A stretch of DNA of 64,000 bases, from NCBI GenBank assembly GCA_036002485.1, contig DASYTI010000051.1, positions 1,304 to 65,303 on the forward strand. The letters run 5' to 3'. The position numbers were made by a program, and so were the translations under genes. Numbering within the stretch: the first letter of the stretch is position 1; every line of letters starts with the position of its first letter. Shown here one piece after another: positions 1-64,000 of this stretch. The notes beneath the pieces were generated by a model. That model was not told where the DNA came from. It did no database searches and worked only from the letters and a program-made list of their open reading frames with translations. The DNA is from Candidatus Methylomirabilota bacterium (GTDB lineage: Bacteria; Methylomirabilota; Methylomirabilia; Rokubacteriales; CSP1-6).

Positions 1-201
1 GACAGTGGACGCCTCCGACGAGAGAGCGAGCCAGAGAGGCCGAAGCGGGAGGGCGTGGAGGTGGACGTGGAGCCGGCGGTCGAGGCGGCGGCGGCTGTAC
101 CCGCGCGACGGGCAGTGAAGCACGATCGGGAGGCCCAGGGCCGTTGCGTAGTCGCGCGCGACCGCCTCGAGTGTCGCGGGGAAGGTCCGGCGCGGGAACA
201 T
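1..201 (-). CDS. possible 5' part of a hypothetical protein running off the window start (MFPRRTFPATLEAVARDYATALGLPIVLHC...)
   Basis: Minus-strand ATG at 201-199; open to position 1; very high GC3, unlike the opposite-strand ORF; divergent from sod. No family recognised. Confidence 0.2.
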   Translation of the reverse strand, partial: MFPRRTFPATLEAVARDYATALGLPIVLHCPSRGYSRRRLDRRLHVHLHALPLRPLWLALSSEASTV

Positions 202-375
202 CAGGGACTCCGCAGATTCCTCATGTCCGCCGATTCAGCCTAGCTGGATGTCAAGGATTATAGGCCAGGCGCCGGCGGTAGCGCCAGCCCCGCATCCGGG
301 CGCCGGCGCCCGCGCGCCTCGCCAGAAGTCGAGGCGTGCGTTACACTGGGAGAAGGAGGGCAGAAAGGGGAGAAC

Positions 376-1032
376 GTGGCGACCTACCAAGCGAAGACGT
401 TCCAGCCCAAGAAGTACAAGGAGCAGGTGTTCGACCAGCTCCGGGGGCTCGAGGGGATCTCGGATGCCCAGATCACCGAGCACCTCGCGCTCTACGCCGG
501 CTACGTCAAGCAGGTGAACCAGCTGAACGAGGAACTGGCCGCCCTGATCGGCCGCGGCGAGGCCTCGGGCAAGAGCCCGGAGTTCGCCGAGCTCACGCGC
601 CGCCTCGGCTTCGAGTACAACGGAATGATCCTCCACGAGTACTACTTCTCCAACCTCCGGCGGGCCGCCGAGCCGCAGCCCCCCGCCGGCTCGGGCCTGA
701 CCCAGGCCCTCGGTCAATCCTTCGGGTCGAGCGAGCAGTGGATGGCCGACTTCCAGGCGATCGGGGAGATGCGAGGGGTGGGCTGGGTGATCCTGTTCGA
801 GGATCCGGCCACTGAACGGCTGACCAACCACTGGATCACGCTCCATCAGGACGGCGTCCCGGCCGGCTTCAAGCCGCTGCTCGTCATGGACGTGTGGGAG
901 CACGCGTACATGCGGGATTACAAGGCGACGGAGCGGGGGAAGTACATCACGGCGTTCTTCCGGAACATCGACTGGCAGATGGTGGAGCGCCGGCTCACCG
1001 AGTCGGCCGCCATCCGGCCGGCAGCCGCCTGA
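376..1032 (+). CDS. Fe/Mn-family superoxide dismutase
   Basis: 218 aa; GTG start after GGGGAG; C-terminal DVWEHAYY hallmark motif of Fe/Mn SODs. Confidence 0.9.
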   Translation: MATYQAKTFQPKKYKEQVFDQLRGLEGISDAQITEHLALYAGYVKQVNQLNEELAALIGRGEASGKSPEFAELTRRLGFEYNGMILHEYYFSNLRRAAEPQPPAGSGLTQALGQSFGSSEQWMADFQAIGEMRGVGWVILFEDPATERLTNHWITLHQDGVPAGFKPLLVMDVWEHAYMRDYKATERGKYITAFFRNIDWQMVERRLTESAAIRPAAA

Positions 1033-1095
1033 CCTCGGCCGGGCGTGAGGGCGGAGCCCTGCCGGCCGCCCCACAGTCCTGGCTTCCAAACGCAC

Positions 1096-1125
1096 GGGCG
1101 GCCGCGCTGGGAAGCGCGGCCGCCC
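1096..1125. terminator. GC-rich hairpin between convergent sod and PRC-barrel genes (GGGCGGCCGCGC-TGGGAA-GCGCGGCCGCCC)
   Basis: 12-bp perfect inverted repeat with 6-nt loop in a convergent intergenic region. No T-tract follows, which is usual in a high-GC genome. Confidence 0.45.
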
Positions 1126-1147
1126 GCACGACGCCTCGACGCCAGCG

Positions 1148-1957
1148 TCACGCCGCCCGGTCGCGATCCTCCGTTTCCCAGTACTTCCGCCGTCCGTAGT
1201 GCTCGTGGAGCCGGCTCTCCAGCTCCCGCTCGAGCGGATGCGCTGGGTCGTACTCCGGGGCGCTCTTGACGACTTCCCGGGTCAGATCGATGTGGACCTT
1301 GGAATCGTTCCAGCTGACGGCCGCGATCCACTCCGGCGATACCAGGACCTGCTTCCCCGGCCACCAGTTCCGGGTGTCGATGACCATGTACCGGATCGCC
1401 CACGTCCTGTCGTCGATGAGGAAGTCGTCGACGTGGCCGATGTCGCCGTCCGCGGCCTGGATGTAGTATCCCCTGACCTCCTGCACGCTTCGGAGGTGTC
1501 GGTCGCTGTCGCGGTGCTCCACGTTCGCCATGCCCTCCCGCTCCAGGGTGGTCAGGGCCTCGGGCTCGACCGGGACCGGCTCCGGGGCGATCGGCGCGAA
1601 CGGGTACGGGCCCGCGCCCCACCGGTACGGACCGGCCCAGTAGTAAGGGTAGCCGTAGTGGCCCGCCAGCTCGGCCTCGTAATGCCGGGTGACGGGCCTG
1701 GCGGTGTCGACGCCCGGGCTCCGCTCGACCTGCGCCCGGGTGAGGCCGACCGGCAGCCGCTGGGTCGTCCACCGGGGCTCCCGGAGCGCCATCGGCGAGA
1801 TCAAGACCTTTCGGCCCGGAAGCCAGTCGCCGGTATCTGCCACGAGGTACCGGATCGTCCAGCTTTCGTCGTCGAAGTAGAAGTCGTGGACCGCCCCGAT
1901 ATCGCCGTCAGTCGCCCCGATCGTGTAGCCGACGAGCTCACGCGCGCTGTGCAGCAT
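1148..1957 (-). CDS. PRC-barrel domain protein (two PRC repeats)
   Basis: Internal ATG at 1957 preceded by AAGGGGG gives MLHSARELVGY...; the listed longer ORF begins with TTG. Repeated ELxGYxV..DGDIGxVxDF PRC-barrel signature. Confidence 0.75.
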   Translation of the reverse strand: MLHSARELVGYTIGATDGDIGAVHDFYFDDESWTIRYLVADTGDWLPGRKVLISPMALREPRWTTQRLPVGLTRAQVERSPGVDTARPVTRHYEAELAGHYGYPYYWAGPYRWGAGPYPFAPIAPEPVPVEPEALTTLEREGMANVEHRDSDRHLRSVQEVRGYYIQAADGDIGHVDDFLIDDRTWAIRYMVIDTRNWWPGKQVLVSPEWIAAVSWNDSKVHIDLTREVVKSAPEYDPAHPLERELESRLHEHYGRRKYWETEDRDRAA

Positions 1958-2033
1958 GATGCACCCCCTTGGCAGGATAGGTCGATGCAATCGGGCTGCC
2001 GGCAGCGCGACGGGAGGCGGACACCGGGCGAGA

Positions 2034-2474
2034 TCAGGCTGCCCCGAGGTCGATCAGCGCGAGCCCCGTCGCCGCGTCGAGACGGCGCCGGAGATGTCGC
2101 GGGGATTCCGTGAGGATCACCTCCAGCGTCGGCCACACGTGGGCTTCGAGGAGGTGCCCGCCGTGGGCCGTGCCATCCGATTTGCCGACCACCACGTGGG
2201 CATGGACGGCGGGCCGGCCGTCCTTGGTGGCCACGTCCCCGATCAGCGACAGCACCTCCACCTGCTCCCGGACCGGGATCCGCGCATAGTCCTTCCGCTG
2301 GCGGTCGAAGTAGCCGAGCACGGCGCTGCTGAAGGCGCCGATCGCCGTGAAGTGGCTGGCCGCGAGCCGCTCCCGCTCGGCGAAGCTCGTGAGTCCGGCC
2401 ATGACCTCGTCGCCCCGGTCGAAGACGAGGACGAACGTCTTTTCCTCCTTGTCGTGAAGCAGTCGCGTCTTCAT
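2034..2474 (-). CDS. DUF296/PPC (PCC) domain protein, predicted DNA-binding
   Basis: 146 aa; overall similarity to the plant/prokaryote-conserved DUF296 fold as remembered. Confidence 0.6.
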   Translation of the reverse strand: MKTRLLHDKEEKTFVLVFDRGDEVMAGLTSFAERERLAASHFTAIGAFSSAVLGYFDRQRKDYARIPVREQVEVLSLIGDVATKDGRPAVHAHVVVGKSDGTAHGGHLLEAHVWPTLEVILTESPRHLRRRLDAATGLALIDLGAA

Positions 2475-2495
2475 GGCGGACGCGCGGGGGCCGCC

Positions 2496-3653
2496 TCAGT
2501 AGCGAAAGATGGCGGCCAGCTCGGCCCCGCCTGGTACCTGGGAGGGCTCGACGGCGTAGACCGTCCCGCGGTTGCGGACGGTCTCGGCCGCCGCCACGTT
2601 CAGGAGATCCTCGTCGCCCGGCGCCGGGCTGGTCCGGCTCTCGGCCACGCGGCCGTCCGGCCCGATGGTCCCCCACCGCTCGGCGCCGACGGCCACGAAC
2701 AGGGAATCGACCCGCCCCTGGTGGGCCGCCGGCACGACCTCTTCCAAACGGTCGGAGGCGCGGCCGGTCCCGGCCAGCTCCTGGTACCGGGCCGCCGCCT
2801 GCGCCTGGGCCTTCTGGAAGTGCGGCTTCACGACGTCCCACGCTCGGGCGTGGAGCTCCTCGGCGCGGAGCAGCTCGGGATTCCCCGCGATTCCCGTCTC
2901 CAGGAGATGGGGATACGCGCTCGCCTCGCGGTAGAGCGGGAACAGGTACTCGACGCCGGCGAGCACGAGCGGCGCGCGCTCCTCCCGCAGAAAATCCCGG
3001 AGCCCGGCGTCGATCTGCTGGAAGTAGCGCAGGATGTTCGCCTTGGTGTCCTCCATGTCCATGCCCTGGCCGTGGAAGACCACCGCGCCCCGACCACCCC
3101 GGCCCGGGCCCGAGGCGGTGTGGAGCTGGAGCTGCTTCTCGAACTGATCGTAGCGCAGGGCGTCGGCGAGGCTCCGGGGGACGCCGGTCAGATCGACCTC
3201 GGTGACGCTCTGCCGGGTGCCCTGGAGCAGGCGGACGTCCTTCTGGCTCAGGGCCAGCACGTAGAAGCGGCCGTCCTCGGCGAAGAGCGGGAGGAGAGGC
3301 TTCACGTGAAAGCGCGGGCCGACGACCACCAGCTCGGGGAAGCGGAGCGCCAGCCGATAGTGCCGGGACCCGGCCGGCGTGAGGAAGAGAGCGAGGCCGT
3401 CGGCCTGATGGCGCCAGAACGCACCGTCCTCCAGAAGCGCTCGCCCCGACCCGACGATCTCCCGGGCGGCCGAGGCCCGCCGCCCACCTTCGACCAGCCG
3501 GTCCTCCGCCTCGCGGAGCAGGTTCTTCAGCCGGATGCGATTCTGCTGGAGCTCGGCCGGGCCGGCCCGGTGCGTCGGCAGGAACACCGACACACAAGGG
3601 TCGGCGCGCTCCTCGATGAGCGCACGCAAGTCATCCCCGGACAGCAGATCCAT
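2496..3653 (-). CDS. hypothetical protein, bacterial eRF1-like (baeRF-family-like)
   Basis: 385 aa; N-terminus DLRALIEERADPCVSVFLPTHRAGPAELQQNRIRLKNLL resembles baeRF-type hypotheticals. Assignment is from memory only. Confidence 0.35.
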   Translation of the reverse strand: MDLLSGDDLRALIEERADPCVSVFLPTHRAGPAELQQNRIRLKNLLREAEDRLVEGGRRASAAREIVGSGRALLEDGAFWRHQADGLALFLTPAGSRHYRLALRFPELVVVGPRFHVKPLLPLFAEDGRFYVLALSQKDVRLLQGTRQSVTEVDLTGVPRSLADALRYDQFEKQLQLHTASGPGRGGRGAVVFHGQGMDMEDTKANILRYFQQIDAGLRDFLREERAPLVLAGVEYLFPLYREASAYPHLLETGIAGNPELLRAEELHARAWDVVKPHFQKAQAQAAARYQELAGTGRASDRLEEVVPAAHQGRVDSLFVAVGAERWGTIGPDGRVAESRTSPAPGDEDLLNVAAAETVRNRGTVYAVEPSQVPGGAELAAIFRY

Positions 3654-3701
3654 CTCGGCTAGACGGAAGGCAGCAAAGGCGATGCCGGAGGGCGCCCACT
3701 G

Positions 3702-4277
3702 TCAGGAGCCGGTCCCCTCGGCCCGGAGAGCATCGACGCCCCGGCGGAGCTGCGCCAGGTCGTCGAGGCCGTAACGACCGCGGATCGTCCCCCCGCCGTC
3801 GATGAGGACGACGAGGCAGTCGTGGCTCACGCCCCCGTCCTGTCGATGGACGGCGACACCATACCAGCGAGTCACGACGTCGATCTCCGAAGGCTTGCCG
3901 GTCAGGAGGAGCCACGCGACGGGATCCAGCCGGCGGTCCCGGGCGAACCGGCGGAGAACAGGCGCGCTGTCACGCGCGGGATCGACGGTGACCACCACGA
4001 AGAACACCGCGCGACCGGCGGCATCCCGCAGGTCGCGGGCCAGCCCCGAGAGAAACGGAAGGACTCCGGGACACGCCTGGCAGGCCGTGCAGGTGAATGT
4101 CAGGACCACGACACGGTGGCGGAGCTGCGTCAGCCACAGCCGGTCGTTCTGCTGGGTCGTGAGCGCGAAGTTCGGCGCCGGCCCGAGGCGCGGGAGCGGG
4201 GCCTCGGCGCCGGCCGCGAGGGCTGCCGCCGCCAGCCCGAGCGCCAGCGCCGCGGCGATCGCCGCCGCCCGGCTCAC
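3702..4277 (-). CDS. SCO1/SenC family copper chaperone (thioredoxin-like), secreted or lipoprotein
   Basis: 191 aa; N-terminal signal peptide; Cys pair TCTACQACP in a thioredoxin-like context; GTG start. Confidence 0.65.
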   Translation of the reverse strand: MSRAAAIAAALALGLAAAALAAGAEAPLPRLGPAPNFALTTQQNDRLWLTQLRHRVVVLTFTCTACQACPGVLPFLSGLARDLRDAAGRAVFFVVVTVDPARDSAPVLRRFARDRRLDPVAWLLLTGKPSEIDVVTRWYGVAVHRQDGGVSHDCLVVLIDGGGTIRGRYGLDDLAQLRRGVDALRAEGTGS

Positions 4278-4291
4278 GAGGGGGACGACCC

Positions 4292-5734
4292 TCAGTTGCG
4301 CGCGGGCGTCCCGGTGGGCACGCGACGCCGTCGGCGCGCCACCCCCGTCTGAGCCGCGGCGCGGGCGACCCCGTCGGCCACGGCTTCCACGACGCGCTTG
4401 TCGAAGACGGACGGGATGACGTATTCCTCGCCGAGCTCGCTCGGCGTGATGATCGAGGCGATGCCCCGGGCGGCGGCGATCTTCATCTCGTCGTTCACGA
4501 GCCGCGCCCGCACATCCAGGAGGCCGCGGAAGAAGCCGGGGAAGCAGAGCACGTTGTTGATCTGGTTAGCATAGTCGGAGCGGCCCGTGGCCATGACGCG
4601 CACGTGATGCTCGGCCTCTTCCGGCTGGATCTCGGGTACGGGATTGGCCATGGCGAACACGATGCGGTCGCGCGCCATACGCTTGACATCACGGAGGGCG
4701 AGGACCCCCGGCACGGACAGGCCGATGAAGACATCCGCGCCCTTGAGCGCCTCGGGCATCTTCCCCTTGACGTTCCGCGGATTGGTCGCCTCGCTGACCC
4801 ACGTCTTCATGAAGTCCATGCCCACGGCTCGTCCCCGATGAATCGTCCCGTGCTCGTCCACGCCGATGATCTGCCGGACCCCCAGGGCCATGAGCATCTT
4901 GATGACGGCCGTGCCCGCCGCTCCCACCCCGCAGACCGTCACCTTGAGCCGTCGGGGATCCTTCCGCACGATCTTCAACGCATTGAGGAGGGCCGCCACC
5001 ACCACCACCGCGGTGCCGTGCTGATCGTCGTGAAAGACCGGGATATCGAGCTCCTTGCGGAGGCGCGCCTCGATCTCGAAGCAGCGCGGGGCGGAGATGT
5101 CCTCGAGGTTGATACCGCCGAAGGCCGGGGCAATCAGCTTCACGGTTTCCACGATCTTGTCGGGATCCTTGGTGTCGAGACAGAGGGGGAAAGCGTCCAC
5201 CCCGGCCAGCTCCTTGAAGAGCATGGCCTTGCCCTCCATGACCGGCATGGCCGCGAGCGGCCCGATATCGCCGAGCCCGAGGACCGCGGTGCCATCGGTG
5301 ACCACGGCGACGCTGTTCTGCTTGATGGTCAGCGAGAAGGCCCGCTGCGGGTCTTCCTTGATGGCCAGGCTGACTCGCGCCACCCCCGGGGTATAGGCCA
5401 TGGAGAGGTCGTCGCGCGTGCGGATCGGCACCTTGCTCCGCACCTCGATCTTTCCCCCCAGGTGCATGAGAAAGGTCCGGTCGGAGATGTTCGCGATCTT
5501 GACCACGGGGAGTTTGCGGAGCTTGTCGATGATCCGCTGGCCGTGCTCGCTGTCGCGGGCCTTGATGGTCATGTCCCGGAAGACCCGTTCGCGCGTCATC
5601 TCGACGAGATCCACGGCGCCGATGTCGCCACCGGCCTTGCCTATGACCGAGGTGACGCGCCCGAGCATACCGGGGCGATTCAGGATGCCCATCCTGACCG
5701 TGAAGCTATAGGAAGCGCTGGGAGTGACGGCCAT
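4292..5734 (-). CDS. NAD(P)-dependent malic enzyme with N-terminal ACT domain
   Basis: 480 aa; malic-enzyme motifs (DDQHGTA, GAAG Rossmann, NNVLCFPG); ACT-like N-terminus (ILNRPGMLGRV). Confidence 0.9.
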   Translation of the reverse strand: MAVTPSASYSFTVRMGILNRPGMLGRVTSVIGKAGGDIGAVDLVEMTRERVFRDMTIKARDSEHGQRIIDKLRKLPVVKIANISDRTFLMHLGGKIEVRSKVPIRTRDDLSMAYTPGVARVSLAIKEDPQRAFSLTIKQNSVAVVTDGTAVLGLGDIGPLAAMPVMEGKAMLFKELAGVDAFPLCLDTKDPDKIVETVKLIAPAFGGINLEDISAPRCFEIEARLRKELDIPVFHDDQHGTAVVVVAALLNALKIVRKDPRRLKVTVCGVGAAGTAVIKMLMALGVRQIIGVDEHGTIHRGRAVGMDFMKTWVSEATNPRNVKGKMPEALKGADVFIGLSVPGVLALRDVKRMARDRIVFAMANPVPEIQPEEAEHHVRVMATGRSDYANQINNVLCFPGFFRGLLDVRARLVNDEMKIAAARGIASIITPSELGEEYVIPSVFDKRVVEAVADGVARAAAQTGVARRRRRVPTGTPARN

Positions 5735-5873
5735 GGATCGAGGTGCGGTAAAGCTCCCGTAAGATTGGGCTTTTCACGATACGGCCCGGGTTCGGTCGCT
5801 GTCAACCTAAGTCCCGAGGCGCGTAGCGGAGCGCGGATTGACCCCCGCCTGGCCGCCGTGTTATCCCACGCCC

Positions 5874-6530
5874 ATGGCGTGGATCCTGGCGCTCCGGTGC
5901 CTCGCGATCGCCTGCCTCGCCGCTTCCCCCGCCCTGGCCGAGACTCCCCGATGGGTGACCGTACCGGGGCGATGCTTCATCACGGTCGACGTCGACTTCC
6001 CGCCGGGCGGATTCAGCGGCTTGGGCAGAGAGATGTCCGGCGAATTCCAGGCCAATCCGTGGAGTCTTGGTGACGGCATCAGCGGTCAGCTGACGGCAAC
6101 GGTCGCGAGCCTCAGCACCGGCGTGGAAGGCCGGGACAAGGAGATGATGAAGGCTCTGGCCGCCGCGAAGTATCCGACCATGGCCTTCGTCATCCAGGCC
6201 GTGACCGCCTCGTTCCACTCGGTCAGCGAGAACTCCGATGTACTGCTGACCATCCAAGGACGCCTCACCATTGCCGGGGTCGATCGCATCAAGGTCTTCT
6301 CGGGCCGCGTCCGCTGGAAAGATCAGCGGCTCTGGGTACGCGGCGAAGCACGATTCAAGATGTCGGACTTCGGCATCAAGCCGCCCACGTATCTCCTCTT
6401 GACCGTGAAGGATGAGGTGGGCGTCGGCTTCGACCTCTTGCTCGATCCGAGGGACGGGCCGATCCCGCCGCCCCCGCCAAAGCCGACGCCCGTGCCCCCG
6501 ACGAGGCCCACCGAGCCGTCTCCCCCCTAG
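5874..6530 (+). CDS. YceI-family periplasmic protein with Pro-rich C-terminal tail
   Basis: Signal peptide MAWILALRCLAIACLAASPALA; YceI-like core; PPPPKPTPVPPTRPTEPSPP tail. Start taken at ATG 5874. Confidence 0.7.
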   Translation: MAWILALRCLAIACLAASPALAETPRWVTVPGRCFITVDVDFPPGGFSGLGREMSGEFQANPWSLGDGISGQLTATVASLSTGVEGRDKEMMKALAAAKYPTMAFVIQAVTASFHSVSENSDVLLTIQGRLTIAGVDRIKVFSGRVRWKDQRLWVRGEARFKMSDFGIKPPTYLLLTVKDEVGVGFDLLLDPRDGPIPPPPPKPTPVPPTRPTEPSPP

Positions 6531-6814
6531 AAAGGCGGGACCAGAATGCGTCCCGGCCTCCATAATCACGACCAAGAGCCGCGTCGAGCCCCGCCTGCGT
6601 AATCTTCACAAAGCTATCCCAGGTGTGAATAAAGGTTGCACCCGGCGCGTCCCTTGAAAAACGCGGGATTACGGAACAGTCAGCGCCCCACCGGCGTTTC
6701 GTTTCCCGAGACGAGATCCTGAAACTTGTGGACGTCTCGCTGCGTCTAAACAACTGATAAGGGGCTCTTCCAGGCGTCAGGTCTCGGGGAGCCAGCAAGG
6801 AGCGTGATAAAGCC

Positions 6815-8356
6815 ATGACGTTCAGGGAAACCGACGAGGCCGCGTCCCCCGCGATCAGCCATTCCGGCGCGGTGGGCATGCAGCCCAAGATCAAGATCCG
6901 GTCAAAGCTCCGCCACCACGGGCTGTCCAAGGTGAAGGCCGCGCCGGAACCTCTCGCGCCTGATCTCGAGGAGGACGAGGCTGGGGGGCCTGTCATCCTC
7001 GAAGAGACGCCTGCGCTATCGGAGGAAGCCCTTCGGCCCGGCGCGACGACGGGCGAGGATCCAGTCCGCCTCTATCTCAAGGAGATCGGCAAGGTCCGCC
7101 TGCTCACGGCCGAGCAGGAGGTGGCGATCGGCCGTCGTATCGAGGCGGGCCAGATCCAGCTGCGCCGGGCGCTGGCTGGCATTCCCATGGCGACGACCCG
7201 GCTGCTCGGATTGGCTGACCTGATCCGCCGGGATGAAATGGCGCTCGACGAGGTGATCCTCCTGCCCGACGGTGTCGAGCCCAAGCCCGAGGAGGTCAAG
7301 CCGCTGCTCGCCGCCTTCGCCCGCATCCGGCGACTCGAGCGTGAGATAGAGCGGCTCAATGTGGCGCTCGCGGACCGGCGGCGCGGCAAGACCACGCGTG
7401 CCAACTACCACAAGTGGATCGCCCAGAACCGTGCCGCGATCCAGGGCGTGGTCGAGAAGCTGCCGCTGAAGCCGGCGCTCGTGGACCGGGTGGTGACGGA
7501 TATCCGCCGCCAGGCCAAGCGCCTCGCGGAGCTCAAGACGCCGAAGGAAGTCCGGGCGCTCGAGACTCAGATCGGCCTGGGAAAGAAGACCCTGCAGGCC
7601 TCGCTCCGCGAGATCGAGGAGCACGATCGCGTGGTGCGTCAGGCCAAGCGCGAGCTCATGGAAGCCAACTTGCGCCTGGTCGTCTCGGTGGCCAAGCGCT
7701 ACCTCGGGAGCGAGCTCACCCTGCTCGACCTCGTCCAGGAAGGCAATATCGGACTCATGAAGGCCGTGGACCGCTTCCAGTACCGGCGCGGATTCAAGTT
7801 CTCGACGTATGCCACCTGGTGGATTCGCCAGGCCATCACGCGGGCCATCGCCGACCATTCCCGGACCATCCGCATTCCCGTCCACATGGTCGAGACGTTG
7901 AACCGCATCGCGCGGGTGAACCGGAGCATGGTCAATGATCTGGGCCGCGAGCCCACCCCCGAGGAGCTGGCGCAGAAGACGGGTGTCCCCGCCCGCAAGG
8001 TCCGGCTCATCCTCGAGTCCTCGCGCAAGCCGCTGTCCCTCGAGACACCGATCGGGGAAGACTCCGAGCTCGGGGATTTCCTCGAGGACAAGAGCGCCGA
8101 GTCACCGAACGAGACGCTCATCACGCAGGATCTCACCACCCAGGTCGAGCGGGCCCTCAGCACGCTGAGCGCCAAGGAGAAGGAGATCCTTCGGCTGCGC
8201 TTCGGTATCGGTGAGGAGGGCGAGCACACGCTCGAAGAGGTGGGCCGGCGCTTCTCCGTCACCCGGGAGCGCATCCGTCAGATCGAGACCAAGGCGCTCC
8301 GCAAGCTCCGCCACCCCCTGCGCGGGCGGGCCCTCAAGGCCTTCGTCGAGAACTGA
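6815..8356 (+). CDS. rpoD: RNA polymerase sigma-70 family factor (RpoD-like primary/group-2)
   Basis: 513 aa; regions 2-4 intact ([41 protein letters not shown]; region 4 HTH); AAGGAG 12 nt upstream; alternative ATG at 6878. Confidence 0.85.
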
Positions 8357-10649
8357 TCCCTCGCCCGCCGTCCGCGGACACCCCGCGGGCGGCGGGCTGT
8401 CCCACATCACGCCGCGCGAGCCGCGCCACGGGCCCTGGCATCCACCAGTTCCACTTGCCCATGAGCCGCATGGTCGCGGGAACCAGCAGGGCTCGCACGA
8501 CCGTGGCATCGAGCACCACCGCGATCCCGATCCCCACCCCCACCGCCTTGATGATCACCGAGTCGGCCAGCGCGAACGCGAAGAAGACCGCCGCCATGAT
8601 GGCGCCGGCCCAGGTGATGAGCCGCCCGGTTCGCTCGAGCCCGGCCCCCACGGCGAGCACGTTGTCGCCTGTCCGCTCGTATTCCTCCCGCACCCGGCTC
8701 AAGAGCAGCACTTCGTAGTCCATGGAGAGCCCGAAGATCAGACAGAACATGATGATGGGCGTGGCCGTCTGGATCGACCCGGGCGTGAAGTCGAGCCAGC
8801 GGGAGAGATGCCCGTCCTGAAAGATCCACACGAGGGCACCGTAGGAGGCACTGATGGACAGCAAGTTGACGATGACGGCCTTGAGGGGCAGCAGCACCGA
8901 GCCCAGGAGGAGGAGGAGCGCCACGTAGGTCGCCACCACGACAAGGGCGATGGCCAGCGGCGCATTGCGCTGCACGACGCCCATGAAATCGAGGTCGAAG
9001 GCCGTGGGGCCGGTGACCAGGAGCTGGCCGTCCACGGGGGGGTGCGATCCGCGGATGGTCCGCACGAGGGCGCGCGCCTCGTCGCTCCCCGCGGCCTGCG
9101 ACGTGGAGACGGCGAGGACCATGATGCGCTCCCCCATCATGCGGGAGGCGGCCGCGCGGATCTCTTCTGGCCACATGGCGGTCGGGATCTTCACGAACCG
9201 CTGATAGTCCTCGCGGCTCATGTCCGGAGACAGATCGAGCAAGCTTCGCACGGTGGTCACTCCCGGGAGCTGGGCGAGCCAGCGGCTCAGGTCATAGACC
9301 TCGCCCACGCGCGGGGGCGTGAGAGGCGACCCGTCACGGTAGCTCAGCACCACGATGATGGCCGCCTCATCGTCGCTCGGGAACTCTCGCGCGAGCAGCT
9401 CGGCGCCGCGGCGCGCCTCGGCCCACCGCGGCAGCGCCGTGACGTCACCCGCGCCCAGCCGGATATGCAGAAATGGCTGCCCGAGCAGGAGCAGGAGGGC
9501 GGCGGCGGGCAGAAAGAAACGCCACGGGTGCGCCATGACGAGGGCGGCCAGCCGATGCCAGAACCCCGACCCGCTGCCCAGCCCGAAGAGGCCGAAGCCG
9601 GGCAACGACAGCGCATTGACGCGCGGTCCCAGGACGGCGAGGACCGCGGGCAGAAAGGTCAGCCCGTACACCACCGAGAGGGCCACCACGATGGTCCCGG
9701 CCAGCCCCAGCGAGCCGATATTGCCGAGTCCGAGCACGAGCATGCCGAGGAGCCCGATGGCCACCGTCACCCCCGAAAAGAGGATGGCGCGTCCGGTCGT
9801 CGACATGGTGCGGGCCAGGGCCTCGGCCACCGGTCTCTGCGCGATCTCCTCACGAAAGCGGTTCACGATGAACAGCGAGTAGTCGATGGCCACGCCCAAC
9901 CCGATCATGGTCACGATATTCGGGGCATAGGCCGAGACGGACATGTGGCGCGCGAGCAGCTCGGTCCCCGCGATGCCACCGATCATGGCCAGCACACCCA
10001 CGCCCAGAGGGAGCAGCGCGGCCACCACGGAGCCGAAGGCCAGCAAGAGGAAGACCACGACCACGGGGAGGATGACGAGCTCGGCCCGCTTGAGGTCGCG
10101 CTTGGCCACCTCGACGAAGTCGTGGTTGATGGCAAGCATGCCCGCCCCGACCACCTCGAGCGTTCGCGACGACACCTTGGCGCGGAGCGAGGCGTAGACC
10201 TCGGGCGGCACGGAGGAAAATCCGAGGGTCACCAGGCCCGACGAGCGGACCGCGAGCTCGACCACCGCCCGGGTCCTTTGGCCATCGCGCGAGAGAAAGG
10301 CCGGGTCGGGCGGATTCACGGCATAGGCGGTGCGGACGCGCGCCACCCGCGGGTCGGCCTTGAGGGGCGCCAGGGCCCTCTCGACCTCCTCCCGGAACGC
10401 GCGGTCGGTGGCGCGCAGCGTGGGACTGCTCAGGATGAGCTCGAAGGAGACGGGCTGGCCCGGCAGCTGCCGGGCCATCAAGGTGGCCGCCCGCCCGGAC
10501 TCCGTCGTCGTGAGCATGGTGCCTGCCTCGAGCTGGGCGCCCTGGACGAGAATGACGAGGGCGGGCGCGAGCGAGAGGGCGGAAGCACCGAGGAGCCACC
10601 AGCGGAGGCGGTACACCCACCGTCCCCACGTGCCCAGCATGTCGCTCAT
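8334..10649 (-). CDS. MMPL/RND-superfamily membrane transporter
   Basis: About 770 aa; two 6-TM bundles with large loops, MMPL-like. Start at ATG 10649 (MSDMLG) preceded by GGAGGAGG; the listed ORF extends further upstream. Confidence 0.8.
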
Positions 10650-10804
10650 CGTGGCCCAGCCTCCTCCGGCGTGTCGCCGGAGAGACTGGAGCGCCGGCGT
10701 GGTCCTACTGTAACAGAGAGGACTCGCCTCCCGCTGGCCGAGAGACCCGATCGGCGCTAGACTGCCCCCGTCGCGGAAGCGCACAGACCCCAAGGAGGCG
10801 GCCC

Positions 10805-11644
10805 ATGAACATCGGCGTGTGCATGTTCTTCACCGACTACGCGATCCGCATCGACGAGCTCGCCCGCGAGGCGGAGGCGCGCGGCTTCGAATCGCTCTGG
10901 GTGCCCGAGCATACCCATATCCCGACGAGTCGCCGGACTCCTTTCCCCGGGGGGACCCAGCTTCCCAAGGAGTACTGGCACACCTTCGATCCCTTCGTCT
11001 CGCTCATGGCTGCCGCCGCCGCGACCAAGCGCCTCCGGATCGGCACGGGCATCTGCCTCGTCATCGAGCGCGACACCATCATCACGGCCAAGGAGGTGGC
11101 GAGCCTCGACGCGCTGTCGGGTGGGCGCTTCGAGTTCGGCATCGGGGGCGGGTGGAACGCCGAGGAGATGGAGAACCACGGCACCGTCTTCGCCGCGCGC
11201 TTCAAGAAGCTGCGCGAGCAGGTGCTGGCCATGAAGGAGATCTGGACCAAGGACGAGCCCGAATTCCACGGAAAGTTCGTCAACTTCGACAAGATCTGGT
11301 CCTGGCCGAAGCCCGCGCAGAAGCCCCACCCGCCCGTGCTCCTGGGGGGCGAGAGCGCGTATACGCTCCAGCGGGTCGTCGACTTCTGCGACGGGTGGTT
11401 TCCGCGCGGCCGGGCCGCCGAGATCATCATGCCCGCCCTCAAGGACCTGGGCGAGCGCGCGGCCAAGGCAGGGCGCGACATGAAGACTATTTCCGTATCG
11501 GTCTTCGGAGCCAAGCCAGACGAGGCGACGCTCGAGACCTATGCGCAGGCGGGCATCACGCGGGCCATCTTGCGGCTGCCCCCGGAGGGTCGGGACACCG
11601 TGCTTCCGCTCCTCGACCAGTGGAGCAAGTTCATCAAGAAGTAG
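10805..11644 (+). CDS. LLM-class F420-dependent oxidoreductase (luciferase-like monooxygenase family)
   Basis: 279 aa; luciferase-like TIM-barrel signatures (WVPEH, FEFGIGGGW); strong AAGGAGG SD. Confidence 0.8.
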   Translation: MNIGVCMFFTDYAIRIDELAREAEARGFESLWVPEHTHIPTSRRTPFPGGTQLPKEYWHTFDPFVSLMAAAAATKRLRIGTGICLVIERDTIITAKEVASLDALSGGRFEFGIGGGWNAEEMENHGTVFAARFKKLREQVLAMKEIWTKDEPEFHGKFVNFDKIWSWPKPAQKPHPPVLLGGESAYTLQRVVDFCDGWFPRGRAAEIIMPALKDLGERAAKAGRDMKTISVSVFGAKPDEATLETYAQAGITRAILRLPPEGRDTVLPLLDQWSKFIKK

Positions 11645-11678
11645 CGCCGACGGGCTTCAGGCGAGGGACCGCGGCCGG

Positions 11679-11835
11679 AAAAAGGAGTCCAGATGCAAGG
11701 CGGCGCCCCGCCGTTCGAGTTACGCTCCCCTGGCGAGCAAAATGTTCCGCTTCGAGCGCCGGCTGCGCCGGCGCAATCGGTTCCGGGGGGAGGGTTCGGA
11801 AGGGGGGCGGAGCCCCCCTCCGAGCTATTTAGAGG
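11679..11835 (+). repeat. interspersed mosaic intergenic repeat, copy C1 (modules A+B) in the convergent gap between LLM and OCD genes
   Basis: Module A (AAAAAGGAGTCCAGATGCAAGGCGGCGCCCCGCCGTTCGAGTT) and module B (ATGTTCCGCTTCGAGCGCCGGCT...GGAAGGGGGGCGGAGCCCCCCTCCGAGCTATTTAG) recur at 14933-15110 (inverted), 41903-42000, 30668-30712 and 44098-44142. Confidence 0.85.
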
Positions 11836-12815
11836 GGCACCTCGTGGCCGACGCCCCGCGCGCGCGCCTCGCGCAGCACGAGGGCGGCGGCGGCCACGTC
11901 CTGCACGGCCACGCCTCCCGACTTGTAGAGCGTGATCTGATCACGGGAGGTACGCCCGGGCTGCCGCCCGGTCACGAGCTCGCCGAGCTCGGCGTGAACG
12001 TGGTCGGCATCGATGAGCCCATCCCGGACGGCCCAGAGCAGATCATTGGCCCCGCTCGGATAGGGAGCAAGGGCGGCCGCTCTCGTCTCCACCACGACGA
12101 GGGCGTCTCGCACGGTGTTCCCGTCGACCTCTCGTCCTTCCCGGTTGAAGCCGACCGAGTTGACGTGCATGCCGGGGGCGAGCCATTCCCGCCGCACCAC
12201 GGGCTCCGCGGCATGCGTGGTCGCCGCCACGATATCCGCCCCCTCCATCGCCTCTTGGTACGAGCCCGCGGCGCGCACCGGGATTTTCAACTCATCTCTG
12301 AGCTCCTCGGCCAGGCGCTCGACGGCGATTCGATTCCGGCTGGCGATACGGATCTCTCGAATGGGCCGCACCCGTGGAATAGCCCGCGCATGGCTTCGGG
12401 CCTGGACGCCGCTGCCCAGCAGGGCCAGCACGGCCGCGTCCGGACGCGCCAGGAGCCGCGTGGCCAGCGCCGAGCCCGCCGCTGTCCGCGCCGCCGTGAT
12501 GTAGATGGCGTCCATGAGGGCGAGGGGGGTGCCGGTGGCGGGATCGAACGCGACGATCACCCCCTGGTGGGTGGGTAGCGCGGAGCCGGCATTGCGTGGG
12601 AAGAGGGAGACGAGCTTGACGGCCAGGGCCTTCGCGGAGGGGAGAAAGGCGGGCATGACCGCCACGATCCCCTCCTGATCGGGCACCAGCGCCGCGATGC
12701 GCTGGGGCATGGAGGCGAGGCCCGCGGTGGCGTCGACCATGGCGGCCGCAATCGCCTCCACGAGGGCATCGAGGTCGAGCAGCTCGCGGACCTGGCCCTT
12801 CGTCAGGATCAGCAT
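11829..12815 (-). CDS. ornithine cyclodeaminase/mu-crystallin family protein
   Basis: 328 aa; Rossmann GSGVQA and overall OCD/mu-crystallin similarity. Confidence 0.8.
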   Translation of the reverse strand: MLILTKGQVRELLDLDALVEAIAAAMVDATAGLASMPQRIAALVPDQEGIVAVMPAFLPSAKALAVKLVSLFPRNAGSALPTHQGVIVAFDPATGTPLALMDAIYITAARTAAGSALATRLLARPDAAVLALLGSGVQARSHARAIPRVRPIREIRIASRNRIAVERLAEELRDELKIPVRAAGSYQEAMEGADIVAATTHAAEPVVRREWLAPGMHVNSVGFNREGREVDGNTVRDALVVVETRAAALAPYPSGANDLLWAVRDGLIDADHVHAELGELVTGRQPGRTSRDQITLYKSGGVAVQDVAAAALVLREARARGVGHEVPL

Positions 12816-12843
12816 GGCGGGCAGGCTCGCCGGGCCGCCCGGC

Positions 12844-14394
12844 TCATACGGGCATGACCCCGTGCTTCTTCCAGGGCCGCTCCACCTTCTTGGTCGCGGC
12901 CATCTCGAGGGCCCTGATGATCACGGGCCGCGTCTCGCGGGGGTCGATGACGTCATCGATGAAGGCGCCGCCCGCCGCGATGTATGGGTTGATGAGCTGG
13001 CGGAACTCCTCGACCCGCCGCGCGCGCTCCTCGTCGGGATTAGCGGCGGCCGCGATCTCCTTGCGGAAGATGATACTGGTGCCGCCCTCGGGGCCCATGA
13101 CCGAGATCTCGGCGGTGGGCCAGGCCACGATGAGGTCCGGCTCGTAGGCCTTGCCGCACATGACGAAGTAGCCCGCGCCATAGGCCTTGCGGATCACCAC
13201 CGTCACCTTGGGCACCGTGGCCTCGCTGACCGCGTAGAGCATCTTGGCGCCGTGGCGGATGATGCCCTGCTTCTCGACCTGGGAGCCGACCATGAAGCCC
13301 GGCACGTCCTGCAGGAACACGAGCGGGATGTGAAAGGCGTCGCACAGCATGATGAAGCGCGCGGCCTTGTCGGCCGAGTCCACATCGAGGGCGCCGCCCA
13401 GGACCATGGGCTGGTTGGCCACCATGCCCACGGGCCGGCCGCCCATGCGGGCCAGGCACGTGATCAGGTTCTTGGCCCAGGCCGGCTTGATCTCGAAGAA
13501 GTGACCGCGGTCCACGATAGCCGCGATCACCTTCTTCATGTCATAGGCGCGGCGGGGGCTGTCGGGCACGATGGAGAGGAGCGCCTCCTCCATCCGGGCC
13601 GCCGGATCGTCGCTGGCCACCACGGGCGGCCGCTCGAGGTTCGAGGTCGGGAAATAGGAGAGGTATTCCTTGATGGCGTCGATGCAGGCCGCGTCATCGG
13701 CCACCTCGAGGTCGGCCACGCCGGAGATCTCCGTGTGGACCCTGGAGCCGCCCAGCTCCTCGGCCGTGATGTCCTCGCCGACCACCGCCTTGACGAGAGG
13801 CGGGCCGCCGAGGGCCATGTGGCTCGTGCCCTTGACCATGGGCACGAAGTCGGAGAGGGCGGGGATATAGGCGGTGCCCGCCGCCCCTGGGCCCATCATG
13901 GCCGCCACCATGGGCACCACACCCGACATGATGGATTCTTCGCGAAAGAGGAACCCGGACTGGGCGAAGGTCGAGCCGATGGCTTCCTGGATGCGCGCGC
14001 CCGCCGAGTCGATGAGCCAGATCATGGGCATTCGCTTGGTGAGCGCGATCTCGCGGGCGCGGTTGCATTTGACCTCGGCCGTGCGCCCCATGGAGCCCGC
14101 CATTACCGTGAAGTCATAGGCGATCAACGAGGCCGGCCGCCCGTTGACCTTGCCGAAGCCCGTGACCACGCCATCCGCCGGCGTCTCCCTGCCCTTCATG
14201 GCGGGCGAGATATTCGCGTGGGTGGCCAGGAGACCGATCTCGAGGAAGGAATCGGGATCGAAGAGCCGCTCGACCCGCTCCCGCACCGTCAACTTGCCGG
14301 AGGCCCGCTGCTGGGCGATGGCCGCGGCGCCGCCCATGGCGAGCGCGCGTTCACGCCGCGCCCGAAGCTCGTCTACGAGCTCCTTCATGCCCAT
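12844..14394 (-). CDS. acyl-CoA carboxylase carboxyltransferase (beta) subunit, propionyl-/methylmalonyl-CoA carboxyltransferase family
   Basis: 516 aa; classic PccB/AccD5-like motifs throughout. Confidence 0.9.
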   Translation of the reverse strand: MGMKELVDELRARRERALAMGGAAAIAQQRASGKLTVRERVERLFDPDSFLEIGLLATHANISPAMKGRETPADGVVTGFGKVNGRPASLIAYDFTVMAGSMGRTAEVKCNRAREIALTKRMPMIWLIDSAGARIQEAIGSTFAQSGFLFREESIMSGVVPMVAAMMGPGAAGTAYIPALSDFVPMVKGTSHMALGGPPLVKAVVGEDITAEELGGSRVHTEISGVADLEVADDAACIDAIKEYLSYFPTSNLERPPVVASDDPAARMEEALLSIVPDSPRRAYDMKKVIAAIVDRGHFFEIKPAWAKNLITCLARMGGRPVGMVANQPMVLGGALDVDSADKAARFIMLCDAFHIPLVFLQDVPGFMVGSQVEKQGIIRHGAKMLYAVSEATVPKVTVVIRKAYGAGYFVMCGKAYEPDLIVAWPTAEISVMGPEGGTSIIFRKEIAAAANPDEERARRVEEFRQLINPYIAAGGAFIDDVIDPRETRPVIIRALEMAATKKVERPWKKHGVMPV

Positions 14395-14409
14395 GCGTCG
14401 TCCGGCCCC

Positions 14410-14928
14410 TCAGGGCTGCAGCTGGCCCGAGGCGATGCGGTAGTAGATGACCATGTCGGTGGACGGCGGTGAGCCCTTGACCATGGTGATCATGGTCGCG
14501 AGCTCGCTCCGGTGGTGGGTGGCATGGTTGACCACGTGCTGCAGGAGCTCCCAGAGGGGCTGGCGGAAGGTCACCTTGCCGTCGAGGCCCGTGTGGACGA
14601 CCACGCGCTGGAGCTCGGAGGGAGTCAGCGCGTCGACGAAGTCGTGCTGCTCGGCCTCGAGGTCATCCCAGCGCTTGCGGAGATCGGCCAGGCTCGCGAA
14701 GTCTCCGTCGCCCAGCAACTTCACCGGCTTCTTTCCCATCCAGCGCTCGAGCCAGATCCTGTCGGCCCCGTGGATGTGCGCGAGCATGCCCTTGAGAGTA
14801 GGAAAGCTAAACTGGGTGCCGAGCTCCCGGGCCGCGATCTCCTCGCCGAGACCCGAGACGATGTCGAAGAGCTTGCGGTTCCCCCACCAGTGATAGTTCC
14901 AGCTGCCCCGCACCAGCTCGAGCTCCAT
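14410..14928 (-). CDS. DinB/YfiT-like (DinB_2) metal-dependent four-helix-bundle protein
   Basis: 172 aa; conserved H...H...HxxHH pattern of the DinB_2 superfamily; GGAGG SD. Confidence 0.65.
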   Translation of the reverse strand: MELELVRGSWNYHWWGNRKLFDIVSGLGEEIAARELGTQFSFPTLKGMLAHIHGADRIWLERWMGKKPVKLLGDGDFASLADLRKRWDDLEAEQHDFVDALTPSELQRVVVHTGLDGKVTFRQPLWELLQHVVNHATHHRSELATMITMVKGSPPSTDMVIYYRIASGQLQP

Positions 14929-14932
14929 GGCG

Positions 14933-15110
14933 GCCTCCTAGTGAGCTCGGAGGGGGCTCCGCCCCCCTTCCGAAAGCTCCCCCGACGCAGTGCGAACCAG
15001 AGGACGTCGCGGGGCAGGGGCCCCGCCGTCCGAGGCGAGCAATCTGAGATTTGCGCCGGCGGAGCTGGCGCTCGAAACGGAACAATGTTGCTCGTGAGGG
15101 CACGGGAATC
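14933..15110 (-). repeat. interspersed mosaic repeat, copy C2 (module B, inverted), inside the carboxylase operon between BCCP and DinB-family genes
   Basis: The reverse complement matches module B of C1 and C3 with an extra central insert. Its TAG end abuts the DinB-family SD (TAGGAGG). Confidence 0.85.
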
Positions 15111-15117
15111 GCCTGGG

Positions 15118-15333
15118 CTAGTCGAGGACGGCGACGGTCTCGCCTTCCTGCACGGTCTGTCCCTCGGCGACCTTGATCTCCTTCACCTTGCCGGCTCTGG
15201 GCGCCTCCACCGGAATCTCCATCTTCATGGACTCCAGCACGATGACGGGGTCGCCGGCCGCCACGGCGTCGCCGACCTTGCTCGTGATCTGGAAGACCAC
15301 GCCCGTGATGTGCGCCTTGACGTCCTCAGGCAT
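15118..15333 (-). CDS. biotin carboxyl carrier protein (stand-alone biotinyl domain, 71 aa)
   Basis: EAMKM-type biotinylation motif (ESMKMEIPV); AAGGAG SD; overlaps accC by 8 nt. Confidence 0.9.
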   Translation of the reverse strand: MPEDVKAHITGVVFQITSKVGDAVAAGDPVIVLESMKMEIPVEAPRAGKVKEIKVAEGQTVQEGETVAVLD

Positions 15334-16669
15334 TGAACGCTCCTTGCTCGACGAGTTGGGTATGCACGCGCCCCTCGCGAAACTCGGCGCTCCGCATGAC
15401 CCGCAGATGGAACGGGATCGCGGTCTTGACGCCCTCGATCACGAAAGCCCCGAGGGCCGCCTCCATGCGGGCCCTCGCCTCCGCCCGCGTGGCGCCCGTG
15501 GCGACCAGCTTGGCCAGCAGCGGGTCGTAGTGTACCGAAACCTGGCAGCCTTCGGCGACCCCGCTTTCGAGCCGGAGGCCGGGGCCCTCGGGCGGCACCC
15601 AGCGGCTGATGAGCCCCGGCGAGGGCATGAAGTTCCGGGCCGGGTCCTCGGCGTATATGCGGCACTCGATGCTCGCGCCGCGCTGGACGATGTCCTCCTG
15701 GCGCCACGACAGGGGTGCTCCGGAGGCGACCTTCAGCTGCTCCTGGACGAGATCGAGCCCCGTCACTTCCTCCGTCACGGGGTGCTCGACCTGCAGCCGG
15801 GTATTCATCTCGAGGAAGTAGAACTCCGCGTCCTCGACGATGAACTCCACGGTGCCCGCATTGGCGTACCCGACCGACCCGGCGCCCGTGAGGGCGGCCG
15901 CGACGAGCCGCTCCTTGAGGCCAGGCGCCAGGTTGGGGGCTGGACTCTCCTCGACCAGCTTCTGGTGCCGGCGCTGGATGGAGCACTCGCGCTCGTGGAG
16001 ATGCACGATCCGTCCGTGGGCGTCACCGAAGATCTGGACTTCGACATGGCGGGGCTGGCTGAGATAGCGCTCGACGAAGAGGGCGGGCGAGCCAAAGGCC
16101 GCCTGGGTCCTGCGCTCCGCCGTCGCGTAGGCGGCGGCGAGGGCGGCCTCCTCGGCCACTCTCACCATGCCGATGCCGCCACCGCCCGCCGCCGCCTTCA
16201 GCATGACCGGGTAGCCGATCTCGAGGGCGATCCGTCGCGCTTCGTCCACGGAGCCGACCGGTCCCTTGCTGCCCGGCACCACGGGAACGCCGGCCCTCAG
16301 CATCTCGCGCCGGGCGCCCACCTTGTCTCCCATGTGCTGGATGACTTGCCAGGGCGGTCCGATCCAGACGAGACCGGCCTCCTCACAGGCCTTGGCGAAG
16401 CGCCAGTTCTCGGAGAGAAAGCCATAGCCCGGATGGATGGCCCGGGCGCCACTCTGGCGGGCGGCCTCCAGGATGCGCTGCGCGTCGAGATAGCTTTCGC
16501 GCGCGGGCGCGGACCCAATGAGCACGGCCTCGTCGGCGTCGGTGACATGCGGCCAGCCGGCATCGGCTTCGGAGTAGACGGCAATAGATCTGACCCCGAG
16601 GGCACGGCAGGCGCGGATCACGCGGCGAGCGATCTCGCCGCGATTGGCGATGAGGACGCTCTCGAGCAC
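15326..16669 (-). CDS. accC: biotin carboxylase subunit of acyl-CoA carboxylase
   Basis: 447 aa; GTG start (VLESVLIANRGEIARR); ATP-grasp biotin carboxylase motifs throughout. Confidence 0.95.
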   Translation of the reverse strand: MLESVLIANRGEIARRVIRACRALGVRSIAVYSEADAGWPHVTDADEAVLIGSAPARESYLDAQRILEAARQSGARAIHPGYGFLSENWRFAKACEEAGLVWIGPPWQVIQHMGDKVGARREMLRAGVPVVPGSKGPVGSVDEARRIALEIGYPVMLKAAAGGGGIGMVRVAEEAALAAAYATAERRTQAAFGSPALFVERYLSQPRHVEVQIFGDAHGRIVHLHERECSIQRRHQKLVEESPAPNLAPGLKERLVAAALTGAGSVGYANAGTVEFIVEDAEFYFLEMNTRLQVEHPVTEEVTGLDLVQEQLKVASGAPLSWRQEDIVQRGASIECRIYAEDPARNFMPSPGLISRWVPPEGPGLRLESGVAEGCQVSVHYDPLLAKLVATGATRAEARARMEAALGAFVIEGVKTAIPFHLRVMRSAEFREGRVHTQLVEQGAFNA

Positions 16670-16671
16670 GC

Positions 16672-17643
16672 TCAGGCGGGCTGGACTTGCTCGATCTTCA
16701 CGACGTCGACGGCCCCGACCCGCCAGCCGCCCGCTTCCTGCTCCCAGCGGGCATTGAGGGTGACCACACTTTCAGGGCCCTCCAGCCGGTACTTCACGAT
16801 CCGATGCCGACCGAGCTTGACGAAAGCCACCGTGCGATGGCTCGCGAAGCGGCCGACCTTGAGGGCCGCCATCACCGTCGCGTGTACCGGCGTGGCGAGA
16901 AAGCCGCCGAGGGCGGTCGCATCCGCGCTGATAAGAGCATCGCCAAGGGAGCGGATGGCGGTCTCGAGGTCTTCTGGAATGGGCCAGCGCGTCTGGGCCC
17001 GCTCGAGCCGGATGAATTCCCGCGCGTCGTCAGAGACCGGCGCGGACGGGCTGGCCGGCAGGCCGACGGCCGGGGGCACCCCCTGCCCGGTCACCCCGCC
17101 CGCGGCTTCGAGCAGACCCTGGAGCCTGGTCTGCCAGGCCGCCGCCCGGGCCTCCCGCTCGGACGACGTGACGAGATGGCGAATGATGGTCTCTCCGGCC
17201 ACGATGTGCCGGCGCTCGTCCTCGATACAGCGGGCGAGGATGCGGCAGGTCGGCGGCTCGTAGACGGGGTTCGCCTTGGCCAAATGCTGCTCGTAGACGC
17301 TCAGGAGGTGGGGCTTGAGCACGCGATAGACGCCGGCCAGACGCTCGATGGTCTGGCCCGGCGCTTCAGGCGCCTCCACGGCGTCCATGAGGGCGACGAA
17401 AGCCGGGGTGGCCGGCTCGGACTCCTGGGCATGCGCGCGCAGCTCGGGCAACCGCTTCCCCCAGGCATCGGCGTGCTGGGCATTGTCCCAGACGTGGCGG
17501 CCGAGGAGGAGCTTGGCGGAGAGCTCGGGGGTAAGGGCGATCCACCCCGCCATGATGCGCATCATCCGCTCCGCGACGTAGCGATAGTTGCGGCAGAGGC
17601 GGGCGGAGTCGTCCGCCGAGAATTGCCCTTCGAGGAGTTCCAC
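16672..17643 (-). CDS. ferritin-like (DUF455-related) domain protein with C-terminal NTF2/SnoaL-like extension
   Basis: 323 aa; N-terminal four-helix-bundle-like region with HVWDNAQHADAWGKRLPEL, paralogous to the downstream gene's QVWDESRHVEIYIRLLEHL; GTG start 7 nt after upstream stop. Confidence 0.55.
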   Translation of the reverse strand: MELLEGQFSADDSARLCRNYRYVAERMMRIMAGWIALTPELSAKLLLGRHVWDNAQHADAWGKRLPELRAHAQESEPATPAFVALMDAVEAPEAPGQTIERLAGVYRVLKPHLLSVYEQHLAKANPVYEPPTCRILARCIEDERRHIVAGETIIRHLVTSSEREARAAAWQTRLQGLLEAAGGVTGQGVPPAVGLPASPSAPVSDDAREFIRLERAQTRWPIPEDLETAIRSLGDALISADATALGGFLATPVHATVMAALKVGRFASHRTVAFVKLGRHRIVKYRLEGPESVVTLNARWEQEAGGWRVGAVDVVKIEQVQPA

Positions 17644-17650
17644 GGTCTGG

Positions 17651-18406
17651 CTAGTAGACCTGCGAGCGCTGGGTCGACTTGATCAGCCGCTCGATCTCTT
17701 CGTCCGTGAAGCCCGCGAGCTTGCGGGCCTCGGTGGCGATGGAGATGGGCACCACCTCGTGGTCCCCGAGCTGACGGGCCCCGCCCAGGTTGAACCGCTC
17801 GTCGATCGTCTCCTGGAACTCGATGGCCTTGCGGCGCCGCTCCGGATCGCCCTCGGTGAGCTTGGTCAGCCACTTCGAGCCCATGCGTACATGGGTGATC
17901 TCGTCGGCGAGGACGAAGTCCACCGCGCGCTCCAGAATGGGATCGCCGATCTTCTTGCCGATATAGACGAGCTGGTTGAACACGTCGCAGGCCAGGCCCT
18001 CGAGACCGCGGTTGACGCCGGCCACGCGGGCCGCGGCGTCTTCCGCGCAGGCGCAGCGCCACAATATGGTCGTCTCGGGGAACTCGCCGATATAGCCGTC
18101 AAGGTGCTCGAGCAGGCGGATGTAGATCTCGACGTGGCGGGACTCGTCCCAGACCTGGCGCGCCATGTCCATGCTGAACTCCCACGGCGCGTCGGGGAAA
18201 TCGTAGACGGTGCGGCCGGCGCCCTCCATGGCCTGCATCTCGCCCACCAGGATGCCGTGGGCCCGCTCCTTGATCGAGTCGCGGCTCGAGAGCTCGGGAA
18301 ACGGGGGCAGGCCCTGGCTGATCTTGCTCTCCGCGACTTCCCGCGCCCGCATGCGAACCATGCGGTCCTCGCGGGCTAGCTTGTCGAACGCGATCTGACG
18401 CTCCAT
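17651..18406 (-). CDS. ferritin-like DUF455-family protein
   Basis: 251 aa from ATG 18406 (MERQIAFDKLA) after GGGGAGAG; the listed ORF is longer. E/H-rich helices typical of di-iron ferritin-like folds. Confidence 0.6.
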   Translation of the reverse strand: MERQIAFDKLAREDRMVRMRAREVAESKISQGLPPFPELSSRDSIKERAHGILVGEMQAMEGAGRTVYDFPDAPWEFSMDMARQVWDESRHVEIYIRLLEHLDGYIGEFPETTILWRCACAEDAAARVAGVNRGLEGLACDVFNQLVYIGKKIGDPILERAVDFVLADEITHVRMGSKWLTKLTEGDPERRRKAIEFQETIDERFNLGGARQLGDHEVVPISIATEARKLAGFTDEEIERLIKSTQRSQVY

Positions 18407-18503
18407 CGCTCTCCCCTGGGTGACCTCATCCCGCTGACTGAACGACTGTTCAGTGAGTCTAGCCGATGCGGAACCTGAAGGCAATCTAGAGCCACGCATC
18501 TTC

Positions 18504-19706
18504 TCACTCGGAGGGCTCGGCCTGCCGGGGCTTCCGCCGTCTCGGGACGAGACTGGCGGGACGGACGGCTTCCTCGCCGAAGCGCGCGGCCAGGTTATCC
18601 ACGGCGCGGGCGAGGCGCTCCGTGCGCGCCACGTTGGGCTCCAGAAGAGAGAGCTGTCCGCGGCCCGCGGATCCCAGCATCGAGACGGAGACGCCGATGA
18701 GCCGGACGGCCTGCGCCAGGCGCACACGGGAGAAGAGCGTCTCGACCCGGCGGTAGATGGCGAGGCCATCCTGGGTCGCGTCACCCGTCTGCGCGCGCGT
18801 GATGGTCGAGAAGTCGGCGAAGCGGAGCTTGAGGGTCACCGTCCGCCCGGCATAGCCGCCGGCTCTGAGCTCGCGGGCCACGCGCTCGCTCTGGCCCCGC
18901 AGCGTCGCGCGAAGGTGCTCGACGTCGCGCGTATCCCGCTCGAAGGTCTCCTCGGCGCCCATGGACTTGGGCGGCGCGGCGGGCTCCACGGGCCGATCGT
19001 CGAGGCCTCGCGCCAGCTGAAGGAGATCGGGCCCGTGCCGGCCGAAGCGCGCGGCCAGGTGGGGGGCGGGCGTCTGAGCGAGCTGGCCGATGGTGAGGAT
19101 GCCCAAGGCGTGAAGCTCGGCTCCCGCGACCTTCCCCACTCCCCAGAGCCTGCCCACGGGCAGCGGTGACAGGAACTCCGCCTCCGTGCCCGGGGCCACC
19201 ACCACGAGCCCATCGGGCTTCTCAAGCTCCGAGGCGACCTTGGCCACGAACTTGTTGGAGGCGACTCCGACGGAGGCCGTGAGCCTCACTCGCGAGGCGA
19301 TCTTCGACTTGATCTGTCGCCCGATGGCCGCGCCGTCACCCCAGAGGGCGCCGCTCGCACTCACGTCCAGGAAGGCCTCGTCGATCGAGAGCGGCTCGAC
19401 GAGCGGAGTGAACTCGGCAAGGATGTCCATGATCTCCGTGGACACGCGGGCATACTTGTCCATGTCCACGGGGAGGTAGGCGCCCTCGGGACACAGCCGG
19501 TAGGCCCGGCTGATCGGCATGGCCGAGTGCACGCCGAAGCGCCGGGCCTCGTACGAGGCCGCGGAGACCACGCCGCGCCCACGCGGGTCCGCGCCGACGA
19601 TGACGGGGAGGCCGCGAAGCTCGGGCCGATCACGCTGCTCCACGGACGCATAGAAGGCGTCCATGTCCACGTGCACGATGGTGCGGGGGTCGGCCCGGTG
19701 GCCCAC
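18504..19706 (-). CDS. dinB: DNA polymerase IV (Y-family)
   Basis: 400 aa; IVHVDMDAFYASVEQRDRPELRGLPVIVG hallmark N-terminus; GTG start, exact start uncertain. Confidence 0.9.
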   Translation of the reverse strand: MGHRADPRTIVHVDMDAFYASVEQRDRPELRGLPVIVGADPRGRGVVSAASYEARRFGVHSAMPISRAYRLCPEGAYLPVDMDKYARVSTEIMDILAEFTPLVEPLSIDEAFLDVSASGALWGDGAAIGRQIKSKIASRVRLTASVGVASNKFVAKVASELEKPDGLVVVAPGTEAEFLSPLPVGRLWGVGKVAGAELHALGILTIGQLAQTPAPHLAARFGRHGPDLLQLARGLDDRPVEPAAPPKSMGAEETFERDTRDVEHLRATLRGQSERVARELRAGGYAGRTVTLKLRFADFSTITRAQTGDATQDGLAIYRRVETLFSRVRLAQAVRLIGVSVSMLGSAGRGQLSLLEPNVARTERLARAVDNLAARFGEEAVRPASLVPRRRKPRQAEPSE

Positions 19707-19713
19707 GGCCCGA

Positions 19714-20283
19714 CTACGAAGGACCGCCCGCGAGGCCGATGCGGGGGGCCACCGCGGTCAAGGCGGAGATGACGAAGGCGATGTGCTCGTCGAGGTCGAC
19801 GCCCAGCTCCTCCGCGCCGCGATAGACGTCCTGCCGATTGACCGTGCGCGCGAAGCCCTTGTCCTTGAGCTTCTTCCTGACCGAGCCCGGCTCGAGGCCG
19901 GCAATGACCCTCCCCGGGCGGACGAGAGCGCAGGCCGTGATGAAGCCCGAGAGCTCGTCACACGCGTAGAGGCCCCGCTCGAGGAGCGAGAGGCGGGGGT
20001 AGCCGGAGTAGTCGGCATGGGCCAGGATGGCGCGCACGATCTCGGGAGCCGCCCCTCTCGCGAGCAGGATCTCGGCGCCCTTCATGGGATGCTGGGGAGC
20101 CGCCGGATGCATCTCGTAGTCGAAATCGTGGAGCATGCCCGCCACGCCCCAGGCCTCCACGTCCTCGGCATAACGGGTGGCATACGCGCGCATGGCCGCC
20201 TCGACGGCCAAGGCATGCTTGCGGAGATTGTCCGACGGGGTGAACTCGGTGAGGAGCAACCACGCGGCGGCGCGATCCAGCAT
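19714..20283 (-). CDS. HD/HDIG domain metal-dependent phosphohydrolase
   Basis: About 190 aa from ATG 20283; H...HD...H...D motif arrangement (AGMLHDFDYEMH). Confidence 0.65.
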   Translation of the reverse strand: MLDRAAAWLLLTEFTPSDNLRKHALAVEAAMRAYATRYAEDVEAWGVAGMLHDFDYEMHPAAPQHPMKGAEILLARGAAPEIVRAILAHADYSGYPRLSLLERGLYACDELSGFITACALVRPGRVIAGLEPGSVRKKLKDKGFARTVNRQDVYRGAEELGVDLDEHIAFVISALTAVAPRIGLAGGPS

Positions 20284-20326
20284 ACCCGCGTGCGTGTCCG
20301 ACACTCGGCCCGGCGCGGCCCGCGCC

Positions 20327-20494
20327 TTACGGCGACCCGGCCGCCCCGCTCCGGGCGCGCCACTTGTCCACCGACTTCTTCGAGAACAGCCACTGCCCGT
20401 CTTGCTCGAGGGCCGGGATGCGCCGCTCCACGGCCAGGCGCTCGAGGGTGGCGGCATCCATGGACAGATAGGTCGAGGCTTCGGCCACCGTCAT
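20327..20494 (-). CDS. small helix-turn-helix DNA-binding protein (excisionase/MerR-like HTH_17)
   Basis: 55 aa MTVAEASTYLSMDAATLERLAVERRIPALEQDGQWLFSKKSVDKWRAR, typical HTH_17. Confidence 0.55.
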   Translation of the reverse strand: MTVAEASTYLSMDAATLERLAVERRIPALEQDGQWLFSKKSVDKWRARSGAAGSP

Positions 20495-20508
20495 CGTGTC
20501 TTTGGGAA

Positions 20509-21168
20509 TCACGTGCGCGAGGTCTCCTTGAGTGCCTGCCTGAGCGACTCGATCTCGGCCTCGAGGGCGTGGATGCGCTCCACCATCTGCTCGAGGGTGC
20601 GGGCCAATGGGTCCGGCAGGTCGCTCTGATTCAGGTCGATGCCGGATCGGGCCCCGTCCCGGAATGTTACGCGTCCCGGCACCCCGACCACAACCGAGTT
20701 CTCGGGCACCTCCCGCACCACGACGGAGCCGGCTCCGATCCGGCTTCCCTTGCCGATGCGGAACCCGCCGATGATCTTGGCGCCCGCGCCCACCACCACG
20801 TTGTCGCCGAGGGTGGGGTGGCGCTTCTCGCGCTTGGTGCTCGTGCCCCCCAGCGTCACCCCCTGCAGGATCGACACGTTCTCTCCCACCTCCGCCGTCT
20901 CGCCGATGACCACCCCCATGCCGTGGTCGATGAAGAGCCCGGGCCCGAGGACGGCCGCGGGGTGAACCTCCACCCCGGTCAAGAAGCGACTGACGTGGGA
21001 GAGGAAGCGCGCCGGCGTGTGCCACCCGGCCTTCCAGAGGGGATGCGCGAGGCGGTGGAACCAGATGGCATGCACGCCGGGACAGCAGAGCACGACCTCC
21101 AGCGGCGACCGCGCCGCGGGATCGCGCTCCAGCACCGTCCGGACGTCACGCCGCATCTGCTCGAACAT
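20509..21168 (-). CDS. cysE: serine O-acetyltransferase
   Basis: 219 aa; hexapeptide-repeat left-handed beta-helix ([28 protein letters not shown]) plus SAT N-terminal domain. Confidence 0.9.
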
Positions 21169-21179
21169 GGAAAGCCTCC

Positions 21180-21557
21180 CTATCTCCGGCCGTTCCGGGC
21201 CAGGGCATCGCGTGCCGCCGCGCGCAGGGCCCCCGCCACCACCAGGGCGGCGTGGCGCCGCTCGGGCGGCAGTCCTCCCACGGCGGCCTCGATCCGCGCC
21301 GGCGGCACCGTGGCGAGATCTTCAAGGGTGAAACCCGCGGCTATTTCGGTGCCGGCGCTACACGCGGCGAGCGTCGGCCCGCATCCATAAGCCTGGAACC
21401 GCGCTTCTTCCACCCGGCCGTCGCGCACCCGCAGGTAGAAGCGCGCCAGGTCCATGCATTCCGTGAACTCCTCCTCGCCCACCCCGTCGGGCTCCCGCAT
21501 GACGCCCGCGTTCCGCGGGTTGCGGAAGTGATCGATGAGGGTCGGACTGTATTGCAC
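21180..21557 (-). CDS. NifU/IscU-like Fe-S scaffold N-terminal-domain paralog (degenerate: 2 of 3 Cys, LPPER instead of LPPVK)
   Basis: About 125 aa from GTG 21557 ([18 protein letters not shown]); CMD and GCGP Cys motifs align with IscU, but the third Cys is Ala (RHAAL). Start uncertain. Confidence 0.6.
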
Positions 21558-21673
21558 TAGCCGATCGAAGGGGGCCTCGACGGCCCCCTCCGAGCCTCCC
21601 CCAGCATGGGGTTGCGCCGGCGAAGCCGGCGCTCGAAAGAACGAAGTTGCGAACCCACGTCTTGGACAGCCTC

Positions 21674-22837
21674 CTAGGGGCGGCCGGCCCCGACGGGCGA
21701 CTGGGTGCGGAGCTTGGCCACGAGGGGGACGACGGACTCGATCACGTAGTCGATGTCCTCGGCCGAGGTGGCGTGGCCCAGCGACGAGCGCACCGAGCCC
21801 ATGGCCCAGTCGAGCGGGATGCCCATGGCCACGAGCACGTAGGAGGGCTCGACATTGCCCGAGGTGCAGGCGGAGCCCGCGGAGACGCCGATCCCCTTGA
21901 GGTCGAGGCCGAGCACGATGGACTCCGACTCGACATTGCGGAAGCACAGATTGCACGTGCCCGGCAACCGCTCGGTGGGATGTCCGTTCAGGCGCACCTC
22001 TTCCACGCGCCCCCGCACGCCGTCCCACAAGCGGTCGCGGAGCGCGGTCAGGCGCACCGCCTCCTCCGCCATCTCGCGGGCGCGGATCTCCACGGCCTTG
22101 CCGAGGCCGACGATGCCCGCGACGTTCTCGGTGCCCGCGCGGCGCCGGCGCTCGTGCTCGCCCCCGTGCTGGATGGAGGCCATCTTGGTGCCTTTCCGGA
22201 TGTAGAGCCCCGCCACTCCCTTGGGTCCATAGATCTTATGTCCCGAGAAGGACAGCAGGTCGATCCCGAAGGCATCCACGTCGATGGGCACCTTGCCGAA
22301 GATCTGGACGCCGTCCACGTGCAGGGGCACCCCTGCCTCACGGGTGATGCGTCCGATCTCGCGGATGGGCTGGAGAGTACCGACCTCCGAGTTCGCGCCC
22401 ATGAGGGACACCACGATGGTGTCCGGCCGCAGCGCCGCGCGGACATCAGCGGGGCTGACCATGCCGTGGCCATCCACGGGCAGATAGGTGGCGGTGAATC
22501 CGTCCTGCTCGAGGGCCTGCACCGTGCGCAGGACCGCATGATGCTCGATCTGCGAAGTGATGATGTGGCCCGACCGCCGCGCGGCGGCCACGCCCTTGAT
22601 GCCCAGGTTGTCGGACTCCGTGCCGCCCGAGGTGATGACGATCTCGTCCTTCGACACCTTGAGGAAGGCGGCGATCTGCTCGCGGCCCGCCTCCATGCCG
22701 TCGCGGGCCTCGCGGCCGAAGCCGTGGACGCTCGAGGGATTGCCGAAGCGCTCGCTGAAATAGGGCAGCATGGCCTGGAGCACCTCGGGATGCACCGGCG
22801 TGGATGCGTTGTGATCGAGATAGACTCGGCGATTCAT
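21674..22837 (-). CDS. nifS: NifS-like class I cysteine desulfurase
   Basis: 387 aa; PLP Lys (SFSGHKIYGPKG) and active-site SAGSACTSG. Confidence 0.9.
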   Translation of the reverse strand: MNRRVYLDHNASTPVHPEVLQAMLPYFSERFGNPSSVHGFGREARDGMEAGREQIAAFLKVSKDEIVITSGGTESDNLGIKGVAAARRSGHIITSQIEHHAVLRTVQALEQDGFTATYLPVDGHGMVSPADVRAALRPDTIVVSLMGANSEVGTLQPIREIGRITREAGVPLHVDGVQIFGKVPIDVDAFGIDLLSFSGHKIYGPKGVAGLYIRKGTKMASIQHGGEHERRRRAGTENVAGIVGLGKAVEIRAREMAEEAVRLTALRDRLWDGVRGRVEEVRLNGHPTERLPGTCNLCFRNVESESIVLGLDLKGIGVSAGSACTSGNVEPSYVLVAMGIPLDWAMGSVRSSLGHATSAEDIDYVIESVVPLVAKLRTQSPVGAGRP

Positions 22838-22875
22838 TGACGCTCCTCTCTCTGGGTGCTACGCTCGGCCCCGCG

Positions 22876-23193
22876 ATGAACCTGGCGAAGCGCAAGCTTG
22901 GACTCATGGTCTCCACGGCGCCCGAGCATCCGAATCTCGACACCGCCCTGGGGCTCGGCCGCGCCGCCCTCGACCGCGGCGCCGAGGTGTACCTCTACCT
23001 CATCGACGACGGCGTGGTCGGCGTGGAGGACGCTCGCGTGCAGGACCTGGCCGAGCGCGGCGCCAAGCTGTTCGTCTGCGCGTACGGCTGCCAGAAGCGC
23101 CGGCGGCCGCTTTCCGACAAAGCCACCAACTGCGGTCTGGTGGTCCTCGCCGACATCGTCAACGCGACCGATCGCTTTCTCGCCTTCAACTAG
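22876..23193 (+). CDS. DsrE/TusD-like sulfur-relay protein
   Basis: 105 aa from ATG 22876; conserved Cys context LFVCAYGCQKRR aligns with the TusD Cys78 region (NICVAAALRRG). Confidence 0.6.
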   Translation: MNLAKRKLGLMVSTAPEHPNLDTALGLGRAALDRGAEVYLYLIDDGVVGVEDARVQDLAERGAKLFVCAYGCQKRRRPLSDKATNCGLVVLADIVNATDRFLAFN

Positions 23194-23194
23194 C

Positions 23195-23551
23195 GTGGCG
23201 GCCCGCCACCCCGTTCTCGTCCTGATCTCGGAGGATCCGCGCGTCTCCCACCGCGCGAACGAGGCCATGCGCATCGCCCTCGGCCTGGTGGCGGGCGAGA
23301 CCCCGGTGGACATCGTGCTCACGGGCCCCGCCGTCCATCTGCTCGACGAAGACACGGATGACCTCGTGGACGGCGATGACATCGCCAAGTTCCGCGCCTC
23401 GCTGAAAAAGCTCGGCATCCCCTTCCTCGTGGAAGCGGGGGCGGCGCCCGCTGATCCGTCCTGGAACGCCCACGGACACCCCGTGGCGCCCATCACGACC
23501 GAAGGCATCGCCGCGCTCGTGCCCAAGGCCGAGCGCTTTCTTGTCTTCTGA
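23195..23551 (+). CDS. DsrF/TusC-like sulfur-relay protein
   Basis: 118 aa; GTG 23195 lies 1 nt after the upstream TAG (coupled); DsrE/F-fold similarity. Confidence 0.5.
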   Translation: MAARHPVLVLISEDPRVSHRANEAMRIALGLVAGETPVDIVLTGPAVHLLDEDTDDLVDGDDIAKFRASLKKLGIPFLVEAGAAPADPSWNAHGHPVAPITTEGIAALVPKAERFLVF

Positions 23552-23775
23552 TGCCCCGCTTCCTTCATCTCATCAAGCGGGACTCCCTGCCCCTGGCCCC
23601 CGCCCTCGTGGCGCGGCAGCTTCAGGAGCCCGGCGCGGAGGTCACCGTGGTGCTCCTCGACGGCGCCGCTCCCGCCCTGCCCGCGGGGGTGGCCGTCAAG
23701 CGTCTGGGCGCCGACCTCGATCACGATGCGCTCCTGGATCTGATCTTCGCGAGCGATCACGTGGTCACCTGGTAG
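23551..23775 (+). CDS. DsrH/TusB-like small protein
   Basis: 74 aa; ATG overlaps the upstream TGA (TGATG); third member of a coupled trio. Weak similarity, assigned mainly by position and size. Confidence 0.4.
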   Translation: MPRFLHLIKRDSLPLAPALVARQLQEPGAEVTVVLLDGAAPALPAGVAVKRLGADLDHDALLDLIFASDHVVTW

Positions 23776-23806
23776 CTCGCGCGGCGGCGAGAGGCCGACG
23801 TGGGCA

Positions 23807-24013
23807 TCATCTGTCCTGGTACTCTTCGTGCCACTTCATCTGAATCTTCTCGAGGACGCCCTCGTTGGAGGCCTTGGGGTCATCGCGGAATCCCGCAAGG
23901 GCCACCACCCACTTGTGCAGGTCGGTGAAGCGCACGGTGAGCGGGTCCACGTCGGGGTGCTCGTCCATGAGGGCGAGCGCGATGTCCTCGGCATCCTTCC
24001 AGGTCATGGCCAT
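23807..24013 (-). CDS. iscX: Fe-S assembly protein IscX (YfhJ)
   Basis: 68 aa; DVDPLTVRFTDLHKWVVALAGFRDDPKASNEGVLEKI is a near-perfect IscX match. Confidence 0.9.
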   Translation of the reverse strand: MAMTWKDAEDIALALMDEHPDVDPLTVRFTDLHKWVVALAGFRDDPKASNEGVLEKIQMKWHEEYQDR

Positions 24014-24026
24014 CTCCGAATCTCCA

Positions 24027-24350
24027 TCATTTGGGAATCTCGACCACGACGTCGCCGCGCACCACGGCCTGGCAGCCGAGGCGGGAGTGCAGGGTCAGCC
24101 CCTCGGCGGTGTCGAGACGGTCCTCCTCGTCCAGCTCCATCGTCGAGAGGTTCTCCTCGCCTTCCCGCACCACGACGTGACAGGTCGTGCAGGCGCAGCT
24201 GCCCCCGCAGTTGTGCTCGAGCTTGATGTTGTTGGCGAGCGCGATATCCAGGAGCGAGCCCGGCTTCCCGTGGTCGGCCAGCGGATACTTGCTCTCGTCG
24301 ACCTCCACCGTCACGTTGAGGGGCAGGAAGGTGACCTTGTGGGTTGCCAT
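24027..24350 (-). CDS. fdx: ISC-type [2Fe-2S] ferredoxin
   Basis: 107 aa; CGGSCACTTCHV...C cluster motif; ATG overlaps hscA stop (TGATG). Confidence 0.9.
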   Translation of the reverse strand: MATHKVTFLPLNVTVEVDESKYPLADHGKPGSLLDIALANNIKLEHNCGGSCACTTCHVVVREGEENLSTMELDEEDRLDTAEGLTLHSRLGCQAVVRGDVVVEIPK

Positions 24351-26179
24351 CACGGCCCCTTCAAGATCTGGTCGGCCCGCCGGGACGTCACGGCCTCCTT
24401 GAGGGCCGCCTCCAGCATGATCTGCGCCAGGGGCTCGGTGGCCCGGTTCAGTGCGGTGGTGCGCTCCCGGATCGCGTCGCGGTCCGTGCCCGCCTCCACG
24501 GCGCGAAGCACGTCGATGGCCTCGCTGATCCGCCGCCGCTCCTCGGCGCCCACGAGGTGGCCGCCCTGGGCGAGGGCCCGCCGCACATGGTTCATGACCG
24601 TCTCGGCTTCCGTCCTCGTCTCGATGAGCAGCCGCGCATTGACGTCAGCCTCCGCGTGGGTAAAGGAGTCTTCCACCATCTGGGCGACCTCGGCCTCGCT
24701 GAGCCCGTAGGTCGGCTTGACCTCGATGGCGGCCGCCTTGCCCGTGCGCTGCTCCCGGGCTTGAACCTGCAGCATGCCGTTCGCGTCGATGAGGAAGGTG
24801 ACCTCGATCTTGGGCATGCCCGCGGGCATGGGATCGATGCCGGAGAGGTCGAAGCGCGCCAGGGAGCGGTTGTCCTTGGCGAGCTCCCGCTCCCCCTGCA
24901 GCACGTGCATGTCGACGGCCGTCTGTCCATCCACCGAGGTCGTGAAGTACTCCTTGGCCATGGTGGGGATCGTGGTGTTGCGCGAGATCAGCACGCTCAC
25001 GATGCCGCCCAGCGTCTCGATGCCCAGGGAGAGGGGCGTGACGTCGAGGAGGAGCATGTCCGTGATGCCGCCCGCCAGGATCTGTGCCTGGATGGCAGCG
25101 CCCAGGGCCACCACCTCGTCGGGATTGAGCTGGCTGTGCGGTGTCTTGCCGAAGAGCTCTTCCACGCGGCGGCGCACCAGCGGTACCCGCGTCGAGCCGC
25201 CCACGAGCACGATCTCGCTCACCTGGTCGGGCGTGAGCCCCGCGTCCTTGAGGGCCAGGCGGCACGGACCGAGCGTCTGGTCCACGAGCGGCGCGATCAA
25301 GCGCTCGAGCTCCCCGCGCGTGATCTCGCGCCGGTACGTGAAGCGCTCGAACGGGATGGTGAGGGTGGTCCGCTCGTCGGCGGACAGGCGGCACTTGGCC
25401 GCCTCCGCCCCCAGACGGAGCTCCTGCACGGCCTCGGGATCGCTCGAGAGGTCCTCGCCGTGGGCCGCCTTGATGTCCGCGAGCAGCCAGTCGACCACGG
25501 CGCGGTCGAAGTCATCGCCGCCGAGATGCGTATTGCCATTGGTGGCCAGGACCTCGAACACCCCGTCCTTGACGCGCAGGATGGAGATGTCGAAGGTGCC
25601 GCCGCCCAGATCGTAGACCGCGATCAAGCCCTGGGCGAGCTTTTGCAGGCCATAGGCGAGCGAGGCCGCGGTGGGCTCATTGACGATGCGAAGCGCCTCC
25701 AGCCCCGCGATGCGCGAGGCGTCCTTGGTCGCCTGGCGCTGGGCATCGTTGAAGTACGCGGGCACGGTGATCACCGCCCGGTCCACCGGCTCGCCGAAAT
25801 GCGCCTCGGCCTGCTGCTTCAGCGTGCGGAGGATCTGGGCCGAGACTTCGGGCGGCGTCACCTCGCGGTCGCCCACGCGGATGCGCACCATCTCGTCGCT
25901 CGCCACGATCTGGAAGGGCACGTGGCGCATCTCGTCCCGGACATCGTCCCCGCCACGGCCCATGAAGCGCTTGATCGAGTAGATGGTCCGCCCGGGATTG
26001 CGGGCGAGCTGCCGCCGCGCGGCCTCGCCGATCACGATCCCGGCCGGCGTGTAGGCGACCACGGAGGGCAGAAGCCGGCGCCCCTCCGCGTCCGGGATGA
26101 CCCGCGGGACCCCGGCCGCGTCCACGTAGGCGACCAGGCTATTGGTGGTGCCGAGGTCAATGCCGACGATGCGCGACAT
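24350..26179 (-). CDS. hscA: Fe-S cluster assembly chaperone HscA (Hsp70 family)
   Basis: 609 aa; [11 protein letters not shown]-terminus and DnaK-like ATPase and substrate domains. Confidence 0.95.
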
Positions 26180-26753
26180 GCGTCTCTACGTCCTCTCCCA
26201 AGGCCTGGCTCAAGTCGTCGATCACCGTGCGCAGGTAGGCCCGCGCGGCCAGGCGCTGCTTGAACCGATCGAGGAGGGGCGCGCGCTCAGCCAGGCGCTC
26301 CACGGCGTCGTCCCACTCCGCCGCCCCGTCGATCACCGCCGTCTCCTCCGCCCGCCGGCGAGCCTCGAGGCGCTCCCGTTCCGCCCTCAGGCGGGCGGAC
26401 GTCTCTGCCGTCAGCCTTGCGGACTTGGCTTCCTCGAGCGCCTCCTGCACCTCGAGCATCTCCTCGAGGAGGTCCGTGGGCGGCCTGGGCTTGGCCGAGG
26501 TCTCCTCGCGGATCTCCCGTCCTTCTTCGAGGGCGATCAGGTACTCCACGCGGGAGATCGGATCGCGGAGTGTCCGGTAGGCGCGGTTGACCAGGGCCGA
26601 GGCCTCGAGCGCGGTGGCCTGCGCCTCGGCGCCCGCCGTCTGATGAAAGTCCGGGTGGTGGCGCCGCGAGAGGTCATAGAAGCGCCGCTGGAGCTCTTGG
26701 AGATCCAGCGAGAGCTTGCGCGGCAGTCCGAACACCTCGAAGTAATCGGTCAC
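26157..26753 (-). CDS. hscB: J-type co-chaperone HscB
   Basis: 198 aa from GTG 26753 (VTDYFEVFGLP...HPD) after GGAG; the listed ORF runs far upstream in frame. Confidence 0.8.
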   Translation of the reverse strand: MTDYFEVFGLPRKLSLDLQELQRRFYDLSRRHHPDFHQTAGAEAQATALEASALVNRAYRTLRDPISRVEYLIALEEGREIREETSAKPRPPTDLLEEMLEVQEALEEAKSARLTAETSARLRAERERLEARRRAEETAVIDGAAEWDDAVERLAERAPLLDRFKQRLAARAYLRTVIDDLSQALGEDVETHVAHRRH

Positions 26754-26848
26754 GTCACGACGTCTCCATAAAATACGAACGGGCCCGCCGGGGCCCGTTC
26801 TGGTTCGCTCCGCTCGGTCCGTGCCCCGGCTATGCCACGGTCCCGGCC

Positions 26849-27175
26849 TTATGCCGAAAACGAGGTTCCACAGCCACAGCTCGATTTGGCCTGGGGGTTG
26901 ATGAAGGTGAACCCCCCCTGCAGCCCTTCCGTGACGTAGTCGAGGGTGACGCCGTTCAGATAGAGGTAGCTCTTCGCGTCGCAGACCATCTGGACGCCGT
27001 CGACGTCGAACTTCTTGTCGTGGGGGCCGAGCTCGGAGTCGAATTCCAGCGAATACGACAGCCCCGAGCAGCCCCCGCCCTTGACCCCCAGGCGCAGGAA
27101 GACCCCGTGGAGGTTCTGGTCCTCCAGGAGCTTCTTGACCTGATTGCTCGCCTTCTCCGTCAGTGCCAGCGCCAT
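26849..27175 (-). CDS. iscA: A-type Fe-S carrier IscA/HesB
   Basis: 108 aa; C-terminal SCGCGTSF motif. Confidence 0.9.
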   Translation of the reverse strand: MALALTEKASNQVKKLLEDQNLHGVFLRLGVKGGGCSGLSYSLEFDSELGPHDKKFDVDGVQMVCDAKSYLYLNGVTLDYVTEGLQGGFTFINPQAKSSCGCGTSFSA

Positions 27176-27190
27176 CAGTCCCTGTCCTCC

Positions 27191-27613
27191 TTACTCTTTC
27201 GATGCCGCGCCCGGGCCCTCGGCTTCCGCCTTGCTCCACTTCTCCTTGTAGTCGTGGAGCGCCGCCTTGATGGCGTCCTCCGCGAGCACGGAGCAGTGGA
27301 TCTTCACCGGGGGCAGCTTGAGCTCGTTGACGATATCGGTGTTCTTGATCTTGGCGGCATCGTCCACCGTGCGTCCCTTGAGCCACTCCGTGGCCAGGCT
27401 CGACGAGGCGATGGCGGAGCCGCAGCCGAAGGTCTTGAACTTCGCGTCCTCGATGACTCCCGTCTCGAGGTTGACCCTGATCTGGAGCTTCATGACGTCG
27501 CCGCACTCCGGCGCCCCCACCAGCCCCGTGCCCACGCCCGGCGTGTCCTTCGTAAAGGACCCGACATTGCGCGGGTTGTTGTAATGGTCCACTACCTTGT
27601 CGCTATAGGCCAT
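27191..27613 (-). CDS. iscU: Fe-S cluster scaffold IscU
   Basis: 140 aa; canonical MAYSDKVVDHYNNPRNVG, GAPECGDVMKLQIRV, FGCGSAIASSS and LPPVKIHCS motifs. Confidence 0.95.
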   Translation of the reverse strand: MAYSDKVVDHYNNPRNVGSFTKDTPGVGTGLVGAPECGDVMKLQIRVNLETGVIEDAKFKTFGCGSAIASSSLATEWLKGRTVDDAAKIKNTDIVNELKLPPVKIHCSVLAEDAIKAALHDYKEKWSKAEAEGPGAASKE

Positions 27614-27648
27614 GTCGCACCATGCCTTCTGGCACCTGGACGGCGCCG

Positions 27649-28875
27649 CTATTCACCCTTCCACTGGATGGTCTTGAGATCCACGCCTTCCTTGGCGAGC
27701 TCGTAGAGCGGGGACATCTCGCGGAGGCGCTGCACGACCTCTACCGAGCGCCGGCCCACGAAGTCCACCTCTTCCTCGGTCGAGAAGCGGTGAAGCCCGA
27801 ACCGGATCGAGGAGTGGGCCAGCTCGGAGTCGACGCCGAGGGCCGCGATGACATAAGAGGGCTCGAGGGTCGACGACGTGCACGCCGAGCCCGATGACAG
27901 CGCGGACTCCTTGTTGAGCCCCATGAGCACCGACTCGCCTTCGACATAGGCGAAGGAGATGTTCAGGTTGTGAGGCAGCCGCTGGGTCGGGTGGCCGTTG
28001 ACATAGGCCTCGTCCACTTTCGAGAGGATGAGATCCTGCAGCCGGTCGCGCAACGCCCCCAGCCGCTTGCCTTCCTCGTCCATGACCTCGCGGCAGATCT
28101 CCGCGGCCTGGCCGAACCCGACGGCCAGGGGTACCGGCACCGTACCGGAGCGCATGCCGCGCTCGTGCCCGCCCCCGTCCATCATGGCCGCCACCCGCAC
28201 CCGGGGACCCTTGCGGCGCACGTAGAGGCAGCCCACGCCCTTCGGCCCGTACATCAGGTGGGCGGTGGCCGAGAGGAGGTCGATGCCCATTGCTTCCACG
28301 TTCACAGGCACCTTGCCCGCGGCCTGGGTCGCGTCGGTGTGGAAGATGATGCCGCGCTCCTTGGCCAGCTTGCCGATCTCGGCGATGGGCTGGATGGTCC
28401 CGATCTCGTTGTTCGCGAACATCACGGAGATCAGGATGGTCTTCTCGGTGATGGCCGCCTTGAGGGCCTCCACGTCCACCAGGCCTTCCCGTCCCACGGG
28501 CAGATACGTCACCTCGAAGCCCTGGCGCTCCAGGCGCTTGCAGACGTCGAGGCTGGCCCGCTGCTCGATGGTCGTGGTGAGGATGTGATTGCCCTTCTCG
28601 CGATACATCTCCGCCACGCCCTTGAGGGCGAGGTTGATGGACTCCGTCCCCCCGGAGGTGAAGACGACTTCCTTCGGATCGCGCGCGCCGATGAGGGTGG
28701 CGATCTGCTCTCGCGCCTTGTCCACCCCGGCTTCCGCCTCCCACCCGAAGGGATGGTTACGGCTGGCCGGGTGGCCGAACTTCTCCGTGAAGTAGGGCAG
28801 CATGGCCTCGAGCACCCGCGGATCCATCGGGGTCGTGGACTGGCTGTCCATGAAGATGGGAAGCTTGAGCGGCAT
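27649..28875 (-). CDS. iscS: cysteine desulfurase IscS
   Basis: 408 aa; IscS-type N-terminus (MPYFTEKFGHPASRNH), SGSACTS active site. Confidence 0.95.
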   Translation of the reverse strand: MPLKLPIFMDSQSTTPMDPRVLEAMLPYFTEKFGHPASRNHPFGWEAEAGVDKAREQIATLIGARDPKEVVFTSGGTESINLALKGVAEMYREKGNHILTTTIEQRASLDVCKRLERQGFEVTYLPVGREGLVDVEALKAAITEKTILISVMFANNEIGTIQPIAEIGKLAKERGIIFHTDATQAAGKVPVNVEAMGIDLLSATAHLMYGPKGVGCLYVRRKGPRVRVAAMMDGGGHERGMRSGTVPVPLAVGFGQAAEICREVMDEEGKRLGALRDRLQDLILSKVDEAYVNGHPTQRLPHNLNISFAYVEGESVLMGLNKESALSSGSACTSSTLEPSYVIAALGVDSELAHSSIRFGLHRFSTEEEVDFVGRRSVEVVQRLREMSPLYELAKEGVDLKTIQWKGE

Positions 28876-28885
28876 CGTCTCTCTC

Positions 28886-29362
28886 CTACCTCGTGGAGAC
28901 CAGCTCGTCCACTGGCACTCCGACTGGCACTCCTACTGGCACTGCTACCGGCCCCACGGGGTCCGCGGCAAGCTCGGCGAGCGTCATGGTGTCGAGCAGT
29001 CGGCTGATGCTGGTCTGGATTTTCTGAACCGGCCGACGCAGATTGCAGCGCGAATACTGCGGACAATCGTCTCCGTCGGTCATGCAGCTCACGATCTTGA
29101 TCGGACCCTCGAGGGCCCGCACCACCTGCCCCACGGTGATCGCGTCGGGGCGGCGCGTGAGCTCATAGCCGCCCTTCGGGCCGTTATGGGCCGTGATGAG
29201 CCGGCTCTTGGCCAGCCGCTGCAGGATCTTGGCGAGGAGCTCCGCGGGAATGTGGAACTCTTCGGCGATGCGCTTGGTGTTCACGGCTCCCTCATCGCCG
29301 TGGGCGGCGATGTAGTGCATGGCCATCAGCCCATAGTCTGCTCGCTTCGTGAACCTCAGCAT
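28886..29362 (-). CDS. iscR: Rrf2-family transcriptional regulator IscR
   Basis: 158 aa; Rrf2 HTH plus three-Cys cluster motif (SCMTDGDDCPQYSRC). Confidence 0.9.
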   Translation of the reverse strand: MLRFTKRADYGLMAMHYIAAHGDEGAVNTKRIAEEFHIPAELLAKILQRLAKSRLITAHNGPKGGYELTRRPDAITVGQVVRALEGPIKIVSCMTDGDDCPQYSRCNLRRPVQKIQTSISRLLDTMTLAELAADPVGPVAVPVGVPVGVPVDELVSTR

Positions 29363-29387
29363 TCTGGCTCTACCCTCTCGGTCATCT

Positions 29388-29434
29388 CGAGTCTATATCC
29401 GACCAAACTCATCTCCGACCTTTATAGTCGGAGT
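29388..29434. promoter_or_regulatory. candidate IscR operator(s) in the iscR promoter
   Basis: Two palindrome-like elements (GAGTCTATATCCGAC and CCGACCTTTATAGTCGG) in a locally AT-richer stretch; they resemble the type-1 IscR box ATASYYGACTRwwwYAGTCRRSTAT. Confidence 0.45.
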
Positions 29435-29506
29435 CTGCCACCTGTCTTGGCCCCTGTCAAGCCCTAAACGTTGATTATTCAGGTCGATTAGAGGCCCTGG
29501 AGAGGG

Positions 29507-30493
29507 TCAGGTCCAGGCTTCGCGAAGGCGCCTGGCTGCCTCTTCCGGGGCGATCTCGTTGACATGGATCCCGCCGATCCGGGTCAGTCGCTCCGGGGTC
29601 GGGGTGATCTCGAGATGCCAGTGGTAGTCCTCTGCGAGGCTGGACCACTCATTGGGAAGAAGCTTGGCCGCCTCGTTGGGCGCCGTGTACAGCACCATCT
29701 CGAAGGAGGGGTCGCCCTGGGTGCCCGCCAGCATGCCGAAATAACCGCGGAGCAGGCGGGCGAGGTCGGCCGCCGTATCGGGCGTCAGGTCCCGGTCGTA
29801 CGCGCAGGCGTGGTGGCGCGGGAGAACCCAGGCCTCGTACGGTGAGCGCGCCGCATAGGGGACCATGAGGACGAAGTGAGGCGTCAGCCGGATCAGTCGC
29901 TCCTCGTCGGCCACCTCCTGCCGGATGATGTCGCAGAAGACGCAGCGGCGCTTGTATTCGAAGTACTCGCGACAGTGGATGAGCTGGCGCCGCACGTCGT
30001 CGAAGATGACGGGCACGGCGATGACGCGAGAGTAAGGGTGGCTGATGCGCGAGCCGGGCTTGCGGTAGCGTCGCGAGATCAGGATGTCGCGAATGGCGGG
30101 ATCCTTCTTCAGATCGCGCAGCCGGTCGCGGTACATCCACAGGACCTGCTCCCACTGCGCCTCGTCCATGGCCGCCGGCGTCAGATCGTGCTCCGGGCTT
30201 TCGATGATGAGCTCGGTCGCCCCGCGCGGCGGGACCCTGTCGTAGAGACCCACGCCCTCGCGCCCGACGTTACGCTCGACGCTGAAGTATGGGTCGATCT
30301 CGGGGACGACCCGCACGCTCCAGCCCGGTCCATCGGGCGAGGAGCCGTCCTTGCGATAGGCGACGATCTCCGGCGGTGTGCGGGACTCGTGGCCGGGACA
30401 GAAGGGGCACTCGTCGTTCGCAGGGATCGCCGCGCCCGCGGGCCGCACCAGCACCCATTGGCCCCGGGTGGGGTCTTTCCGAAGATCAGTCAT
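29507..30493 (-). CDS. GalT-like HIT-superfamily nucleotidyltransferase/phosphorylase
   Basis: 329 aa from ATG 30493; CPFCPGHE zinc/His motif and second HIT half. The listed longer ORF's N-terminus is read-through of the repeat element. Confidence 0.65.
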   Translation of the reverse strand: MTDLRKDPTRGQWVLVRPAGAAIPANDECPFCPGHESRTPPEIVAYRKDGSSPDGPGWSVRVVPEIDPYFSVERNVGREGVGLYDRVPPRGATELIIESPEHDLTPAAMDEAQWEQVLWMYRDRLRDLKKDPAIRDILISRRYRKPGSRISHPYSRVIAVPVIFDDVRRQLIHCREYFEYKRRCVFCDIIRQEVADEERLIRLTPHFVLMVPYAARSPYEAWVLPRHHACAYDRDLTPDTAADLARLLRGYFGMLAGTQGDPSFEMVLYTAPNEAAKLLPNEWSSLAEDYHWHLEITPTPERLTRIGGIHVNEIAPEEAARRLREAWT

Positions 30494-30639
30494 GCTCAAG
30501 CCCACGATAGGGAAGCGGGCGGCACAAGTCAAGATTCGATGAGGTCCGGGCAAGGCGGAAGAGAGTTTCTTTCGTCTCAGGGCGTGGCGTTCGACGACGT
30601 GAACGTGAGGGCGGACACGGAGGCGCGCACCCTCAAGTC

Positions 30640-30872
30640 CCTGCTCGGCATCTTGCAGGCTGCTCAAAAGGGTCCAGATGCGAGGCGGCGCCCCGCACTT
30701 CGAGTTGAGCGGCGGCCATCGGCCGACGCGAGACGAGGGCTGAGTCAATCCGCAGATGAGGCGTAGCTCTCATTCAGCCCTCGCCTCGTGGCTGCGCCTC
30801 TCAGCTCGAACTGCCACGTACGTTGACCCTGCGGCCGAGGGCGCCGCACTCCCGCAGATGGGCCCTTTTCAG
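30640..30872 (+). repeat. interspersed mosaic repeat, copy C5 (modules A, C, D), between the TPR gene end and the galT-like promoter
   Basis: Module A shares about 90% identity with 44098-44175. Contains the GAGGGCTGAG/CTCAGCCCTCGCCTC and CAGCTCGAACTGCCACG motifs shared with 41637-41850 and 49786-49860, and CGCAGATGGGCCCTTTTCAGC shared with 44293-44315. Confidence 0.85.
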
Positions 30873-30879
30873 CAGCCTG

Positions 30880-32301
30880 CTACTTTTCTTTCTCGAACTG
30901 GTTCTTCAGCTTGCGCAGGTGGAGCTTGGCCACATCCACCCAATCCTTCTCGGTGGGCAGCGGCCCCGCCAGCTGGATGTAACGTTCCCAGAGCGTGATG
31001 GCCTCGCGCGGATCCGTACGCTCGAAGACCAGGGCCAGGTTGTAGAGCGCACCCGTGTTCTTGGGATCCAACTCCACCACCTTCTTGTACTCGGCGATGG
31101 CCTCGGGATAGAGACCCTTGTCCTCGTACACCTCGGCCAGCCCCATTCTGGCCTCGGTATTGAGCGGGTCGAGGTCGACGGCTTTCTTGTAGGCTTGCAC
31201 CGACTCGTAGTAGAGACCCTTCTCCGCGTAGTAGATCTTGCCGAGGCTCGCGTGCACCTGGGCGGAGAGCGGATTGTGGACGAGCGCCTTCTGGTAGGCG
31301 CTGATGGCGCCGTTGACGTCGCCCTTGGCGGCCTTGGCATCACCGAGCCCCACGTGGGCCTCGGCATAGAAGGGCCGGAGGTCTATGGCCTTCGCATAGG
31401 CTTCCTCGGCCTGGTCGAAGAGGCGGCGCGGCGCCGTGAGAAAGAGGTCCCCCAGGGACTTGTAGGGCTCGGGGAAGGTCGAGTCGAGCTGCGTCGAGGC
31501 GCGGAACTGTGCCGCCGCCTTCCACCGATTGCCGAGGGCCTGATGGACGGAGCCGAGCGCGTACTGGGCGAGGACGAACTGCGCGTCGGCTTCGATGGCG
31601 CGAGAGAGGTGCTCCACCGCCGCCTCATTGGCCTCCTGCGTGCCGCGAACGGCCGCGGCGCGACCGCGCACGTAGGACTCCCAGGCCTTGAGGGAGCCCG
31701 TGGGGGCGGCCCACTTCTGCATGCGCGCGGCCTCGGCATCGGAGAGCGGGATCTTGAGCGACCGCGCATAGGCCACGGGCAGCTGGCGCAGCTTCTCGAG
31801 CAGCGCACCGTCCGGCACGGCGATCGGATCGAGGGTTCCCCGCTCCACCCGCTCGCCGCGAACCTCGACCCAGCGGGCCTGGATCGTCGCGTCCCCCGCC
31901 GCCGCGCGGCGTATCTCGCCAAAGAAGGCGACATCGGCCCGGAGCACTCGGGCGGCGGCCACAGTCGCCTGCTCGTCCCAGGCATCGGGCTGCGTCAAGG
32001 ACTGGAGCCGTGACCGCTCGATCAGGATGATGCCGGGGATCTGGCGGAAGCTGCTCATGATCGACTGGGCGGCCGCCTCGCCCATCCACTGCTCTTCGCG
32101 CGGAAGGTCCGGAGTGGCGAAGGGCAGGATGAGCACGCTGCGGACCTTGGTGGCGGCGGCGGCCGGCGTCTGTGCCGACGCGGGCATCGCCCCCCAGACA
32201 AGGAGCCAGGCGGTGCAGACGGCGAGCCAGGCAATGCGGGTGATGATTGCGCGGCGTTTCGAGATGCTGCTATCGGATACGCGGCTACCGATTCGTGTCA
32301 C
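30880..32301 (-). CDS. TPR-repeat protein with signal/TM anchor (BatC-like)
   Basis: 473 aa; multiple 34-aa TPR units; terminal gene of the MoxR/Bat-like operon. Confidence 0.8.
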   Translation of the reverse strand: MTRIGSRVSDSSISKRRAIITRIAWLAVCTAWLLVWGAMPASAQTPAAAATKVRSVLILPFATPDLPREEQWMGEAAAQSIMSSFRQIPGIILIERSRLQSLTQPDAWDEQATVAAARVLRADVAFFGEIRRAAAGDATIQARWVEVRGERVERGTLDPIAVPDGALLEKLRQLPVAYARSLKIPLSDAEAARMQKWAAPTGSLKAWESYVRGRAAAVRGTQEANEAAVEHLSRAIEADAQFVLAQYALGSVHQALGNRWKAAAQFRASTQLDSTFPEPYKSLGDLFLTAPRRLFDQAEEAYAKAIDLRPFYAEAHVGLGDAKAAKGDVNGAISAYQKALVHNPLSAQVHASLGKIYYAEKGLYYESVQAYKKAVDLDPLNTEARMGLAEVYEDKGLYPEAIAEYKKVVELDPKNTGALYNLALVFERTDPREAITLWERYIQLAGPLPTEKDWVDVAKLHLRKLKNQFEKEK

Positions 32302-35300
32302 GTCCGGGCCCTCCCTGGGTGAGGCGCAGGGCGCGGAGCCACGCCCCCATGCGACCGAGAGCGCCGGGGCCGATGCGCCGCAGCGCGATCTCGGGGATCA
32401 GCAGGACGGCCGACAGTCCGACCAGCCACGGCCAGAGGTCGATCCACAGCCGAGACTTGCGCCGATTCTGCAAAAAGACATCGCGCGGCTGGGCGACGGC
32501 ACCGCCGCCCGTCACTTCCGAGATCTCCCGCAGGAATGCCTCGTCCACGCCCAAGTCCCGGAACTCCTGCGCATAGGGTACCACCAGGCCCGCCAGCTGC
32601 GAGCCCACCATCTGGTCGCCCCGCCGCTGCGACATGCCGACCAGGTAGACCCCCTCCTGGGCCGCCGGGAAGCGACCCCGATAGCGGCCTGGCGCGATCT
32701 GCTCGAGCTCGACCACGGAGCGGTACTTGTCCGGAGCGACCACGCCGACCTGTGAATCGAGGAAGTTGACGAACTCGCCCTTCGCATCGATGGCGTCGAC
32801 CACGACCTCGCCCGCCTCGTCCACCCGCGAGACGCTCGCCACCGTATCGCTTCTCGAGCCCGTCCGAAGCGTCCACCGGGTGATCTGGGCCCAGAACTTG
32901 TTGAAGCCGCCCCACCGCAGCCACAGCACCGCCCACTTGCCCTTGGCATCCGAGGTGAACGCGGCGGCCCGGCCGAGCCCGTAGCGCCAGGTGGCGAGCA
33001 GCGGGTCTTCCTGATGCGTCATCAGGACCATCTCGCCATTGCCCTTGAGGGTGGTGGCGACATAGCCACCGAGCGGCGGCGCCTCCTTCCAGTCGATGTC
33101 CTGGATGGCCTCGTGACCCGGCTGGGCGACGGCGGGCTTGAACGGCTGCTCCACCAGCGAGGCCTTGGAGGCGAGCTGCGTCTCGAGGGTGAAGATGCGC
33201 GGGACGGTCGCGCCCTCGTCCGTGTAGTAGAAGCGCCCGCGCCCCCACTTGGCGATGTCGACCATGAGCTGGATGTCGGCGTCCTTGCCGATGGCCACGG
33301 TGGACACCGTGATCTTGTCCTTGGCCATGCGCCGGATCAGGCCGGCGAAGTCACCGCGGGTCATCTGGCCGTCGGACAGGAAGATGACGTGCTTGAGAAG
33401 GGCGGGCCGGTCGAACAGAACCTGGTAGGCCTCCTTGAGGGCGGGGTAGCCGTCGGTGCCCCCGCCGGCCTTGATGGTGGCGATGGCGTGATGGATGGCC
33501 TGCTTGTCACGCGCGGGCCGCATGGCCGAGTCCCAGACGAACTCCGTGTCCCAGCTCATGACCCCGACCTCGTTGCGCTCGTCGAGCAGGTCAACGACCA
33601 GGTGGGAGGCTTCTTTCGCGATGTCGAGCTTGGTCGCCTTGTCGTCGGTAGTCATGGCCATGGAGCCCGACCGGTCGATGGACAGCACCACGGCCAGGCT
33701 CGGGATTTCGATCTTCTGCTTGACCTCCATGGTGACGGGCAGAGCTTCCTCGATGGGCGTCCGGTAATAGCCGCCCAGGCCGAAGCTCTCCTCGCCGCCC
33801 ACCATGATGAGCCCGCCCCCCTGCTCGCGGACGTAGTCGCGGATGTTCTCCATCTGCTTCTTGGTCATCTTGAGCGACGACACATTGGACAGGATGACGC
33901 CGTCGTACTTCTGGAGACCTTGGGCCTCCTTGGGGACACGCTCCGCCTCCACGAGATCCACGTCCACGTGCTGGGCGCGCAGGGCGGCCGTGAGCGCCTG
34001 GGCCTGGCTGCGGTCCTTCTCCACGAGTAGCACCTGGGGGCGGCCCCGCACCACCACCGTGCCAATGGCCCGATTGTTTTCTTCGATGACGTCGCCCTCC
34101 ACGTCGATGGCGGCCTGGAAGACGTGGATGCCGCTCTGCTCGAGCGACTGTCGATAGGAGAAGACGTTCTTGCCCGCGTTGAGCTTGACGACCTGGGACC
34201 CGAGGAACTCACCGTTCCGGAAGAGGGAGAGCCGTCCCTGGGTCTCGGCCTGGCTCCACGCGACCACCTTGGCCTTGAAGGGCTCGCCGAACTTCACCTC
34301 CTGAGGCAGGAGCATGGACTCGACCACGACCTCCTGCTTGAAGGTCAGGGGCGCCGGGACATACCAGATGTCGGCCCCGGCATCCTTGGCCGCCTGCGCG
34401 ACGGCGAGCGCATTGCCCACGTTCTGCCGCCCGTCGGAGAGCAGCACGAATCGGTTGGCGTGGCCGGGGGGCGCCGTGGCCAGGGCCAGCTGGAGCGCCT
34501 GCGCGAGATTGGTCCCTCGTCCGCCCACCGTGGCCTGGGGGCGATCGATCTTGTTGCCCGGCTTGAGCGCCTGATCGACCACCGCCTCCTCACCGAAGAC
34601 GATGACCCCCGACTGGTCGCCGGGCCGCGCGGCGCCGGCCGACTGGGCGGCGAAGCGGAATGCGCTCTCGCGCGCGGCCAGGCTCACGCTGTCGGAGACG
34701 TCCAGGAGATAGATGACGTTGAGACGGTCGACGCCGCGCGGAAGGACGGGCTTGAGCAAGGCCGCCGCGAGCAGGACGAGGAGCACGCACCGCAGTCCGA
34801 GGGCCCAGCGGTCGCCGTCGTTGAAGGGCAGCCCGTACCGCCCCGCCGTCTGTCGCCGCCAGTAGAGCACGCCCTCGATGGTCAGGAGGACGAGGGCAAG
34901 GAGGGCCAGGAACTGCCAGAGCTCGCGCTGCACCGGCACCGGCGCCGTGTCCGCGCGCGCGCCCTCCACGAAGGCGGGAAGCGGCTTGGGCGCCAGCTCC
35001 GACTCGTCGGGACTGAAGAGATTGACGGCGACCTTGGTCTCCCCGCGCGGCGTGGACACCGTGTAGACGCCGACCTCGTCCGTCTCCGTATAGCTGATGG
35101 CCCCGCGGGTCACCTGGGCGCGAACGCTCCGGCCCCCCGGCGTCGTCACCGTGGCCGTGTTCACGCCGTGCTCGACGGGGAGCAGAATGGGCTGACCGGT
35201 CTGAAGCGACAGGCTCGACTGGTCCAGGCCCGCCGGGTGCAGCCAGCGGAGCGACTTGGACATCATGAGCGGGAAGGCCACGCGAAGGGGCAGGTCGGAC

Positions 35301-36679
35301 TGGAAGAGGTCGAAGCCGAAGAAGACGGCCTTCCGGTTCGGCTCCTCCAGGAGGTAGACGAGGGGACCTCCGACGGCCTCGACGAGGATCTTTCCCGCCG
35401 CCATTGGCCGCACGCGCATGGCGTCCTGGATGGCGATCTTGGCGAAGTCGACCTGCCGCATGATCGGATGCTTCCGGTCCCAGTCCATGACCACCGGCGT
35501 CTCGATGCGGCCCAGCACCTCGATGGGCACGTCGGGCGGCGCCGTGTTGACGAGGATGAATCGGCCGGGGCCGAGCTTGGGCGGGCTGACCCCGTCGAGC
35601 ACCACCACGTCGAAGGTCTCCATGCCGCCCTGGTAGGCGTCCGGCTTGCGCACCTCGAGCTTAACTTGAGGGTCGGTCGACAGCTCCTTCTCGAGGAAGA
35701 GGTTACCGGGGCTGACGAGCAGGACATTGATGGCGCGGACGGGCGGGATGACGGCGTAGGCGACGTCGTCGGATGCGAGGTCGTCGGAGACGTTGAGGCG
35801 CGCGCGCACCACGCCGCCGCCCTCGTGCGAGAAGGGCATCACCACCGCCCGCCGCACCTGCGGCTCCAGGGTCAGCGTCTTCTGGGCCACGATGTCGGTG
35901 TTGAGGGTCAGGGTGAAGCTGAACGTCTCGGGCTGATCCGAGAAGTTGACGACGGACAGGAACGCCTGCGAGTCGTAGGCGCCGATGTAGTTGCGCCGCA
36001 CGGCCAGGTTGGTGATGGCGACGTTGCGGCCGCGCTGGCCCACGCCCACCCAGCGCACACGCACGTCGTCGGCCTGGCCGCGCAGGGCCGCCGGGTGCGC
36101 GCCGTCCGTGAAGACGTGGATCTCCGCGCGGGGGTCCTGCCCGACGAGGGCGCGGGCGGTTCGCACGGCCTCTCCGAGTCGATTCGGCAGGTCACGCGGC
36201 TGGGCGCCGCGGATGGCCGCCAGGGTCAGCTGGCGGTCTCGGCTGAAGGGAGCGAGCACCCGCGGCTGCACGGCGCCCTCGATGACCATGACCTCGGCGC
36301 CCGCGCCGAGCCGGCCGACGAGGTCCAGCGCCTCGCGCTGGGCGCGGCCGAAGCGCGAGGGGTTGACGTCGGTGGCCTTCATGGAGGCCGAGGTGTCGAG
36401 GACGACGACGATGCGCTTGGCCCCGTAGCCCATGACGGTTGCTGCCGGACGGGCCAGGGCCAAGGCCAAGGCGAGCAGGGCCAGCAACTGCAAGATGAGC
36501 AGCGGGTCGCGCTGGAGACGCTGGAAGAAGGTCGAGGCCTCCCGGTCGCGGAGCGAGGGCTTCCAGAGCATGAGGCTCGGCACCGTGGCCTGCCGGCGCC
36601 GCACCTTCAGGAAGTAGAGGAGAAGCAGGGGGACCGACAGGGCGGCCAGGAGCAACGCGAGAGGTTGGAGCAGGCTCAT
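32285..36679 (-). CDS. giant BatA N-terminal / multi-VWA domain membrane protein (BatA/BatB-like fusion)
   Basis: 1464 aa; N-terminus LLLLYFLKVRRR (aerotolerance-regulator BatA N-terminal type), internal TM segments and several VWA-like blocks; start overlaps DUF58 stop (ATGA). Confidence 0.75.
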   Translation of the reverse strand: MSLLQPLALLLAALSVPLLLLYFLKVRRRQATVPSLMLWKPSLRDREASTFFQRLQRDPLLILQLLALLALALALARPAATVMGYGAKRIVVVLDTSASMKATDVNPSRFGRAQREALDLVGRLGAGAEVMVIEGAVQPRVLAPFSRDRQLTLAAIRGAQPRDLPNRLGEAVRTARALVGQDPRAEIHVFTDGAHPAALRGQADDVRVRWVGVGQRGRNVAITNLAVRRNYIGAYDSQAFLSVVNFSDQPETFSFTLTLNTDIVAQKTLTLEPQVRRAVVMPFSHEGGGVVRARLNVSDDLASDDVAYAVIPPVRAINVLLVSPGNLFLEKELSTDPQVKLEVRKPDAYQGGMETFDVVVLDGVSPPKLGPGRFILVNTAPPDVPIEVLGRIETPVVMDWDRKHPIMRQVDFAKIAIQDAMRVRPMAAGKILVEAVGGPLVYLLEEPNRKAVFFGFDLFQSDLPLRVAFPLMMSKSLRWLHPAGLDQSSLSLQTGQPILLPVEHGVNTATVTTPGGRSVRAQVTRGAISYTETDEVGVYTVSTPRGETKVAVNLFSPDESELAPKPLPAFVEGARADTAPVPVQRELWQFLALLALVLLTIEGVLYWRRQTAGRYGLPFNDGDRWALGLRCVLLVLLAAALLKPVLPRGVDRLNVIYLLDVSDSVSLAARESAFRFAAQSAGAARPGDQSGVIVFGEEAVVDQALKPGNKIDRPQATVGGRGTNLAQALQLALATAPPGHANRFVLLSDGRQNVGNALAVAQAAKDAGADIWYVPAPLTFKQEVVVESMLLPQEVKFGEPFKAKVVAWSQAETQGRLSLFRNGEFLGSQVVKLNAGKNVFSYRQSLEQSGIHVFQAAIDVEGDVIEENNRAIGTVVVRGRPQVLLVEKDRSQAQALTAALRAQHVDVDLVEAERVPKEAQGLQKYDGVILSNVSSLKMTKKQMENIRDYVREQGGGLIMVGGEESFGLGGYYRTPIEEALPVTMEVKQKIEIPSLAVVLSIDRSGSMAMTTDDKATKLDIAKEASHLVVDLLDERNEVGVMSWDTEFVWDSAMRPARDKQAIHHAIATIKAGGGTDGYPALKEAYQVLFDRPALLKHVIFLSDGQMTRGDFAGLIRRMAKDKITVSTVAIGKDADIQLMVDIAKWGRGRFYYTDEGATVPRIFTLETQLASKASLVEQPFKPAVAQPGHEAIQDIDWKEAPPLGGYVATTLKGNGEMVLMTHQEDPLLATWRYGLGRAAAFTSDAKGKWAVLWLRWGGFNKFWAQITRWTLRTGSRSDTVASVSRVDEAGEVVVDAIDAKGEFVNFLDSQVGVVAPDKYRSVVELEQIAPGRYRGRFPAAQEGVYLVGMSQRRGDQMVGSQLAGLVVPYAQEFRDLGVDEAFLREISEVTGGGAVAQPRDVFLQNRRKSRLWIDLWPWLVGLSAVLLIPEIALRRIGPGALGRMGAWLRALRLTQGGPGRDTNR

Positions 36680-37569
36680 GCGAGCAGGAGTCCCTTGAGC
36701 TCGCGGAGCACGAGCTCCTCTACGGGGGTGTCGGTGGCCACGCGGTGATAGCTGATCTCGTTGGCGCGGCAGAAGCTCTCGGCGCTCTCCAGAAACTCGC
36801 TCAGGCGCTCGCGGTATCCGCGCATGGCCTCACCGTCCATGGTGAAGTCCTGCATCTCGCCCGTCTCGGCGTCCGTGAGCCGGAGGTCCCCGGCCAGGAC
36901 AGGATTCATCTCCTCGGGCGAGAGCAGGTGAATCACGTGGACATCGAAGCGGCGCTCCAGCAGCGCCTTGAGGCCGCGCTCGTATCCCGCAGGGTCGAGG
37001 AGGTCGGAGATCAGCACGGCCAGGCCTGCCTCGCGCGAGCGGAGCGCGTAGGCCACCAGCGCCTCGGACAGCCCCGTGGGGCCCTCCCCGCGCAGGCGCG
37101 CGGCGAACTCCAGCAGCGAGAGCAATTGCCCGCGCCCGCGCGCCGGGCTCCAGCCCTCGGCCATGCGGTCACGGATGACGGCCACGCCCACCCGCTCGTG
37201 GCTGGCCAGGCCGACGAAGCCCAGGGCCGCGGCCAGCCGCGCCGCGTAGCGGAGCTTGCCGGGATCGCCGAAGCTCATCGACGCGGAGCCGTCGAGGAGG
37301 AGGTGCAAGCGCAGGTCCTCCTCGTCCACGAAGAGCTTGAGATAGAGACGGTCGAGCCGGCCGTAGATATTCCAGTCGACGTAGCGCAGGTCGTCGCCCA
37401 CCCCGTAGGGCCGGTAATCGGAAAACTCGACGCTCATCCCCTTGCGGGGGCTCTTGCGCTCGCCGCGGGTGCGACCCCGGAAGGCCCGCCGGGACAGGAG
37501 GGCGAGCCGCTCGAGCTGCAGGAGGAACTCGGGCGAGAGCAGGTCCTGTCCGCGGGTCGCGGTGGGCAC
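36676..37569 (-). CDS. DUF58 domain protein (MoxR-associated)
   Basis: 297 aa; EFSDYRPYGVGDDLRYVDWNIYGRLDRLYLKLF DUF58 core. Confidence 0.85.
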   Translation of the reverse strand: MPTATRGQDLLSPEFLLQLERLALLSRRAFRGRTRGERKSPRKGMSVEFSDYRPYGVGDDLRYVDWNIYGRLDRLYLKLFVDEEDLRLHLLLDGSASMSFGDPGKLRYAARLAAALGFVGLASHERVGVAVIRDRMAEGWSPARGRGQLLSLLEFAARLRGEGPTGLSEALVAYALRSREAGLAVLISDLLDPAGYERGLKALLERRFDVHVIHLLSPEEMNPVLAGDLRLTDAETGEMQDFTMDGEAMRGYRERLSEFLESAESFCRANEISYHRVATDTPVEELVLRELKGLLLA

Positions 37570-37572
37570 GAG

Positions 37573-39033
37573 CTATCTCTCGTCCAACGCCTTGAAGTAC
37601 TCCTTCACTTGCCCGTGGTAGTCGCGGGGGACCTGCTCGCGGGCGATGTCCTCTTCCATCTGCTTGCGGTACTGGCCGAGCACCCCGAGGTATTGCAGCC
37701 GCGAGGGCACCTTGCCACCGCGTCCAACCATATTGGTGTCGACACCCTCCTTTCGTCCGGCGCGCGATTCGCCCTCGACCCCGACGTCGTAGGGGTTGGT
37801 GCGGAGGCGCTGCGTGGGATCACCCTTGGGGCTGCCGCTCCTGCCCTTGCCCGGCAGAGAGCCTTCGCCCTCCGGGAAGTCGCCGTCGTCGCCCGGCCCC
37901 CCACCCTGGCGGCCATCGCCGCGCCTACCACCGCGCCGCTCATCGTCGCGACCGCCGCGCAGGCCCTTGCCGTCGCGTCCCTTCTCCTCCATGGCGCGGA
38001 GCTTGTTGAGGGCGCGCTCCATGGCTTCCATGGCCCGGTCGGTCTGGCCCTGCTCGAGTGCCTCCATGCCTTCGCCGAGATCGCCCTGGTAGCTCGGATC
38101 GCCCTTGCGGCCGAGCCGCTCCATCTCCTTCATGAGCTCACGCAGCTTGTCGGGCGAGAACTGCTCGCCGCGCAGGCCCCCGCGCAGGGCCTTGGCCTTC
38201 TGGAAGACCATGCGCTGCTGACTCTGCGTGAAGTCACGCTGGAGATCGGGCAAGCGGTCGAGCTGGTCCAGCATCCGGATGCGGTCGTCACCCTTTTTCA
38301 GGAATGCGTTGAAGTCCGGGGCCTGGCTCGAGATCGACGTGTCCTTGAAGATCGCGGAGAGGTCGCCCGGCTGGGAGGACGTGCCGGTGCCGCCGCGGGG
38401 GCCGAAGGTCTTCTCTTGCATGTCGGCGCGCCGGACATCCTCGCGCTTCGGCCCTCGCGGCTGATCCTGGCTCTCCAGCGCGCCGCTCCGATCCGACGGC
38501 TTCGTCTCGTCCTCCTGGCGAGTGGGCGACAAGGTGGGCAGGGCGCCCTGGGGCAGCGGAATGGCCGGAGCCAGGGCGAGAGCCAGGCCCAGGGCCAACG
38601 GCACGGGCACGAGCTTGGCTTCCCGCGGAATGCGGCGAGGGATGACGCGACGGCCGGCGAGGGCCTGGACACGAGAGACGGCATCGGCCACCTGCGCGGC
38701 CACGAGCGGCGTGCGGTCCGGCCGGTCCGCCCACTCGAGTGCGGTGGCGATGCGGTCCTGGAGGCCATAGCCGCGGTCGGCGAGACGCGCGGCCTCGGCA
38801 TCGGGCAGTCGCATGAGGAAACCCGTGACGGCGCCGGCCAGGGCACCGGCGGCGAGGCAGGCGCCCGCCCACGCAAATCCGGCCAAGCCCAGAGAGTCCC
38901 GCAGCACAAGCGGCACCAGGGCCGCGAGCGCACCCATGAACAGGCCGCGGAGCCCGTAGAACTCCGCCCGCCGTAACCGGACTTCCCGGCCGACGCCCGC
39001 CACTGCGCGCTCAAGTATCGTGAGATCGGGCAT
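37573..39033 (-). CDS. hypothetical membrane protein with long charged low-complexity C-terminal region (MoxR-operon member)
   Basis: 486 aa from ATG 39033 (MPDLTILERA) after GAGGAGGG; two or three N-terminal TM helices, then an R/G/D/E-rich region. Confidence 0.6.
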   Translation of the reverse strand: MPDLTILERAVAGVGREVRLRRAEFYGLRGLFMGALAALVPLVLRDSLGLAGFAWAGACLAAGALAGAVTGFLMRLPDAEAARLADRGYGLQDRIATALEWADRPDRTPLVAAQVADAVSRVQALAGRRVIPRRIPREAKLVPVPLALGLALALAPAIPLPQGALPTLSPTRQEDETKPSDRSGALESQDQPRGPKREDVRRADMQEKTFGPRGGTGTSSQPGDLSAIFKDTSISSQAPDFNAFLKKGDDRIRMLDQLDRLPDLQRDFTQSQQRMVFQKAKALRGGLRGEQFSPDKLRELMKEMERLGRKGDPSYQGDLGEGMEALEQGQTDRAMEAMERALNKLRAMEEKGRDGKGLRGGRDDERRGGRRGDGRQGGGPGDDGDFPEGEGSLPGKGRSGSPKGDPTQRLRTNPYDVGVEGESRAGRKEGVDTNMVGRGGKVPSRLQYLGVLGQYRKQMEEDIAREQVPRDYHGQVKEYFKALDER

Positions 39034-39050
39034 GCGCCCTCCTCGACGCG

Positions 39051-40106
<1,056 letters not shown>

Positions 40107-40211
40107 CTTGGATGGGACAGCGGACCACAGATTCTAGCCATGATAGGGGTGGTTCTCCGATCCGTCAACTGATCGCGTCACGCGGCTGAAGCGCTCCGGT
40201 CACATGCCCAT

Positions 40212-41255
40212 TCAGGGAGCAGGCGCCAGCCTGTCGAAAAGTCTGACATAGCCGTCGATCTCGGCCTCCGGACGGAAAACGAGAGCGCGGGTCCGTCCCG
40301 CCGCGCCGAGTCGCGCGCGGAGCTCACCATCCTCGAGGAGCCGCTCGGCCTGGGCGGCCAGCTCTGTCGCGTCCGCGAAGAGGAGGCCGGTGACACCGTC
40401 TTCGATCAGGGCGCGGTTGCCCTCGATGTCCGAGGCGAGCACCGCGCGTCCGAGGGTGAGCGCCTCGAGCACCGAGTTCGGCATGCCGCCTTCGGAGATC
40501 GAGCAGTTGAGCACGATGTCGGCGGCGTGGAGGAGCGCGGGTATGCGCGCATGCGGCACCGCGCCGAGATACCGGCACCAGGGTCGGCTCTCGATCCCGA
40601 GGAACAGCTTCCGACCTTCCTCGGCGTCCAGCACCGGCCCGACATAGCGCAGCTCGAAGTCTGAATGGCGCGCCGCCATGGTATCGAGGGGTCCGAGCGG
40701 CATGAGGGGACGCTTGACGGGGCGAATGCCGGCCGGGAAAAGGATGACCGGTCCCCTCGCGCGAGGCGGGGCCGGTCCCTCCGACGGTGGGAAGACAACG
40801 GCCTGAGGGATCACGACCACTCGCAGGGCCAGCTCGGGCCGCGCGGCCGAGACCCGTGCGGCCACCGAGCCGTGAAACACCGTGAGGGCGGCCGCACCCT
40901 CGAGAACGTCGCGCACCGTCGGTCCCCGCTGCGGGTCAGAGATATCGTGATTGGCGTCGGTGCCCGTGAGGGTGACGATCAACGGGAGCCCGAGCGCGCG
41001 CGCCACGCGCAGTCCGAGTGGCCCCGCGTGAAATGCGTGAAAGGCGTGCACGAGAGCCGGGCTCCACTGGCGGACTTCGCGCTCGACGGTGGCCGCATCC
41101 GTAGCCGAGAGGTCCCAGACCCGCGGCTCGATACCGCGGGCGGACAGTCCGGCGGCGATTCGCTCGACGGTGACGGCATTGCCGCTCGGGGACGGAAAGG
41201 CGAACGGGGTCAGCATGGCGACGCGCCCGATGGTGCGCTCGGTCATGGCGCCCAA
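40212..41255 (-). CDS. glycosyltransferase family 4 (GT-B)
   Basis: 347 aa; C-terminal E..L.LGR.V..SD.EG GT4 motif. Confidence 0.75.
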   Translation of the reverse strand: MGAMTERTIGRVAMLTPFAFPSPSGNAVTVERIAAGLSARGIEPRVWDLSATDAATVEREVRQWSPALVHAFHAFHAGPLGLRVARALGLPLIVTLTGTDANHDISDPQRGPTVRDVLEGAAALTVFHGSVAARVSAARPELALRVVVIPQAVVFPPSEGPAPPRARGPVILFPAGIRPVKRPLMPLGPLDTMAARHSDFELRYVGPVLDAEEGRKLFLGIESRPWCRYLGAVPHARIPALLHAADIVLNCSISEGGMPNSVLEALTLGRAVLASDIEGNRALIEDGVTGLLFADATELAAQAERLLEDGELRARLGAAGRTRALVFRPEAEIDGYVRLFDRLAPAP

Positions 41256-41371
41256 GCCTACAGGGGGGCTGAGGCCGGGGCAACGCGGGCACGCAACAAC
41301 CGGAAGCCCCCGGAACGGGGCTGTGGTATGGTTCCCGCCAGTATCGCCTCACGGGGCGAGGGAGGGGCCTG

Positions 41372-41623
41372 ATGGCCGACGCGCAGGACGAGATGGAGTG
41401 CCGCGAGTGCATGGATCTCCTCGCGGACTACGTGGACGGCGCTCTCCCCAAGCACCAGGCCGAGCTGCTCGAATGGCATCTCGAAGGCTGCGGCCCCTGC
41501 GTCGCCTTCGTGCGCACCTACAAGGGAACGGTCGATGCGGCAAAGCGCCTCAGAGAGACGACCCTGCCCCCCGAGCTGAAAGAGAAGCTGCGAGCGTTCC
41601 TGAAGCGCTCAGTCCGTCAATAG
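41372..41623 (+). CDS. zinc-finger (ZAS, HxxxCxxC) anti-sigma factor, stand-alone
   Basis: 83 aa; C..C plus WHLEGCGPC zf-HC2 signature; no adjacent ECF sigma gene. Confidence 0.65.
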   Translation: MADAQDEMECRECMDLLADYVDGALPKHQAELLEWHLEGCGPCVAFVRTYKGTVDAAKRLRETTLPPELKEKLRAFLKRSVRQ

Positions 41624-41629
41624 TCGTCG

Positions 41630-41999
41630 GAACTGCCTCAGCCCTCGCCTCGCCGCTGATCAACTCAGCCCTCTCCTCAGGGCTTCGCCCTTCAGCTCGA
41701 ACTGCCACGCCTGCGGGATTTACTCGGGCCTCTCCTCGCGGCTGTGCGCTCAGCTCGAAGAGCGGGCCACGTCTCAGCTCGAACTCTCTCAGCCCTCGCC
41801 TCGCCGTGCTCCTCGCCTGCGGCTCGTCGGCCACGTCTCAGCTCGAACTGCGCGGCCTGCTGTCTCCCGCGAGCGGTCTCTCCAAGTAGTTCACCTGCCC
41901 TCGCGAGCGCGAATGTTCCACTTCGAGCGCCGGCTTGGCCGCGCAATCCGTGCGGGGGGAGGCTTCGGAACGGGGGCGGAGCCCCCTCCGAGCTATCTA
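41630..41999 (+). repeat. cluster of interspersed repeats: 76-nt module C (inverted copy of 49786-49860), iterated TCAGCTCGAAC/CTCAGCCCTCGCC motifs, and module B (copy C3) abutting the selD stop
   Basis: 41637-41712 is the reverse complement of 49786-49860 with 2 mismatches in 76 nt. 41903-42000 matches module B of 11741-11830, and the GGAACGGGGGCGGAGCCCCCTCC hairpin lies immediately 3' of selD. Confidence 0.85.
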
Positions 42000-43073
42000 G
42001 CGCACCGCGATACCGATCTCCCCGGTCACTTCACCGATCTCCCAGCAGGGCTCGCCTCGCCGAGCGAATCCGTCGAGGACCAGCGGCACGTCCTCGCGCG
42101 CGATGCCGAAGAGCAGCCCCCCCGAGGTCTCGGACTCGTAGAGCAGCCCCGCCTGCGCAATCGAGATGCTGGAAGCCAGCGACAGGCGGCCACGGGCACC
42201 GAGGGTGTCCTCGAGATGCTGCCTGTTGCGCTTCATGCCCCCGCTCCACTGCCCCTTCTCGGCGAGGACGAGAGCCCCGGGCAGGAGCGGGATGTCCCGG
42301 AACCGGAGCGCAATGCCCGCGCCCGAGGCCTCCACCATTTCCGCCGCGTGGCCCAGGAGGCCGAAGCCCGTGACATCGGTGGCCCCTCTCACACCTGCCT
42401 CCCTCACCACCTCGGCGGCGCCCCGGTTGAGTCTGAGCATGCTCTGCACGGCGCCTTCGAGGACGACCGCGTCGCAGGCATCGTTCTTGGCCGCGGTGGC
42501 GATGACCCCCGTGCCGAGCGGCTTGGAGAGGAACAGCCGGTGGCCGGGCCGTAGCCCGCCCTTGATCAAGACACGCTTTGGGTGCACGCGGCCGGTTACG
42601 CAGAGACCATACTTGGGCTCGGCGTCGACCACGGTGTGACCGCCCGCGATCACGCCTCCCGCCTCGAGGACCTTGTCGGCCCCGCCCTTGAAGACAGCCG
42701 CGATCACGGCCTTGGGCATCTCGCGAGGGAAGCCCGCGAGGTTCAGCGCGAAGAGAACCTCGCCCCCCATGGCGTAGACGTCGGACATCGCATTGGCCGC
42801 CGCGATAGCTCCGAAAAGATACGGATCGTCGACGATGGGGGCGAAGAAATCCACGGTACTGACCACCGCCACCTCATCGGAGACGCGATAGACGGCGGCA
42901 TCATCGCTCTTGCCGAGGCCGACCAGGAGGTCCGGATGCGCATGCTCACGCAGGCTCTCGAGCACGTCCCGGAGATCTCCGGGACCCATCTTGGACGCTC
43001 AGCCGGCGCAGGCCGCGTAGCTGGTGAGACGGATGGCCTTGCCCGTCTTGGGATCGATGATCTGCGTGTTCAT
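41997..43073 (-). CDS. selD: selenophosphate synthetase (selenide, water dikinase) SelD, selenocysteine-containing (in-frame UGA at 43001-42999)
   Basis: The listed 330-aa ORF (41997-42989) matches SelD but lacks the catalytic N-terminus. Extending upstream through one in-frame TGA gives MNTQIIDPKTGKAIRLTSYAACAG-U-ASKMGPGDL..., aligning to E. coli [21 protein letters not shown] with TGA at Cys17 and Lys20 conserved. A palindromic hairpin follows 13 nt 3' of the UGA. Confidence 0.85.
42960..42998 (-). ncRNA. putative bacterial SECIS hairpin immediately 3' of the selD UGA
   Basis: GUCCCGGAGAUCUCCGGGAC perfect palindrome (42966-42985) starting 13 nt downstream of the UGA codon. Confidence 0.5.
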
Positions 43074-43110
43074 ACGCTTGAAAGACGAAGGGGCCGCCGC
43101 GGAGGCGACG

Positions 43111-44004
43111 CTAGACCGACTCGGACTCGACGAAGGCCCGGAAGGCCTCGGCCAGCGGCGAGCGGCTGCGATCGCGATGCGTGGCGATGTAGAACGAGCG
43201 CGGGATATGGAGCCCGCGCACGGTGAGCGCCCACACGAGCCCGCTCCGGCACTCGTCCTCGATGGCCCGCCGTGAGAGAATCGACACGCCGACCCCCGCC
43301 TTGACGGCCTGCTTGATCGCCTGGGTCGAGCCCATCTCTCCCACCACCCGGAAGGAGGAGAGATCGAGACCCGCCTCGCCGAGGGAGGCCTCGAGCGCCG
43401 CGCGCGTGCCCGAGCCCCGCTCGCGCAAGAGCAGCGGCTGGCCGGCGAGCTCGGCGATCTCGACCTGCGTGCGCCCGTGCCAAGGATGCGCCGCCGACAC
43501 GACGAGCACCATCTCGTCGGGCATCAGCTCGCGATACTCGACGCCCCGATGGCCGAGGCGTCCGCCTACCACGCCCAGCTCCACCTTGCCTTCGGCGATC
43601 CAGTCGGCGACCTGGCGGCTGTCACCGATCAGGAGGGTGACCGAGATGTCGGGAAACTTCTCCTTGAACCGACCCAGGAGGGGCGGCAGGACGTATTCAC
43701 CGGGGATCGTGCTCGCGCCCACGGCCAGCTCGCCGACGAGCTTGCCCTGGAACTGATCCATGGCCTGTCGCGCCTCGCGCTGGAGCTGGAGGATGCGCGT
43801 GGCGTGGCTGACCAGGAGCTGGCCCGCGCGCGTCACCTCCGCGCCCCGGCCCAGACGATCGAGCAGTCGCACGCCCAGCTCCTGCTCGAGGGTGCGGATG
43901 TGCTCCGACACCGTGGGCTGAGTGAGGAAGAGCGCGTCGGCCGCCTTCGAGAACGACTTGAGCTCGGCGACTTTCACGAAGATCTCGAGCTGTCGCAGGT
44001 CCAT
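43111..44004 (-). CDS. LysR-family transcriptional regulator
   Basis: 297 aa; N-terminal LysR HTH (LRQLEIFVKVAELKSFSKAADALFLTQPTVSEHIRTLEQELG). Confidence 0.9.
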   Translation of the reverse strand: MDLRQLEIFVKVAELKSFSKAADALFLTQPTVSEHIRTLEQELGVRLLDRLGRGAEVTRAGQLLVSHATRILQLQREARQAMDQFQGKLVGELAVGASTIPGEYVLPPLLGRFKEKFPDISVTLLIGDSRQVADWIAEGKVELGVVGGRLGHRGVEYRELMPDEMVLVVSAAHPWHGRTQVEIAELAGQPLLLRERGSGTRAALEASLGEAGLDLSSFRVVGEMGSTQAIKQAVKAGVGVSILSRRAIEDECRSGLVWALTVRGLHIPRSFYIATHRDRSRSPLAEAFRAFVESESV

Positions 44005-44084
44005 GGCCGGAGTATAGGCGCGGGTTGCGCCAGTGTCTACTGAGAGTGTGGAAGCGAGCCAGCGGAGCGAGGTGCTCGAGATTG

Positions 44085-44320
44085 GGTAGGCGGCTCAAAA
44101 GGGTCCAGGTGCGAGGCGGCGCCCCGCCGTTCGAGTTGAGCGGCGGCCAGCGGCCGACGCGAGGCGAGGGCTGAGTTAGTCCGCACGCGAGCCGTACTCT
44201 CTGTACGTTGAGCGTGCAGCCGAGGGACGTCATATGGTTAGCTAGGTGTGGATAAACTCAGCTGAGCGGTAGGGGTCTCTTCGCGCAAGCGTTCATCGCC
44301 GCAGATGGGCCTGTTTCAGC
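44085..44320 (+). repeat. interspersed mosaic repeat, copy C4 (modules A, C, D)
   Basis: About 90% identical to 30668-30745; carries GTG-initiated mini-ORF 44109-44174; CGCAGATGGGCCTGTTTCAGC module D. Confidence 0.85.
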
Positions 44321-44323
44321 CGC

Positions 44324-44536
44324 TTAGTGGCAGCCGCACCCGCCGCCGCAACAGCCGCCCCCTGACATGGGGGCGGAACCCGCGGCGGCGGCATTGGTCC
44401 GCACGGAGAGAAGCGAGAGGCGGCGCGTGACGCGGGCGCTCTCGCACGAAGGACAGGCGACGGCCGTCGCGCTCGAGGGGACGTACTTCTCGAACTCGCC
44501 CTCGCACTGATTGCAGCGATACTCGTAGATCGGCAT
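44324..44536 (-). CDS. FmdB-family zinc-ribbon protein
   Basis: 70 aa; MPIYEYRCNQCEGEFE...CPSCES plus Gly/Cys-rich tail. Confidence 0.8.
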   Translation of the reverse strand: MPIYEYRCNQCEGEFEKYVPSSATAVACPSCESARVTRRLSLLSVRTNAAAAGSAPMSGGGCCGGGCGCH

Positions 44537-44579
44537 ATGGGTCCGGGTCCCTCGTCCGCTTTCCAGGCTGCCCGCGCGC

Positions 44580-44780
44580 TTACTGGCCGCCGCGCTGCAC
44601 GTAGCTCTTCACGAACTCCTCGGCGTTCTCCTCGAGGATATCGTCGATCTCGTCCAGGAGGTTGTCGAGGTCCTCCTTGATCTTCTTGCCCTTCTTGGCG
44701 ACCTCGGGGTTCGCCCCCGCCGCATCGTCGCCGCCTTCGGGCTTGGTCGGTCTCGTTTCCTTCTTCTTCTGCTCAGCCAT
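44580..44780 (-). CDS. pup: prokaryotic ubiquitin-like protein Pup
   Basis: 66 aa from ATG 44780 (AGGAGGAG SD); C-terminus DNLLDEIDDILEENAEEFVKSYVQRGGQ is the canonical Pup motif ending GGQ. Confidence 0.85.
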   Translation of the reverse strand: MAEQKKKETRPTKPEGGDDAAGANPEVAKKGKKIKEDLDNLLDEIDDILEENAEEFVKSYVQRGGQ

Positions 44781-45051
44781 GAACGACTCCTCCTGAGCCC
44801 GCAAGCGGGCCCGGCGCCGGGGCCTAGATCGTCGGCAGGACTATCCCTGCTGGCCCTGGTACTTCCCCTGCCTGTCCGCATACGCGAATGGCGTGAGGTT
44901 CGTGATCATGCCACAGCGGGCGTAGGTGGACTTCCCCCTGCAGATCGTGAGCACGTTGCGGCGGATCCAGCGATCGCTCACCTGTTCACCCTGTTCGATC
45001 CGTGACGGTCGACCTTCATGCTCGAATGGTATCGCCCGCGTGGAGAAAGAG

Positions 45052-45990
45052 TCAAGTCTCGGCCTCCTCACTCACGGTAACAGGCGACGATCCGGCGGGG
45101 TTCCAGGTCGCTCCCGCCGTGTCGACGGGCAGAGCAAAGGCCCGGCCCCCTCCCCCGGAGTGACGCAAGGCCAGCTCCATGGCGTGCCCGACGGGCTCGG
45201 CGGCGCCTCGAACCGCGGCCAGGAGAGAGGGGCCGGCACCGGAGAGAGCGCAGCCGAGCGCGCCCGCCTCGAGCGCGGCCCGTCGCACCGTCTCCATCCA
45301 CGGAAAGAGCGGCAGCCGCTGCGGCTGGTGGAGCCTGTCCTCCATGCCGAGGCCGAGAAGGTCCGTCCGCCCCGTGCCGAGCGCGGCCAGGAGCAATCCC
45401 ATGCGCTGGAGATTGAAGACGGCATCCGCGCGGGAGACCGTCCCTGGCAGGAGCGCGCGCGCCTCGTGGGTCGAGCTCTGCGCCTCCGGCACGAGAACGA
45501 CCCAGGTGATAGCGGCCGGTACGGGCAACGACACGGCGACCACCTGCTGCCCGGTGGCGCACGAGACCGTGAGCCCGCCCAGGAGGGCCGCGGCGACATT
45601 GTCCGGATGGCCTTCGGCCCGGCAGGCGAGCGCCAGCACAGCATCACGGTCGAGGGGGGAGCCCAGCGCCGCATTGGCGGCCACGAGTCCGCCCACCCAG
45701 GCGGCGGCGCTCGAGCCGAGTCCCCGCGCCAGGGGGATCCGGTTGACGCAGCGTATGGATGCGCCACGGAATCGGCGACCGGCGGCCTCGTAGGCCATGC
45801 GCGCCCCACGTGACACCACATTGTCGGCGCCCGTGTCGAGCCGGCGCGCCCCTTCGCCCTCTATCGAGACGGCGACGCGATCGGCCTCTTCGTAGAGGAT
45901 CTCGTTGTAGAGGCCGAGGGCCAGACCCAGCACGTCGAAGCCCGGGCCCAAGTTGGCCGAGGTCGCGGGCACGCGCACGTCGATCTTCAT
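45052..45990 (-). CDS. thrB: homoserine kinase
   Basis: 312 aa from ATG 45990; GHMP-kinase motifs ([11 protein letters not shown]) and ThrB-type N-terminus ([17 protein letters not shown]). Confidence 0.85.
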
Positions 45991-46134
45991 GACGACAGCA
46001 TACCCGCGGGCCGCTGAAAAAGGCCCATCTGCTTCGTTGGCGCCCTCGATCGCACGCTCAACGTATAGAGAGTACGCCTCGCGTGCCACCTTCGGGCGCC
46101 GTCTCGCATCTGGACGTTTTTGAGCGGCCGGCCG

Positions 46135-46872
46135 CTAGAGGCGTTTGAGGAGCCACTCGGGAGTCAGTGAGATGGCCCACGAATTCAGGATGATGTAGTA
46201 GTTGGTGGCGACGAGCACGCCCACCACCACGAGCAGGACTCCCGCCGTCCGCTCCACGATCGGAATCAGCGGTCGATACCGCTTGAAGAATCGCAAGAAG
46301 CCGCCCAACGCCATGGAGAAGACCAGGAAAGGCACGCCCAGCCCCGCCGAATAGGCCAGAAGCAGCCACACACCCTGGTTCACGGTCTTCTCCGTGCTCG
46401 CGAGGGTCAGGATGGAGCCCAGGATGGGCCCGACGCAGGGTGTCCAGCCGATCGCGAAGGTCATGCCCACGGCGAGCGAACCCAGAAAGCCCGCCGGCTT
46501 GGTGCGGACCTGGACCTGGCGGGTGCGGTCGAGCACCCCCCACTTGAGGAGCCCCGCGATGTAGAGGCCAAAGAGCGCGATGAGCACGCCGCCCGCGATC
46601 CGTATCCAGTCACGGTAGTCGAGGAGGAATTGCCCCGCCGCGCTGAAGGAAGCGCCCAGGCTCACGAAGATGACCGTGAAGCCGGCGATGAAGGCCAGCG
46701 AGTGCAGGAGGACCCGAACGCGCTCGGCCACTAGCAGCTCCGAGCTCAGCCGGTCCACCGACATGCCGGTGACGAAGGAGACGTAGGAGGGAAAGAGGGG
46801 CAGCACGCACGGCGAGAGGAAGGACACCAGCCCCGCCGAGAACGCGACACCGAAGGTCAGGGGCTCAGCCAC
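46135..46872 (-). CDS. ccdA: cytochrome c-type biogenesis thiol-disulfide transporter CcdA/DsbD-core
   Basis: 245 aa from GTG 46872, overlapping the tlpA stop; two conserved Cys in TM1 and TM4 (SPCVLP, WTPCVGP). Confidence 0.8.
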   Translation of the reverse strand: MAEPLTFGVAFSAGLVSFLSPCVLPLFPSYVSFVTGMSVDRLSSELLVAERVRVLLHSLAFIAGFTVIFVSLGASFSAAGQFLLDYRDWIRIAGGVLIALFGLYIAGLLKWGVLDRTRQVQVRTKPAGFLGSLAVGMTFAIGWTPCVGPILGSILTLASTEKTVNQGVWLLLAYSAGLGVPFLVFSMALGGFLRFFKRYRPLIPIVERTAGVLLVVVGVLVATNYYIILNSWAISLTPEWLLKRL

Positions 46873-47410
46873 GGGGCTTGTCCTGCTCGAGCAAGGAACC
46901 GAAGAAGGACACGGCCGACTTGCTGTCCCACTCGCGAGGTCCCAGGGCGAAGGCGTAGAGATTGCCGCTCCGGTCGATGATGAAGGTGGCAGGCACCGCG
47001 CGGGCGCCGTAGAGCTGGGCGACCTCCATCTTCGGGTCGAGCCCCACAGGATAGCTGAATCTGGCCTTGTCGATGAACGGCTTGACCACTTTCGCCCCCT
47101 GAGCATCCATGCTGAGCGCGACGACGACGAGCCCGTGCTCCTTGTAGCGCCGCCAGAGCCGCTCCATGGCCGGCATCTCTTCCTTGCACGGCGCACACCA
47201 GGTCGCCCAGAGATTCAGGAGCACGACCTTGCCGCGGAGCTCCGACAATCGCAGGGTGCCGCCGTCCAGGGAGGAAACCTTGAAGTCCTTGGCCAGTCGC
47301 TGGCGACTGGGCGTGATGAGGTCGAGCGCGCGGGCCGGCTCCTGACCAGCCCCGGCGGGGAGTACGGCCAGCAGGATGAAGAGCACAGTCCACGGCACGC
47401 GGCGCCCCAT
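46865..47410 (-). CDS. TlpA/ResA-like periplasmic thiol:disulfide oxidoreductase
   Basis: 181 aa from ATG 47410; signal/anchor; WATWCAPCK thioredoxin active site. Confidence 0.85.
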   Translation of the reverse strand: MGRRVPWTVLFILLAVLPAGAGQEPARALDLITPSRQRLAKDFKVSSLDGGTLRLSELRGKVVLLNLWATWCAPCKEEMPAMERLWRRYKEHGLVVVALSMDAQGAKVVKPFIDKARFSYPVGLDPKMEVAQLYGARAVPATFIIDRSGNLYAFALGPREWDSKSAVSFFGSLLEQDKPRG

Positions 47411-47483
47411 GGTGGACCGAGTATACATGTCTGGGGCGCCGGGAATCACGGCCCGCGCTTCTGTGATAGCGTACAGGGACTCC

Positions 47484-48662
47484 ATGCCTGTCACTGTCAT
47501 CGCCGATGATCTCACCGGTGCCTGCGACGCGGGCGCGCTCTTCGCCGGCCGCGAGGCGGTCCCGGTCTTCCTGGGTACCATCGCGACCGGCCAGGACTGG
47601 CCGGCCGCCGCCGTGGACACCGAGAGCCGCGCCCTGGGGCCGGCGGAATCCGCCACGCTCATGCGCCGGACCGCGGCGGGGCTCGCCGAGCGTCTCGCGA
47701 ACGGGACCGTGTTCAAGAAGATCGACTCGACCTTTCGTGGCCCCATCGCCGCCGAGCTCGATGCCTTGCTCGACTCGATGGGAGCCTCGGCCGCGCTCGT
47801 CTGCCCGGCCTTCCCCGCGCAGGGGCGCACGGTGCTCAATGGGATGCTGATGGTGGACGGCGTGCCGGCGCACGAGTCGCCGGTAGGCCTCGATCCCGCC
47901 TATCCGGGTCCAACCTCCGATCTCCTCGAAATCCTCAGCCACGGCCTCGCGCATGGGTCTCGGCCCTCGGTTGCCCTCCTTCCTTTAAAGGAGCTCCGCG
48001 GCGGGGCCCAGGAGCTCCGGCGGGGGCTCAGGGGGCGACGAGGGCTCATCGTCGCCGATGCCGAGACCGATGCCGATCTCGAGGCTCTCGCGGCGGGCGC
48101 TTTCGCGCAAAGATCCTTGCTGCTCGCGGGCTCGGCCGGGCTTGCCCGTGCCGTCTCCGCTGAGCTCGGCTTGACCTCTCGACCTGTCTCTTGTCCCCCT
48201 CCAGGGGCGTGGCTCATCCTCGCGGGCAGCCGCCATCCGTCGACCCGTGCCCAGATCGCGGCTCTCGAGACGGCCGGGGTCGCGGGCGCTCGCCTGTCCT
48301 CGGCGGGCGAGGTCGATCTGGACCCCGTCATCAACGCGCTGAGACGAGGTGAGCCCGCCTTCATGGCAAGCCCGGACGGGCCCGCGGGAGCTTCCCGGGA
48401 GATGGCGGCGACGCTCGCGGGCCTCGCCCTGCGGGCCATGGCCGCGGCGCCGGCCATGATCGCGGTCACGGGTGGCGACACGGCGCATGCGCTCATGCGC
48501 GCATGGGGCGCGGCGCGGCTCGAGCTGGTCGGCGCGCCCGCCCGCGGGCTCGCCCTCGGTCGTCTCGTCGCGACCGACGGCTCGACTCTTCCCATCCTGA
48601 CCAAGGCCGGCGGCTTCGGCTCGCCCGAGCTGTACGTGACCCTCGCGCGAGGCGCTCGGTGA
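47484..48662 (+). CDS. four-carbon acid-sugar kinase family protein (DUF1537/OtnK-like)
   Basis: About 392 aa from ATG 47484 (MPVTVIADDLTGACDAG); paired with pdxA-family gene (ATGA overlap). Confidence 0.7.
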   Translation: MPVTVIADDLTGACDAGALFAGREAVPVFLGTIATGQDWPAAAVDTESRALGPAESATLMRRTAAGLAERLANGTVFKKIDSTFRGPIAAELDALLDSMGASAALVCPAFPAQGRTVLNGMLMVDGVPAHESPVGLDPAYPGPTSDLLEILSHGLAHGSRPSVALLPLKELRGGAQELRRGLRGRRGLIVADAETDADLEALAAGAFAQRSLLLAGSAGLARAVSAELGLTSRPVSCPPPGAWLILAGSRHPSTRAQIAALETAGVAGARLSSAGEVDLDPVINALRRGEPAFMASPDGPAGASREMAATLAGLALRAMAAAPAMIAVTGGDTAHALMRAWGAARLELVGAPARGLALGRLVATDGSTLPILTKAGGFGSPELYVTLARGAR

Positions 48663-49699
48663 TGCCCGTCCGCACACCGCTCATCGGCGTCACCATGGGC
48701 GACCCCGCCGGGGTAGGCCCCGAGATCGCGGCCAAGGCCATAGCCACCTCCTCGGTCGCGGCCTCGTGTCGGCCCCTCGTCATCGGCGACCGCTCCGTGA
48801 TGGAAGCGACGCTGTCGCTGTTGCGCTCGCCGCTTCGGCTCCACGTCGTGACGAAACCGGCCGAATGCCGCTTCGAGCCCGGCGCCCTCGAATGCCTCGA
48901 CATGCGTAACGTGGACGCGGCGAGCCTGCCGCGAGGGCAGGTCAGCGCCGAGGCGGGTCGGGCCGCCTATGCTTATATCGAGGCCGCGGTGCGCCTCTGC
49001 CAGTCGGGAGAGATCGACGGCATGGTGACGGCGCCCGTGAACAAGGAAGGGCTGGCCGCGGCCGGCGTGCAGCACTCGGGGCACACGGAGATCCTGGCGC
49101 GCCTGTCCGACACCAAGGACTTCGCCATGCTCCTCATGGGCCGAGAGCTCAAGGTCATCCACGTGACGACGCACGTGGCGCTCCGGCGCGTCCCCGAGCT
49201 CTGCACCGAGGAGCGCGTCCTCAAGGTCATTCGCCTGGCCCAGCAGGCCATGAACGGGCTCGGGGTGGCGCGCCCGCGCATCGCGGTGTGCGGGCTGAAC
49301 CCGCACGCGGGAGAAGACGGGCTCTTCGGCGATGAGGAGAAGCGCGAGATCATTCCGGCCGCCGAGGCGGCACGCCGCGAGGGCTTCGACGTCTACGGTC
49401 CCCTGCCCGCCGACACGCTCTTCTCCCGCGCACGCGGCGGCGAGTTCGACATCGTGGTGGCCATGTATCACGACCAGGGCCACGTGCCCGTCAAGACGCT
49501 CGGCTTCACCTACGACGAGGCCAAAGGTCAATGGACGGGCCTCTCCGGCGTCAACGTCACCGTGGGGCTGCCCTTCCTGCGCGTCTCCGTCGACCACGGC
49601 ACCGCCTTCGACCGAGCCTGGAAGGGCATCGCGAATCCCGAGAGCATGCTCGAGGCCATCGACGTCGCCGTCCGCATGCTCGCGGCCAAAGCGTCCTGA
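48662..49699 (+). CDS. PdxA-family 4-hydroxythreonine-4-phosphate dehydrogenase-like oxidoreductase (PdxA2-type)
   Basis: 345 aa from ATG 48662; PdxA motifs (GDPAGVGPEI, HSGHTE, NPHAGE, HDQG). Confidence 0.85.
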   Translation: MPVRTPLIGVTMGDPAGVGPEIAAKAIATSSVAASCRPLVIGDRSVMEATLSLLRSPLRLHVVTKPAECRFEPGALECLDMRNVDAASLPRGQVSAEAGRAAYAYIEAAVRLCQSGEIDGMVTAPVNKEGLAAAGVQHSGHTEILARLSDTKDFAMLLMGRELKVIHVTTHVALRRVPELCTEERVLKVIRLAQQAMNGLGVARPRIAVCGLNPHAGEDGLFGDEEKREIIPAAEAARREGFDVYGPLPADTLFSRARGGEFDIVVAMYHDQGHVPVKTLGFTYDEAKGQWTGLSGVNVTVGLPFLRVSVDHGTAFDRAWKGIANPESMLEAIDVAVRMLAAKAS

Positions 49700-49729
49700 T
49701 GTTCGAGCCGAGACGCTGCCCGTTCTTCG

Positions 49730-49860
49730 AGCTGAACGACGGCCTCTGGCCGTCGCGAGGCGAGAGCTGGGTCAATCCCGAAGGCGTGGCAGTTCGAGCT
49801 GAAGGGCGAAGCCCTGAAGCGAGGGCTGAGTTGATCAGCGGCGAGGCGAGGGCTGAGTAA
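49730..49860 (+). repeat. interspersed repeat (module C, 76-mer plus extra GCGAGGCGAGGGCTGAG unit) immediately upstream of the tartrate-DH-like gene
   Basis: Reverse-complement match to 41637-41712; ends GAGGGCTGAGTAAG directly before the ATG at 49862. Confidence 0.85.
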
Positions 49861-49861
49861 G

Positions 49862-50941
49862 ATGCCCTGCTACCGGATCGCGCAGATCGGTGGTGACGGC
49901 ATCGGGCCCGAGGTCGTGCGGGAAGCCGCGCGTGTACTGAAGGCTGGGGAAGACGGCGGTCTGCACTTCTCTTTCGAGGAGGCCGAGGCGGGCGCGGCCC
50001 TCTACCGGCGGACCGGCGAGGATCTGCCGCGCGAGACCATAGAGCTATGCCGGCAGACGGACGCGATTCTCTTCGGCGCCGCGGGACTGCCCGACATTCG
50101 CCACGCCGACGGCACCGAGCTGGTGCCTCAGATCGCCCTCAGGATGAGCCTCGACCTCTACGCGGGCGTGCGGCCGATCAAGCTCTTTCCCGGCGTGCCG
50201 AGCCCGCTCGCCCTGCCCCCGGGGTCGACCATCGACTACGTCATCTTCCGGGAGAACACCGAGGGCCTCTTGGCCTCGCTGGGAGGCGGCTCCAAGGTTG
50301 GAGAGGATCTGGCCGTGGACACGCTCGTCATCACCCGCAAGGGCACCGAGCGCATCGTGCGACGTGCCTTCGAGGCCTGCCAGGAACGCGCGGAGCGGAG
50401 CGGCGGGTCCCCTGGCAAGGTCACCTGTGTGGACAAGGCCAACGTCTTTCGCTCCTATGCCTTCTTCCGCCAGGTCTTCCAGGAGACGGCGCGCGCCTTT
50501 CCCGACGTGCGCACCGACTTCGCCTACATCGACGCCATGGCCATGTACGTCGTGCAGAGGCCATGGCAGTACGACGTCGTCGTGCTCGAGAACATGTTCG
50601 GCGACATCCTCTCGGACCTGGGCGCCGCCACCATCGGCGGCCTCGGCATGGCGCCTTCCGGCGACGTGGGTGATCGCTGGGCGCTCTTTCAGCCCTCGCA
50701 CGGGACGGCGCCCGACATCGCGGGCAAGGGCATCGCGAACCCGACGGCCACCATTCTCTCCGCGGCCATGATGTGCCGCTGGCTCGGGAGCCAGCACAAG
50801 GATCCGCTGGCCACCGCCGCCGCCGAGCGCATCGAGGCGGCGGTGGGCAAGGCGCTCCAGGACCCGAAAGCGCGCACCCCGGACATCGGCGGCTCGGCCA
50901 CGACGCGCGCGGCGAGCGACGCGGTGATCAAGGCCTGCTAG
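49862..50941 (+). CDS. tartrate dehydrogenase/decarboxylase-like member of the isocitrate/isopropylmalate dehydrogenase family
   Basis: 359 aa; IDH/IMDH family motifs (ENMFGDILSD, NTEG). Confidence 0.8.
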   Translation: MPCYRIAQIGGDGIGPEVVREAARVLKAGEDGGLHFSFEEAEAGAALYRRTGEDLPRETIELCRQTDAILFGAAGLPDIRHADGTELVPQIALRMSLDLYAGVRPIKLFPGVPSPLALPPGSTIDYVIFRENTEGLLASLGGGSKVGEDLAVDTLVITRKGTERIVRRAFEACQERAERSGGSPGKVTCVDKANVFRSYAFFRQVFQETARAFPDVRTDFAYIDAMAMYVVQRPWQYDVVVLENMFGDILSDLGAATIGGLGMAPSGDVGDRWALFQPSHGTAPDIAGKGIANPTATILSAAMMCRWLGSQHKDPLATAAAERIEAAVGKALQDPKARTPDIGGSATTRAASDAVIKAC

Positions 50942-50986
50942 GCGCGAAACGCCGCCCGCCCGAGGCGGCGGCCAGGAGGATATGCG

Positions 50987-52786
50987 ATGGATGAGCAGAC
51001 GATTCGTGGCCTCATCGAGGACGTAAGGGCCGGACGGTGGAGCCGCCGGAGCTTCGTCCAGGCCATGGTCGGGCTCGGCCTGACCGCCCCCATGGCCGCG
51101 CAGATCCTGGCCGGAGCCGGCATCGCCCATGCCCAGCCCAAGATCGCCTCCTTTACTCCCACGCGACGGGGCGGCGGCGGTCCGCTGAAGGTGCTCTGGT
51201 GGCAGGCCCCGACGCTCCTCAATCCCCACTTCGCCACCGGGACCAAGGACCTGGACGCCTCCCGTATCTTTTACGAGCCCCTCGCCTCCTTCGACCCCGA
51301 CGGCAACCTCGTACCCATCCTGGCCCTGGAAGCGCCGACGGTTCAGAACGGCGGCGTCTCCAAGGACGGGCTGAGCGTGACATGGAAGCTCAAGCCGGGC
51401 GTGGCCTGGCACGACGGCAGGCCGTTCACGGCCGACGACGTCATCTTCACCTGGGAGTATGCCGCGGATACCGCCACCGCGGCCACGACCATTGGCTCGT
51501 ATGACGGCATCGAGCGCGTCGAGAAGCTCGGCAGCCATGCGATCAAGATCGTCTTCAAGAAGCCCACGCCATACTGGTCTGACGCCTTCTGCGGCTTCCG
51601 GGGCATGATCCTGCCCCGGCATCTCTTCGATGCGTACCGCGGCGCGAAGTCGCGCGAGGCGCCCACCAACCTCAAGCCGGTGGGCACGGGCCCGTACCGC
51701 TTCCTGGACTTCAAGCCCGGCGACATCGTGCGCGGAGAGATCAATCCCGCCTACCACGTGCCGAACCGCCCGTACTTCGACACCATCGAGATGAAGGGAG
51801 GCGGCGACGCGGTCTCGGCCGCCCGCGCGGTGCTCCAGACGGGCGAGTACGACTACGGGTGGAACATGCAAGTCGAAGACGACATCCTCCAGCGGCTCGA
51901 GCAGAGCGGCAAGGGGCGGGTGGAGATCTTCACCACGGGGGGCATCGAGCACATCCAGTGCAACCAGTCCGATCCGTGGCGTGAGGTGGACGGGGAGCGG
52001 TCGAGCGCGAAGACCACTCACCCGTTCCTGTCGGACCTCACCGTGCGGCGCGCCCTCAACCTCCTCGTGGACCGGGCCGCCGTCCAGGAGCAGATCTACG
52101 GCCGGCAGGGCCGGACGACGGCGAACTTCCTCAACGCGCCCTCGCGCGTCTACTCGAAGAGCACGCGCTGGGAGTTCGACGTGGACAAGGCCAATGCCCT
52201 CCTCGAGACCGCCGGCTGGACGCGCGGCGCCGACGGCATCCGCGAGAAGGGTGGTCGCAAGCTTCGGATGGTCTACCAGACCTCCGTCAACGCCCCCCGG
52301 CAGAAGACCCAAGCGATCGTCAAGCAGGCCGCGGCCAAGGTCGGCATCGAGATCGAGATCAAGTCCGTGGTGGCGTCTGTGTTCTTCTCCTCTGACGCCG
52401 CCAACCCGGACACCTACCCGCACTTCTACGCGGATCTGCAGATGTACAACATCGGCCTGCAGGGCACGGATGCCAGAACCCTGATGAACCTGTACGTCTC
52501 CTGGGAGGTGGCGTCGAAGGAGAACAAGTGGCAAGGCCGCAACATCACCCGCTGGCGCAACGAGGAGTACGACCGGCTGTACCGCGCGGCCGACACCGAG
52601 CTCGACCCCGTCAAGCGCGCGGCCCTGTTCGTCCGGATGAACGATCTGGTCATCCAGAACGTTGTGGTGATACCGGTCCTCTGGCGCAACGGCGTCTCGG
52701 CCGCCGCGGTGAAGCTCCAGGGCATGGAGCTCTCCGGATGGGACTCGCAGCTCTGGCGCCTCTCTCACTGGGTCCGTCAGGCCTAG
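50987..52786 (+). CDS. ABC transporter substrate-binding protein, family 5 (peptide/nickel/opine type), Tat signal
   Basis: 599 aa; SRRSFVQAMVGLGLTAPMAAQ twin-arginine signal; SBP_bac_5 similarity. Confidence 0.85.
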   Translation: MDEQTIRGLIEDVRAGRWSRRSFVQAMVGLGLTAPMAAQILAGAGIAHAQPKIASFTPTRRGGGGPLKVLWWQAPTLLNPHFATGTKDLDASRIFYEPLASFDPDGNLVPILALEAPTVQNGGVSKDGLSVTWKLKPGVAWHDGRPFTADDVIFTWEYAADTATAATTIGSYDGIERVEKLGSHAIKIVFKKPTPYWSDAFCGFRGMILPRHLFDAYRGAKSREAPTNLKPVGTGPYRFLDFKPGDIVRGEINPAYHVPNRPYFDTIEMKGGGDAVSAARAVLQTGEYDYGWNMQVEDDILQRLEQSGKGRVEIFTTGGIEHIQCNQSDPWREVDGERSSAKTTHPFLSDLTVRRALNLLVDRAAVQEQIYGRQGRTTANFLNAPSRVYSKSTRWEFDVDKANALLETAGWTRGADGIREKGGRKLRMVYQTSVNAPRQKTQAIVKQAAAKVGIEIEIKSVVASVFFSSDAANPDTYPHFYADLQMYNIGLQGTDARTLMNLYVSWEVASKENKWQGRNITRWRNEEYDRLYRAADTELDPVKRAALFVRMNDLVIQNVVVIPVLWRNGVSAAAVKLQGMELSGWDSQLWRLSHWVRQA

Positions 52787-52906
52787 AGAATCTTGACACT
52801 TGCGTGACACCAGATTATAAAGGCGCCACCATTCGGTCACCGCTGACCTGCCCGAGCGAAACATCATGCCGCGGGGCCTTCCCCGCGGACATCACGGAGG
52901 CTTCCC

Positions 52907-54697
52907 ATGGACGAGCGTGAGCTACGAGAGCTGATCACCGATGTCAAGGCGGGCCGCCTGAGCCGCCGCGGGTTCGTCCGGACGATGATCGGGCTGGGCC
53001 TCACGGCCCCCCTGGCCGCCCAGATGCTGGCCTCGGCCGGGGTGGCCCAGGCCCAGAGCAAGCTCACCTACAAGGCTACCAAGCGCGGCGGCGGGGGCGC
53101 GCTCAAGGTGCTGTGGTGGCAGGGCGCGACCCTCCTGAATCCGCATTTCGCGGTGGGCACCAAGGACCAGGACGGCTCGCGCATCTTCTACGAGCCCCTG
53201 GCCTCCTGGGATCCCGACGGCAATCTCGTGCCGATCCTCGCCGCCGAGATCCCGAGCGTGCAGAACGGGGGCGTGGCCAAGGACGGCAAGTCGGTGACGT
53301 GGAAGCTCAAGAAGGGCGTGCAGTGGCATGACGGCAAGCCCTTCACCGCCGACGACGTGGTCTTCAACTGGGAGTACGCGGCCGATCCTGCCACGGCCTC
53401 CGTGACGATCGGAACCTACAAGGACGTCAAGGCCCAGAAGATCGACAGCCACACGGTCAAGGTGACGTTCGAGAAGCCGACCCCGTTCTGGGCCGACGCC
53501 TTCGTCGGCGTTCGCGGCATGATCCTCCCCAAGCACCTCTTCGAGGCCTACAAGGGCGGCAAATCCCGGGAGGCGCCCTCAAACCTCAAGCCGATCGGGA
53601 CCGGGCCGTATCGCTTCGTGGAGTTCAAGCCCAGCGACATGGTCAAGGGCGAGCTCAATCCGGGATATCACATGGCCAACCGCCCCTTCTTCGACACCAT
53701 CGAGATGAAAGGCGGCGGCGACGCGGTATCGGCGGCCCGGGCCGTCATCCAGACGGGAGAGTTCGACTACGCGTGGAACATGCAGGTCGAGGACGACATC
53801 CTCCGGCGCATGGAGCAGGGCGGCAAGGGCCGGGCCGACATCGTGGCCGGGGGCAATATTGAGCACATCCAGCTCAACAACACCGATCCGTGGACGGAGT
53901 TGGGCGGCGAGCGCTCCAGCATCAAGACCAAGCACCCCTACCTCACCGACCCAGCGGTGCGACAGGCGCTGAACCTCCTCGTCGACCGCAGCGCCGTCCA
54001 GGAGCAGATCTACGGCCGCACCGGCATCTCCACCGCGAACTTCCTCAACCAGCCCGCTCGCTTCGCCTCGAAGAGCACGAAGTGGGAGTTCAACGTCGAG
54101 AAGGCCGCCCAGATCCTCGAGGCCGCGGGCTGGAAGAAGGGCTCCGACGGGATCCGGGCCAAGGACGGCAAGAAGCTCAAGGCCGTGTACCAGACCTCGA
54201 TCAATGCCCCGCGGCAGAAGACCCAAGCGATCGTGAAGCAGGCGGCGACCAGGGCCGGTATCGACCTGGAGCTCAAGTCCGTGACGGCCTCCGTGTACTT
54301 CTCCTCGGACGTGGCCAACCCGGACACCTACACGCACTTCTACACCGACATCCAGATGTACACGACCACCATGACCCAGCCGGATCCCGAGCTGTTCATG
54401 AACCAGTTCACCTCGTGGGAGGTCGCCTCCAAGGAGAACAAGTGGCAGGGCCGTAACATCACCCGCTGGCGCAACGAGGAGTACGACAAGCTCTACCGCA
54501 GCGCGGAGACGGAGCTCGACCCGGTCAAGCGGGCGGCCCTCTTCATCAGGATGAACGAGCTGGTCATCCAGAACGTCGTGGTCATCCCCGTGGTCTTCCG
54601 CCCGCGGGTGGCCGCCATCGCCAACACCATGCGCGTCGAGCAGAGCGGCTGGGACTCCGACTTCTGGAACCTTCACAACTGGTACCGCGAGGCCTAG
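52907..54697 (+). CDS. ABC transporter substrate-binding protein, family 5, Tat signal (tandem paralog)
   Basis: 596 aa; roughly 70% identical to the preceding SBP. Confidence 0.85.
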   Translation: MDERELRELITDVKAGRLSRRGFVRTMIGLGLTAPLAAQMLASAGVAQAQSKLTYKATKRGGGGALKVLWWQGATLLNPHFAVGTKDQDGSRIFYEPLASWDPDGNLVPILAAEIPSVQNGGVAKDGKSVTWKLKKGVQWHDGKPFTADDVVFNWEYAADPATASVTIGTYKDVKAQKIDSHTVKVTFEKPTPFWADAFVGVRGMILPKHLFEAYKGGKSREAPSNLKPIGTGPYRFVEFKPSDMVKGELNPGYHMANRPFFDTIEMKGGGDAVSAARAVIQTGEFDYAWNMQVEDDILRRMEQGGKGRADIVAGGNIEHIQLNNTDPWTELGGERSSIKTKHPYLTDPAVRQALNLLVDRSAVQEQIYGRTGISTANFLNQPARFASKSTKWEFNVEKAAQILEAAGWKKGSDGIRAKDGKKLKAVYQTSINAPRQKTQAIVKQAATRAGIDLELKSVTASVYFSSDVANPDTYTHFYTDIQMYTTTMTQPDPELFMNQFTSWEVASKENKWQGRNITRWRNEEYDKLYRSAETELDPVKRAALFIRMNELVIQNVVVIPVVFRPRVAAIANTMRVEQSGWDSDFWNLHNWYREA

Positions 54698-54755
54698 ACA
54701 GGCATGGGGGGACCGGGGCCGCGAGCCCGGTCCCCCACCCCCGTCGCCACGACCG

Positions 54756-55715
54756 ATGTCCAAGTACCTGCTGCGGCGTATCCTGATCTCGATTCTCGCG
54801 CTCCTCGGCATCAGCCTGGTCCTCTTCACCGTGCTGGCCCTGGCCCCGGGGGATCCGTTCGAGGAGCTCGCGACCAATCCCAACGTGCCCGCCGAGGTGC
54901 GCGCCAACCTCCGCACCCAGTTTGGCCTCGACGACCCCGTCGCCGTGCGCTACGTCCGCTGGGTCAAGTCCATGCTCAAGGGCGACTGGGGCTTTTCCTT
55001 CGTGAGCCGGGTCAATGTCTCCACCCTCATCATGCAGCGACTGCCCACCACGCTCTTCGTGCTGGGGACGGCGCAGCTTCTGGCCCTCCTCGTGGCGCTG
55101 CCCGTCGGTGTCCTTTCCGCCGTGCGCCCCTACTCCTTGTTCGACCAGATCGCCACGACCTTCGCCTTCATCGGCTTCTCGCTGCCCACGTTCTTCACCG
55201 GCCTCCTCTTCATCCTCTTCTTCAGCATTTACCTCAACTGGCTGCCCTTCATCTATCGCGCGGACATCAGCGCCACGGGCTGGCGATGGGCCTGGGAAAT
55301 GGCGCGCCAGGCCATCATGCCCATCGCCGTCCTCGGGCTCTTCCAGGGCGCCGCCATGACGCGCTACGTGCGCTCGGCCGTGCTCGACGTGATCCGCCTC
55401 GACTACGTCAACACCGCGCGCTCCAAGGGGCTGTCCGAGGGTGTGACCATCGTCAAGCACGTGGTCCGGAACGCCCTCATCCCGGTGGTGACCCTGGTGG
55501 CCCTCCAGATCCCCGGCATCTTCACGGGCGCCGTCATCACCGAGCAGATCTTCCGCGTGCCCGGCATCGGCTCGCTGCTCATCAGCGCCATCCTCTCCAA
55601 CGACACGCCGGTGATCATGGCCATCACCTTCGTGTTTTCGGCGCTCGTCGTCCTCTTCAACCTGATCGCGGACCTGGTCTACGGCTGGCTGGATCCGCGG
55701 ATCTCGATCCGCTAA
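54756..55715 (+). CDS. ABC transporter permease (DppB/OppB type)
   Basis: 319 aa; 6 TM helices; conserved EAA-like loop. Confidence 0.85.
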   Translation: MSKYLLRRILISILALLGISLVLFTVLALAPGDPFEELATNPNVPAEVRANLRTQFGLDDPVAVRYVRWVKSMLKGDWGFSFVSRVNVSTLIMQRLPTTLFVLGTAQLLALLVALPVGVLSAVRPYSLFDQIATTFAFIGFSLPTFFTGLLFILFFSIYLNWLPFIYRADISATGWRWAWEMARQAIMPIAVLGLFQGAAMTRYVRSAVLDVIRLDYVNTARSKGLSEGVTIVKHVVRNALIPVVTLVALQIPGIFTGAVITEQIFRVPGIGSLLISAILSNDTPVIMAITFVFSALVVLFNLIADLVYGWLDPRISIR

Positions 55716-55720
55716 CCACC

Positions 55721-56659
55721 ATGGCGAACGGGACGGCGTCGCCCGCGGTTCTGACCAGAGCGCAGGTCGTGGGCAGGCGCCCGGCCGAGTCGCTCACCGC
55801 CGAGGCGTGGCGGCGGTTCCGCCGGCATCGCCTCGCGAGCTTCGGGGCCGTCATGCTCGGGATCATGGTCCTCGCCGTGCTGCTCGGGCCGGTGATCTAC
55901 CGGGTGCCCATCAACGAGATCGACTTCAAGGCCAAGCTCAAGACGCCCTCGTGGGCGCACCCCATGGGCACGGACGACCTGGGACAGGACGTGCTGGCGC
56001 GCATGCTCTATGGCGGACGGATCTCGCTCGCCGTCGGCGTGGCGGCCATGCTGATCGCCATCACCGTCGGCACCGCGGTGGGCGCCGTGTCGGGTCAGGC
56101 GGGTGGCGTGGTCGACCATGGGCTCATGCGCGTCACGGACCTCTTCCTGGCCCTGCCCCAGCTCCCGCTCCTGCTCCTCATCATCTACCTCTTCCGCGAC
56201 GCCTTGAAGAAGGTCCTGGGTCCCGAGGCGGGGATCTTCGTCATGGTCGTGGTCGTCATCGGGGGATTGCGCTGGATGCCGGTGGCGCGCCTCGTCCGCG
56301 CTCAGTTCCTCTCCCTGCGCGAGAAGGAGTTCGTGGAGGCGGCCCGGAGCCTGGGGGCCCCGCCGCTCCGCCAGGTCATCCGCCACATCCTGCCCAACGC
56401 CCTCGGTCCCGTCATCGTGGCGGGCTCGCTCGACGTGGCCGCGGCCATTCTGTTTGAGTCCACCCTGTCCTTCCTGGGCCTGGGCTTCCCGCCGGACATT
56501 CCGACCTGGGGCCGCATCCTCTTCGACGCCAAGGACAATCTCGACTTCGCCCCGCACTGGGCGATCTTCCCGGGCACGGCGATCTTCCTCACCGTGCTCA
56601 GCATCAACTACCTGGGCGACGGCCTCCGCGACGCCCTCGATCCCCGAAAAGTTCTCTAG
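55721..56659 (+). CDS. ABC transporter permease (DppC/OppC type)
   Basis: 312 aa from ATG 55721; the listed 651-aa ORF is a same-frame upstream read-through. Confidence 0.8.
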   Translation: MANGTASPAVLTRAQVVGRRPAESLTAEAWRRFRRHRLASFGAVMLGIMVLAVLLGPVIYRVPINEIDFKAKLKTPSWAHPMGTDDLGQDVLARMLYGGRISLAVGVAAMLIAITVGTAVGAVSGQAGGVVDHGLMRVTDLFLALPQLPLLLLIIYLFRDALKKVLGPEAGIFVMVVVVIGGLRWMPVARLVRAQFLSLREKEFVEAARSLGAPPLRQVIRHILPNALGPVIVAGSLDVAAAILFESTLSFLGLGFPPDIPTWGRILFDAKDNLDFAPHWAIFPGTAIFLTVLSINYLGDGLRDALDPRKVL

Positions 56660-56681
56660 CCCTCACCGACGAGGAGTGGCC

Positions 56682-58124
56682 GTGCCCGACCGCGATCTCT
56701 GCTTCGCGCCTGTCACGGAGCTTCGGCGCCTTTACCGGGCCGGCAAGACCTCGCCCCTCGAGGTGATGCAGGCCGTGCTCGCGCGCGTCGATGCCGTCAA
56801 CCCGCGGCTCAACGCCATCGTGACGCTGACGCGAGAGTCCGCCCTCCGGGAGGCCAAGGCCGCCACGGCCGCCCTCAAGAAGAAGGGCCGCGCCCTTGGT
56901 GCGCTTCACGGCGTGCCGGTGACCATCAAGGACCTGACGCAGACCAAGGGCGTGCGCACAACCTGGGGCTCCAAGGTCTTCGAGCACCACGTGCCCACGG
57001 AGGACTCGCTCATCGTCGAGCGGCTCAAGTCGGCGGGGGCCATCGTCATCGGCAAGACCAATACGCCCGAGTTCGGCGCGGGCGGCAACACGTTCAATAC
57101 GATCTTCGGCCCCACGCGAAACCCGTGGAATCCCGCCCTGACTTGCGGCGGCTCGAGCGGGGGCGCGGCCGTGGCCCTGGCCACCGGCATGGGGCCCATC
57201 GCCCAGGGCTCGGATACGGGCGGGTCACTACGAACGCCGGCCGCCTTCTGCGGCGTCGTCGGCTTCAGGACGACCCCGGGGTTGGTGCCTTACTATCCGA
57301 AGCTCCTCGGCTGGGACTCGATCGGCGTCACGGGACCCATGGCGCGGACCGTCGCCGACACCGCGCTCATGCTCTCCGTGGTGGCGGGGCCCGATGACCG
57401 CGCCCCGCTCTCCTATGACGTGGACACGGCCGCCTTCACCCGCGCGGTGCGATCGCCCTCGATCAAGGGCTGGCGCGTGGCGTGGACGCCTGATCTGAAC
57501 GGCCTCATCCCCGTGGACGGCGAGGTCGCCCGCGTGGCGGAGACGGCGACGCGCGTCTTCCGCTCGCTGGGCGCCAAGGTCGAGTCGGCCTGCTGCGATT
57601 TCCGCGAGGTCAACGACATCGTGCTGGGCACGCGCGGGCTGTCCATGGTGGCCAACCACGCCGACAAGCTCGCGCAGTGGAAAGAGCAGATGCAGAAGGG
57701 ACTGGTCTGGAACATCGAGCAGGGTCTCAAGCTCTCCCCGGAGGAGATCGGGCGGGCCGAGGCGCTGCGCACCTCGCTCTGGCAGCGCGTACGGACCTTC
57801 ATGGAGACGCGGGAGCTGCTCATCCTGCCCACGGTGGCCGTGCCGCCCTTCCCCGTCGAGCTGCCCTACCCGACGCAGATCAACGGCAAGCCGCTCGACA
57901 ACTACACGCAGTGGTTCTTTCTCACCTATGGCATCACGGTGACCGGACTTCCCGTCATCTCCGTTCCCTGCGGCTTCACCGCGAGCGGGCTGCCCGTGGG
58001 ACTGCAGATCGTGGGGCGGCGGCGACAGGAGACCATGGTGCTGCGGGCCGCCGCGGCCTTCGAGGCGGCCGCGCCGTGGGCGGACAAGATCCCTCCCGTC
58101 GTGACGGAGCGTGAGCGTCGATAA
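56682..58124 (+). CDS. amidase-signature family amidase
   Basis: 480 aa from GTG 56682 after GAGGAG; GGSSGGAAVALA...GSDTGGS amidase signature. Confidence 0.85.
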   Translation: MPDRDLCFAPVTELRRLYRAGKTSPLEVMQAVLARVDAVNPRLNAIVTLTRESALREAKAATAALKKKGRALGALHGVPVTIKDLTQTKGVRTTWGSKVFEHHVPTEDSLIVERLKSAGAIVIGKTNTPEFGAGGNTFNTIFGPTRNPWNPALTCGGSSGGAAVALATGMGPIAQGSDTGGSLRTPAAFCGVVGFRTTPGLVPYYPKLLGWDSIGVTGPMARTVADTALMLSVVAGPDDRAPLSYDVDTAAFTRAVRSPSIKGWRVAWTPDLNGLIPVDGEVARVAETATRVFRSLGAKVESACCDFREVNDIVLGTRGLSMVANHADKLAQWKEQMQKGLVWNIEQGLKLSPEEIGRAEALRTSLWQRVRTFMETRELLILPTVAVPPFPVELPYPTQINGKPLDNYTQWFFLTYGITVTGLPVISVPCGFTASGLPVGLQIVGRRRQETMVLRAAAAFEAAAPWADKIPPVVTERERR

Positions 58125-58157
58125 CATAAGGCCCCCACCGAGGTTGGGCTAGTCGGC

Positions 58158-58181
58158 CACGTCGGCTCCGACGTGTTCTTT
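58158..58181 (+). terminator. intrinsic terminator after the amidase gene
   Basis: CACGTCG-GCTC-CGACGTG hairpin followed by TTCTTT. Confidence 0.55.
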
Positions 58182-58189
58182 GGTGGACA

Positions 58190-58804
58190 TTGACCGGTGG
58201 GGATGGCGTGACTAGCATGGATTCGATGACGACGTATCCCGTCCGAAACCGACACTGGACCCGGAGCGAGTATGACCAGCTGATCAGAATCGGTTTCTTC
58301 TTCGGCGACGAGCCCATCGAGCTGCTGGGCGGTCAGCTCATCGTCGCCGAGCCGAAGGGTAGCCAACACCAGACGGCCATCGGCCTCACCGCCGAGGCGT
58401 TGCGCCTCGCCTTCGGTCTGGGCTGGATCGTGCGTGTACAGGGCCCCGTGGCGCTGGACGACGAGTCCGAGCCAGAGCCCGACATCGCGGTCGTCCCCGG
58501 GGGACATCGCGACTATCTCGCCGAGCACCCGGCGCGGCCGGCCCTGCTCATCGAGGTGGCCGAGTCGAGCCTGGCCTTCGACCGGCGTCACAAGGGCAGC
58601 CTCTACGCCCGCGCGGGTGTGGCGGACTACTGGATCGTGAACCTCGTGGACGAGGCCCTCGAGGTCTATCGCCAGCCCGCGGTCGATCGGTCCGCGGAGT
58701 TCGGCTGGCGCTACCTCGACGTCCAGATCTTCCGCGTGGCCGCCACCGTCTCGCCGCTCTCCCGGCCCGACGTCACCGTGGCCGTGGCCGACCTGCTGCC
58801 GTAG
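58190..58804 (+). CDS. Uma2-family (DUF820) putative endonuclease
   Basis: 204 aa; PDIAVV...E...AD.YW Uma2 motifs; start uncertain. Confidence 0.65.
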   Translation: MTGGDGVTSMDSMTTYPVRNRHWTRSEYDQLIRIGFFFGDEPIELLGGQLIVAEPKGSQHQTAIGLTAEALRLAFGLGWIVRVQGPVALDDESEPEPDIAVVPGGHRDYLAEHPARPALLIEVAESSLAFDRRHKGSLYARAGVADYWIVNLVDEALEVYRQPAVDRSAEFGWRYLDVQIFRVAATVSPLSRPDVTVAVADLLP

Positions 58805-59019
58805 CGCCTCGCCGGCTCCGCTACTTTGCCCGCTTGAAGGTCACCTCGCGAGTTAGGCGCTGGGGTCAGGTCTCACAATGCGACATCGCGGTCAAAGCGG
58901 AGAGATCCTCGAGGCCGGTGTAACATCCATGCGGTCATGCCGTCTTCCGCGGGGTGACGGTCAACCGCGGGGTGTCGGAGTCGAGCAGGCTTCACCCACA
59001 CAGTCTGGGAGGTCAGGCC

Positions 59020-59838
59020 ATGGACCTGGGGCTCCAAGGAAAACACGCGATCGTGACCGGGGGCAGCCTGGGCATCGGGAAAGCCATTGCCCGGGAGCTG
59101 GCCCGCGAAGGCGTGGACGTCGCGATCGTGGCGCGCAGCAAGGAGCCGCTCGAAGCGACGGCGCGAGAGCTGTCCGCCGAGACCGGGCGGCGCATCATCC
59201 CGCTGGTGGCCGACGTCACCAGCAAGGAGCAGGTGGACGGGATGGTGGCCCAGGCGGCCGCCCAGCTGGGCGGGTTGCACATCCTGGTGAACAGCGGATC
59301 TCCCCCGGGGGGCTCGGCCACCGCCACCGGCCCCATCGAAACGGTGGTCGACGAGGATCTGCTGCACGACTTCAATGTGAAGTACGTGGGGGCGCTGCGC
59401 TGCGCCCGCGCCGCCATCCCCCACCTGAAGGAGCAGGGGTGGGGCCGCATCATCAACATCAGCGGGACCAATGCCCGCAACGCCGGGAACCTCAGCGGCG
59501 GGGCCCGCAACACCTCCCTCGTACACTTCACCAAGACCCTGGCCGTGCAGCTGGGGCGCTTCGGGATCACGGTCAACTGCATCCACCCTGGCACGACGCG
59601 CACGGAGCGCACCCCGCGCCTGTTGGCGGCCCGGGCCGCCGAGCTGCGCATCGCCCCCGAGGAAGTCGAGCAACGCGATTTCGCCCACGATTCCCCACGG
59701 GGCAACGCCATCGGCCGCATGGTGGACGCGGCGGAGATCGCCTACGTCACGGCCTTCCTGGCCTCGGACAAGGCGTGGGCAGTTACCGGTGAGCTGGTCG
59801 TGGCGACGGGTGGGGCCGGCCGAGCCGTATATTATTGA
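59020..59838 (+). CDS. SDR-family NAD(P)-dependent oxidoreductase
   Basis: 272 aa from ATG 59020 after GGGAGG; TGGSLGIG Rossmann and SDR catalytic region. Confidence 0.85.
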   Translation: MDLGLQGKHAIVTGGSLGIGKAIARELAREGVDVAIVARSKEPLEATARELSAETGRRIIPLVADVTSKEQVDGMVAQAAAQLGGLHILVNSGSPPGGSATATGPIETVVDEDLLHDFNVKYVGALRCARAAIPHLKEQGWGRIINISGTNARNAGNLSGGARNTSLVHFTKTLAVQLGRFGITVNCIHPGTTRTERTPRLLAARAAELRIAPEEVEQRDFAHDSPRGNAIGRMVDAAEIAYVTAFLASDKAWAVTGELVVATGGAGRAVYY

Positions 59839-59859
59839 GGACGCGCGAACGGTACCGAC

Positions 59860-60630
59860 ATGTTCCCGTACCATGACGAGAACCAGACGCAGCGGACGGC
59901 CTTCGTCACCCTGCTGATCATCGGCCTGAACGTCGTGGTCTGGCTCCTGGTCCAAGGCGCCGGCTCCATGCTTTCGGTGGCGCGGTCGGTCTGCGATCTC
60001 GGGCTGATTCCCGGCGAGCTCACCGGGATGGTGCCGCCGGGCACGCGCTTTCCCATGGGCGAGGGCCTCGTGTGCCTGACCGACCCCGGCCGGCAGGTCT
60101 CGCACGTCGTCACCTCGATGTTCCTGCACGGCTCCTGGATGCACCTGCTGGGCAACATGTGGTTCCTCTGGCTTTTCGGGAACAACATCGAGGACTCCAT
60201 GGGGCACGGGCGCTTCGTCGTGTTCTACCTGCTCTCCGGGGTCGCGGCCTCCCTGCTGCAGGTGGCCCTCAGCCCGGCATCGCCGATCCCGATGGTCGGG
60301 GCCTCGGGCGCCATCAGCGGGGTGATGGGCGCCTACCTCGTCCTGTACCCGCGCGTGCGCGTGTACACGTTGGTGCCCCTCGGGTTCTTCATCACGTCGC
60401 TCGCCCTGCCCGCCTGGACCATGCTGCTGTATTGGATGGCCCTCCAGCTCCTGGGCGGGTTCACGGGGTTCTTGACCGAGGCGCGCGGCGGCGTGGCCTT
60501 CTGGGCCCACGTCGGGGGATTCGTGGCGGGCGCGGTGCTCGTGAAGCTGTTTGCCCGCCCCGCGGACGTGGAGGCCCACCGGAACGACGATTGGCGTCCG
60601 CGGCGGGTGGCCGGCGGCCGAGGCGCCTGA
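59860..60630 (+). CDS. rhomboid-family intramembrane serine protease
   Basis: 256 aa; GASGAISGVMGAY (GxSG) and a downstream His in a TM helix. Confidence 0.85.
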   Translation: MFPYHDENQTQRTAFVTLLIIGLNVVVWLLVQGAGSMLSVARSVCDLGLIPGELTGMVPPGTRFPMGEGLVCLTDPGRQVSHVVTSMFLHGSWMHLLGNMWFLWLFGNNIEDSMGHGRFVVFYLLSGVAASLLQVALSPASPIPMVGASGAISGVMGAYLVLYPRVRVYTLVPLGFFITSLALPAWTMLLYWMALQLLGGFTGFLTEARGGVAFWAHVGGFVAGAVLVKLFARPADVEAHRNDDWRPRRVAGGRGA

Positions 60631-60856
60631 GCGCGCCCTTCGCCCTCTTCAGCGAGGACAGCGAAGCAACTCCTCCGCCTCCCCGGCCAGCTCGCGGACG
60701 ACTTCCCGCGGAACGTTCGTCTGTCTGAAAACGAGTGGCCCCAACAGCGAATCGGCGAAGGGCCGGATTATATGCCGGCTAACAGCGGTACGTCGATACC
60801 GCAAGGGTCGCCGGCACGGGCGCCCCGACCTCTTGCGCTTCCCCCCGGGAGGCGTC

Positions 60857-61771
60857 ATGGTGTCGTCCGTGGCGCCTCTATTCACCGGGGTCTCCCTCGC
60901 GGCGTGCTTCGTGATCGGCCTCGCGGCCGCCATCCGGATGGCCGGTCCGATCGTCGGCCTGGACCACGCCACCGGAGTCATCCGCCTGCCCACAGAGGTG
61001 ACGGCGACCATCGTCAGTCTCTTCGCCCTCGCCGCCATCGTCTTCGTCGCGCATGTGCTGCGGCGCGCGTGGTCCCGACGGCACGCGGAGGACGCCGAGG
61101 CCGCGGGGACCTTCGAGCCGCTCCGCATCCCGGCGTGGCTGCGCGCGGTCAGACAGTTCCTCGCTTTCCTTTACTTCGTGGCCCTCGCCTACGCGCTGTC
61201 GCGAAGCGGGATATCCCTGGACGGCATCATGGCGCTCGCGGGGGGTGCCGGGGCGGCGGTCGGCTCCGCGGCCTCCGGCCCGGCCGCCGAGAGCGCTCCC
61301 CCGCTCGTCACCTGGAGCTTCGGCATCCTCGCGCTCGGGGCGGGTCTCGGGGCCCTCGGCCTGGCCATGTGGGTCGCCCTCGGCGCCCGCCTGGCCCAGT
61401 GGCGCGCGGACGGCGACGGCGGGACCATGCCGGCACCCCTCGGCACCGCCGTGGACGACAGCGCGGAGGATCTACGCTCCGACCCGGACGCGCGCCGCGC
61501 CATCGTCCGCTGCTACGTCAGGTTCGAGCGCGCGGCCGCCGACTCGGGAGTCGAGCGCAAAGCGTGGTCGACGCCGATGGAGTTCATGCGCGAGGCGCTC
61601 CGCCGCCTGCCCGTCCCGCGCACCGCGGTGCCCACGCTCACGGGGCTGTTCGAGCTGGCCAGGTTCAGCCAGCACCCTCTCGGGCCGACCGAGCGGGACC
61701 AGGCCCTGGAGGCCCTGGACGAGATCAGGACGGCGATCAGGGTGACCGACGGCGATGCCGGCGCGCGCTGA
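60857..61771 (+). CDS. DUF4129 domain membrane protein (MoxR-cluster associated)
   Basis: 304 aa from ATG 60857; several TM helices and C-terminal DUF4129-like block (DPDARRAIVRCYVRFERAAADSGVERKAWSTPMEF). Confidence 0.65.
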   Translation: MVSSVAPLFTGVSLAACFVIGLAAAIRMAGPIVGLDHATGVIRLPTEVTATIVSLFALAAIVFVAHVLRRAWSRRHAEDAEAAGTFEPLRIPAWLRAVRQFLAFLYFVALAYALSRSGISLDGIMALAGGAGAAVGSAASGPAAESAPPLVTWSFGILALGAGLGALGLAMWVALGARLAQWRADGDGGTMPAPLGTAVDDSAEDLRSDPDARRAIVRCYVRFERAAADSGVERKAWSTPMEFMREALRRLPVPRTAVPTLTGLFELARFSQHPLGPTERDQALEALDEIRTAIRVTDGDAGAR

Positions 61772-62213
61772 GCGGTCGCGGCGTCGCCTCGCCGGCCGCG
61801 CGATCGTCGCCGCCCTCGTCGTCCTCGCGGCCATGCCCGCCTACCTCGCGCTCTCGCCGCCGTGGCAGCCCGTGGCCGTCCGTCTGTCCTGCGCGGCGAT
61901 CGTGGCCGCGGGGTGCCTCCGCGTGCTGCGCCTGGCGCGGGGTGCCATGGAGCCCGAGCCCCTCTCTCCTCTCGACACGCCGCCCCCGCCCGCCGCCGTC
62001 CCCGAGCTGGATGCGCGCTTCCTCGCGCTCCGCGACGACGTGATCCACGGCACCCGGAGCCGGCGGTACTTCGACAGGATCCTCTGGCCGCGGCTCTCCG
62101 GGCTCGCCGGCACGGATCTCCCCCGGCCCGCCGAGGGGCGGGACTACCGCCGGCGTGGACCCTCGATGAGCACCCTCGCGCGCCTCGTCACCGAGATCGA
62201 GAGAGGCGCGTGA
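61755..62213 (+). CDS. hypothetical membrane protein
   Basis: 152 aa; two predicted TM helices; overlaps both neighbours (operonic). Confidence 0.45.
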   Translation: MPARAERSRRRLAGRAIVAALVVLAAMPAYLALSPPWQPVAVRLSCAAIVAAGCLRVLRLARGAMEPEPLSPLDTPPPPAAVPELDARFLALRDDVIHGTRSRRYFDRILWPRLSGLAGTDLPRPAEGRDYRRRGPSMSTLARLVTEIERGA

Positions 62214-63166
62214 AGCTCGACGCCGTGGCCGACCGCTGCCAGGAGGTCCTCGCCGCCCTCGGCCAGGTGATCGTCGGCAAGACGGACGTGCTCCAGCAGG
62301 TCCTGGCCGGTCTCCTCGCCAACGGCCACATCCTCATCGAGGATTACCCCGGCCTGGCCAAGACGCTCATCGCCCGGCTCGTCGCCCAGACGCTCGATCT
62401 CGGCTTCAAGCGCATCCAGTTCACGCCCGATCTATTGCCCAGCGACATCACGGGTAGCTTCCTCTTCGACCAGCGCGAGGCGCGCTTCGAGTTCCGCCGG
62501 GGTCCGATCTTCACCAACCTGCTCCTCGCCGACGAGATCAACCGGGCCACGCCCAAGACGCAGAGCGCGCTGCTGGAGGCGATGCAGGAGTCGCAGGTCA
62601 CCGTGGAAGGCGAGCGCTTCCCCCTCGAGCCACCATTCCTCGTGATCGCCACCCAGAACCCCATCGAGCTGGAAGGCACGTATGCGCTGCCCGAAGCCCA
62701 GCTCGACCGCTTCCTGATGCGCCTGGCCGTGGGCTACCCGGATCCCGAGGAGGAAGTGGAGATCCTCGCCCGGCGCCGGCGCCGGCGGGAAGATCCTGTG
62801 AGCGTCGCCCCGGTGATCTCGCGCGCGGACTTGCTCGCCATGCAGGAGAGCCTGGAGGACGTCCACGTGGCGGGGGTAACCGAGCGTTACATCGTGGACC
62901 TCGTGCAGGCCACGCGCACCGACCATCGCGTGGCCCTCGGCGCCTCGCCGCGGGGGACGCTCGCCCTCCTCAAGCTCGCCCGGGCCCTCGCGGCCCTGCA
63001 GCGCCGCGACTTCGTGCTCCCCGACGACGTGAAGGCCATGGCCGTGCCCGCCCTCGCGCACCGGCTCGTGCTCAAGCCCGAGCTGTGGGCGGCGCGGGTC
63101 TCGGCGGCGCAGGTGGTGCAGGGCCTGCTCACCCAGGTGCCGGCGCCCGGCCCGGACGTCCGATGA
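62210..63166 (+). CDS. MoxR-family AAA+ ATPase (second copy)
   Basis: 318 aa from GTG 62210; Walker A DYPGLAKT, Walker B LLLADEINRA; paralog of 39051-40106. Confidence 0.85.
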   Translation: MKLDAVADRCQEVLAALGQVIVGKTDVLQQVLAGLLANGHILIEDYPGLAKTLIARLVAQTLDLGFKRIQFTPDLLPSDITGSFLFDQREARFEFRRGPIFTNLLLADEINRATPKTQSALLEAMQESQVTVEGERFPLEPPFLVIATQNPIELEGTYALPEAQLDRFLMRLAVGYPDPEEEVEILARRRRRREDPVSVAPVISRADLLAMQESLEDVHVAGVTERYIVDLVQATRTDHRVALGASPRGTLALLKLARALAALQRRDFVLPDDVKAMAVPALAHRLVLKPELWAARVSAAQVVQGLLTQVPAPGPDVR

Positions 63167-64000
63167 CGGGCCGGGTGACGCCACTCGGCCTCTCCGTCCT
63201 CGCGGTGGCCGGGTGCGCGCTCTCCCTTGCCGTGCTCTCCGGGCGCCCGGAGCTGTTCGTGGCCGCCCTCCCGCTGCTCCTCGCCCTCGTCCCCCTCGCC
63301 CACCGCGGCCCCGCCCTCGATCATCGGATCGCCCACGAGGTCTCGCGCGCGCGCGTCTTGGAAGGCGAGAGCGTGACGGTGACGGTCACGGTCCAGGCAC
63401 GGCTGCCCATCGCGCTCCTCGAGCTCCTGGGCCCGCTTCCCGCGGGCAGCGTCGTCGTGTCGGGGCGTCACCACGCGGCCATGACCCTGGGCGCCGGCCA
63501 GACGGGCCGGTGGAGCTACGAGGTCCGCTTCGAGGGCCGCGGCGTGCACGACATGGGCACGATCGCCGTGCGGGTGCGGGATCGCTTCGGTGTGCGCACC
63601 TGGGAGCAGCGTCATGTCGATCCGAAGCCCGTGCGCGTCTATCCGCGCATCGCGCCGCTCCGGAGTCTTCCCCGTCCCGCCCACGCGCGGGCATCGGTCG
63701 GCGACTACGTCTCGTCCGCCCTCGGCGAAGGCATCGAGCCCGGCGAGATCCGGCAGTTCGCCCCCGGCGACCGGATCAAACAGGTGAACTGGCGCGCCTC
63801 GCTGCGGCTGGGGAAGCTCTATGTCACCCAGCATCAGCGCGAGCGCAATGCCGACGTCGTCCTCATGCTCGACACCCTGGCCGAGGTGGGTCGGGCGCCT
63901 GAGACCACCCTCGACTGGAGCGTTCGGGCCGGGGCCTCGCTGGCCACCGCGTATCTGGCGCGAAAGGATCGCGTCGGCCTCATCAACTACGGCGGGCTGA
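63163..64000 (+). CDS. DUF58 domain protein (second copy), 3'-truncated by the window end
   Basis: ATG 63163 overlaps the moxR stop (ATGA); the frame is open to position 64000, so no stop is reached and it is absent from the ORF track. DUF58 core EPGEIRQFAPGDRIKQVNWRASLRLGKLYV. Confidence 0.75.
   Translation, partial: MTGRVTPLGLSVLAVAGCALSLAVLSGRPELFVAALPLLLALVPLAHRGPALDHRIAHEVSRARVLEGESVTVTVTVQARLPIALLELLGPLPAGSVVVSGRHHAAMTLGAGQTGRWSYEVRFEGRGVHDMGTIAVRVRDRFGVRTWEQRHVDPKPVRVYPRIAPLRSLPRPAHARASVGDYVSSALGEGIEPGEIRQFAPGDRIKQVNWRASLRLGKLYVTQHQRERNADVVLMLDTLAEVGRAPETTLDWSVRAGASLATAYLARKDRVGLINYGGL

Follow-up and report, generated by a model that had tools for sequence, protein, structure and literature searches.

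The locus at positions 11679-11835 of the window, by which we mean the whole 64,000-nt stretch of DNA analyzed, is a degenerate chimera of three repeat elements that we termed H, B, and C. An orphan H left arm, AAAAAGGAGTCCAGATGCAAGGCGGCGCCC, is followed by the first 12 to 15 nt of a C unit, CGCCGTTCGAGTT (11680..11726, plus strand), with no right arm, and then by a 5'-truncated copy of the long form of B (11727..11829, plus strand). This B copy folds into two hairpins, GCGCCGGC-TGC-GCCGGCGC and CGGAAGGGGGGC-GGA-GCCCCCCTCCG, and its end, TTTAG, overlaps the TAA stop codon (11829-11831, minus strand) of an ornithine-cyclodeaminase gene. The GATGCAAGG variant of the orphan arm is common to three chimeras in which B is nested within the H arms (L143, L150, and L244).

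Self-BLASTN and repeat finding revealed that this is one of eight loci in the window with repeats shared far beyond chance, covering ∼1.55 kb (2.4% of the window). They recovered all the similarities named in a sequence-only reading of this DNA, which had missed two of the loci (21557-21677 and 46003-46135). That reading had estimated ∼90% identity, and self-BLASTN gave 91.8% over 98 nt for 30657-30754 and 44088-44185 (E value, 4e-34), 91.3% over 104 nt for 41637-41740 and the reverse complement of 49754-49857 (E value, 7e-36), and 88% over 92 nt for 11741-11832 and 41912-42000 (E value, 3e-20), while 11786-11826 and the reverse complement of 14944-14983 were 92.7% identical. A 76-mer said to be shared between 41637-41712 and 49786-49860 aligned over 72 nt with 2 mismatches. 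Copies occur in both orientations and differ by 1-nt indels and by insertions of ∼65 nt and 45 to 60 nt, and hundreds of them were found in other genomes and metagenomes.

The single mosaic family proposed earlier resolves into at least three. H is a single long imperfect hairpin of ∼130 nt, and its left and right arms are modules A and D, which had been taken for independent units; module D was indeed found at 30853, at 44300, and, inverted, at 46013-46032. B (∼90 to 145 nt) contains two GC-rich hairpins, and C (∼55 to 65 nt) has a small hairpin enclosed by the fixed motifs TTCGAGCTGAG and CGAGGCGAGGGCTGAG. These sizes fit small non-coding dispersed elements (<∼400 bp), and indels and compensatory changes exclude a coding function.

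The only uninterrupted H in the window, hereafter the canonical H (46003..46135, minus strand; row 1 of our H alignment, A2), is a 133-nt imperfect hairpin with TA on either side (46001-46002 and 46136-46137). The CTAG at 46135-46138 holds the upstream TAG, which is the stop codon of a DsbD_TM gene, and the ATG of a GHMP-kinase gene lies ∼10 nt past the other end. This copy is also present in the strain contig L001. A second H (44088..44324, plus strand), detected by repeat search, self-BLASTN, and a partial covariance model match (28.9 bits at 44178-44223), contains nested material: its left arm (module A, 44088-44128) is followed by a C unit (44130-44175), the apical stem (44178-44223), ∼70 nt of unrelated filler, and the right arm (module D, 44296-44324), with TA on both sides (44086-44087 and 44325-44326). 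L071 carries an H at the matching site upstream of the LysR orthologue, and a derived CTGTTT right arm is common to both. The third H (30655..30880, plus strand; repeat search and self-BLASTN) holds two nested C units, one (30699-30744) between the left arm (30655-30697) and the apical stem and the other, inverted, splitting that stem at ∼30768-30818, ahead of the right arm (30850-30880). Its last C and the following TA (30880-30882) form the TAG stop of a minus-strand TPR gene, and its composite architecture recurs in L091, L123, L027, and L052. C was found at one constant internal position of H in 7 copies.

The other loci consist of B copies and C-unit arrays. A long-form B with a ∼70-nt insert between its two hairpins (14938..15121, minus strand) lies, as had been noted, inside an operon between a biotin-carrier gene and a DinB-family gene. 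It has CTAG on both sides, one (15118-15121) being the stop of the biotin-carrier gene and the other (14938-14941) adjoining the Shine-Dalgarno sequence of the DinB-family gene, and it is kept in all close strains (L124 and L125). A diverged copy of the GGGGGCC-GTCGA-GGCCCCC subtype (21557..21677, minus strand), again with CTAG on both sides, sits between the stop codon of a cysteine-desulfurase gene and an unlisted iscU-like gene with a GTG start; it is present in L148 and absent at the orthologous L111 site, where the spacer is 11 nt. Another long form (41887..42000, plus strand) runs from a TAG (41887-41889) to a CTAG (41997-42000) that contains the TAG stop of a minus-strand AIRS-family gene, the selD-like neighbor named in the sequence-only reading. 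Next to it, a C-unit array (41630..41860, minus strand) begins 6 nt past the stop codon of a zf-HC2 gene, its minus-strand unit reading TTCGAGCTGAG, a variable hairpin, and CGAGGCGAGGGCTGAG; the corresponding arrays of L129 and L130 have one extra 64-nt unit. A second C-unit array (49701..49860, plus strand) lies between a PdxA stop codon and the ATG (49862) of an Iso_dh-family gene, the tartrate-dehydrogenase-like neighbor expected there, and ends 4 nt before that ATG. In L001, this array measures 66 nt instead of 162 nt, with identical flanks. Tandem copy number of C thus differs between strains ∼99.8% identical and could serve as a marker among them.

We then analyzed the distribution of the families. 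H occurs in at least 120 stretches of GTDB genomes, nearly all from metagenome-assembled genomes (MAGs) of Rokubacteria/Methylomirabilota. We found ∼110 distinct copies in 700 kb, ∼16 of them not seeded by the search pattern, which was the left conserved block, so that the conservation of this block is partly by construction; 6 copies were present in 493 kb of contigs picked for B and not for H. The pattern was not found in viral contigs, and matches in gammaproteobacterial L011 and Nitrospirales L079 were discarded as chance pattern matches. We also considered contigs from Acidoferrum, Sulfotelmatobacter, and Limnocylindria bins as an extension of the range of H; since they have the 71% GC typical of Rokubacteria, they are probably mis-binned or mislabeled. 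The repeats break MAG assemblies, as many H copies are located at contig ends. B was also found in at least 120 stretches. Structural evidence for B is weak, since only 3 of its 17 pairs covary and hairpin 1 was fixed by the search pattern. Clear terminal inverted repeats are lacking in B, and its ends are unlike those of H.

Rokubacteria are abundant, uncultured soil bacteria, and we found nothing in the literature on their non-coding DNA; in particular, no paper on repeats, MITEs, or ncRNAs of Rokubacteria/Methylomirabilota describes H, B, or C. A search of Rfam 15 gave no gathering-score match in the whole window, nothing at E ≤ 10 for the canonical H, and only sub-threshold noise at E ≤ 10 for the A/B and C/B loci, which agrees with the earlier supposition that the elements are unannotated. 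No tRNA or tmRNA origin was found for the repeats. An attC site was rejected as well, as H ends in GCAGGCTGCT...AGCAGCCTGC and not in RYYYAAC...GTTRRRY, and so was a CRISPR array, the copies being single and irregularly spaced between syntenic housekeeping genes, with no regularly spaced direct repeats.

The structure of H was evaluated in 47 copies and 45 pairs. Pairing was kept in 98.1% of the cells, and compensatory changes were found at 16 of the 45 pairs, in 108 cells that are not independent events, as H copies share ancestry. None of 500 shuffles matched the observed values, and slid controls paired at 30 to 44%. The arms pair over their full length and thus constitute terminal inverted repeats, with invariant blocks TCCAGATGCGAGGCGGCGCCC and GGGCGCCAACGAAGCAGATGGGCC. 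Compensatory pairs account for 6 of 9 in helix 5, between the invariant blocks, and for 6 of 9 in the outer helix 1. The terminal 10 nt vary among copies with the two ends always complementary, and compensatory changes were also seen 50 nt into the element. The internal loops and tandem G·A mismatches are invariant. One pair is U·G in 47/47 copies, and two more are G·U in 43/47 and 42/47 copies, C-G replacing G·U at one of these pairs in one MAG; variable G·U was seen in 14 columns versus A·C in 6. Wherever the two arms differ in a fixed way, the mismatch is G·U or G·A and favors one strand. Accordingly, covariance model R1 scored the canonical H at 134.9 bits on the minus strand versus 48.5 bits on the plus strand, and the predicted RNA fold had −72.9 kcal/mol (z score, −6.9) versus −60.5 kcal/mol for the other strand. 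On both strands, the inner hairpin lies between A5 and T5 tracts, one subfamily having UUAUC/UUCUC in place of U5. Since compensatory pairing reaches the very termini and the fixed G·U and tandem G·A favor one strand, we infer that H is selected as a folded single strand. Variants of H are genome specific: compensatory variants are common to copies of one MAG, and identity is 92.7% within MAGs versus 89.1% between MAGs.

We then looked into the positioning of the copies relative to genes. H and B end at (C)TAG, in most cases a stop codon. The window contains 27 CTAG sites where 87 would be expected, and 6 of these sites are boundaries of repeats. A gene stop codon adjoins at least one side in 71/88 H copies (81%), and in 31 copies this stop is the CTA that follows the right arm; C-TA directly follows the last pair in 27 of 47 copies. 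The feet of H are CTAG (the majority) or GTAG on both sides, a feature not separable from target-site preference. H starts with G and finishes in C, which regenerates the TAG stop of the neighbor and explains why copies sit exactly at gene ends. H and B land at (C)TAG, which is nearly confined to stop codons in this genome.

Comparison of related genomes revealed filled and empty sites. H is present in L111, flanked as TA-[H]-TA, and absent at window positions 21169-21199, where a single TA is found; the same contrast was seen for L082/L250, L095/L137, and L040/L015. H thus has TA/TAG on both sides and a single copy of it at empty orthologous sites, the exact junctions being uncertain because the compared genomes are only 75 to 80% identical. 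In the only near-isogenic comparison, L141 versus L046, a clean 128-nt indel of B was found within flanks 99.2% identical, with no target duplication. The evidence on target duplication is therefore conflicting, the TA/TAG flanks of H fitting a DDE enzyme and the B indel showing no duplication. Indels between L020 and L082 (genomes 97 to 98% identical) were rejected as insertions, as one is a deletion at a gene end and the other an N gap. Within one intergenic region, H has a different site and the opposite orientation in L006 and L029. At some sites, H is shared by genomes whose flanking genes are only 70 to 75% identical, with arms still ∼90% identical, which suggests long retention or selection rather than ongoing mobility.

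We searched for an enzyme that could mobilize the elements. No such enzyme or cognate IS with H or B ends was found in the ∼1.3 Mb of loci examined. IS elements are often missing from MAG contigs. Pairs of arm motifs 350 to 5,000 nt apart enclosed ordinary gene intervals and no transposase-sized segment, so the repeats do not appear to be fragments of one IS element, an outcome that the sequence-only reading had raised. Orphan arm matches were mostly noise, plus two 22-nt mini-hairpins. The 10 ORFs between inverted H pairs yielded no transposase and no Y1 in Pfam; they encode ordinary housekeeping proteins, namely hydrolases, peptidase M50, RNase III, PhoD, DHDPS, and SDR proteins.

In our best reading, H, B, and C are non-autonomous mobile hairpin repeats resembling REPIN, ERIC, and Correia elements, and we estimate at roughly 60% the probability that the window loci are copies of at least three non-coding hairpin repeat families, mobile now or recently, in Rokubacteria. 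The alternative of a REP/MITE-like element or a structured ncRNA family had been posed before. This interpretation is supported, the repeats being non-coding, dispersed, hairpin forming, and polymorphic in presence between related genomes, but the choice is not either/or, as H shows both insertion polymorphism and strong strand-specific covariation. We propose that copying of H and B would depend on an enzyme supplied in trans. The chance that this is a single-strand HUH/Y1-type enzyme (RAYT- or IS200/IS605-like) is a little less than even, a DDE transposase duplicating TA or CTAG (IS630- or IS5-like) is less probable, and something else takes the remainder. The mosaics may have arisen by nesting of C or B within H and propagation of the composite, by tandem gain and loss of C units, and by decay of copies into orphan arms. 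As a side effect on the host, a stable hairpin in 3' untranslated regions or between cistrons is likely and could attenuate transcription or affect mRNA processing.

More tentatively, H, and perhaps B, may be the substrate of a domesticated single-strand HUH/RAYT-like enzyme. H would then be a vertically inherited REPIN-type replicator in Methylomirabilota that homes to TAG stops and doubles as a stop-anchored RNA hairpin shaping 3' ends across the phylum. As an unusually clean dispersed element, with pairing kept to the termini and one strand favored, H may help to determine whether single-strand replicators of the REPIN type occur beyond the known lineages and whether insertion at TAG stops is a safe-harbor strategy.

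We consider it rather unlikely that H is in the first place a structured RNA element used by the host (a portable bidirectional terminator, a 3'-end stabilizer, or a protein or RNase III site), transcribed in neighboring mRNAs and kept by selection, with mobility only its route of arrival. The very strong covariation, the invariant internal loops, the A5/T5 tracts on both strands, and the position kept across diverged flanks would suit such a role. Gene context also points that way: convergent gene pairs are enriched around H (30 of the 65 copies with both neighbors called), divergent promoter regions are nearly avoided (4/65 for H and 0/61 for B), and a sigma70-like promoter of the LysR gene lies just downstream of the H at 44088-44324. 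However, orientation does not track transcription: between co-directional genes H was antisense in 23 cases and sense in 8, and the favored strand is more often the non-transcribed one. Some copies (46003-46135 and L111) lie ∼10 nt before start codons or Shine-Dalgarno sequences within operons, where a strong terminator would be polar. Furthermore, the stem is far longer than those of canonical intrinsic terminators, and a terminator scan of the canonical H gave only an internal mini-stem of 5 pairs (46100-46116, plus strand), followed by a T-run complementary to the A-tract of H. The lack of an Rfam family match also speaks against this role.

Equally doubtful, in our view, is that H and B are ordinary selfish MITEs of a DDE transposon targeting TA or CTAG (IS630/Tc1-like or IS5-like), moving as double-stranded DNA, the hairpin being a by-product of long terminal inverted repeats. 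The TA or CTAG at either end of H, against one TA(G) at empty sites, and the CTAG on both sides of two B copies (14938..15121 and 21557..21677), are as expected from such elements. IS630 prefers TA within CTAG and duplicates the TA, as stated in PMC2170065, which cites Tenzen and Ohtsubo (1991), and elements of this size have precedents in ERIC, Correia, and RUP (PMC3184786). Yet the termini of H vary while staying complementary, which is unexpected if a transposase reads the end sequence, and the compensatory changes deep inside H, the one-strand bias of its arm-to-arm differences, and the B indel devoid of target duplication fit this origin poorly. No cognate IS was found either, and one transposase would not obviously serve both H and B, because their ends are unlike. 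As for an origin by chance in GC-rich DNA or from translated protein repeats, a genome of 68 to 70% GC abounds in short GC-rich matches (many weak two-copy "families" are of that type) and the repeats fall within mechanically listed ORFs, but this explanation is already refuted by E values down to 1e-34 to 1e-36, by the hundreds of copies elsewhere, by the indels, insertions, and two orientations of the copies, by variation that preserves base pairs and not codons, and by the nature of the ORFs themselves, which either are spurious or extend real genes by read-through.

The ORFs that begin at 30748 and 44233 illustrate this last point: both are spurious read-through of the repeat, and the peptide they were noted to share, RVGRWPPLNS..GAPPR.WTLLS, results in each case from minus-strand translation of module A. 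The repeats thus create spurious ORFs and false N-terminal extensions, and the covariance model from this analysis would correct both kinds of annotation error.

The kind of element found here is already known (small mobile DNA of the MITE/REP type), and H, B, and C are a further example, in uncultured soil Rokubacteria (Methylomirabilota). Like the BIMEs of E. coli and the BOX elements of the pneumococcus, the C arrays and composite loci are modular arrays of a few short repeat types with a variable number of middle units, but H, B, and C are separate elements nested in each other, without a fixed A-B(n)-C grammar and without sequence similarity to either. SPRITE, a pneumococcal repeat similar to Rho-independent terminators, is likewise a dispersed terminator-like hairpin (PMC3184786), and H has A- and T-tracts around a GC-rich hairpin. 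The stem of H, however, has ∼45 pairs with internal loops, and H is also found just upstream of start codons in operons.

Correia elements (CREE, Neisseria) and RUP (Streptococcus pneumoniae) both possess inverted ends with TA on the flanks; the transcripts of Correia elements form hairpins, and RUP is regarded as mobilized by an IS630-type transposase. As MITEs of ∼100 to 157 bp dispersed at gene ends (PMC3184786), they resemble H. Their inverted repeats are terminal only, with conserved ends, whereas H pairs as a whole and its ends vary and covary. Insertions at fixed internal positions enlarge some ERIC copies, and we know of no description of a strand-specific G·U/G·A asymmetry in ERIC. 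ERIC (IRU, Enterobacteriaceae) resembles H as an intergenic imperfect palindrome, of ∼127 bp and flanked by TA; it is co-transcribed and influences mRNA fate as RNA (PMC3184786). Unlike ERIC, to which it has no sequence similarity, H is GC rich and anchored on TAG stops. PATEs, related to IS200/IS605, are non-autonomous palindromes beside a fixed short target without duplication, which fits the clean B indel, but IS200/IS605 ends each bear a separate subterminal hairpin, and no TnpA/TnpB was found here.

In REPIN-RAYT systems, which the cited papers describe from Pseudomonas, E. coli, and other Proteobacteria, one of them also mentioning Nostoc, the REP enzyme recognizes one folded DNA strand and needs conserved stem mismatches (PMC3116915, PMC8266576). 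H differs in being one continuous hairpin and not two short REP palindromes, in having TA/TAG on both flanks, in its host phylum, Methylomirabilota, and in having no RAYT gene found near it. As in REPINs, however, we see non-autonomous hairpins of ∼100 nt with two conserved blocks and a spacer whose pairing is kept by compensatory changes (PMC3116915, PMC8266576), as well as genome-specific sequence populations and an extragenic location. The foot of the hairpin is [C/G]TAG in H and GTAG in REPs, and the strand asymmetry and stem mismatches of H are features that an enzyme of this type might read. If a HUH/RAYT-like enzyme does act on H, a REPIN-type system would exist outside the lineages for which these papers (PMC3116915, PMC8266576) describe one.

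GC content lies between 65 and 73% across the whole window, and despite this high GC, comparison of the window with itself revealed repeats far above background: 30657-30754 and 44088-44185 are 91.8% identical over 98 nt (E 4e-34), 41637-41740 and the reverse complement of 49754-49857 are 91.3% identical over 104 nt (E 7e-36), and 11741-11832 and 41912-42000 are 88% identical over 92 nt (E 3e-20). In total, we found eight loci covering ~1.55 kb (2.4% of the window), two of which were added by this comparison, namely, a diverged B element at 21557-21677 and a compact inverted D-E-A copy at 46003-46135. The sequence-only reading had described one mosaic family built from modules A to D. The similarities that it saw hold upon alignment, with E values down to 7e-36: the two inverted copies of the module C 76-mer align with 2 mismatches, module D was located at 30853, 44300, and, inverted, 46013, and at both of its sites the shared peptide RVGRWPPLNS..GAPPR.WTLLS results from translating the minus strand of module A. 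The division into modules did not stand, since A and D are the arms of one imperfect hairpin repeat of ~130 nt (H) and B and C are separate elements. The window contains no tRNAs and no Rfam family, H has no entry in Rfam 15, as the expectation of an unannotated family implied, and we found no paper in the literature describing repeats in this phylum.

In a comparison of the copies, canonical H read (C)TA-GCAGGCTGCTCAAAAAGG-TCCAGATGCGAGGCGGCGCCC-GACGGCCGCACGC-GAGG-CGTAC-TCTCT-GTACG-TTGA-GCGTGCGGCCG-A-GGGCGCC-AACGAA-GCAGATGG-GCCTTTTTCAGCAGCCTGC-TA(G), with module A as the left arm, module D as the right arm, and the inverted pair 44183-44226/46043-46086 as the apical stem. The sole uninterrupted copy in the window is at 46003-46135(-). 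Sixty-seven copies are canonical, ~20 form a second size class with a common ~65-nt module in the apical loop, and smaller classes carry other inserts. Many copies of a "long form" (e.g., L020 6135-6160 and L049 2412-2437, both in related genomes) have an extra direct half-copy of the arm, CTAGCAGGNTGCTGAAAAAC, ~2 to 3 nt upstream of the left arm, so that the right arm could pair with either of two left partners.

C units (TTCGAGCTGAG, a variable hairpin, and CGAGGCGAGGGCTGAG) form arrays at 41630-41860 and 49701-49860 and also interrupt H: one is inserted after GGCGGCGCCC at 44088-44324, and at 30655-30880 a unit at the same position is accompanied by an inverted unit splitting the apical stem. 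Composites like these are present in six MAG loci (L007, L026, L027, L052, L091, and L123); nesting therefore came first, and the composites spread as units afterwards. B consists of hairpin 1 (GCGCCGGC-TNN-GCCGGCGC), a spacer, a GGGGGGAGG motif, and hairpin 2, which exists in at least three mutually compensating versions; its long form starts with CTAG-GAGTCTGTC. B was found within H arms in L143, L150, and L244, which accounts for the locus on which the earlier description was anchored, an orphan H left arm with a C stub (11680-11726) followed by a 5'-truncated B (11727-11829). Further indel-polymorphic short repeats in related genomes (L016 1615-1755, L053 5920-6041, and L232 5483-5609) are tandem CGCTCGCCTCGCC...GGCTCGCC units that have GGCGAGGCGAG in common with C units and with the ~65-nt apical module of long H; the 8-mer GCGAGGCG occurs 39 times in the window, versus 18 expected. 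Other similarities in the window are between paralogues: tandem SBP_bac_5 solute-binding genes (50987-52786 and 52907-54697; 77% nucleotide identity over 1.6 kb), class-V aminotransferase paralogues (21674-22837 and 27649-28875), and an inverted paralogous segment (39538-39852 and 62410-62715; ~74% identical), the last two explaining several weak "repeat families" in the repeat search.

A search of 185,579 species genomes for a 21-nt piece of module A returned at least 120 stretches; among the matches listed, the hosts are almost solely Candidatus Rokubacteria/Methylomirabilota MAGs. Proteins identical to those of the window occur on JGI soil-metagenome contigs (samples 3300036860-3300036864). 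Eight H-bearing contigs (L010, L021, L061, L024, L059, L022, L031, and L065) come from SMAG bins labelled Acidoferrum, Sulfotelmatobacter, or Limnocylindria; their GC content is ~71% and Rokubacteria-like, and they are probably mis-binned or mislabelled, although H may instead have been transferred horizontally.

We then analyzed the folding of H in an alignment of 47 canonical copies. They form a single hairpin of 45 pairs with standard pairing in 98.1% of cells, falling to 30 to 44% when the 3' partner is slid by 1 to 3 columns, and none of 500 column shuffles matched any of five measures. Compensatory double changes affect 16 pairs (108 cells, which are not independent events). The outermost helix and the helix between the conserved blocks hold most of the variation, and each has 6/9 compensatory pairs; the internal loops and the two conserved blocks are invariant, partly by construction for the left block, which served as the search pattern. 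A covariance model recovered ~16 copies not seeded by that pattern. The structure of B is far less informative (3/17 pairs covary, and hairpin 1 is fixed by the search pattern).

The differences between the arms of H are non-random. All 47 copies share one fixed U·G pair, and two adjacent G·U pairs are kept in 43/47 and 42/47, with G-C at one and C-G at the other in the remaining copies; all three canonical copies of one MAG have the C-G form. CAGATG opposite CAGATG and GAGG opposite TTGA each place a tandem G·A mismatch on just one of the strands, and variable columns show G·U more often than A·C (14 versus 6). In line with this strand-biased pattern, the model score of the copy at 46003-46135 is 134.9 bits for the minus strand versus 48.5 for the plus strand. 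Its predicted RNA fold is -72.9 kcal/mol (z -6.9) for the sense strand and -60.5 (z -3.9) for the antisense strand; the predicted DNA fold of the sense strand is -32.2 (z -2.6).

Evaluation of the genetic context, with genes in fetched loci called by third-position GC content, gave 65 H and 61 B copies with both neighbours called. Convergent genes flank 30 H and 21 B copies, and divergent genes flank 4 and 0; between co-directional neighbours, the repeat is antisense in 23 and 23 cases and sense in 8 and 17. The neighbours are ordinary genes (luciferase-like monooxygenase, ornithine cyclodeaminase, an acyl-CoA carboxylase operon with a DinB-family gene, class-V aminotransferase, TPR protein, AIRS-family [selD-like], LysR, Pup, GHMP kinase, DsbD_TM, PdxA, and an Iso_dh-family dehydrogenase). 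As first noticed by eye, copies lie directly at gene ends: a stop codon adjoins at least one side in 71/88 evaluable H copies, the CTA after the right arm being the TAG of a convergent gene in 31/88 and the TAG before the left end that of a co-oriented gene in 14 to 16/88. C-TA directly follows the last pair in 27/47 canonical copies. With G as its first and C as its last nucleotide, H restores the stop codon on either strand when inserted at the TA of a TAG, which explains this location. The window contains 27 CTAG sites versus 87 expected, a strong avoidance; six of the 27 are repeat boundaries, a seventh lies within the H copy at 44088-44324, and most others are at ends of listed ORFs. Both H and B have (C)TAG as their anchor.

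An iscU/nifU-like gene at 21180-21557(-), missed by the gene call, has a GTG start overlapping the terminal CTAG of B; the order is cysteine desulfurase (21674-22837), B, the iscU-like gene, and a hexapeptide transferase gene (20509-21168). A sigma70-like promoter match (TAGACA-17-TATACT, 44011-44039(-)) lies between the start codon of LysR and an H copy; should this promoter be genuine, H would stand between it and the upstream gene.

Comparison between genomes revealed gains and losses. In strains ~99.8% identical, the C array 5' of the Iso_dh gene measures 162 nt in the window versus 66 nt in L001, and L129 and L130 have one extra 64-nt unit 3' of the zf-HC2 gene. L111, ~80% identical to window 20343-23777, lacks the B copy between iscS and iscU (11 nt from stop to start versus ~115 nt) and has H at a site that is empty in the window (filled CAC-TA-[GCGGGATG...GGCCTGC]-TA-GGAGCC versus empty GAGA-TA-GGGAGG), a contrast also seen in L082/L250 and L095/L137. 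Within one intergenic region, L006 and L029 have H at different sites in opposite orientations, L029 keeping only a short remnant at the L006 site. The sole near-isogenic case is a clean 128-nt B indel with 99.2% identical flanks (L046 GGCGGCC|TTAGTGCCC versus L141 GGCGGCC[CTGATG...GAGTCAT]TTAGTGCCC), without target duplication. The H site of L040 holds just a 22-nt mini-hairpin in L015 (CAGGTCGCTGAAAAGCGACCTG, 7306-7331), directly 3' of a TAG stop. Such hairpins, made of the H outer stem alone and also seen in L073 (CGGGCTGCTGAAAAGCAGCCCG, around 4606, (-)), may represent footprints of excision, derivatives formed by deletion, or precursors.

At the sites of the window copies 46003-46135 and 44088-44324, L028 and L071 also have H, with flanking genes only 70 to 75% identical, arms ~90% identical, and interiors remodelled; this speaks against constant turnover. 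Copies are 92.7% identical within a MAG versus 89.1% between MAGs, and several copies of one genome share MAG-specific compensatory variants, as local master-copy amplification would produce. All three families (H, B, and C) consist of dispersed non-coding elements that form hairpins and show indel polymorphism, which supports and sharpens the initial REP/MITE-like or structured-ncRNA reading.

We propose that selection acts on H in the form of a folded single strand with one polarity. Its orientation is independent of neighbouring transcription, the favoured strand being more often antisense, so the constraint probably acts at element copying rather than on each resident copy through host mRNA. 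RAYT enzymes act on a single folded DNA strand, which they bind and cut, and depend on conserved mismatches in its stem; in REP/REPIN elements, the spacer often carries compensatory changes (PMC3116915, PMC8266576). The putative one-strand constraint on H matches these systems, and the duplication-free B indel fits them. We tentatively favour a single-strand HUH-type mechanism, with a probability of about 45%. H plausibly acts for the host as a bidirectional terminator or 3'-end hairpin, in view of its A5/T5 tracts and gene-end location, with an effect that is not strong in every case, since some copies in operons lie ~10 nt upstream of a start codon or Shine-Dalgarno sequence. That H and B are MITEs of a TA-duplicating DDE enzyme is a somewhat less likely alternative; the symmetrical TA/TAG flanks of H fit such an enzyme, IS630 is described as favouring TA within CTAG (PMC2170065, citing Tenzen & Ohtsubo 1991), and ERIC-type elements are ~127 bp with TA flanks (PMC3184786). 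The remaining probability falls to other mechanisms. No mobilising enzyme was found in arm-bounded segments or ORFs between inverted H pairs of the fetched loci. Inverted H copies bracket a 1.7-kb block (44088-46135) with a Cys-rich Zn_ribbon_8-like small ORF (ending at 44326), Pup (44580-44804(-)), a 76-aa ORF, and GHMP kinase; its gene order is kept in strains and distant relatives, so it is not composite-transposon-like.

H is useful for annotation and offers a test case for single-strand replicators outside the lineages of earlier description. Lacking sequence similarity and a known cognate enzyme, and given the conflicting target-duplication results for H and B, it is not assignable to REPIN, ERIC/Correia, BIME/BOX, or SPRITE. 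The repeats belong to a known kind of element and form no new category: H is closest in behaviour to REPINs and ERIC/Correia-type MITEs, the composite loci are reminiscent of BIME/BOX mosaics, and the terminator-like look of H recalls SPRITE.

Follow-up and report, generated by a model that had tools for sequence, protein, structure and literature searches.

Three small genes, g1, g2 and g3, lie on the plus strand of the window (the whole 64-kb stretch of DNA analysed), between a NifS-NifU-CysE cluster and a complete isc operon, a layout described in an earlier note on this sequence and confirmed by Pfam and NCBIfam searches. The first, g1 (22876-23193, ATG to TAG), encodes a DsrE/TusD-type subunit of 105 aa, a putative persulfide carrier via its Cys68; g2 (23195-23551, GTG to TGA) encodes a DsrF/TusC-type subunit of 118 aa, and g3 (23551-23775, ATG to TAG) a truncated DsrH/TusB-type subunit of 74 aa, both free of cysteine. 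Divergently from g1, the minus strand carries a NifS-like class V cysteine desulfurase (21674-22837; Pfam Aminotran_5, 3.4e-83), whose top NCBIfam match is TIGR03402 NifS (509.7 bits for a cut-off of 530.75), a NifU_N/IscU-like scaffold (21180-21560, with an approximate start; Pfam NifU_N, 1.2e-24; top NCBIfam match TIGR03419, far under its cut-off), and the serine O-acetyltransferase CysE (20509-21168; TIGR01172, 233.8 bits for a cut-off of 210.65). On the other side, the whole isc operon (23807-29362, minus strand) converges on the trio: iscX (23807-24013), fdx (24027-24353), iscA (26849-27175), iscU (27191-27613), iscS (27649-28875; NF010611, 606.8 bits for a cut-off of 548) and iscR (28886-29362) were assigned with Pfam, and hscA (24350-26179) and hscB (26157 to about 26770) from the precomputed annotation of the syntenic locus L001 together with tblastn synteny. 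The convergence with iscX noted previously is borne out, its stop codon (at 23807) being located 31 nt past that of g3. Phmmer searches and Pfam scans of 40 predicted genes revealed no tusA, tusE, mnmA or dsrAB in the 64-kb window, in agreement with the earlier note, nor any thiS or thiF, and no dsrC/tusE homologue was detected within it.

Each of the 80 Methylomirabilota/Rokubacteria loci retrieved at species level, from 259 confirmed stretches of species-representative genomes, contains the trio in exactly this neighbourhood. The neighbourhood comparison gave the same order throughout, with cysE-nifU-nifS divergent from g1-g2-g3 and the latter convergent with iscX to iscR, and this arrangement persists at identities of about 64% (g1), 47% (g2) and 37% (g3), while more remote flanking genes, such as an HD-domain gene, vary among loci. 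It also occurs on 16 metagenome contigs. Conservation of the third open reading frame, on which the earlier reading depended, holds as well, g3 being present throughout the phylum. All three genes are intact in 75 of the 79 scorable relative loci, and the other four lack a g3 reading frame ending in W: two of them (L018 and L072) are located at contig ends, and L047 is apparently frameshifted. With median dN/dS values of 0.22 (g1), 0.24 (g2) and 0.37 (g3), the three genes are under purifying selection. Taken together, their integrity in relatives, these dN/dS values and a GC3 of 0.87-0.91 indicate that g1, g2 and g3 are real genes. An antisense reading frame (22834-23760) was discarded as a shadow ORF, since its GC3 is 0.81, against 0.87-0.91 in the trio, and since conservation is seen in the proteins of the sense strand. 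An upstream ATG (22804) was likewise ruled out as the start of g1, as homologues begin at the position of 22876.

The genes of the trio are tightly packed, with a gap of only 1 nt between g1 and g2, as noted earlier; the ATGA overlap proposed for g2 and g3 was however not upheld, the actual junction (23549-23553) reading TGATG, so that the g2 stop and the g3 start have one nucleotide in common, which suggests translational coupling of the two genes. This 1-nt overlap is conserved in most loci; a 4-nt overlap is found in five, and ATGA does occur at the junction in a few relatives. An alignment of the intergenic regions highlighted a promoter-like element of the trio on the plus strand (22837-22865), composed of a -35 TTGACG (22837-22842), a 17-nt spacer and an extended -10 TGcTACGCT (22857-22865). 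The same pattern was recovered in 69 of the 80 loci, and in 66 of them it ends 8-10 nt upstream of the start codon, against 48 of 20000 random windows; a scan of 22400-24200 for consensus promoters and terminators reported nothing. As the element ends 10 nt before the ATG of g1, which has no Shine-Dalgarno sequence, the trio probably has a leaderless or near-leaderless mRNA. Inspection of the upstream sequences of g2 and g3 likewise revealed no Shine-Dalgarno-like sequence.

The NifS-like gene begins at 22837 on the minus strand, leaving an intergenic region of 38 bp (22838-22875), the size given in the earlier note; the proposal that both promoters share this region was not sustained. The spacer, in which the nifS GGAG Shine-Dalgarno sequence is located, seems to hold only this sequence and the trio promoter, and the nifS promoter must therefore, given this apparent content, lie inside g1. 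The promoter-like element of the trio overlaps both the start codon and the Shine-Dalgarno sequence of nifS.

What type of proteins does this trio encode? Their proposed identity and order as DsrE, DsrF and DsrH (TusD-C-B) were substantiated, for g1 by Pfam and Foldseek and for g2 and g3 via less-derived relatives. In the HMM searches, only g1 passes the Pfam DsrE model PF02635 (25.8 bits for a gathering score of 22.7); g2 remains slightly under the cut-off (20.9 bits, E=4e-4), and g3 has no direct Pfam, NCBIfam or PDB-sequence match. The AF2 model of g1 (pLDDT 82.8) retrieves exclusively DsrE/DsrF-family structures among its top five Foldseek PDB matches (2hy5_B, 3mc3, 2qs7, 3pnx and 2pd2; probability 0.99-1.0, E from 5e-3 to 3e-2). 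Its C-terminal quarter is of low confidence (pLDDT 52-63), and such weakness in a modelled monomer would be compatible with a need for partners. A profile of close g1 homologues gave only an insignificant DsrE match (E=1) among PDB sequences, and the extended g1 family was aligned with TusD/DsrE by hhalign at P=1.2e-6. Cys68 of g1 is aligned with the persulfide-carrying Cys78 of TusD/DsrE, and the active-site cysteine context recognised earlier is indeed present as the motif LFVCAYGCQKRR (residues 65-76). In the AF2 model, Cys68 is predicted to close a strand (64-68) and to be directly followed by a helix (69-74). This cysteine is unchanged in all 81 g1 sequences (78 from Rokubacteria and three distant ones), and a single conserved cysteine is common to all DsrE-like proteins (PMC11094781). 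Cys72 and Cys86 are also invariant in the 78 Rokubacteria sequences, and are clade-specific, being missing from g1 relatives outside the phylum.

For g2, the assignment to TusC/DsrF is supported only through less-derived relatives: the direct profile comparison was not significant (P=0.2), and a profile of its close homologues had no match among PDB sequences. Precomputed PF02635 matches are nevertheless present on part of the g2 homologues, and the orthologous protein of a locus outside the phylum, L088, reaches 46.8 bits against this model. By hhalign, g2 matches a distant g2-like group (P=3e-13) that in turn matches TusC/DsrF (P=1.7e-9), and TIGR03010 recognises two distant g2 orthologues (6.7e-9 and 1.2e-10). 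An acidic motif (HLLDxDTDDLVDGDD) is specific to the Rokubacteria clade, as are the invariant or near-invariant D14, D51, D59 and D62, and H19, which is present in 78 of 80 sequences.

The homology of g3 with DsrH/TusB is likewise supported by intermediate sequences and profile comparison. Neither g3 nor 26 close homologues match PF04077, and the g3 model, predicted with high confidence by AF2 (pLDDT 93.6, topology β-α-β-β-α-β), yielded nothing with Foldseek beyond generic Rossmann-like matches (E>=0.1). However, 149 representatives were found with a g3 family profile, of which eight distant ones match PF04077 (DsrH), for example the g3-like P0460 with 24.9 bits for a gathering score of 24.4. 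Comparisons by hhalign link g3 to g3-like sequences (P=4e-26), these to TusB/DsrH (P=5.7e-14), and the extended g3 family to TusB and DsrH (P=4.4e-8); TIGR03011 also recognises the g3 orthologues of L088 and L091 (1.2e-7 and 1.4e-5, respectively). The central ED..ARG segment is absent from g3, which has no loop equivalent to the active site. Lacking cysteine and this equivalent loop, g2 and g3 would most simply be structural partners.

Considered as a set, the trio is a compact, highly derived relative of DsrE-DsrF-DsrH (TusD-TusC-TusB), and this family assignment is solid. When intermediates are used, the best canonical subunit is the one expected by position in each case (g1 with E/D, g2 with F/C, g3 with H/B); in direct comparisons, the position-matched subunit is best for g1 and g3, and g2 matches none significantly. 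Comparisons by hhalign of shallow alignments with single E. coli Tus proteins were not significant, and became informative only once diverse loci and intermediate sequences were added. The NCBIfam TusD/C/B models behave similarly: TIGR03012, TIGR03010 and TIGR03011 give no match to the trio proteins at E<=10, NCBIfam as a whole giving chance-level matches at most, and they match the less-derived orthologues in the expected order, with 21-41 bits for equivalog cut-offs of 49-94.

The nearest homologues outside the phylum are compact metagenomic trios (L088, L089 and L091, of about 105/115/85 aa), related to g1, g2 and g3 with hhalign P values of 7e-12, 3e-13 and 4e-26, respectively. For the metagenome scan, a set of 12 aligned distant g3-like sequences was too diverse, and an alignment of 3 was used. 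These trios have in common with g1-g2-g3 the gene order, comparable sizes and an H-type C-terminus (LIFxxDxVxxW), but they keep canonical features (MCDG, the ...ERG loop of F, the ED..ARG of H and the CDRV at the C-terminus of E), match the TusD/C/B models, and are devoid of the g1 Cys72 and Cys86. The trio is a variant whose changes are confined to Rokubacteria: two cysteines added in g1, the acidic motif of g2, and a shorter g3. None of these outside relatives adjoins a desulfurase: L091 is organised as tusA-E-F-H, and L088 and L089 as cysH-cysC-thiS(GG)-thiF-E-F-H-cysK/M.

DsrEFH and TusBCD are known from sulfur oxidation and from gammaproteobacterial tRNA thiolation, and complexes of this type are in general α2β2γ2 heterohexamers. 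E. coli TusBCD (PDB 2D1P) shares with the trio the D-C-B order, three paralogous small alpha/beta subunits, a single catalytic cysteine position in the D subunit (TusD Cys78, aligned with g1 Cys68), a B-type subunit ending in Trp, and an IscS-type desulfurase encoded in the genome. It differs by its ...RG loop in the C subunit and its ED..ARG in the B subunit, both missing from the trio, by the lack of the two additional invariant g1 cysteines, and by its location next to ribosomal protein genes, the trio being placed between two Fe-S assembly operons with no tusA, tusE or mnmA nearby. Allochromatium vinosum DsrEFH (PDB 2HY5/2HYB) has the same E-F-H order and subunit types; its DsrF (2hy5_B) is the top Foldseek match of the g1 model, and the active Cys78 of its DsrE is aligned with g1 Cys68, whereas no dsr genes accompany the trio in the window. 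As remarked earlier, the trio proteins are smaller than both canonical sets: 105/118/74 aa, against 128/119/95 in E. coli and 130/136/102 for the much longer A. vinosum PDB chains. The DsrE3A and DsrE2B homotrimers (PDB 3MC3 and 2QS7), which rank second and third among the structures matched by g1, share its fold and a single conserved persulfide-binding cysteine, but are single-gene homo-oligomers that have TusA as a partner in sHdr or tetrathionate pathways, in contrast to three specialised paralogues with the cysteine in only one of them.

On balance, we lean towards the trio being a heteromeric sulfur-carrier complex that would relay sulfur from one or both adjacent desulfurases to an acceptor encoded elsewhere. 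In this scenario, the trio would have its own promoter and be made from a single tricistronic mRNA, almost leaderless and with coupled translation, and sulfane sulfur would be taken from the NifS-like desulfurase and/or IscS, with no adjacent TusA, and carried as a persulfide on g1 Cys68, with Cys72 and Cys86 possibly serving as relay or resolving thiols. It would then be handed over to an acceptor for which, by analogy with related trios, a ThiS/MoaD/CysO-type carrier-activating enzyme, a TusA/DsrC-like protein or a thiolation enzyme are candidates. A sulfur-relay role is supported by the outside relatives that adjoin tusA or sit in cysH-cysC-thiS-thiF-...-cysK/M clusters, and uptake from a desulfurase is suggested by the fixed place that the trio keeps, throughout the Rokubacteria, between the operons of the NifS-like enzyme and of IscS. 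The desulfurase link and the nature of the acceptor are thus deduced from invariant synteny in 80 species and from the sulfur-transfer contexts of homologous trios; against this link, the outside relatives do not adjoin desulfurases, and all syntenic loci are from one phylum, so that inheritance rather than function could explain the adjacency.

This last point leads to an unlikely alternative, in which the trio would be a sulfur relay independent of its neighbours, its position between Fe-S operons being inherited synteny, and would feed ThiS/MoaD/CysO-type thiocarboxylation (for cysteine, molybdopterin or thiamine synthesis) or a remote TusA, on the model of L088 and L089. The contexts of the homologous trios, close to thiS-thiF or tusA and not to desulfurases, are in its favour, as is the restriction of the synteny to one phylum. 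However, an arrangement that survives such low identities while remoter flanks vary, and a trio promoter that physically overlaps the translation start signals of nifS, speak against it, as does the absence of thiS and thiF from the window.

It is quite unlikely that the DsrEFH-type fold was instead recruited into Fe-S assembly, to bind iron, a (nascent) Fe-S cluster or a polysulfide chain, or to buffer persulfide for the scaffolds, thereby bridging the NifS-like and ISC machineries. Instead of serving as a classical thiolation relay, it would then rely on the g1 triad Cys68-x3-Cys72...Cys86 and on the g2 surface with its acidic residues and His. Such a role would be consistent with the clade-specific g1 cysteines and g2 residues, with the location of the trio exactly between two Fe-S assembly operons, and with the loss from g3 of the active-site-equivalent loop. 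Nevertheless, Cys86 falls in the low-confidence part of the g1 model, so that any spatial proximity of the three cysteines is conjectural, and no member of the DsrE-type family is known to us to bind a metal or a cluster. Besides, ordinary DsrE3C relays also have extra cysteines beside the active one (PMC11094781).

An orthologue of TusBCD, acting with TusA, TusE and MnmA in the synthesis of 2-thiouridine (s2U34) in tRNA, is distinctly improbable, despite the D-C-B order, the same three subunit types and active cysteine, and the presence 4 kb away of iscS, which encodes the sulfur source of the E. coli pathway. The complete Tus relay is, to our knowledge, essentially gammaproteobacterial, which counts against this reading, as do the missing tusA, tusE and mnmA in the window and the absence of any equivalog match of the trio proteins, even the less-derived orthologues falling far under the cut-offs. 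Transfer RNA thiolation, offered in the earlier note as an end use, gained no specific support. Finally, it is most improbable that the trio is the DsrEFH that supplies DsrC and DsrAB in the reverse-Dsr oxidation of sulfur, since, although some Rokubacteria do have dsrAB with co-located dsrEFH, the latter genes lie within the dsr cluster of these genomes (PMC6018805), whereas no dsrAB or dsrC was found in the window, none of the equivalog models for TusD/DsrE, TusC/DsrF and TusB/DsrH matches the trio, and species-representative genomes yielded 259 confirmed stretches with it.

The trio is a miniaturised, phylum-wide version of the DsrEFH/TusBCD type, physically built into the region where a cysteine desulfurase operon has its promoter, with no TusA encoded nearby, and literature searches retrieved no description of DsrE-type proteins tied to NifS, IscS, Fe-S assembly or CysO in such an arrangement. 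If the preferred relay reading and its desulfurase link were true, a desulfurase would here pass sulfur straight to a DsrE-type carrier, and the trio might be the point at which Fe-S cluster assembly and other pathways that need sulfur diverge, in a soil phylum that is abundant and uncultivated. Annotation pipelines name the trio only partly, g3 being labelled 'hypothetical' and g2 sometimes 'predicted peroxiredoxin'. Metabolic predictions that infer sulfur oxidation from the presence of dsrEFH (rule set of PMC6018805) should leave this trio out.

The three small coupled genes lie on the plus strand as g1 (22876-23193, ATG to TAG, 105 aa), g2 (23195-23551, GTG to TGA, 118 aa, following g1 after a 1-nt gap) and g3 (23551-23775, ATG to TAG, 74 aa). 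At the g2/g3 junction the sequence reads TGATG, the g2 stop and the g3 start sharing 1 nt, and not ATGA as an earlier note had it. The same note placed the trio between a cysE/nifU/nifS cluster and isc genes, and these neighbours are borne out by Pfam and NCBIfam: on one side CysE (TIGR01172, above cut-off), a NifU_N scaffold (Pfam) and a NifS-like desulfurase (top NCBIfam model TIGR03402, 509.7 bits vs a cut-off of 530.75), whose minus-strand gene starts at 22837, 38 bp from g1; on the far side IscX, Fdx, HscA, HscB, IscA, IscU, IscS (NF010611, 606.8 bits vs a cut-off of 548) and IscR, with iscX convergent with g3 and ending 31 nt past it. The NifU-like scaffold (21180-21560, minus strand) scores far under every NCBIfam NifU/IscU cut-off (93.6 bits vs 187.9). 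Set by eye against the IscU of the same window, it retains cluster-ligand cysteines one and two (ECMD, GCG) and carries 'PPERRHAA' at the site of IscU 'LPPVKIHCS', so that neither the third ligand cysteine nor the LPPVK motif bound by HscA remains; a different extra cysteine (AACS) is present.

The DsrE/DsrF/DsrH (TusD/C/B)-like identity first proposed for the trio stood for g1 in direct HMM searches (25.8 bits vs a Pfam DsrE/DsrF cut-off of 22.7), but g2 fell slightly under this cut-off (20.9 bits), and g3 had no match in Pfam, NCBIfam or PDB sequences. The predicted g1 structure (pLDDT 82.8, weak beyond residue 80) has as its five top PDB matches DsrF of DsrEFH, DsrE3A (3mc3), DsrE2B (2qs7), 3pnx and 2pd2, while the confident g3 model (pLDDT 93.6, topology b-a-b-b-a-b) retrieves only generic Rossmann-like folds with Foldseek.

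Finding less-derived relatives was the decisive step for the assignment. A g3 profile search among 1.84 billion representatives gave 149 matches, including 80-90-aa proteins in which the ED..ARG segment characteristic of TusB/DsrH is retained; Pfam DsrH matches eight of them. Seeding a metagenome scan with three such distant g3-like proteins brought up complete trios (about 105/115/85 aa) from outside the phylum, on contigs L088, L089 and L091. Locally built profiles were compared in two steps, Rokubacteria subunit vs distant counterpart and distant counterpart vs canonical type, giving P=7e-12 and then 2.7e-6 (TusD/DsrE) for g1, 3e-13 and 1.7e-9 (TusC/DsrF) for g2, and 4e-26 and 5.7e-14 (TusB/DsrH) for g3. 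Cross-type comparisons were mostly, not always, weaker by orders of magnitude, the exceptions being the distant g2-like group vs TusB/DsrH (P=5.9e-5) and g1 vs the distant g3-like group (P=5.1e-6). The order in which NCBIfam TusD, TusC and TusB models match the distant trio is as expected, with scores far under their equivalog cut-offs. With each subunit tied to its canonical type by this chain, as the earlier note had read them, the trio is very probably of a compact, derived DsrE-F-H/TusD-C-B type. It is not orthologous to TusBCD and, very probably, not to the DsrEFH that is reported, linked to dsr genes, from some Rokubacteria (PMC6018805).

A word-indexed protein search returned 1575, 1510 and 206 homologues of g1, g2 and g3, respectively, and all those with a source name come from Methylomirabilota/Rokubacteria assemblies. 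Scanning one genome per GTDB species confirmed 259 stretches, and in the best 80 of these the order cysE-nifU-nifS, g1-g2-g3 (divergent from nifS), iscX-fdx-hscA-hscB-iscA-iscU-iscS-iscR (convergent with g3) is unchanged (80/80), all being assigned to the phylum by synteny, with a few records under other bin names; 16 metagenome contigs share it. No description of this arrangement was found in the literature searched. The three ORFs are intact in 75 of 79 scorable loci, and the 1- or 4-nt g2/g3 overlap is kept in most. Median dN/dS is 0.22 for g1, 0.24 for g2 and 0.37 for g3, which evolves fastest (identity down to about 37%); tblastn missed g3 in one clade, yet its place is taken there by an ORF of 83-92 aa whose termini are the same. 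A g3 ORF ending in W was not found in the other four scorable loci, including two at contig ends (L018, L072) and the apparently frameshifted L047. In two species representatives (L047, 8346-8916; L020, 6856-7040) the g2/g3 region seems to carry a frameshift or to have no intact g3 ORF, which could reflect assembly error or real decay.

Cys68 of g1, aligned with Cys78 of TusD and DsrE, is invariant in the 81 sequences examined. Besides Cys68, 78/78 distinct Rokubacteria g1 sequences have Cys72, which makes a C-x3-C with Cys68, and Cys86, whereas g1 relatives outside the phylum lack these two and have a cysteine in an MCDG motif instead. Neither g2 nor g3 contains cysteine: g2 has lost its ...RG loop and, in Rokubacteria, gained a near-invariant acidic motif (HLLDxDTDDLVDGDD), and g3 has lost its central loop.

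Aligning the nifS-g1 spacers revealed a conserved promoter-like element, TTGAC-N14/15-TGnTAnnnT (in the window, -35 at 22837-22842 and extended -10 at 22857-22865), present in 69 of 80 loci, in 66 of which its end is 8-10 nt ahead of the ATG, and matched by 0.24% of random windows. At the trio, neither a promoter nor a terminator was called by the consensus scanner, and no Shine-Dalgarno-like sequence was found ahead of g1, g2 or g3. The trio mRNA would thus be near-leaderless, translationally coupled and tricistronic, judging from sequence. A conserved CTCC of the spacer corresponds to GGAG of nifS on the opposite strand. Within 22838-22900, this nifS Shine-Dalgarno (minus strand) lies inside the promoter-like element, so the nifS promoter would be expected within the g1 coding sequence, implying overlapping divergent transcription and, possibly, mutual interference between both operons.

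A role of the compact family in sulfur transfer is supported by the contexts of the distant trios. In L088 and L089 (1-5271 and 1-4720; metagenome contigs, GC 63-64%), genes for PAPS reductase, APS kinase, a ThiS-family protein (ending in GG in L089) and a ThiF-family E1 precede E-F-H, with a PLP-dependent cysteine-synthase-like gene flanking one side; in L091, tusA immediately precedes the trio. The L088/L089 cluster resembles a thiocarboxylate route to cysteine of the CysO/CysM type, and the trio may act there as sulfur donor in place of a rhodanese domain; the E1 itself has no rhodanese domain. Within the 64-kb window, phmmer found no matches to E. coli TusA, TusE and MnmA or to L088/L091 TusA, ThiS and ThiF, and Pfam found no dsrAB, dsrC, rhodanese or thiolation enzyme in 40 predicted genes, in agreement with the earlier remark that tusA/tusE/mnmA and dsrAB are not nearby.

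Since a persulfide-carrying role of the Cys68-equivalent residue is established in the family (PMC11094781), the trio would carry a persulfide on g1 Cys68. The neighbouring NifS-like or IscS enzyme would be its sulfur donor, the indications being two: invariant synteny within one phylum and overlapping regulatory sequences. Less probably, the cysteines specific to the clade, together with the acidic surface of g2, might reflect a more unusual part played in Fe-S assembly itself.

Elsewhere in the window, two adjacent DUF455 (ferritin-like) genes (16672-18400, minus strand; the second a weak match, 19.8 bits) lie just upstream of a Y-family polymerase gene (18504-19706); in the syntenic relative L001 this pair is missing and an ABC peptide transporter occupies the position. 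At 2496-3653 (minus strand) lies the gene for a 385-aa protein containing a bacterial archaeo-eukaryotic release-factor-like domain (baeRF family 3/7), and in the interval 44324-44804 (minus strand) a gene for a 74-aa Pup-like prokaryotic ubiquitin-like protein (PF05639, 2e-22) adjoins one for a small zinc-ribbon protein. Downstream of the isc operon, a Bat/aerotolerance-like set (30880-37569, minus strand) consists of a TPR protein, a BatA/VWA/GATase1-like protein of 1464 aa and a DUF58 protein; a separate MoxR-type AAA_3 ATPase is encoded with a DUF4129 protein at the window's far end (60551-63166, plus strand).

Follow-up and report, generated by a model that had tools for sequence, protein, structure and literature searches.

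Gene Layout at the selD Locus

The window, i.e., the whole 64-kb stretch of DNA that was analysed, carries on its minus strand a standard open reading frame for a protein of 330 aa (41997-42989), the ATG of which lies three codons past an in-frame TGA. When the frame is read through this TGA it extends to an ATG at 43073, and the resulting coding sequence of 358 codons is, with a probability of roughly 0.93, that of a full-length SelD (selenide, water dikinase) of the selenocysteine (Sec) type in which the UGA at codon 25 is recoded. The 24 sense codons that precede the TGA encode MNTQIIDPKTGKAIRLTSYAACAG, after which the read-through product continues as *ASKMGPGDL, so that the context of residue 25 in the predicted protein is AIRLTSYAACAG-U-ASK. 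The ATG at 43073 is not preceded by any obvious Shine-Dalgarno sequence. The features referred to below are the following:

43111..44004, minus strand: gene for a LysR-family regulator (Pfam HTH_1 and LysR_substrate), directly upstream of selD and co-directional with it
41997..43073, minus strand: full-length selD coding sequence, 358 codons plus TAG, with the predicted Sec at codon 25
43071..43073, minus strand: start codon ATG of selD; its Met is aligned in loci L001-L005 and L013, and similarity is lost 5' of it
42999..43001, minus strand: TGA, predicted to encode Sec at residue 25, which corresponds to Cys17 of E. coli
42987..42989, minus strand: internal ATG (Met29), the start chosen by ORF callers, which gives the truncated 330-aa product
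42966..42985, minus strand: candidate SECIS hairpin, with the 5' arm at 42985-42978, a GAUC loop at 42977-42974 and the 3' arm at 42973-42966
41997-41999, minus strand: stop codon TAG of selD, 333 codons after the TGA

Identity of the Read-Through Product

For profile scoring, the 358-aa read-through product was used with Cys substituted for Sec. It matches the NCBIfam equivalog model for selD, TIGR00476, with 349.7 bits against a cutoff of 125, covering profile positions 1-309 of 311, and NF002098 with 305.4 bits against a cutoff of 299. Profile position 1 of TIGR00476 falls on residue 15, i.e., upstream of the TGA, in keeping with the earlier view of the 330-aa ORF as a SelD deprived of its N-terminal catalytic loop. 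Among proteins of known structure, E. coli SelD (PDB 3u0o) is matched at E=1.5e-59 over residues 12-347 (HMMER) and Aquifex aeolicus SelD (2yye) at E=1.3e-54. The N-terminal alignment to 3u0o is ungapped, and the residue encoded by the TGA (residue 25) therefore falls on Cys17 and Lys28 on Lys20, while in A. aeolicus SelD residue 25 is likewise aligned with a Cys. The original prediction, which held that ORF calling had missed a SelD with an in-frame UGA at the Cys17 position and with Lys20 conserved, is thus borne out, and its coordinates could be reproduced. The catalytic loop with the equivalents of Cys/Sec17 and Lys20 is present only if the TGA is read through.

The PurM-like, Asp-containing motifs DDAAVY, VDFF, SDVYAMGG and TDVTGFGLLGH are all preserved relative to E. 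coli, and the two-domain AIRS/AIRS_C architecture (PF00586 and PF02769) is recorded on an identical protein and on its relatives. Public calls of this identical protein, the exact 330-aa sequence, come from a Logan assembly and from three JGI metagenomes; the organism itself occurs in JGI samples 3300036861, 3300036863 and 3300036864. The best 120 database relatives (77-94% identity) share the truncation, all of them having called lengths of 313-335 aa and a coverage of the query of only 92%. The position of Met29, on which the shorter calls begin, is occupied by I in E. coli and by V in A. aeolicus, and it is thus an ordinary hydrophobic one.

Conservation of the TGA and of the Codons Around It

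A scan of genomes, restricted to one genome per species, yielded 80 loci, 79 of them with enough upstream sequence for in-frame reading. The closest are metagenome-assembled genomes (MAGs) of Candidatus Rokubacteria/Methylomirabilota (62-78% identity), followed by many Chloroflexota. At the homologous position an in-frame TGA is found in 76 of the 79 loci and TGC (Cys) in the other three (L053, L067, L072); with the window included, the count becomes 77 TGA versus 3 TGC (n=80), spread over Methylomirabilota, Chloroflexota and other phyla, and the TGA is present in all 16 closest genomes. The motif conserved around it across the loci reads RLT..A.CAG-TGA-A.K.GP..L.

The pattern of nucleotide variation in the 17-sequence Rokubacteria clade supports translation on both sides of the TGA. 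In the 14 codons before it, the first, second and third codon positions are variable at 6, 4 and 14 of 14 sites, respectively, and in the 14 codons past it at 3, 4 and 12 of 14. Variation weighted toward third positions is a protein-coding signature, and the upstream codons, on whose conservation among homologues the original prediction had been staked, are indeed conserved in this manner. Farther 5', beyond the Met that is aligned with the ATG at 43073 in six loci, every site is variable and protein similarity is gone, which agrees with the ATG that had been proposed as the start.

These observations bear directly on the possibility that the real gene is the 330-aa ORF starting at the ATG at 42989, or a decaying pseudogene, with the 24 codons left untranslated and the catalytic loop missing. 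The shorter protein is what the ORF listing and all public gene calls report, and the Sec machinery is absent from the window. However, the codons upstream are conserved with mostly third-position variation, the SelD profile is matched from its first position, 77 of the 80 sequences, from several phyla, have retained the TGA, and other SelDs have I or V in place of the proposed initiator Met29. Moreover, E. coli SelD is inactive without Cys/Sec17 and Lys20, so that a protein begun at Met29 would be expected to lack activity. Taken with both kinds of evidence, a genuine 330-aa gene or a pseudogene is very unlikely.

A Conserved Hairpin Downstream of the UGA

The full-length Sec-type reading calls for a selenocysteine insertion element, and a candidate lies immediately 3' of the UGA. 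A perfect 20-nt palindrome, GTCCCGGAGATCTCCGGGAC, occupies 42985-42966, with its first base 13 nt after the TGA. The corresponding RNA, GUCCCGGAGAUCUCCGGGAC, is a candidate SelB ligand with the arms GUCCCGGA-GAUC-UCCGGGAC, and it folds into an 8-bp stem with a 4-nt loop that begins with G (-14.2 kcal/mol), the spacing from the UGA to the loop being 21 nt. The published model of the bacterial SECIS (bSECIS) specifies an apical loop of 3-9 nt and an upper stem of 4-16 bp, a G among the first two loop positions, a UGA-to-loop distance of 16-37 nt and a minimum free energy of <= -7.5 kcal/mol (PMC13188914, 2026 review), and the window hairpin lies within all of these constraints. Its loop, GAUC, has A after the G versus the more frequent G[G/U]. 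By chance, about 0.01 perfect 8-bp hairpins with a loop of 3-9 nt would be expected in the SECIS range per UGA in the window.

Comparison among relatives provides further evidence for pairing at the RNA level. In the 17-sequence alignment, 95.6% of the cells are paired, versus 35-56% when the partners are slid by 1-3 columns. Compensatory changes on both sides are seen at three of the eight pairs, and the observed covariation score was reached by none of 500 shuffles, a result to be read in light of the few evolutionary events, the relatedness of the sequences and the coding nature of the region. In one of these paired changes CCC/CGG (Pro, Arg) is replaced by CCU/CAG (Pro, Gln), and in another GGU/GAC (Gly, Asp) is replaced by GCU/GAG (Ala, Glu); through such paired codon changes in the stem, amino-acid replacements co-vary while the RNA pairing is kept. 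Several of the stem codons are also rare within their synonymous sets (GGT 8.7%, GGA 9.0%, GAT 24%; joint probability ~0.002), and they are nonetheless conserved across the clade in the face of a genome GC3 of ~0.88. The z-score obtained on folding the 65-nt context is only -1.9, and what speaks for the hairpin is therefore its covariation, its position and its codon usage, not its overall stability. The suggestion that the palindrome 13 nt 3' of the UGA acts as a bacterial SECIS is well supported by its agreement with the bSECIS model and by the covariation.

Chloroflexota orthologues have other structures at the same place (GGGUCC..GGACCU, then GGCGCAGGUNCUGCGCC from +26), and comparable hairpins are absent from the three Cys-type loci. 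Searches of Rfam returned no SECIS family or other credible match, either for the whole window at gathering thresholds or for 42800-43200 at E<=10.

With the bSECISearch model, for which the E. coli fdhF SECIS served as the prototype, the window element shares a stem-loop placed directly 3' of the UGA inside the coding sequence, and its upper stem, first loop base, spacing and folding energy are within the limits of that model. It differs in the loop sequence, GAUC in place of G[G/U], and in being recognised by no Rfam model. The fdhF SECIS has a bulged U, whereas the window stem is a perfect helix. A bolder reading, which we consider improbable, is that the selD element of the Rokubacteria clade represents a distinct minimal SECIS class, maybe a selenium-sensing autoregulatory unit together with the LysR gene and an AUG that is conserved 9 nt after the UGA in selD of this clade. 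If such a class were real, it would consist of an uninterrupted, bulge-free helix of 8 bp closed by a GAUC loop and set within the GPGDL codons, and RNA pairing would drive amino-acid replacements, at Gly/Ala30 jointly with Asp/Glu36 and at Arg/Gln34 jointly with a synonymous change at Pro31. If the autoregulatory unit were real, scarce selenium would lead to termination at the UGA or to re-initiation at Met29, in either case with an inactive product.

The palindrome could instead be no SECIS at all but an element of the DNA, e.g., an operator bound by a dimeric regulator, for which the LysR protein encoded next to selD would be one candidate. The DNA palindrome is perfect, symmetric double changes of the kind described above would preserve it just as they preserve the stem, and the LysR gene is a conserved neighbour. 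An operator would, however, have to lie inside a coding sequence at the canonical SECIS distance from a UGA in the Sec position. In L001 a G-U pair maintains pairing in the RNA at the expense of the DNA symmetry, the hairpins of the Chloroflexota orthologues at the same place are different and not wholly palindromic, and the three Cys-type loci are without comparable hairpins. We regard a purely DNA-level function as extremely unlikely.

Sequencing Error and Genetic Code

The TGA might be a mistake of sequencing or assembly, with TGC or TGT as the true codon and the enzyme an ordinary Cys-type SelD. A single base change would suffice in the case of TGC, and Cys is encoded at this position in 3 of the 79 related loci. 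However, four independent assemblies, three of them JGI metagenome assemblies and the fourth a Logan SRA assembly, carry an identical stretch of 45 nt in which both the TGA and the hairpin lie, 16 of the 16 closest genomes carry the TGA, and the TGA is found in 77 of 80 sequences overall, by which the error that had been named as a way for the original prediction to fail is excluded; its probability is negligible. Equally implausible is genome-wide reassignment of UGA (translation tables 4 or 25) or non-specific read-through without selenocysteine, which has nothing specific in its favour, a full-length protein resulting in that case too, and against which stand the use of TGA as the commonest ordinary stop in the window (29 of the 49 genes of at least 150 aa), the several TGA-ended genes with Pfam domains complete to the stop and the next gene 6-14 codons on, and the placement of this UGA exactly at the catalytic Cys position with a conserved hairpin after it.

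Selenocysteine Machinery and Selenium Use

The 64-kb window holds no tRNA gene (ARAGORN), and selA, selB and selU are absent among its approximately 55 genes as annotated with Pfam. Motif scans for SelA and SelB were negative both for the window and for the 16 closest loci, and the flanks of these 16 loci (up to 10 kb on each side) contain no selA, selB, selU or tRNA-Sec gene. Other related loci do link selD to this machinery. In L031 a tRNA-Sec gene (anticodon TCA) is found ~100 nt upstream of a TGA-type selD, in L066 a selB gene (TIGR00475, 305 bits versus a cutoff of 242) lies directly downstream of a TGA-type selD, and in L053 a selA gene (TIGR00474, 518 bits) adjoins a Cys-type selD.

Sec use in the phylum has also been reported. 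One Methylomirabilota MAG has been reported with 63 predicted selenoprotein genes (PMC13188914), and group 4 [NiFeSe] hydrogenases of the Sec type have been described in Methylomirabilota MAGs (PMC13582414). The tRNA-Sec gene of L031, the selB gene of L066, the selA gene of L053 and this literature give indirect support to the presence of Sec machinery in the organism, which we infer to carry selA, selB and tRNA-Sec (selC) elsewhere in its genome and which is probably a selenocysteine user.

Proposed Mechanism

Under the Sec-type reading, translation would start at the ATG at 43073, and SelB with GTP and Sec-tRNA(Sec), recruited by the mRNA hairpin at 42985-42966, would decode the UGA at 43001-42999 as selenocysteine. 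Elongation past the UGA would then run to the TAG at 41997 and yield the 358-aa SelD, in which Sec25 and Lys28 would belong to the N-terminal catalytic loop (Cys17/Lys20 in Cys-type enzymes, E. coli numbering). To judge from its sequence, the enzyme would produce selenophosphate in an ATP-dependent reaction, the selenium donor in Sec-tRNA synthesis. As selenophosphate is required for Sec-tRNA(Sec), a Sec-type SelD depends on its own product, a circularity that is recognised for Sec-type SelD as well as for SEPHS2.

Comparison With Known Selenophosphate Synthetases

Sec-containing SelD has been known for decades, and the SelD of Haemophilus influenzae is a bacterial example. The protein encoded in the window shares its fold family and N-terminal loop with A. 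aeolicus SelD, the loop being SSG-C-AAKVGPGDL in the latter versus CAG-U-ASKMGPGDL in the window. A. aeolicus SelD was crystallised with its Sec mutated to Cys (PDB 2ZOD/2YYE), the native residue at this position being Sec13. Relative to the known Sec-type SelDs, the window gene is distinguished by its origin in Rokubacteria/Methylomirabilota, by a clade-specific sequence of its candidate SECIS and by the lack of any public annotation as a selenoprotein. With E. coli SelD (3U0O) it has in common IRLT, the Lys20 equivalent, DDAAVY, TxDFF, SD(V/I)xAMGG and TDVTGFGLLGH, whereas the place of the window's UGA is taken by Cys17 in E. coli, which needs no SECIS. The eukaryotic SEPHS2 and archaeal SPS2 are also Sec-containing selenophosphate synthetases with the same self-dependent logic; in contrast to the bacterial type seen in the window, with its intragenic hairpin, their SECIS is found in the 3' UTR and their machinery comprises PSTK, SecS and EFSec. 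Among the selenoprotein families of prokaryotes, Sec-type SelD is described as ranking second in how widely it occurs, its Sec being placed in a flexible loop at the N-terminus (PMC13188914).

Consequences for Annotation

The window selD is a publicly unannotated Sec-type SelD from a phylum that has already been reported as Sec-using and rich in selenoproteins. It is a textbook instance of the kind of gene that automatic callers routinely cut short, and the finding is correct but ordinary; the understanding of selenium biology is unchanged by it. Its value lies in annotation, and the gene should be recorded as a selenoprotein of 358 aa. That selenoprotein genes are often annotated in truncated form is a familiar problem, and the same shortened call recurs in the best 120 database clusters and in most of the 79 related loci. 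With truncated calls so widespread, surveys of selenium utilisation that are based on called proteins see these SelDs as N-terminally truncated. Furthermore, since the presence of this selD makes it probable that the organism uses selenocysteine, other UGA-interrupted genes are worth seeking in its genome, and it is plausible that TGA-split genes are mis-called genome-wide.

In the window itself, 654 in-frame TGAs are flanked on either side by 15 or more open codons, and codon usage was scored on both sides of each. The TGA of selD ranks 5 of 654 for a two-sided coding signal, and the four TGAs ranked above it are ordinary gene boundaries between complete and unrelated genes, the downstream start lying 6-14 codons past the stop. 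These four are the junctions of baeRF/PCC (2498), SDR/rhomboid (59836), SCO1-like/baeRF (3704) and DinB/carboxyltransferase (14412). Three proteins of the window belong to families known to include selenoproteins, and none shows signs of recoding: a TlpA/AhpC-TSA-like protein has the all-Cys redox motif WCAPC, a SCO1-like protein has an all-Cys CxxxC motif, and an IscA/HesB-like protein matches its complete Pfam profile with no in-frame TGA. No second read-through selenoprotein candidate was found in the window.

Genomic Neighbourhood

The surroundings of selD are conserved in the Rokubacteria clade, where the gene order is Pup, FmdB-type zinc ribbon, LysR, selD, zf-HC2 and glycosyltransferase. 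In 12 of the 16 loci of this clade, a LysR homologue (60-75% identical) has its end ~70-140 nt 5' of the TGA in selD. L003 and L008 have 2-2.6 kb of additional DNA downstream of selD, with genes for a CHAT/TPR protein and a transglutaminase, both unrelated to selenium. The zf-HC2 gene in the neighbourhood of selD is anti-sigma-like and lies on the opposite strand.

Downstream structures in Chloroflexota selD

In the Sec-type selD genes of Chloroflexota (related loci L017-L080), the segment 11-45 nt past the UGA folds unlike its counterpart in Rokubacteria-clade genes. Nearest to the UGA is a short hairpin, GGGUCC..GGACCU, and a second one, of 7 bp (GGCGCAG-GUN-CUGCGCC), starts 26 nt after the UGA. 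The SECIS therefore varies among lineages of one orthologous gene.

Gene neighbourhood of selD

Genes of the Sec machinery directly adjoin selD in three relatives, and in the last of these the selD is of the Cys type:

L031 9782-9878, plus strand: tRNA-Sec, Chloroflexi MAG
L066 10957-12891, minus strand: selB, Dehalococcoidia MAG
L053 4061-5527, minus strand: selA, Tepidiformaceae MAG

In some close relatives, an extra gene lies between selD and the zf-HC2 gene:

L003 6702-9131, plus strand: CHAT/TPR protein
L008 3016-4137, plus strand: TAT-signal transglutaminase

Neither product is selenium-related.

Two genes upstream of selD in the window recur among related loci:

43111-44004, minus strand: LysR-family regulator gene, directly 5' of selD and in the same orientation
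44583-44804, minus strand: gene for Pup (prokaryotic ubiquitin-like protein), with a C-terminal GGQ

Of the 16 closest Rokubacteria-clade loci (L001-L016), 12 keep the LysR-family gene, at 60-75% identity. The protein that it encodes is a putative regulator of selD. The position of the Pup gene, 1.4-1.6 kb upstream of selD, is conserved in nine related loci. In the window a zinc-ribbon gene lies beside it at 44327-44536, as does a GHMP kinase gene, and no Pfam match to ligase or proteasome genes was found among its annotated neighbours.

Other genes of the window

Class-V aminotransferase/cysteine desulfurases can serve as selenocysteine lyases or supply SelD with selenium, and the window carries a second such gene in the region of its iron-sulfur operon:

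21677-29362 region, minus strand: ISC iron-sulfur cluster operon (Rrf2/IscR, IscS, IscU, IscA, HscA, IscX-like Fe-S_assembly protein)
21677-22837, minus strand: second class-V aminotransferase/cysteine desulfurase

Three genes (2037-4298, minus strand) share one common frame, with TGA stops between them:

3705 to about 4290, minus strand: SCO1/SenC-like protein, flanking the baeRF protein
2499-3653, minus strand: baeRF family 3/7 protein (bacterial archaeo-eukaryotic release-factor-like)
2037-2474, minus strand: PCC-domain protein, on the other flank

MoxR ATPases are encoded at two places, and a 587-aa ORF inside the first (37573-39336, minus strand) is without a Pfam match:

32288-40106, minus strand: Bat/MoxR-type cluster (MoxR AAA_3 ATPase, DUF58, 1464-aa BatA/VWA/GATase1-like protein)
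61862-63163, plus strand: second MoxR ATPase, close to the window end
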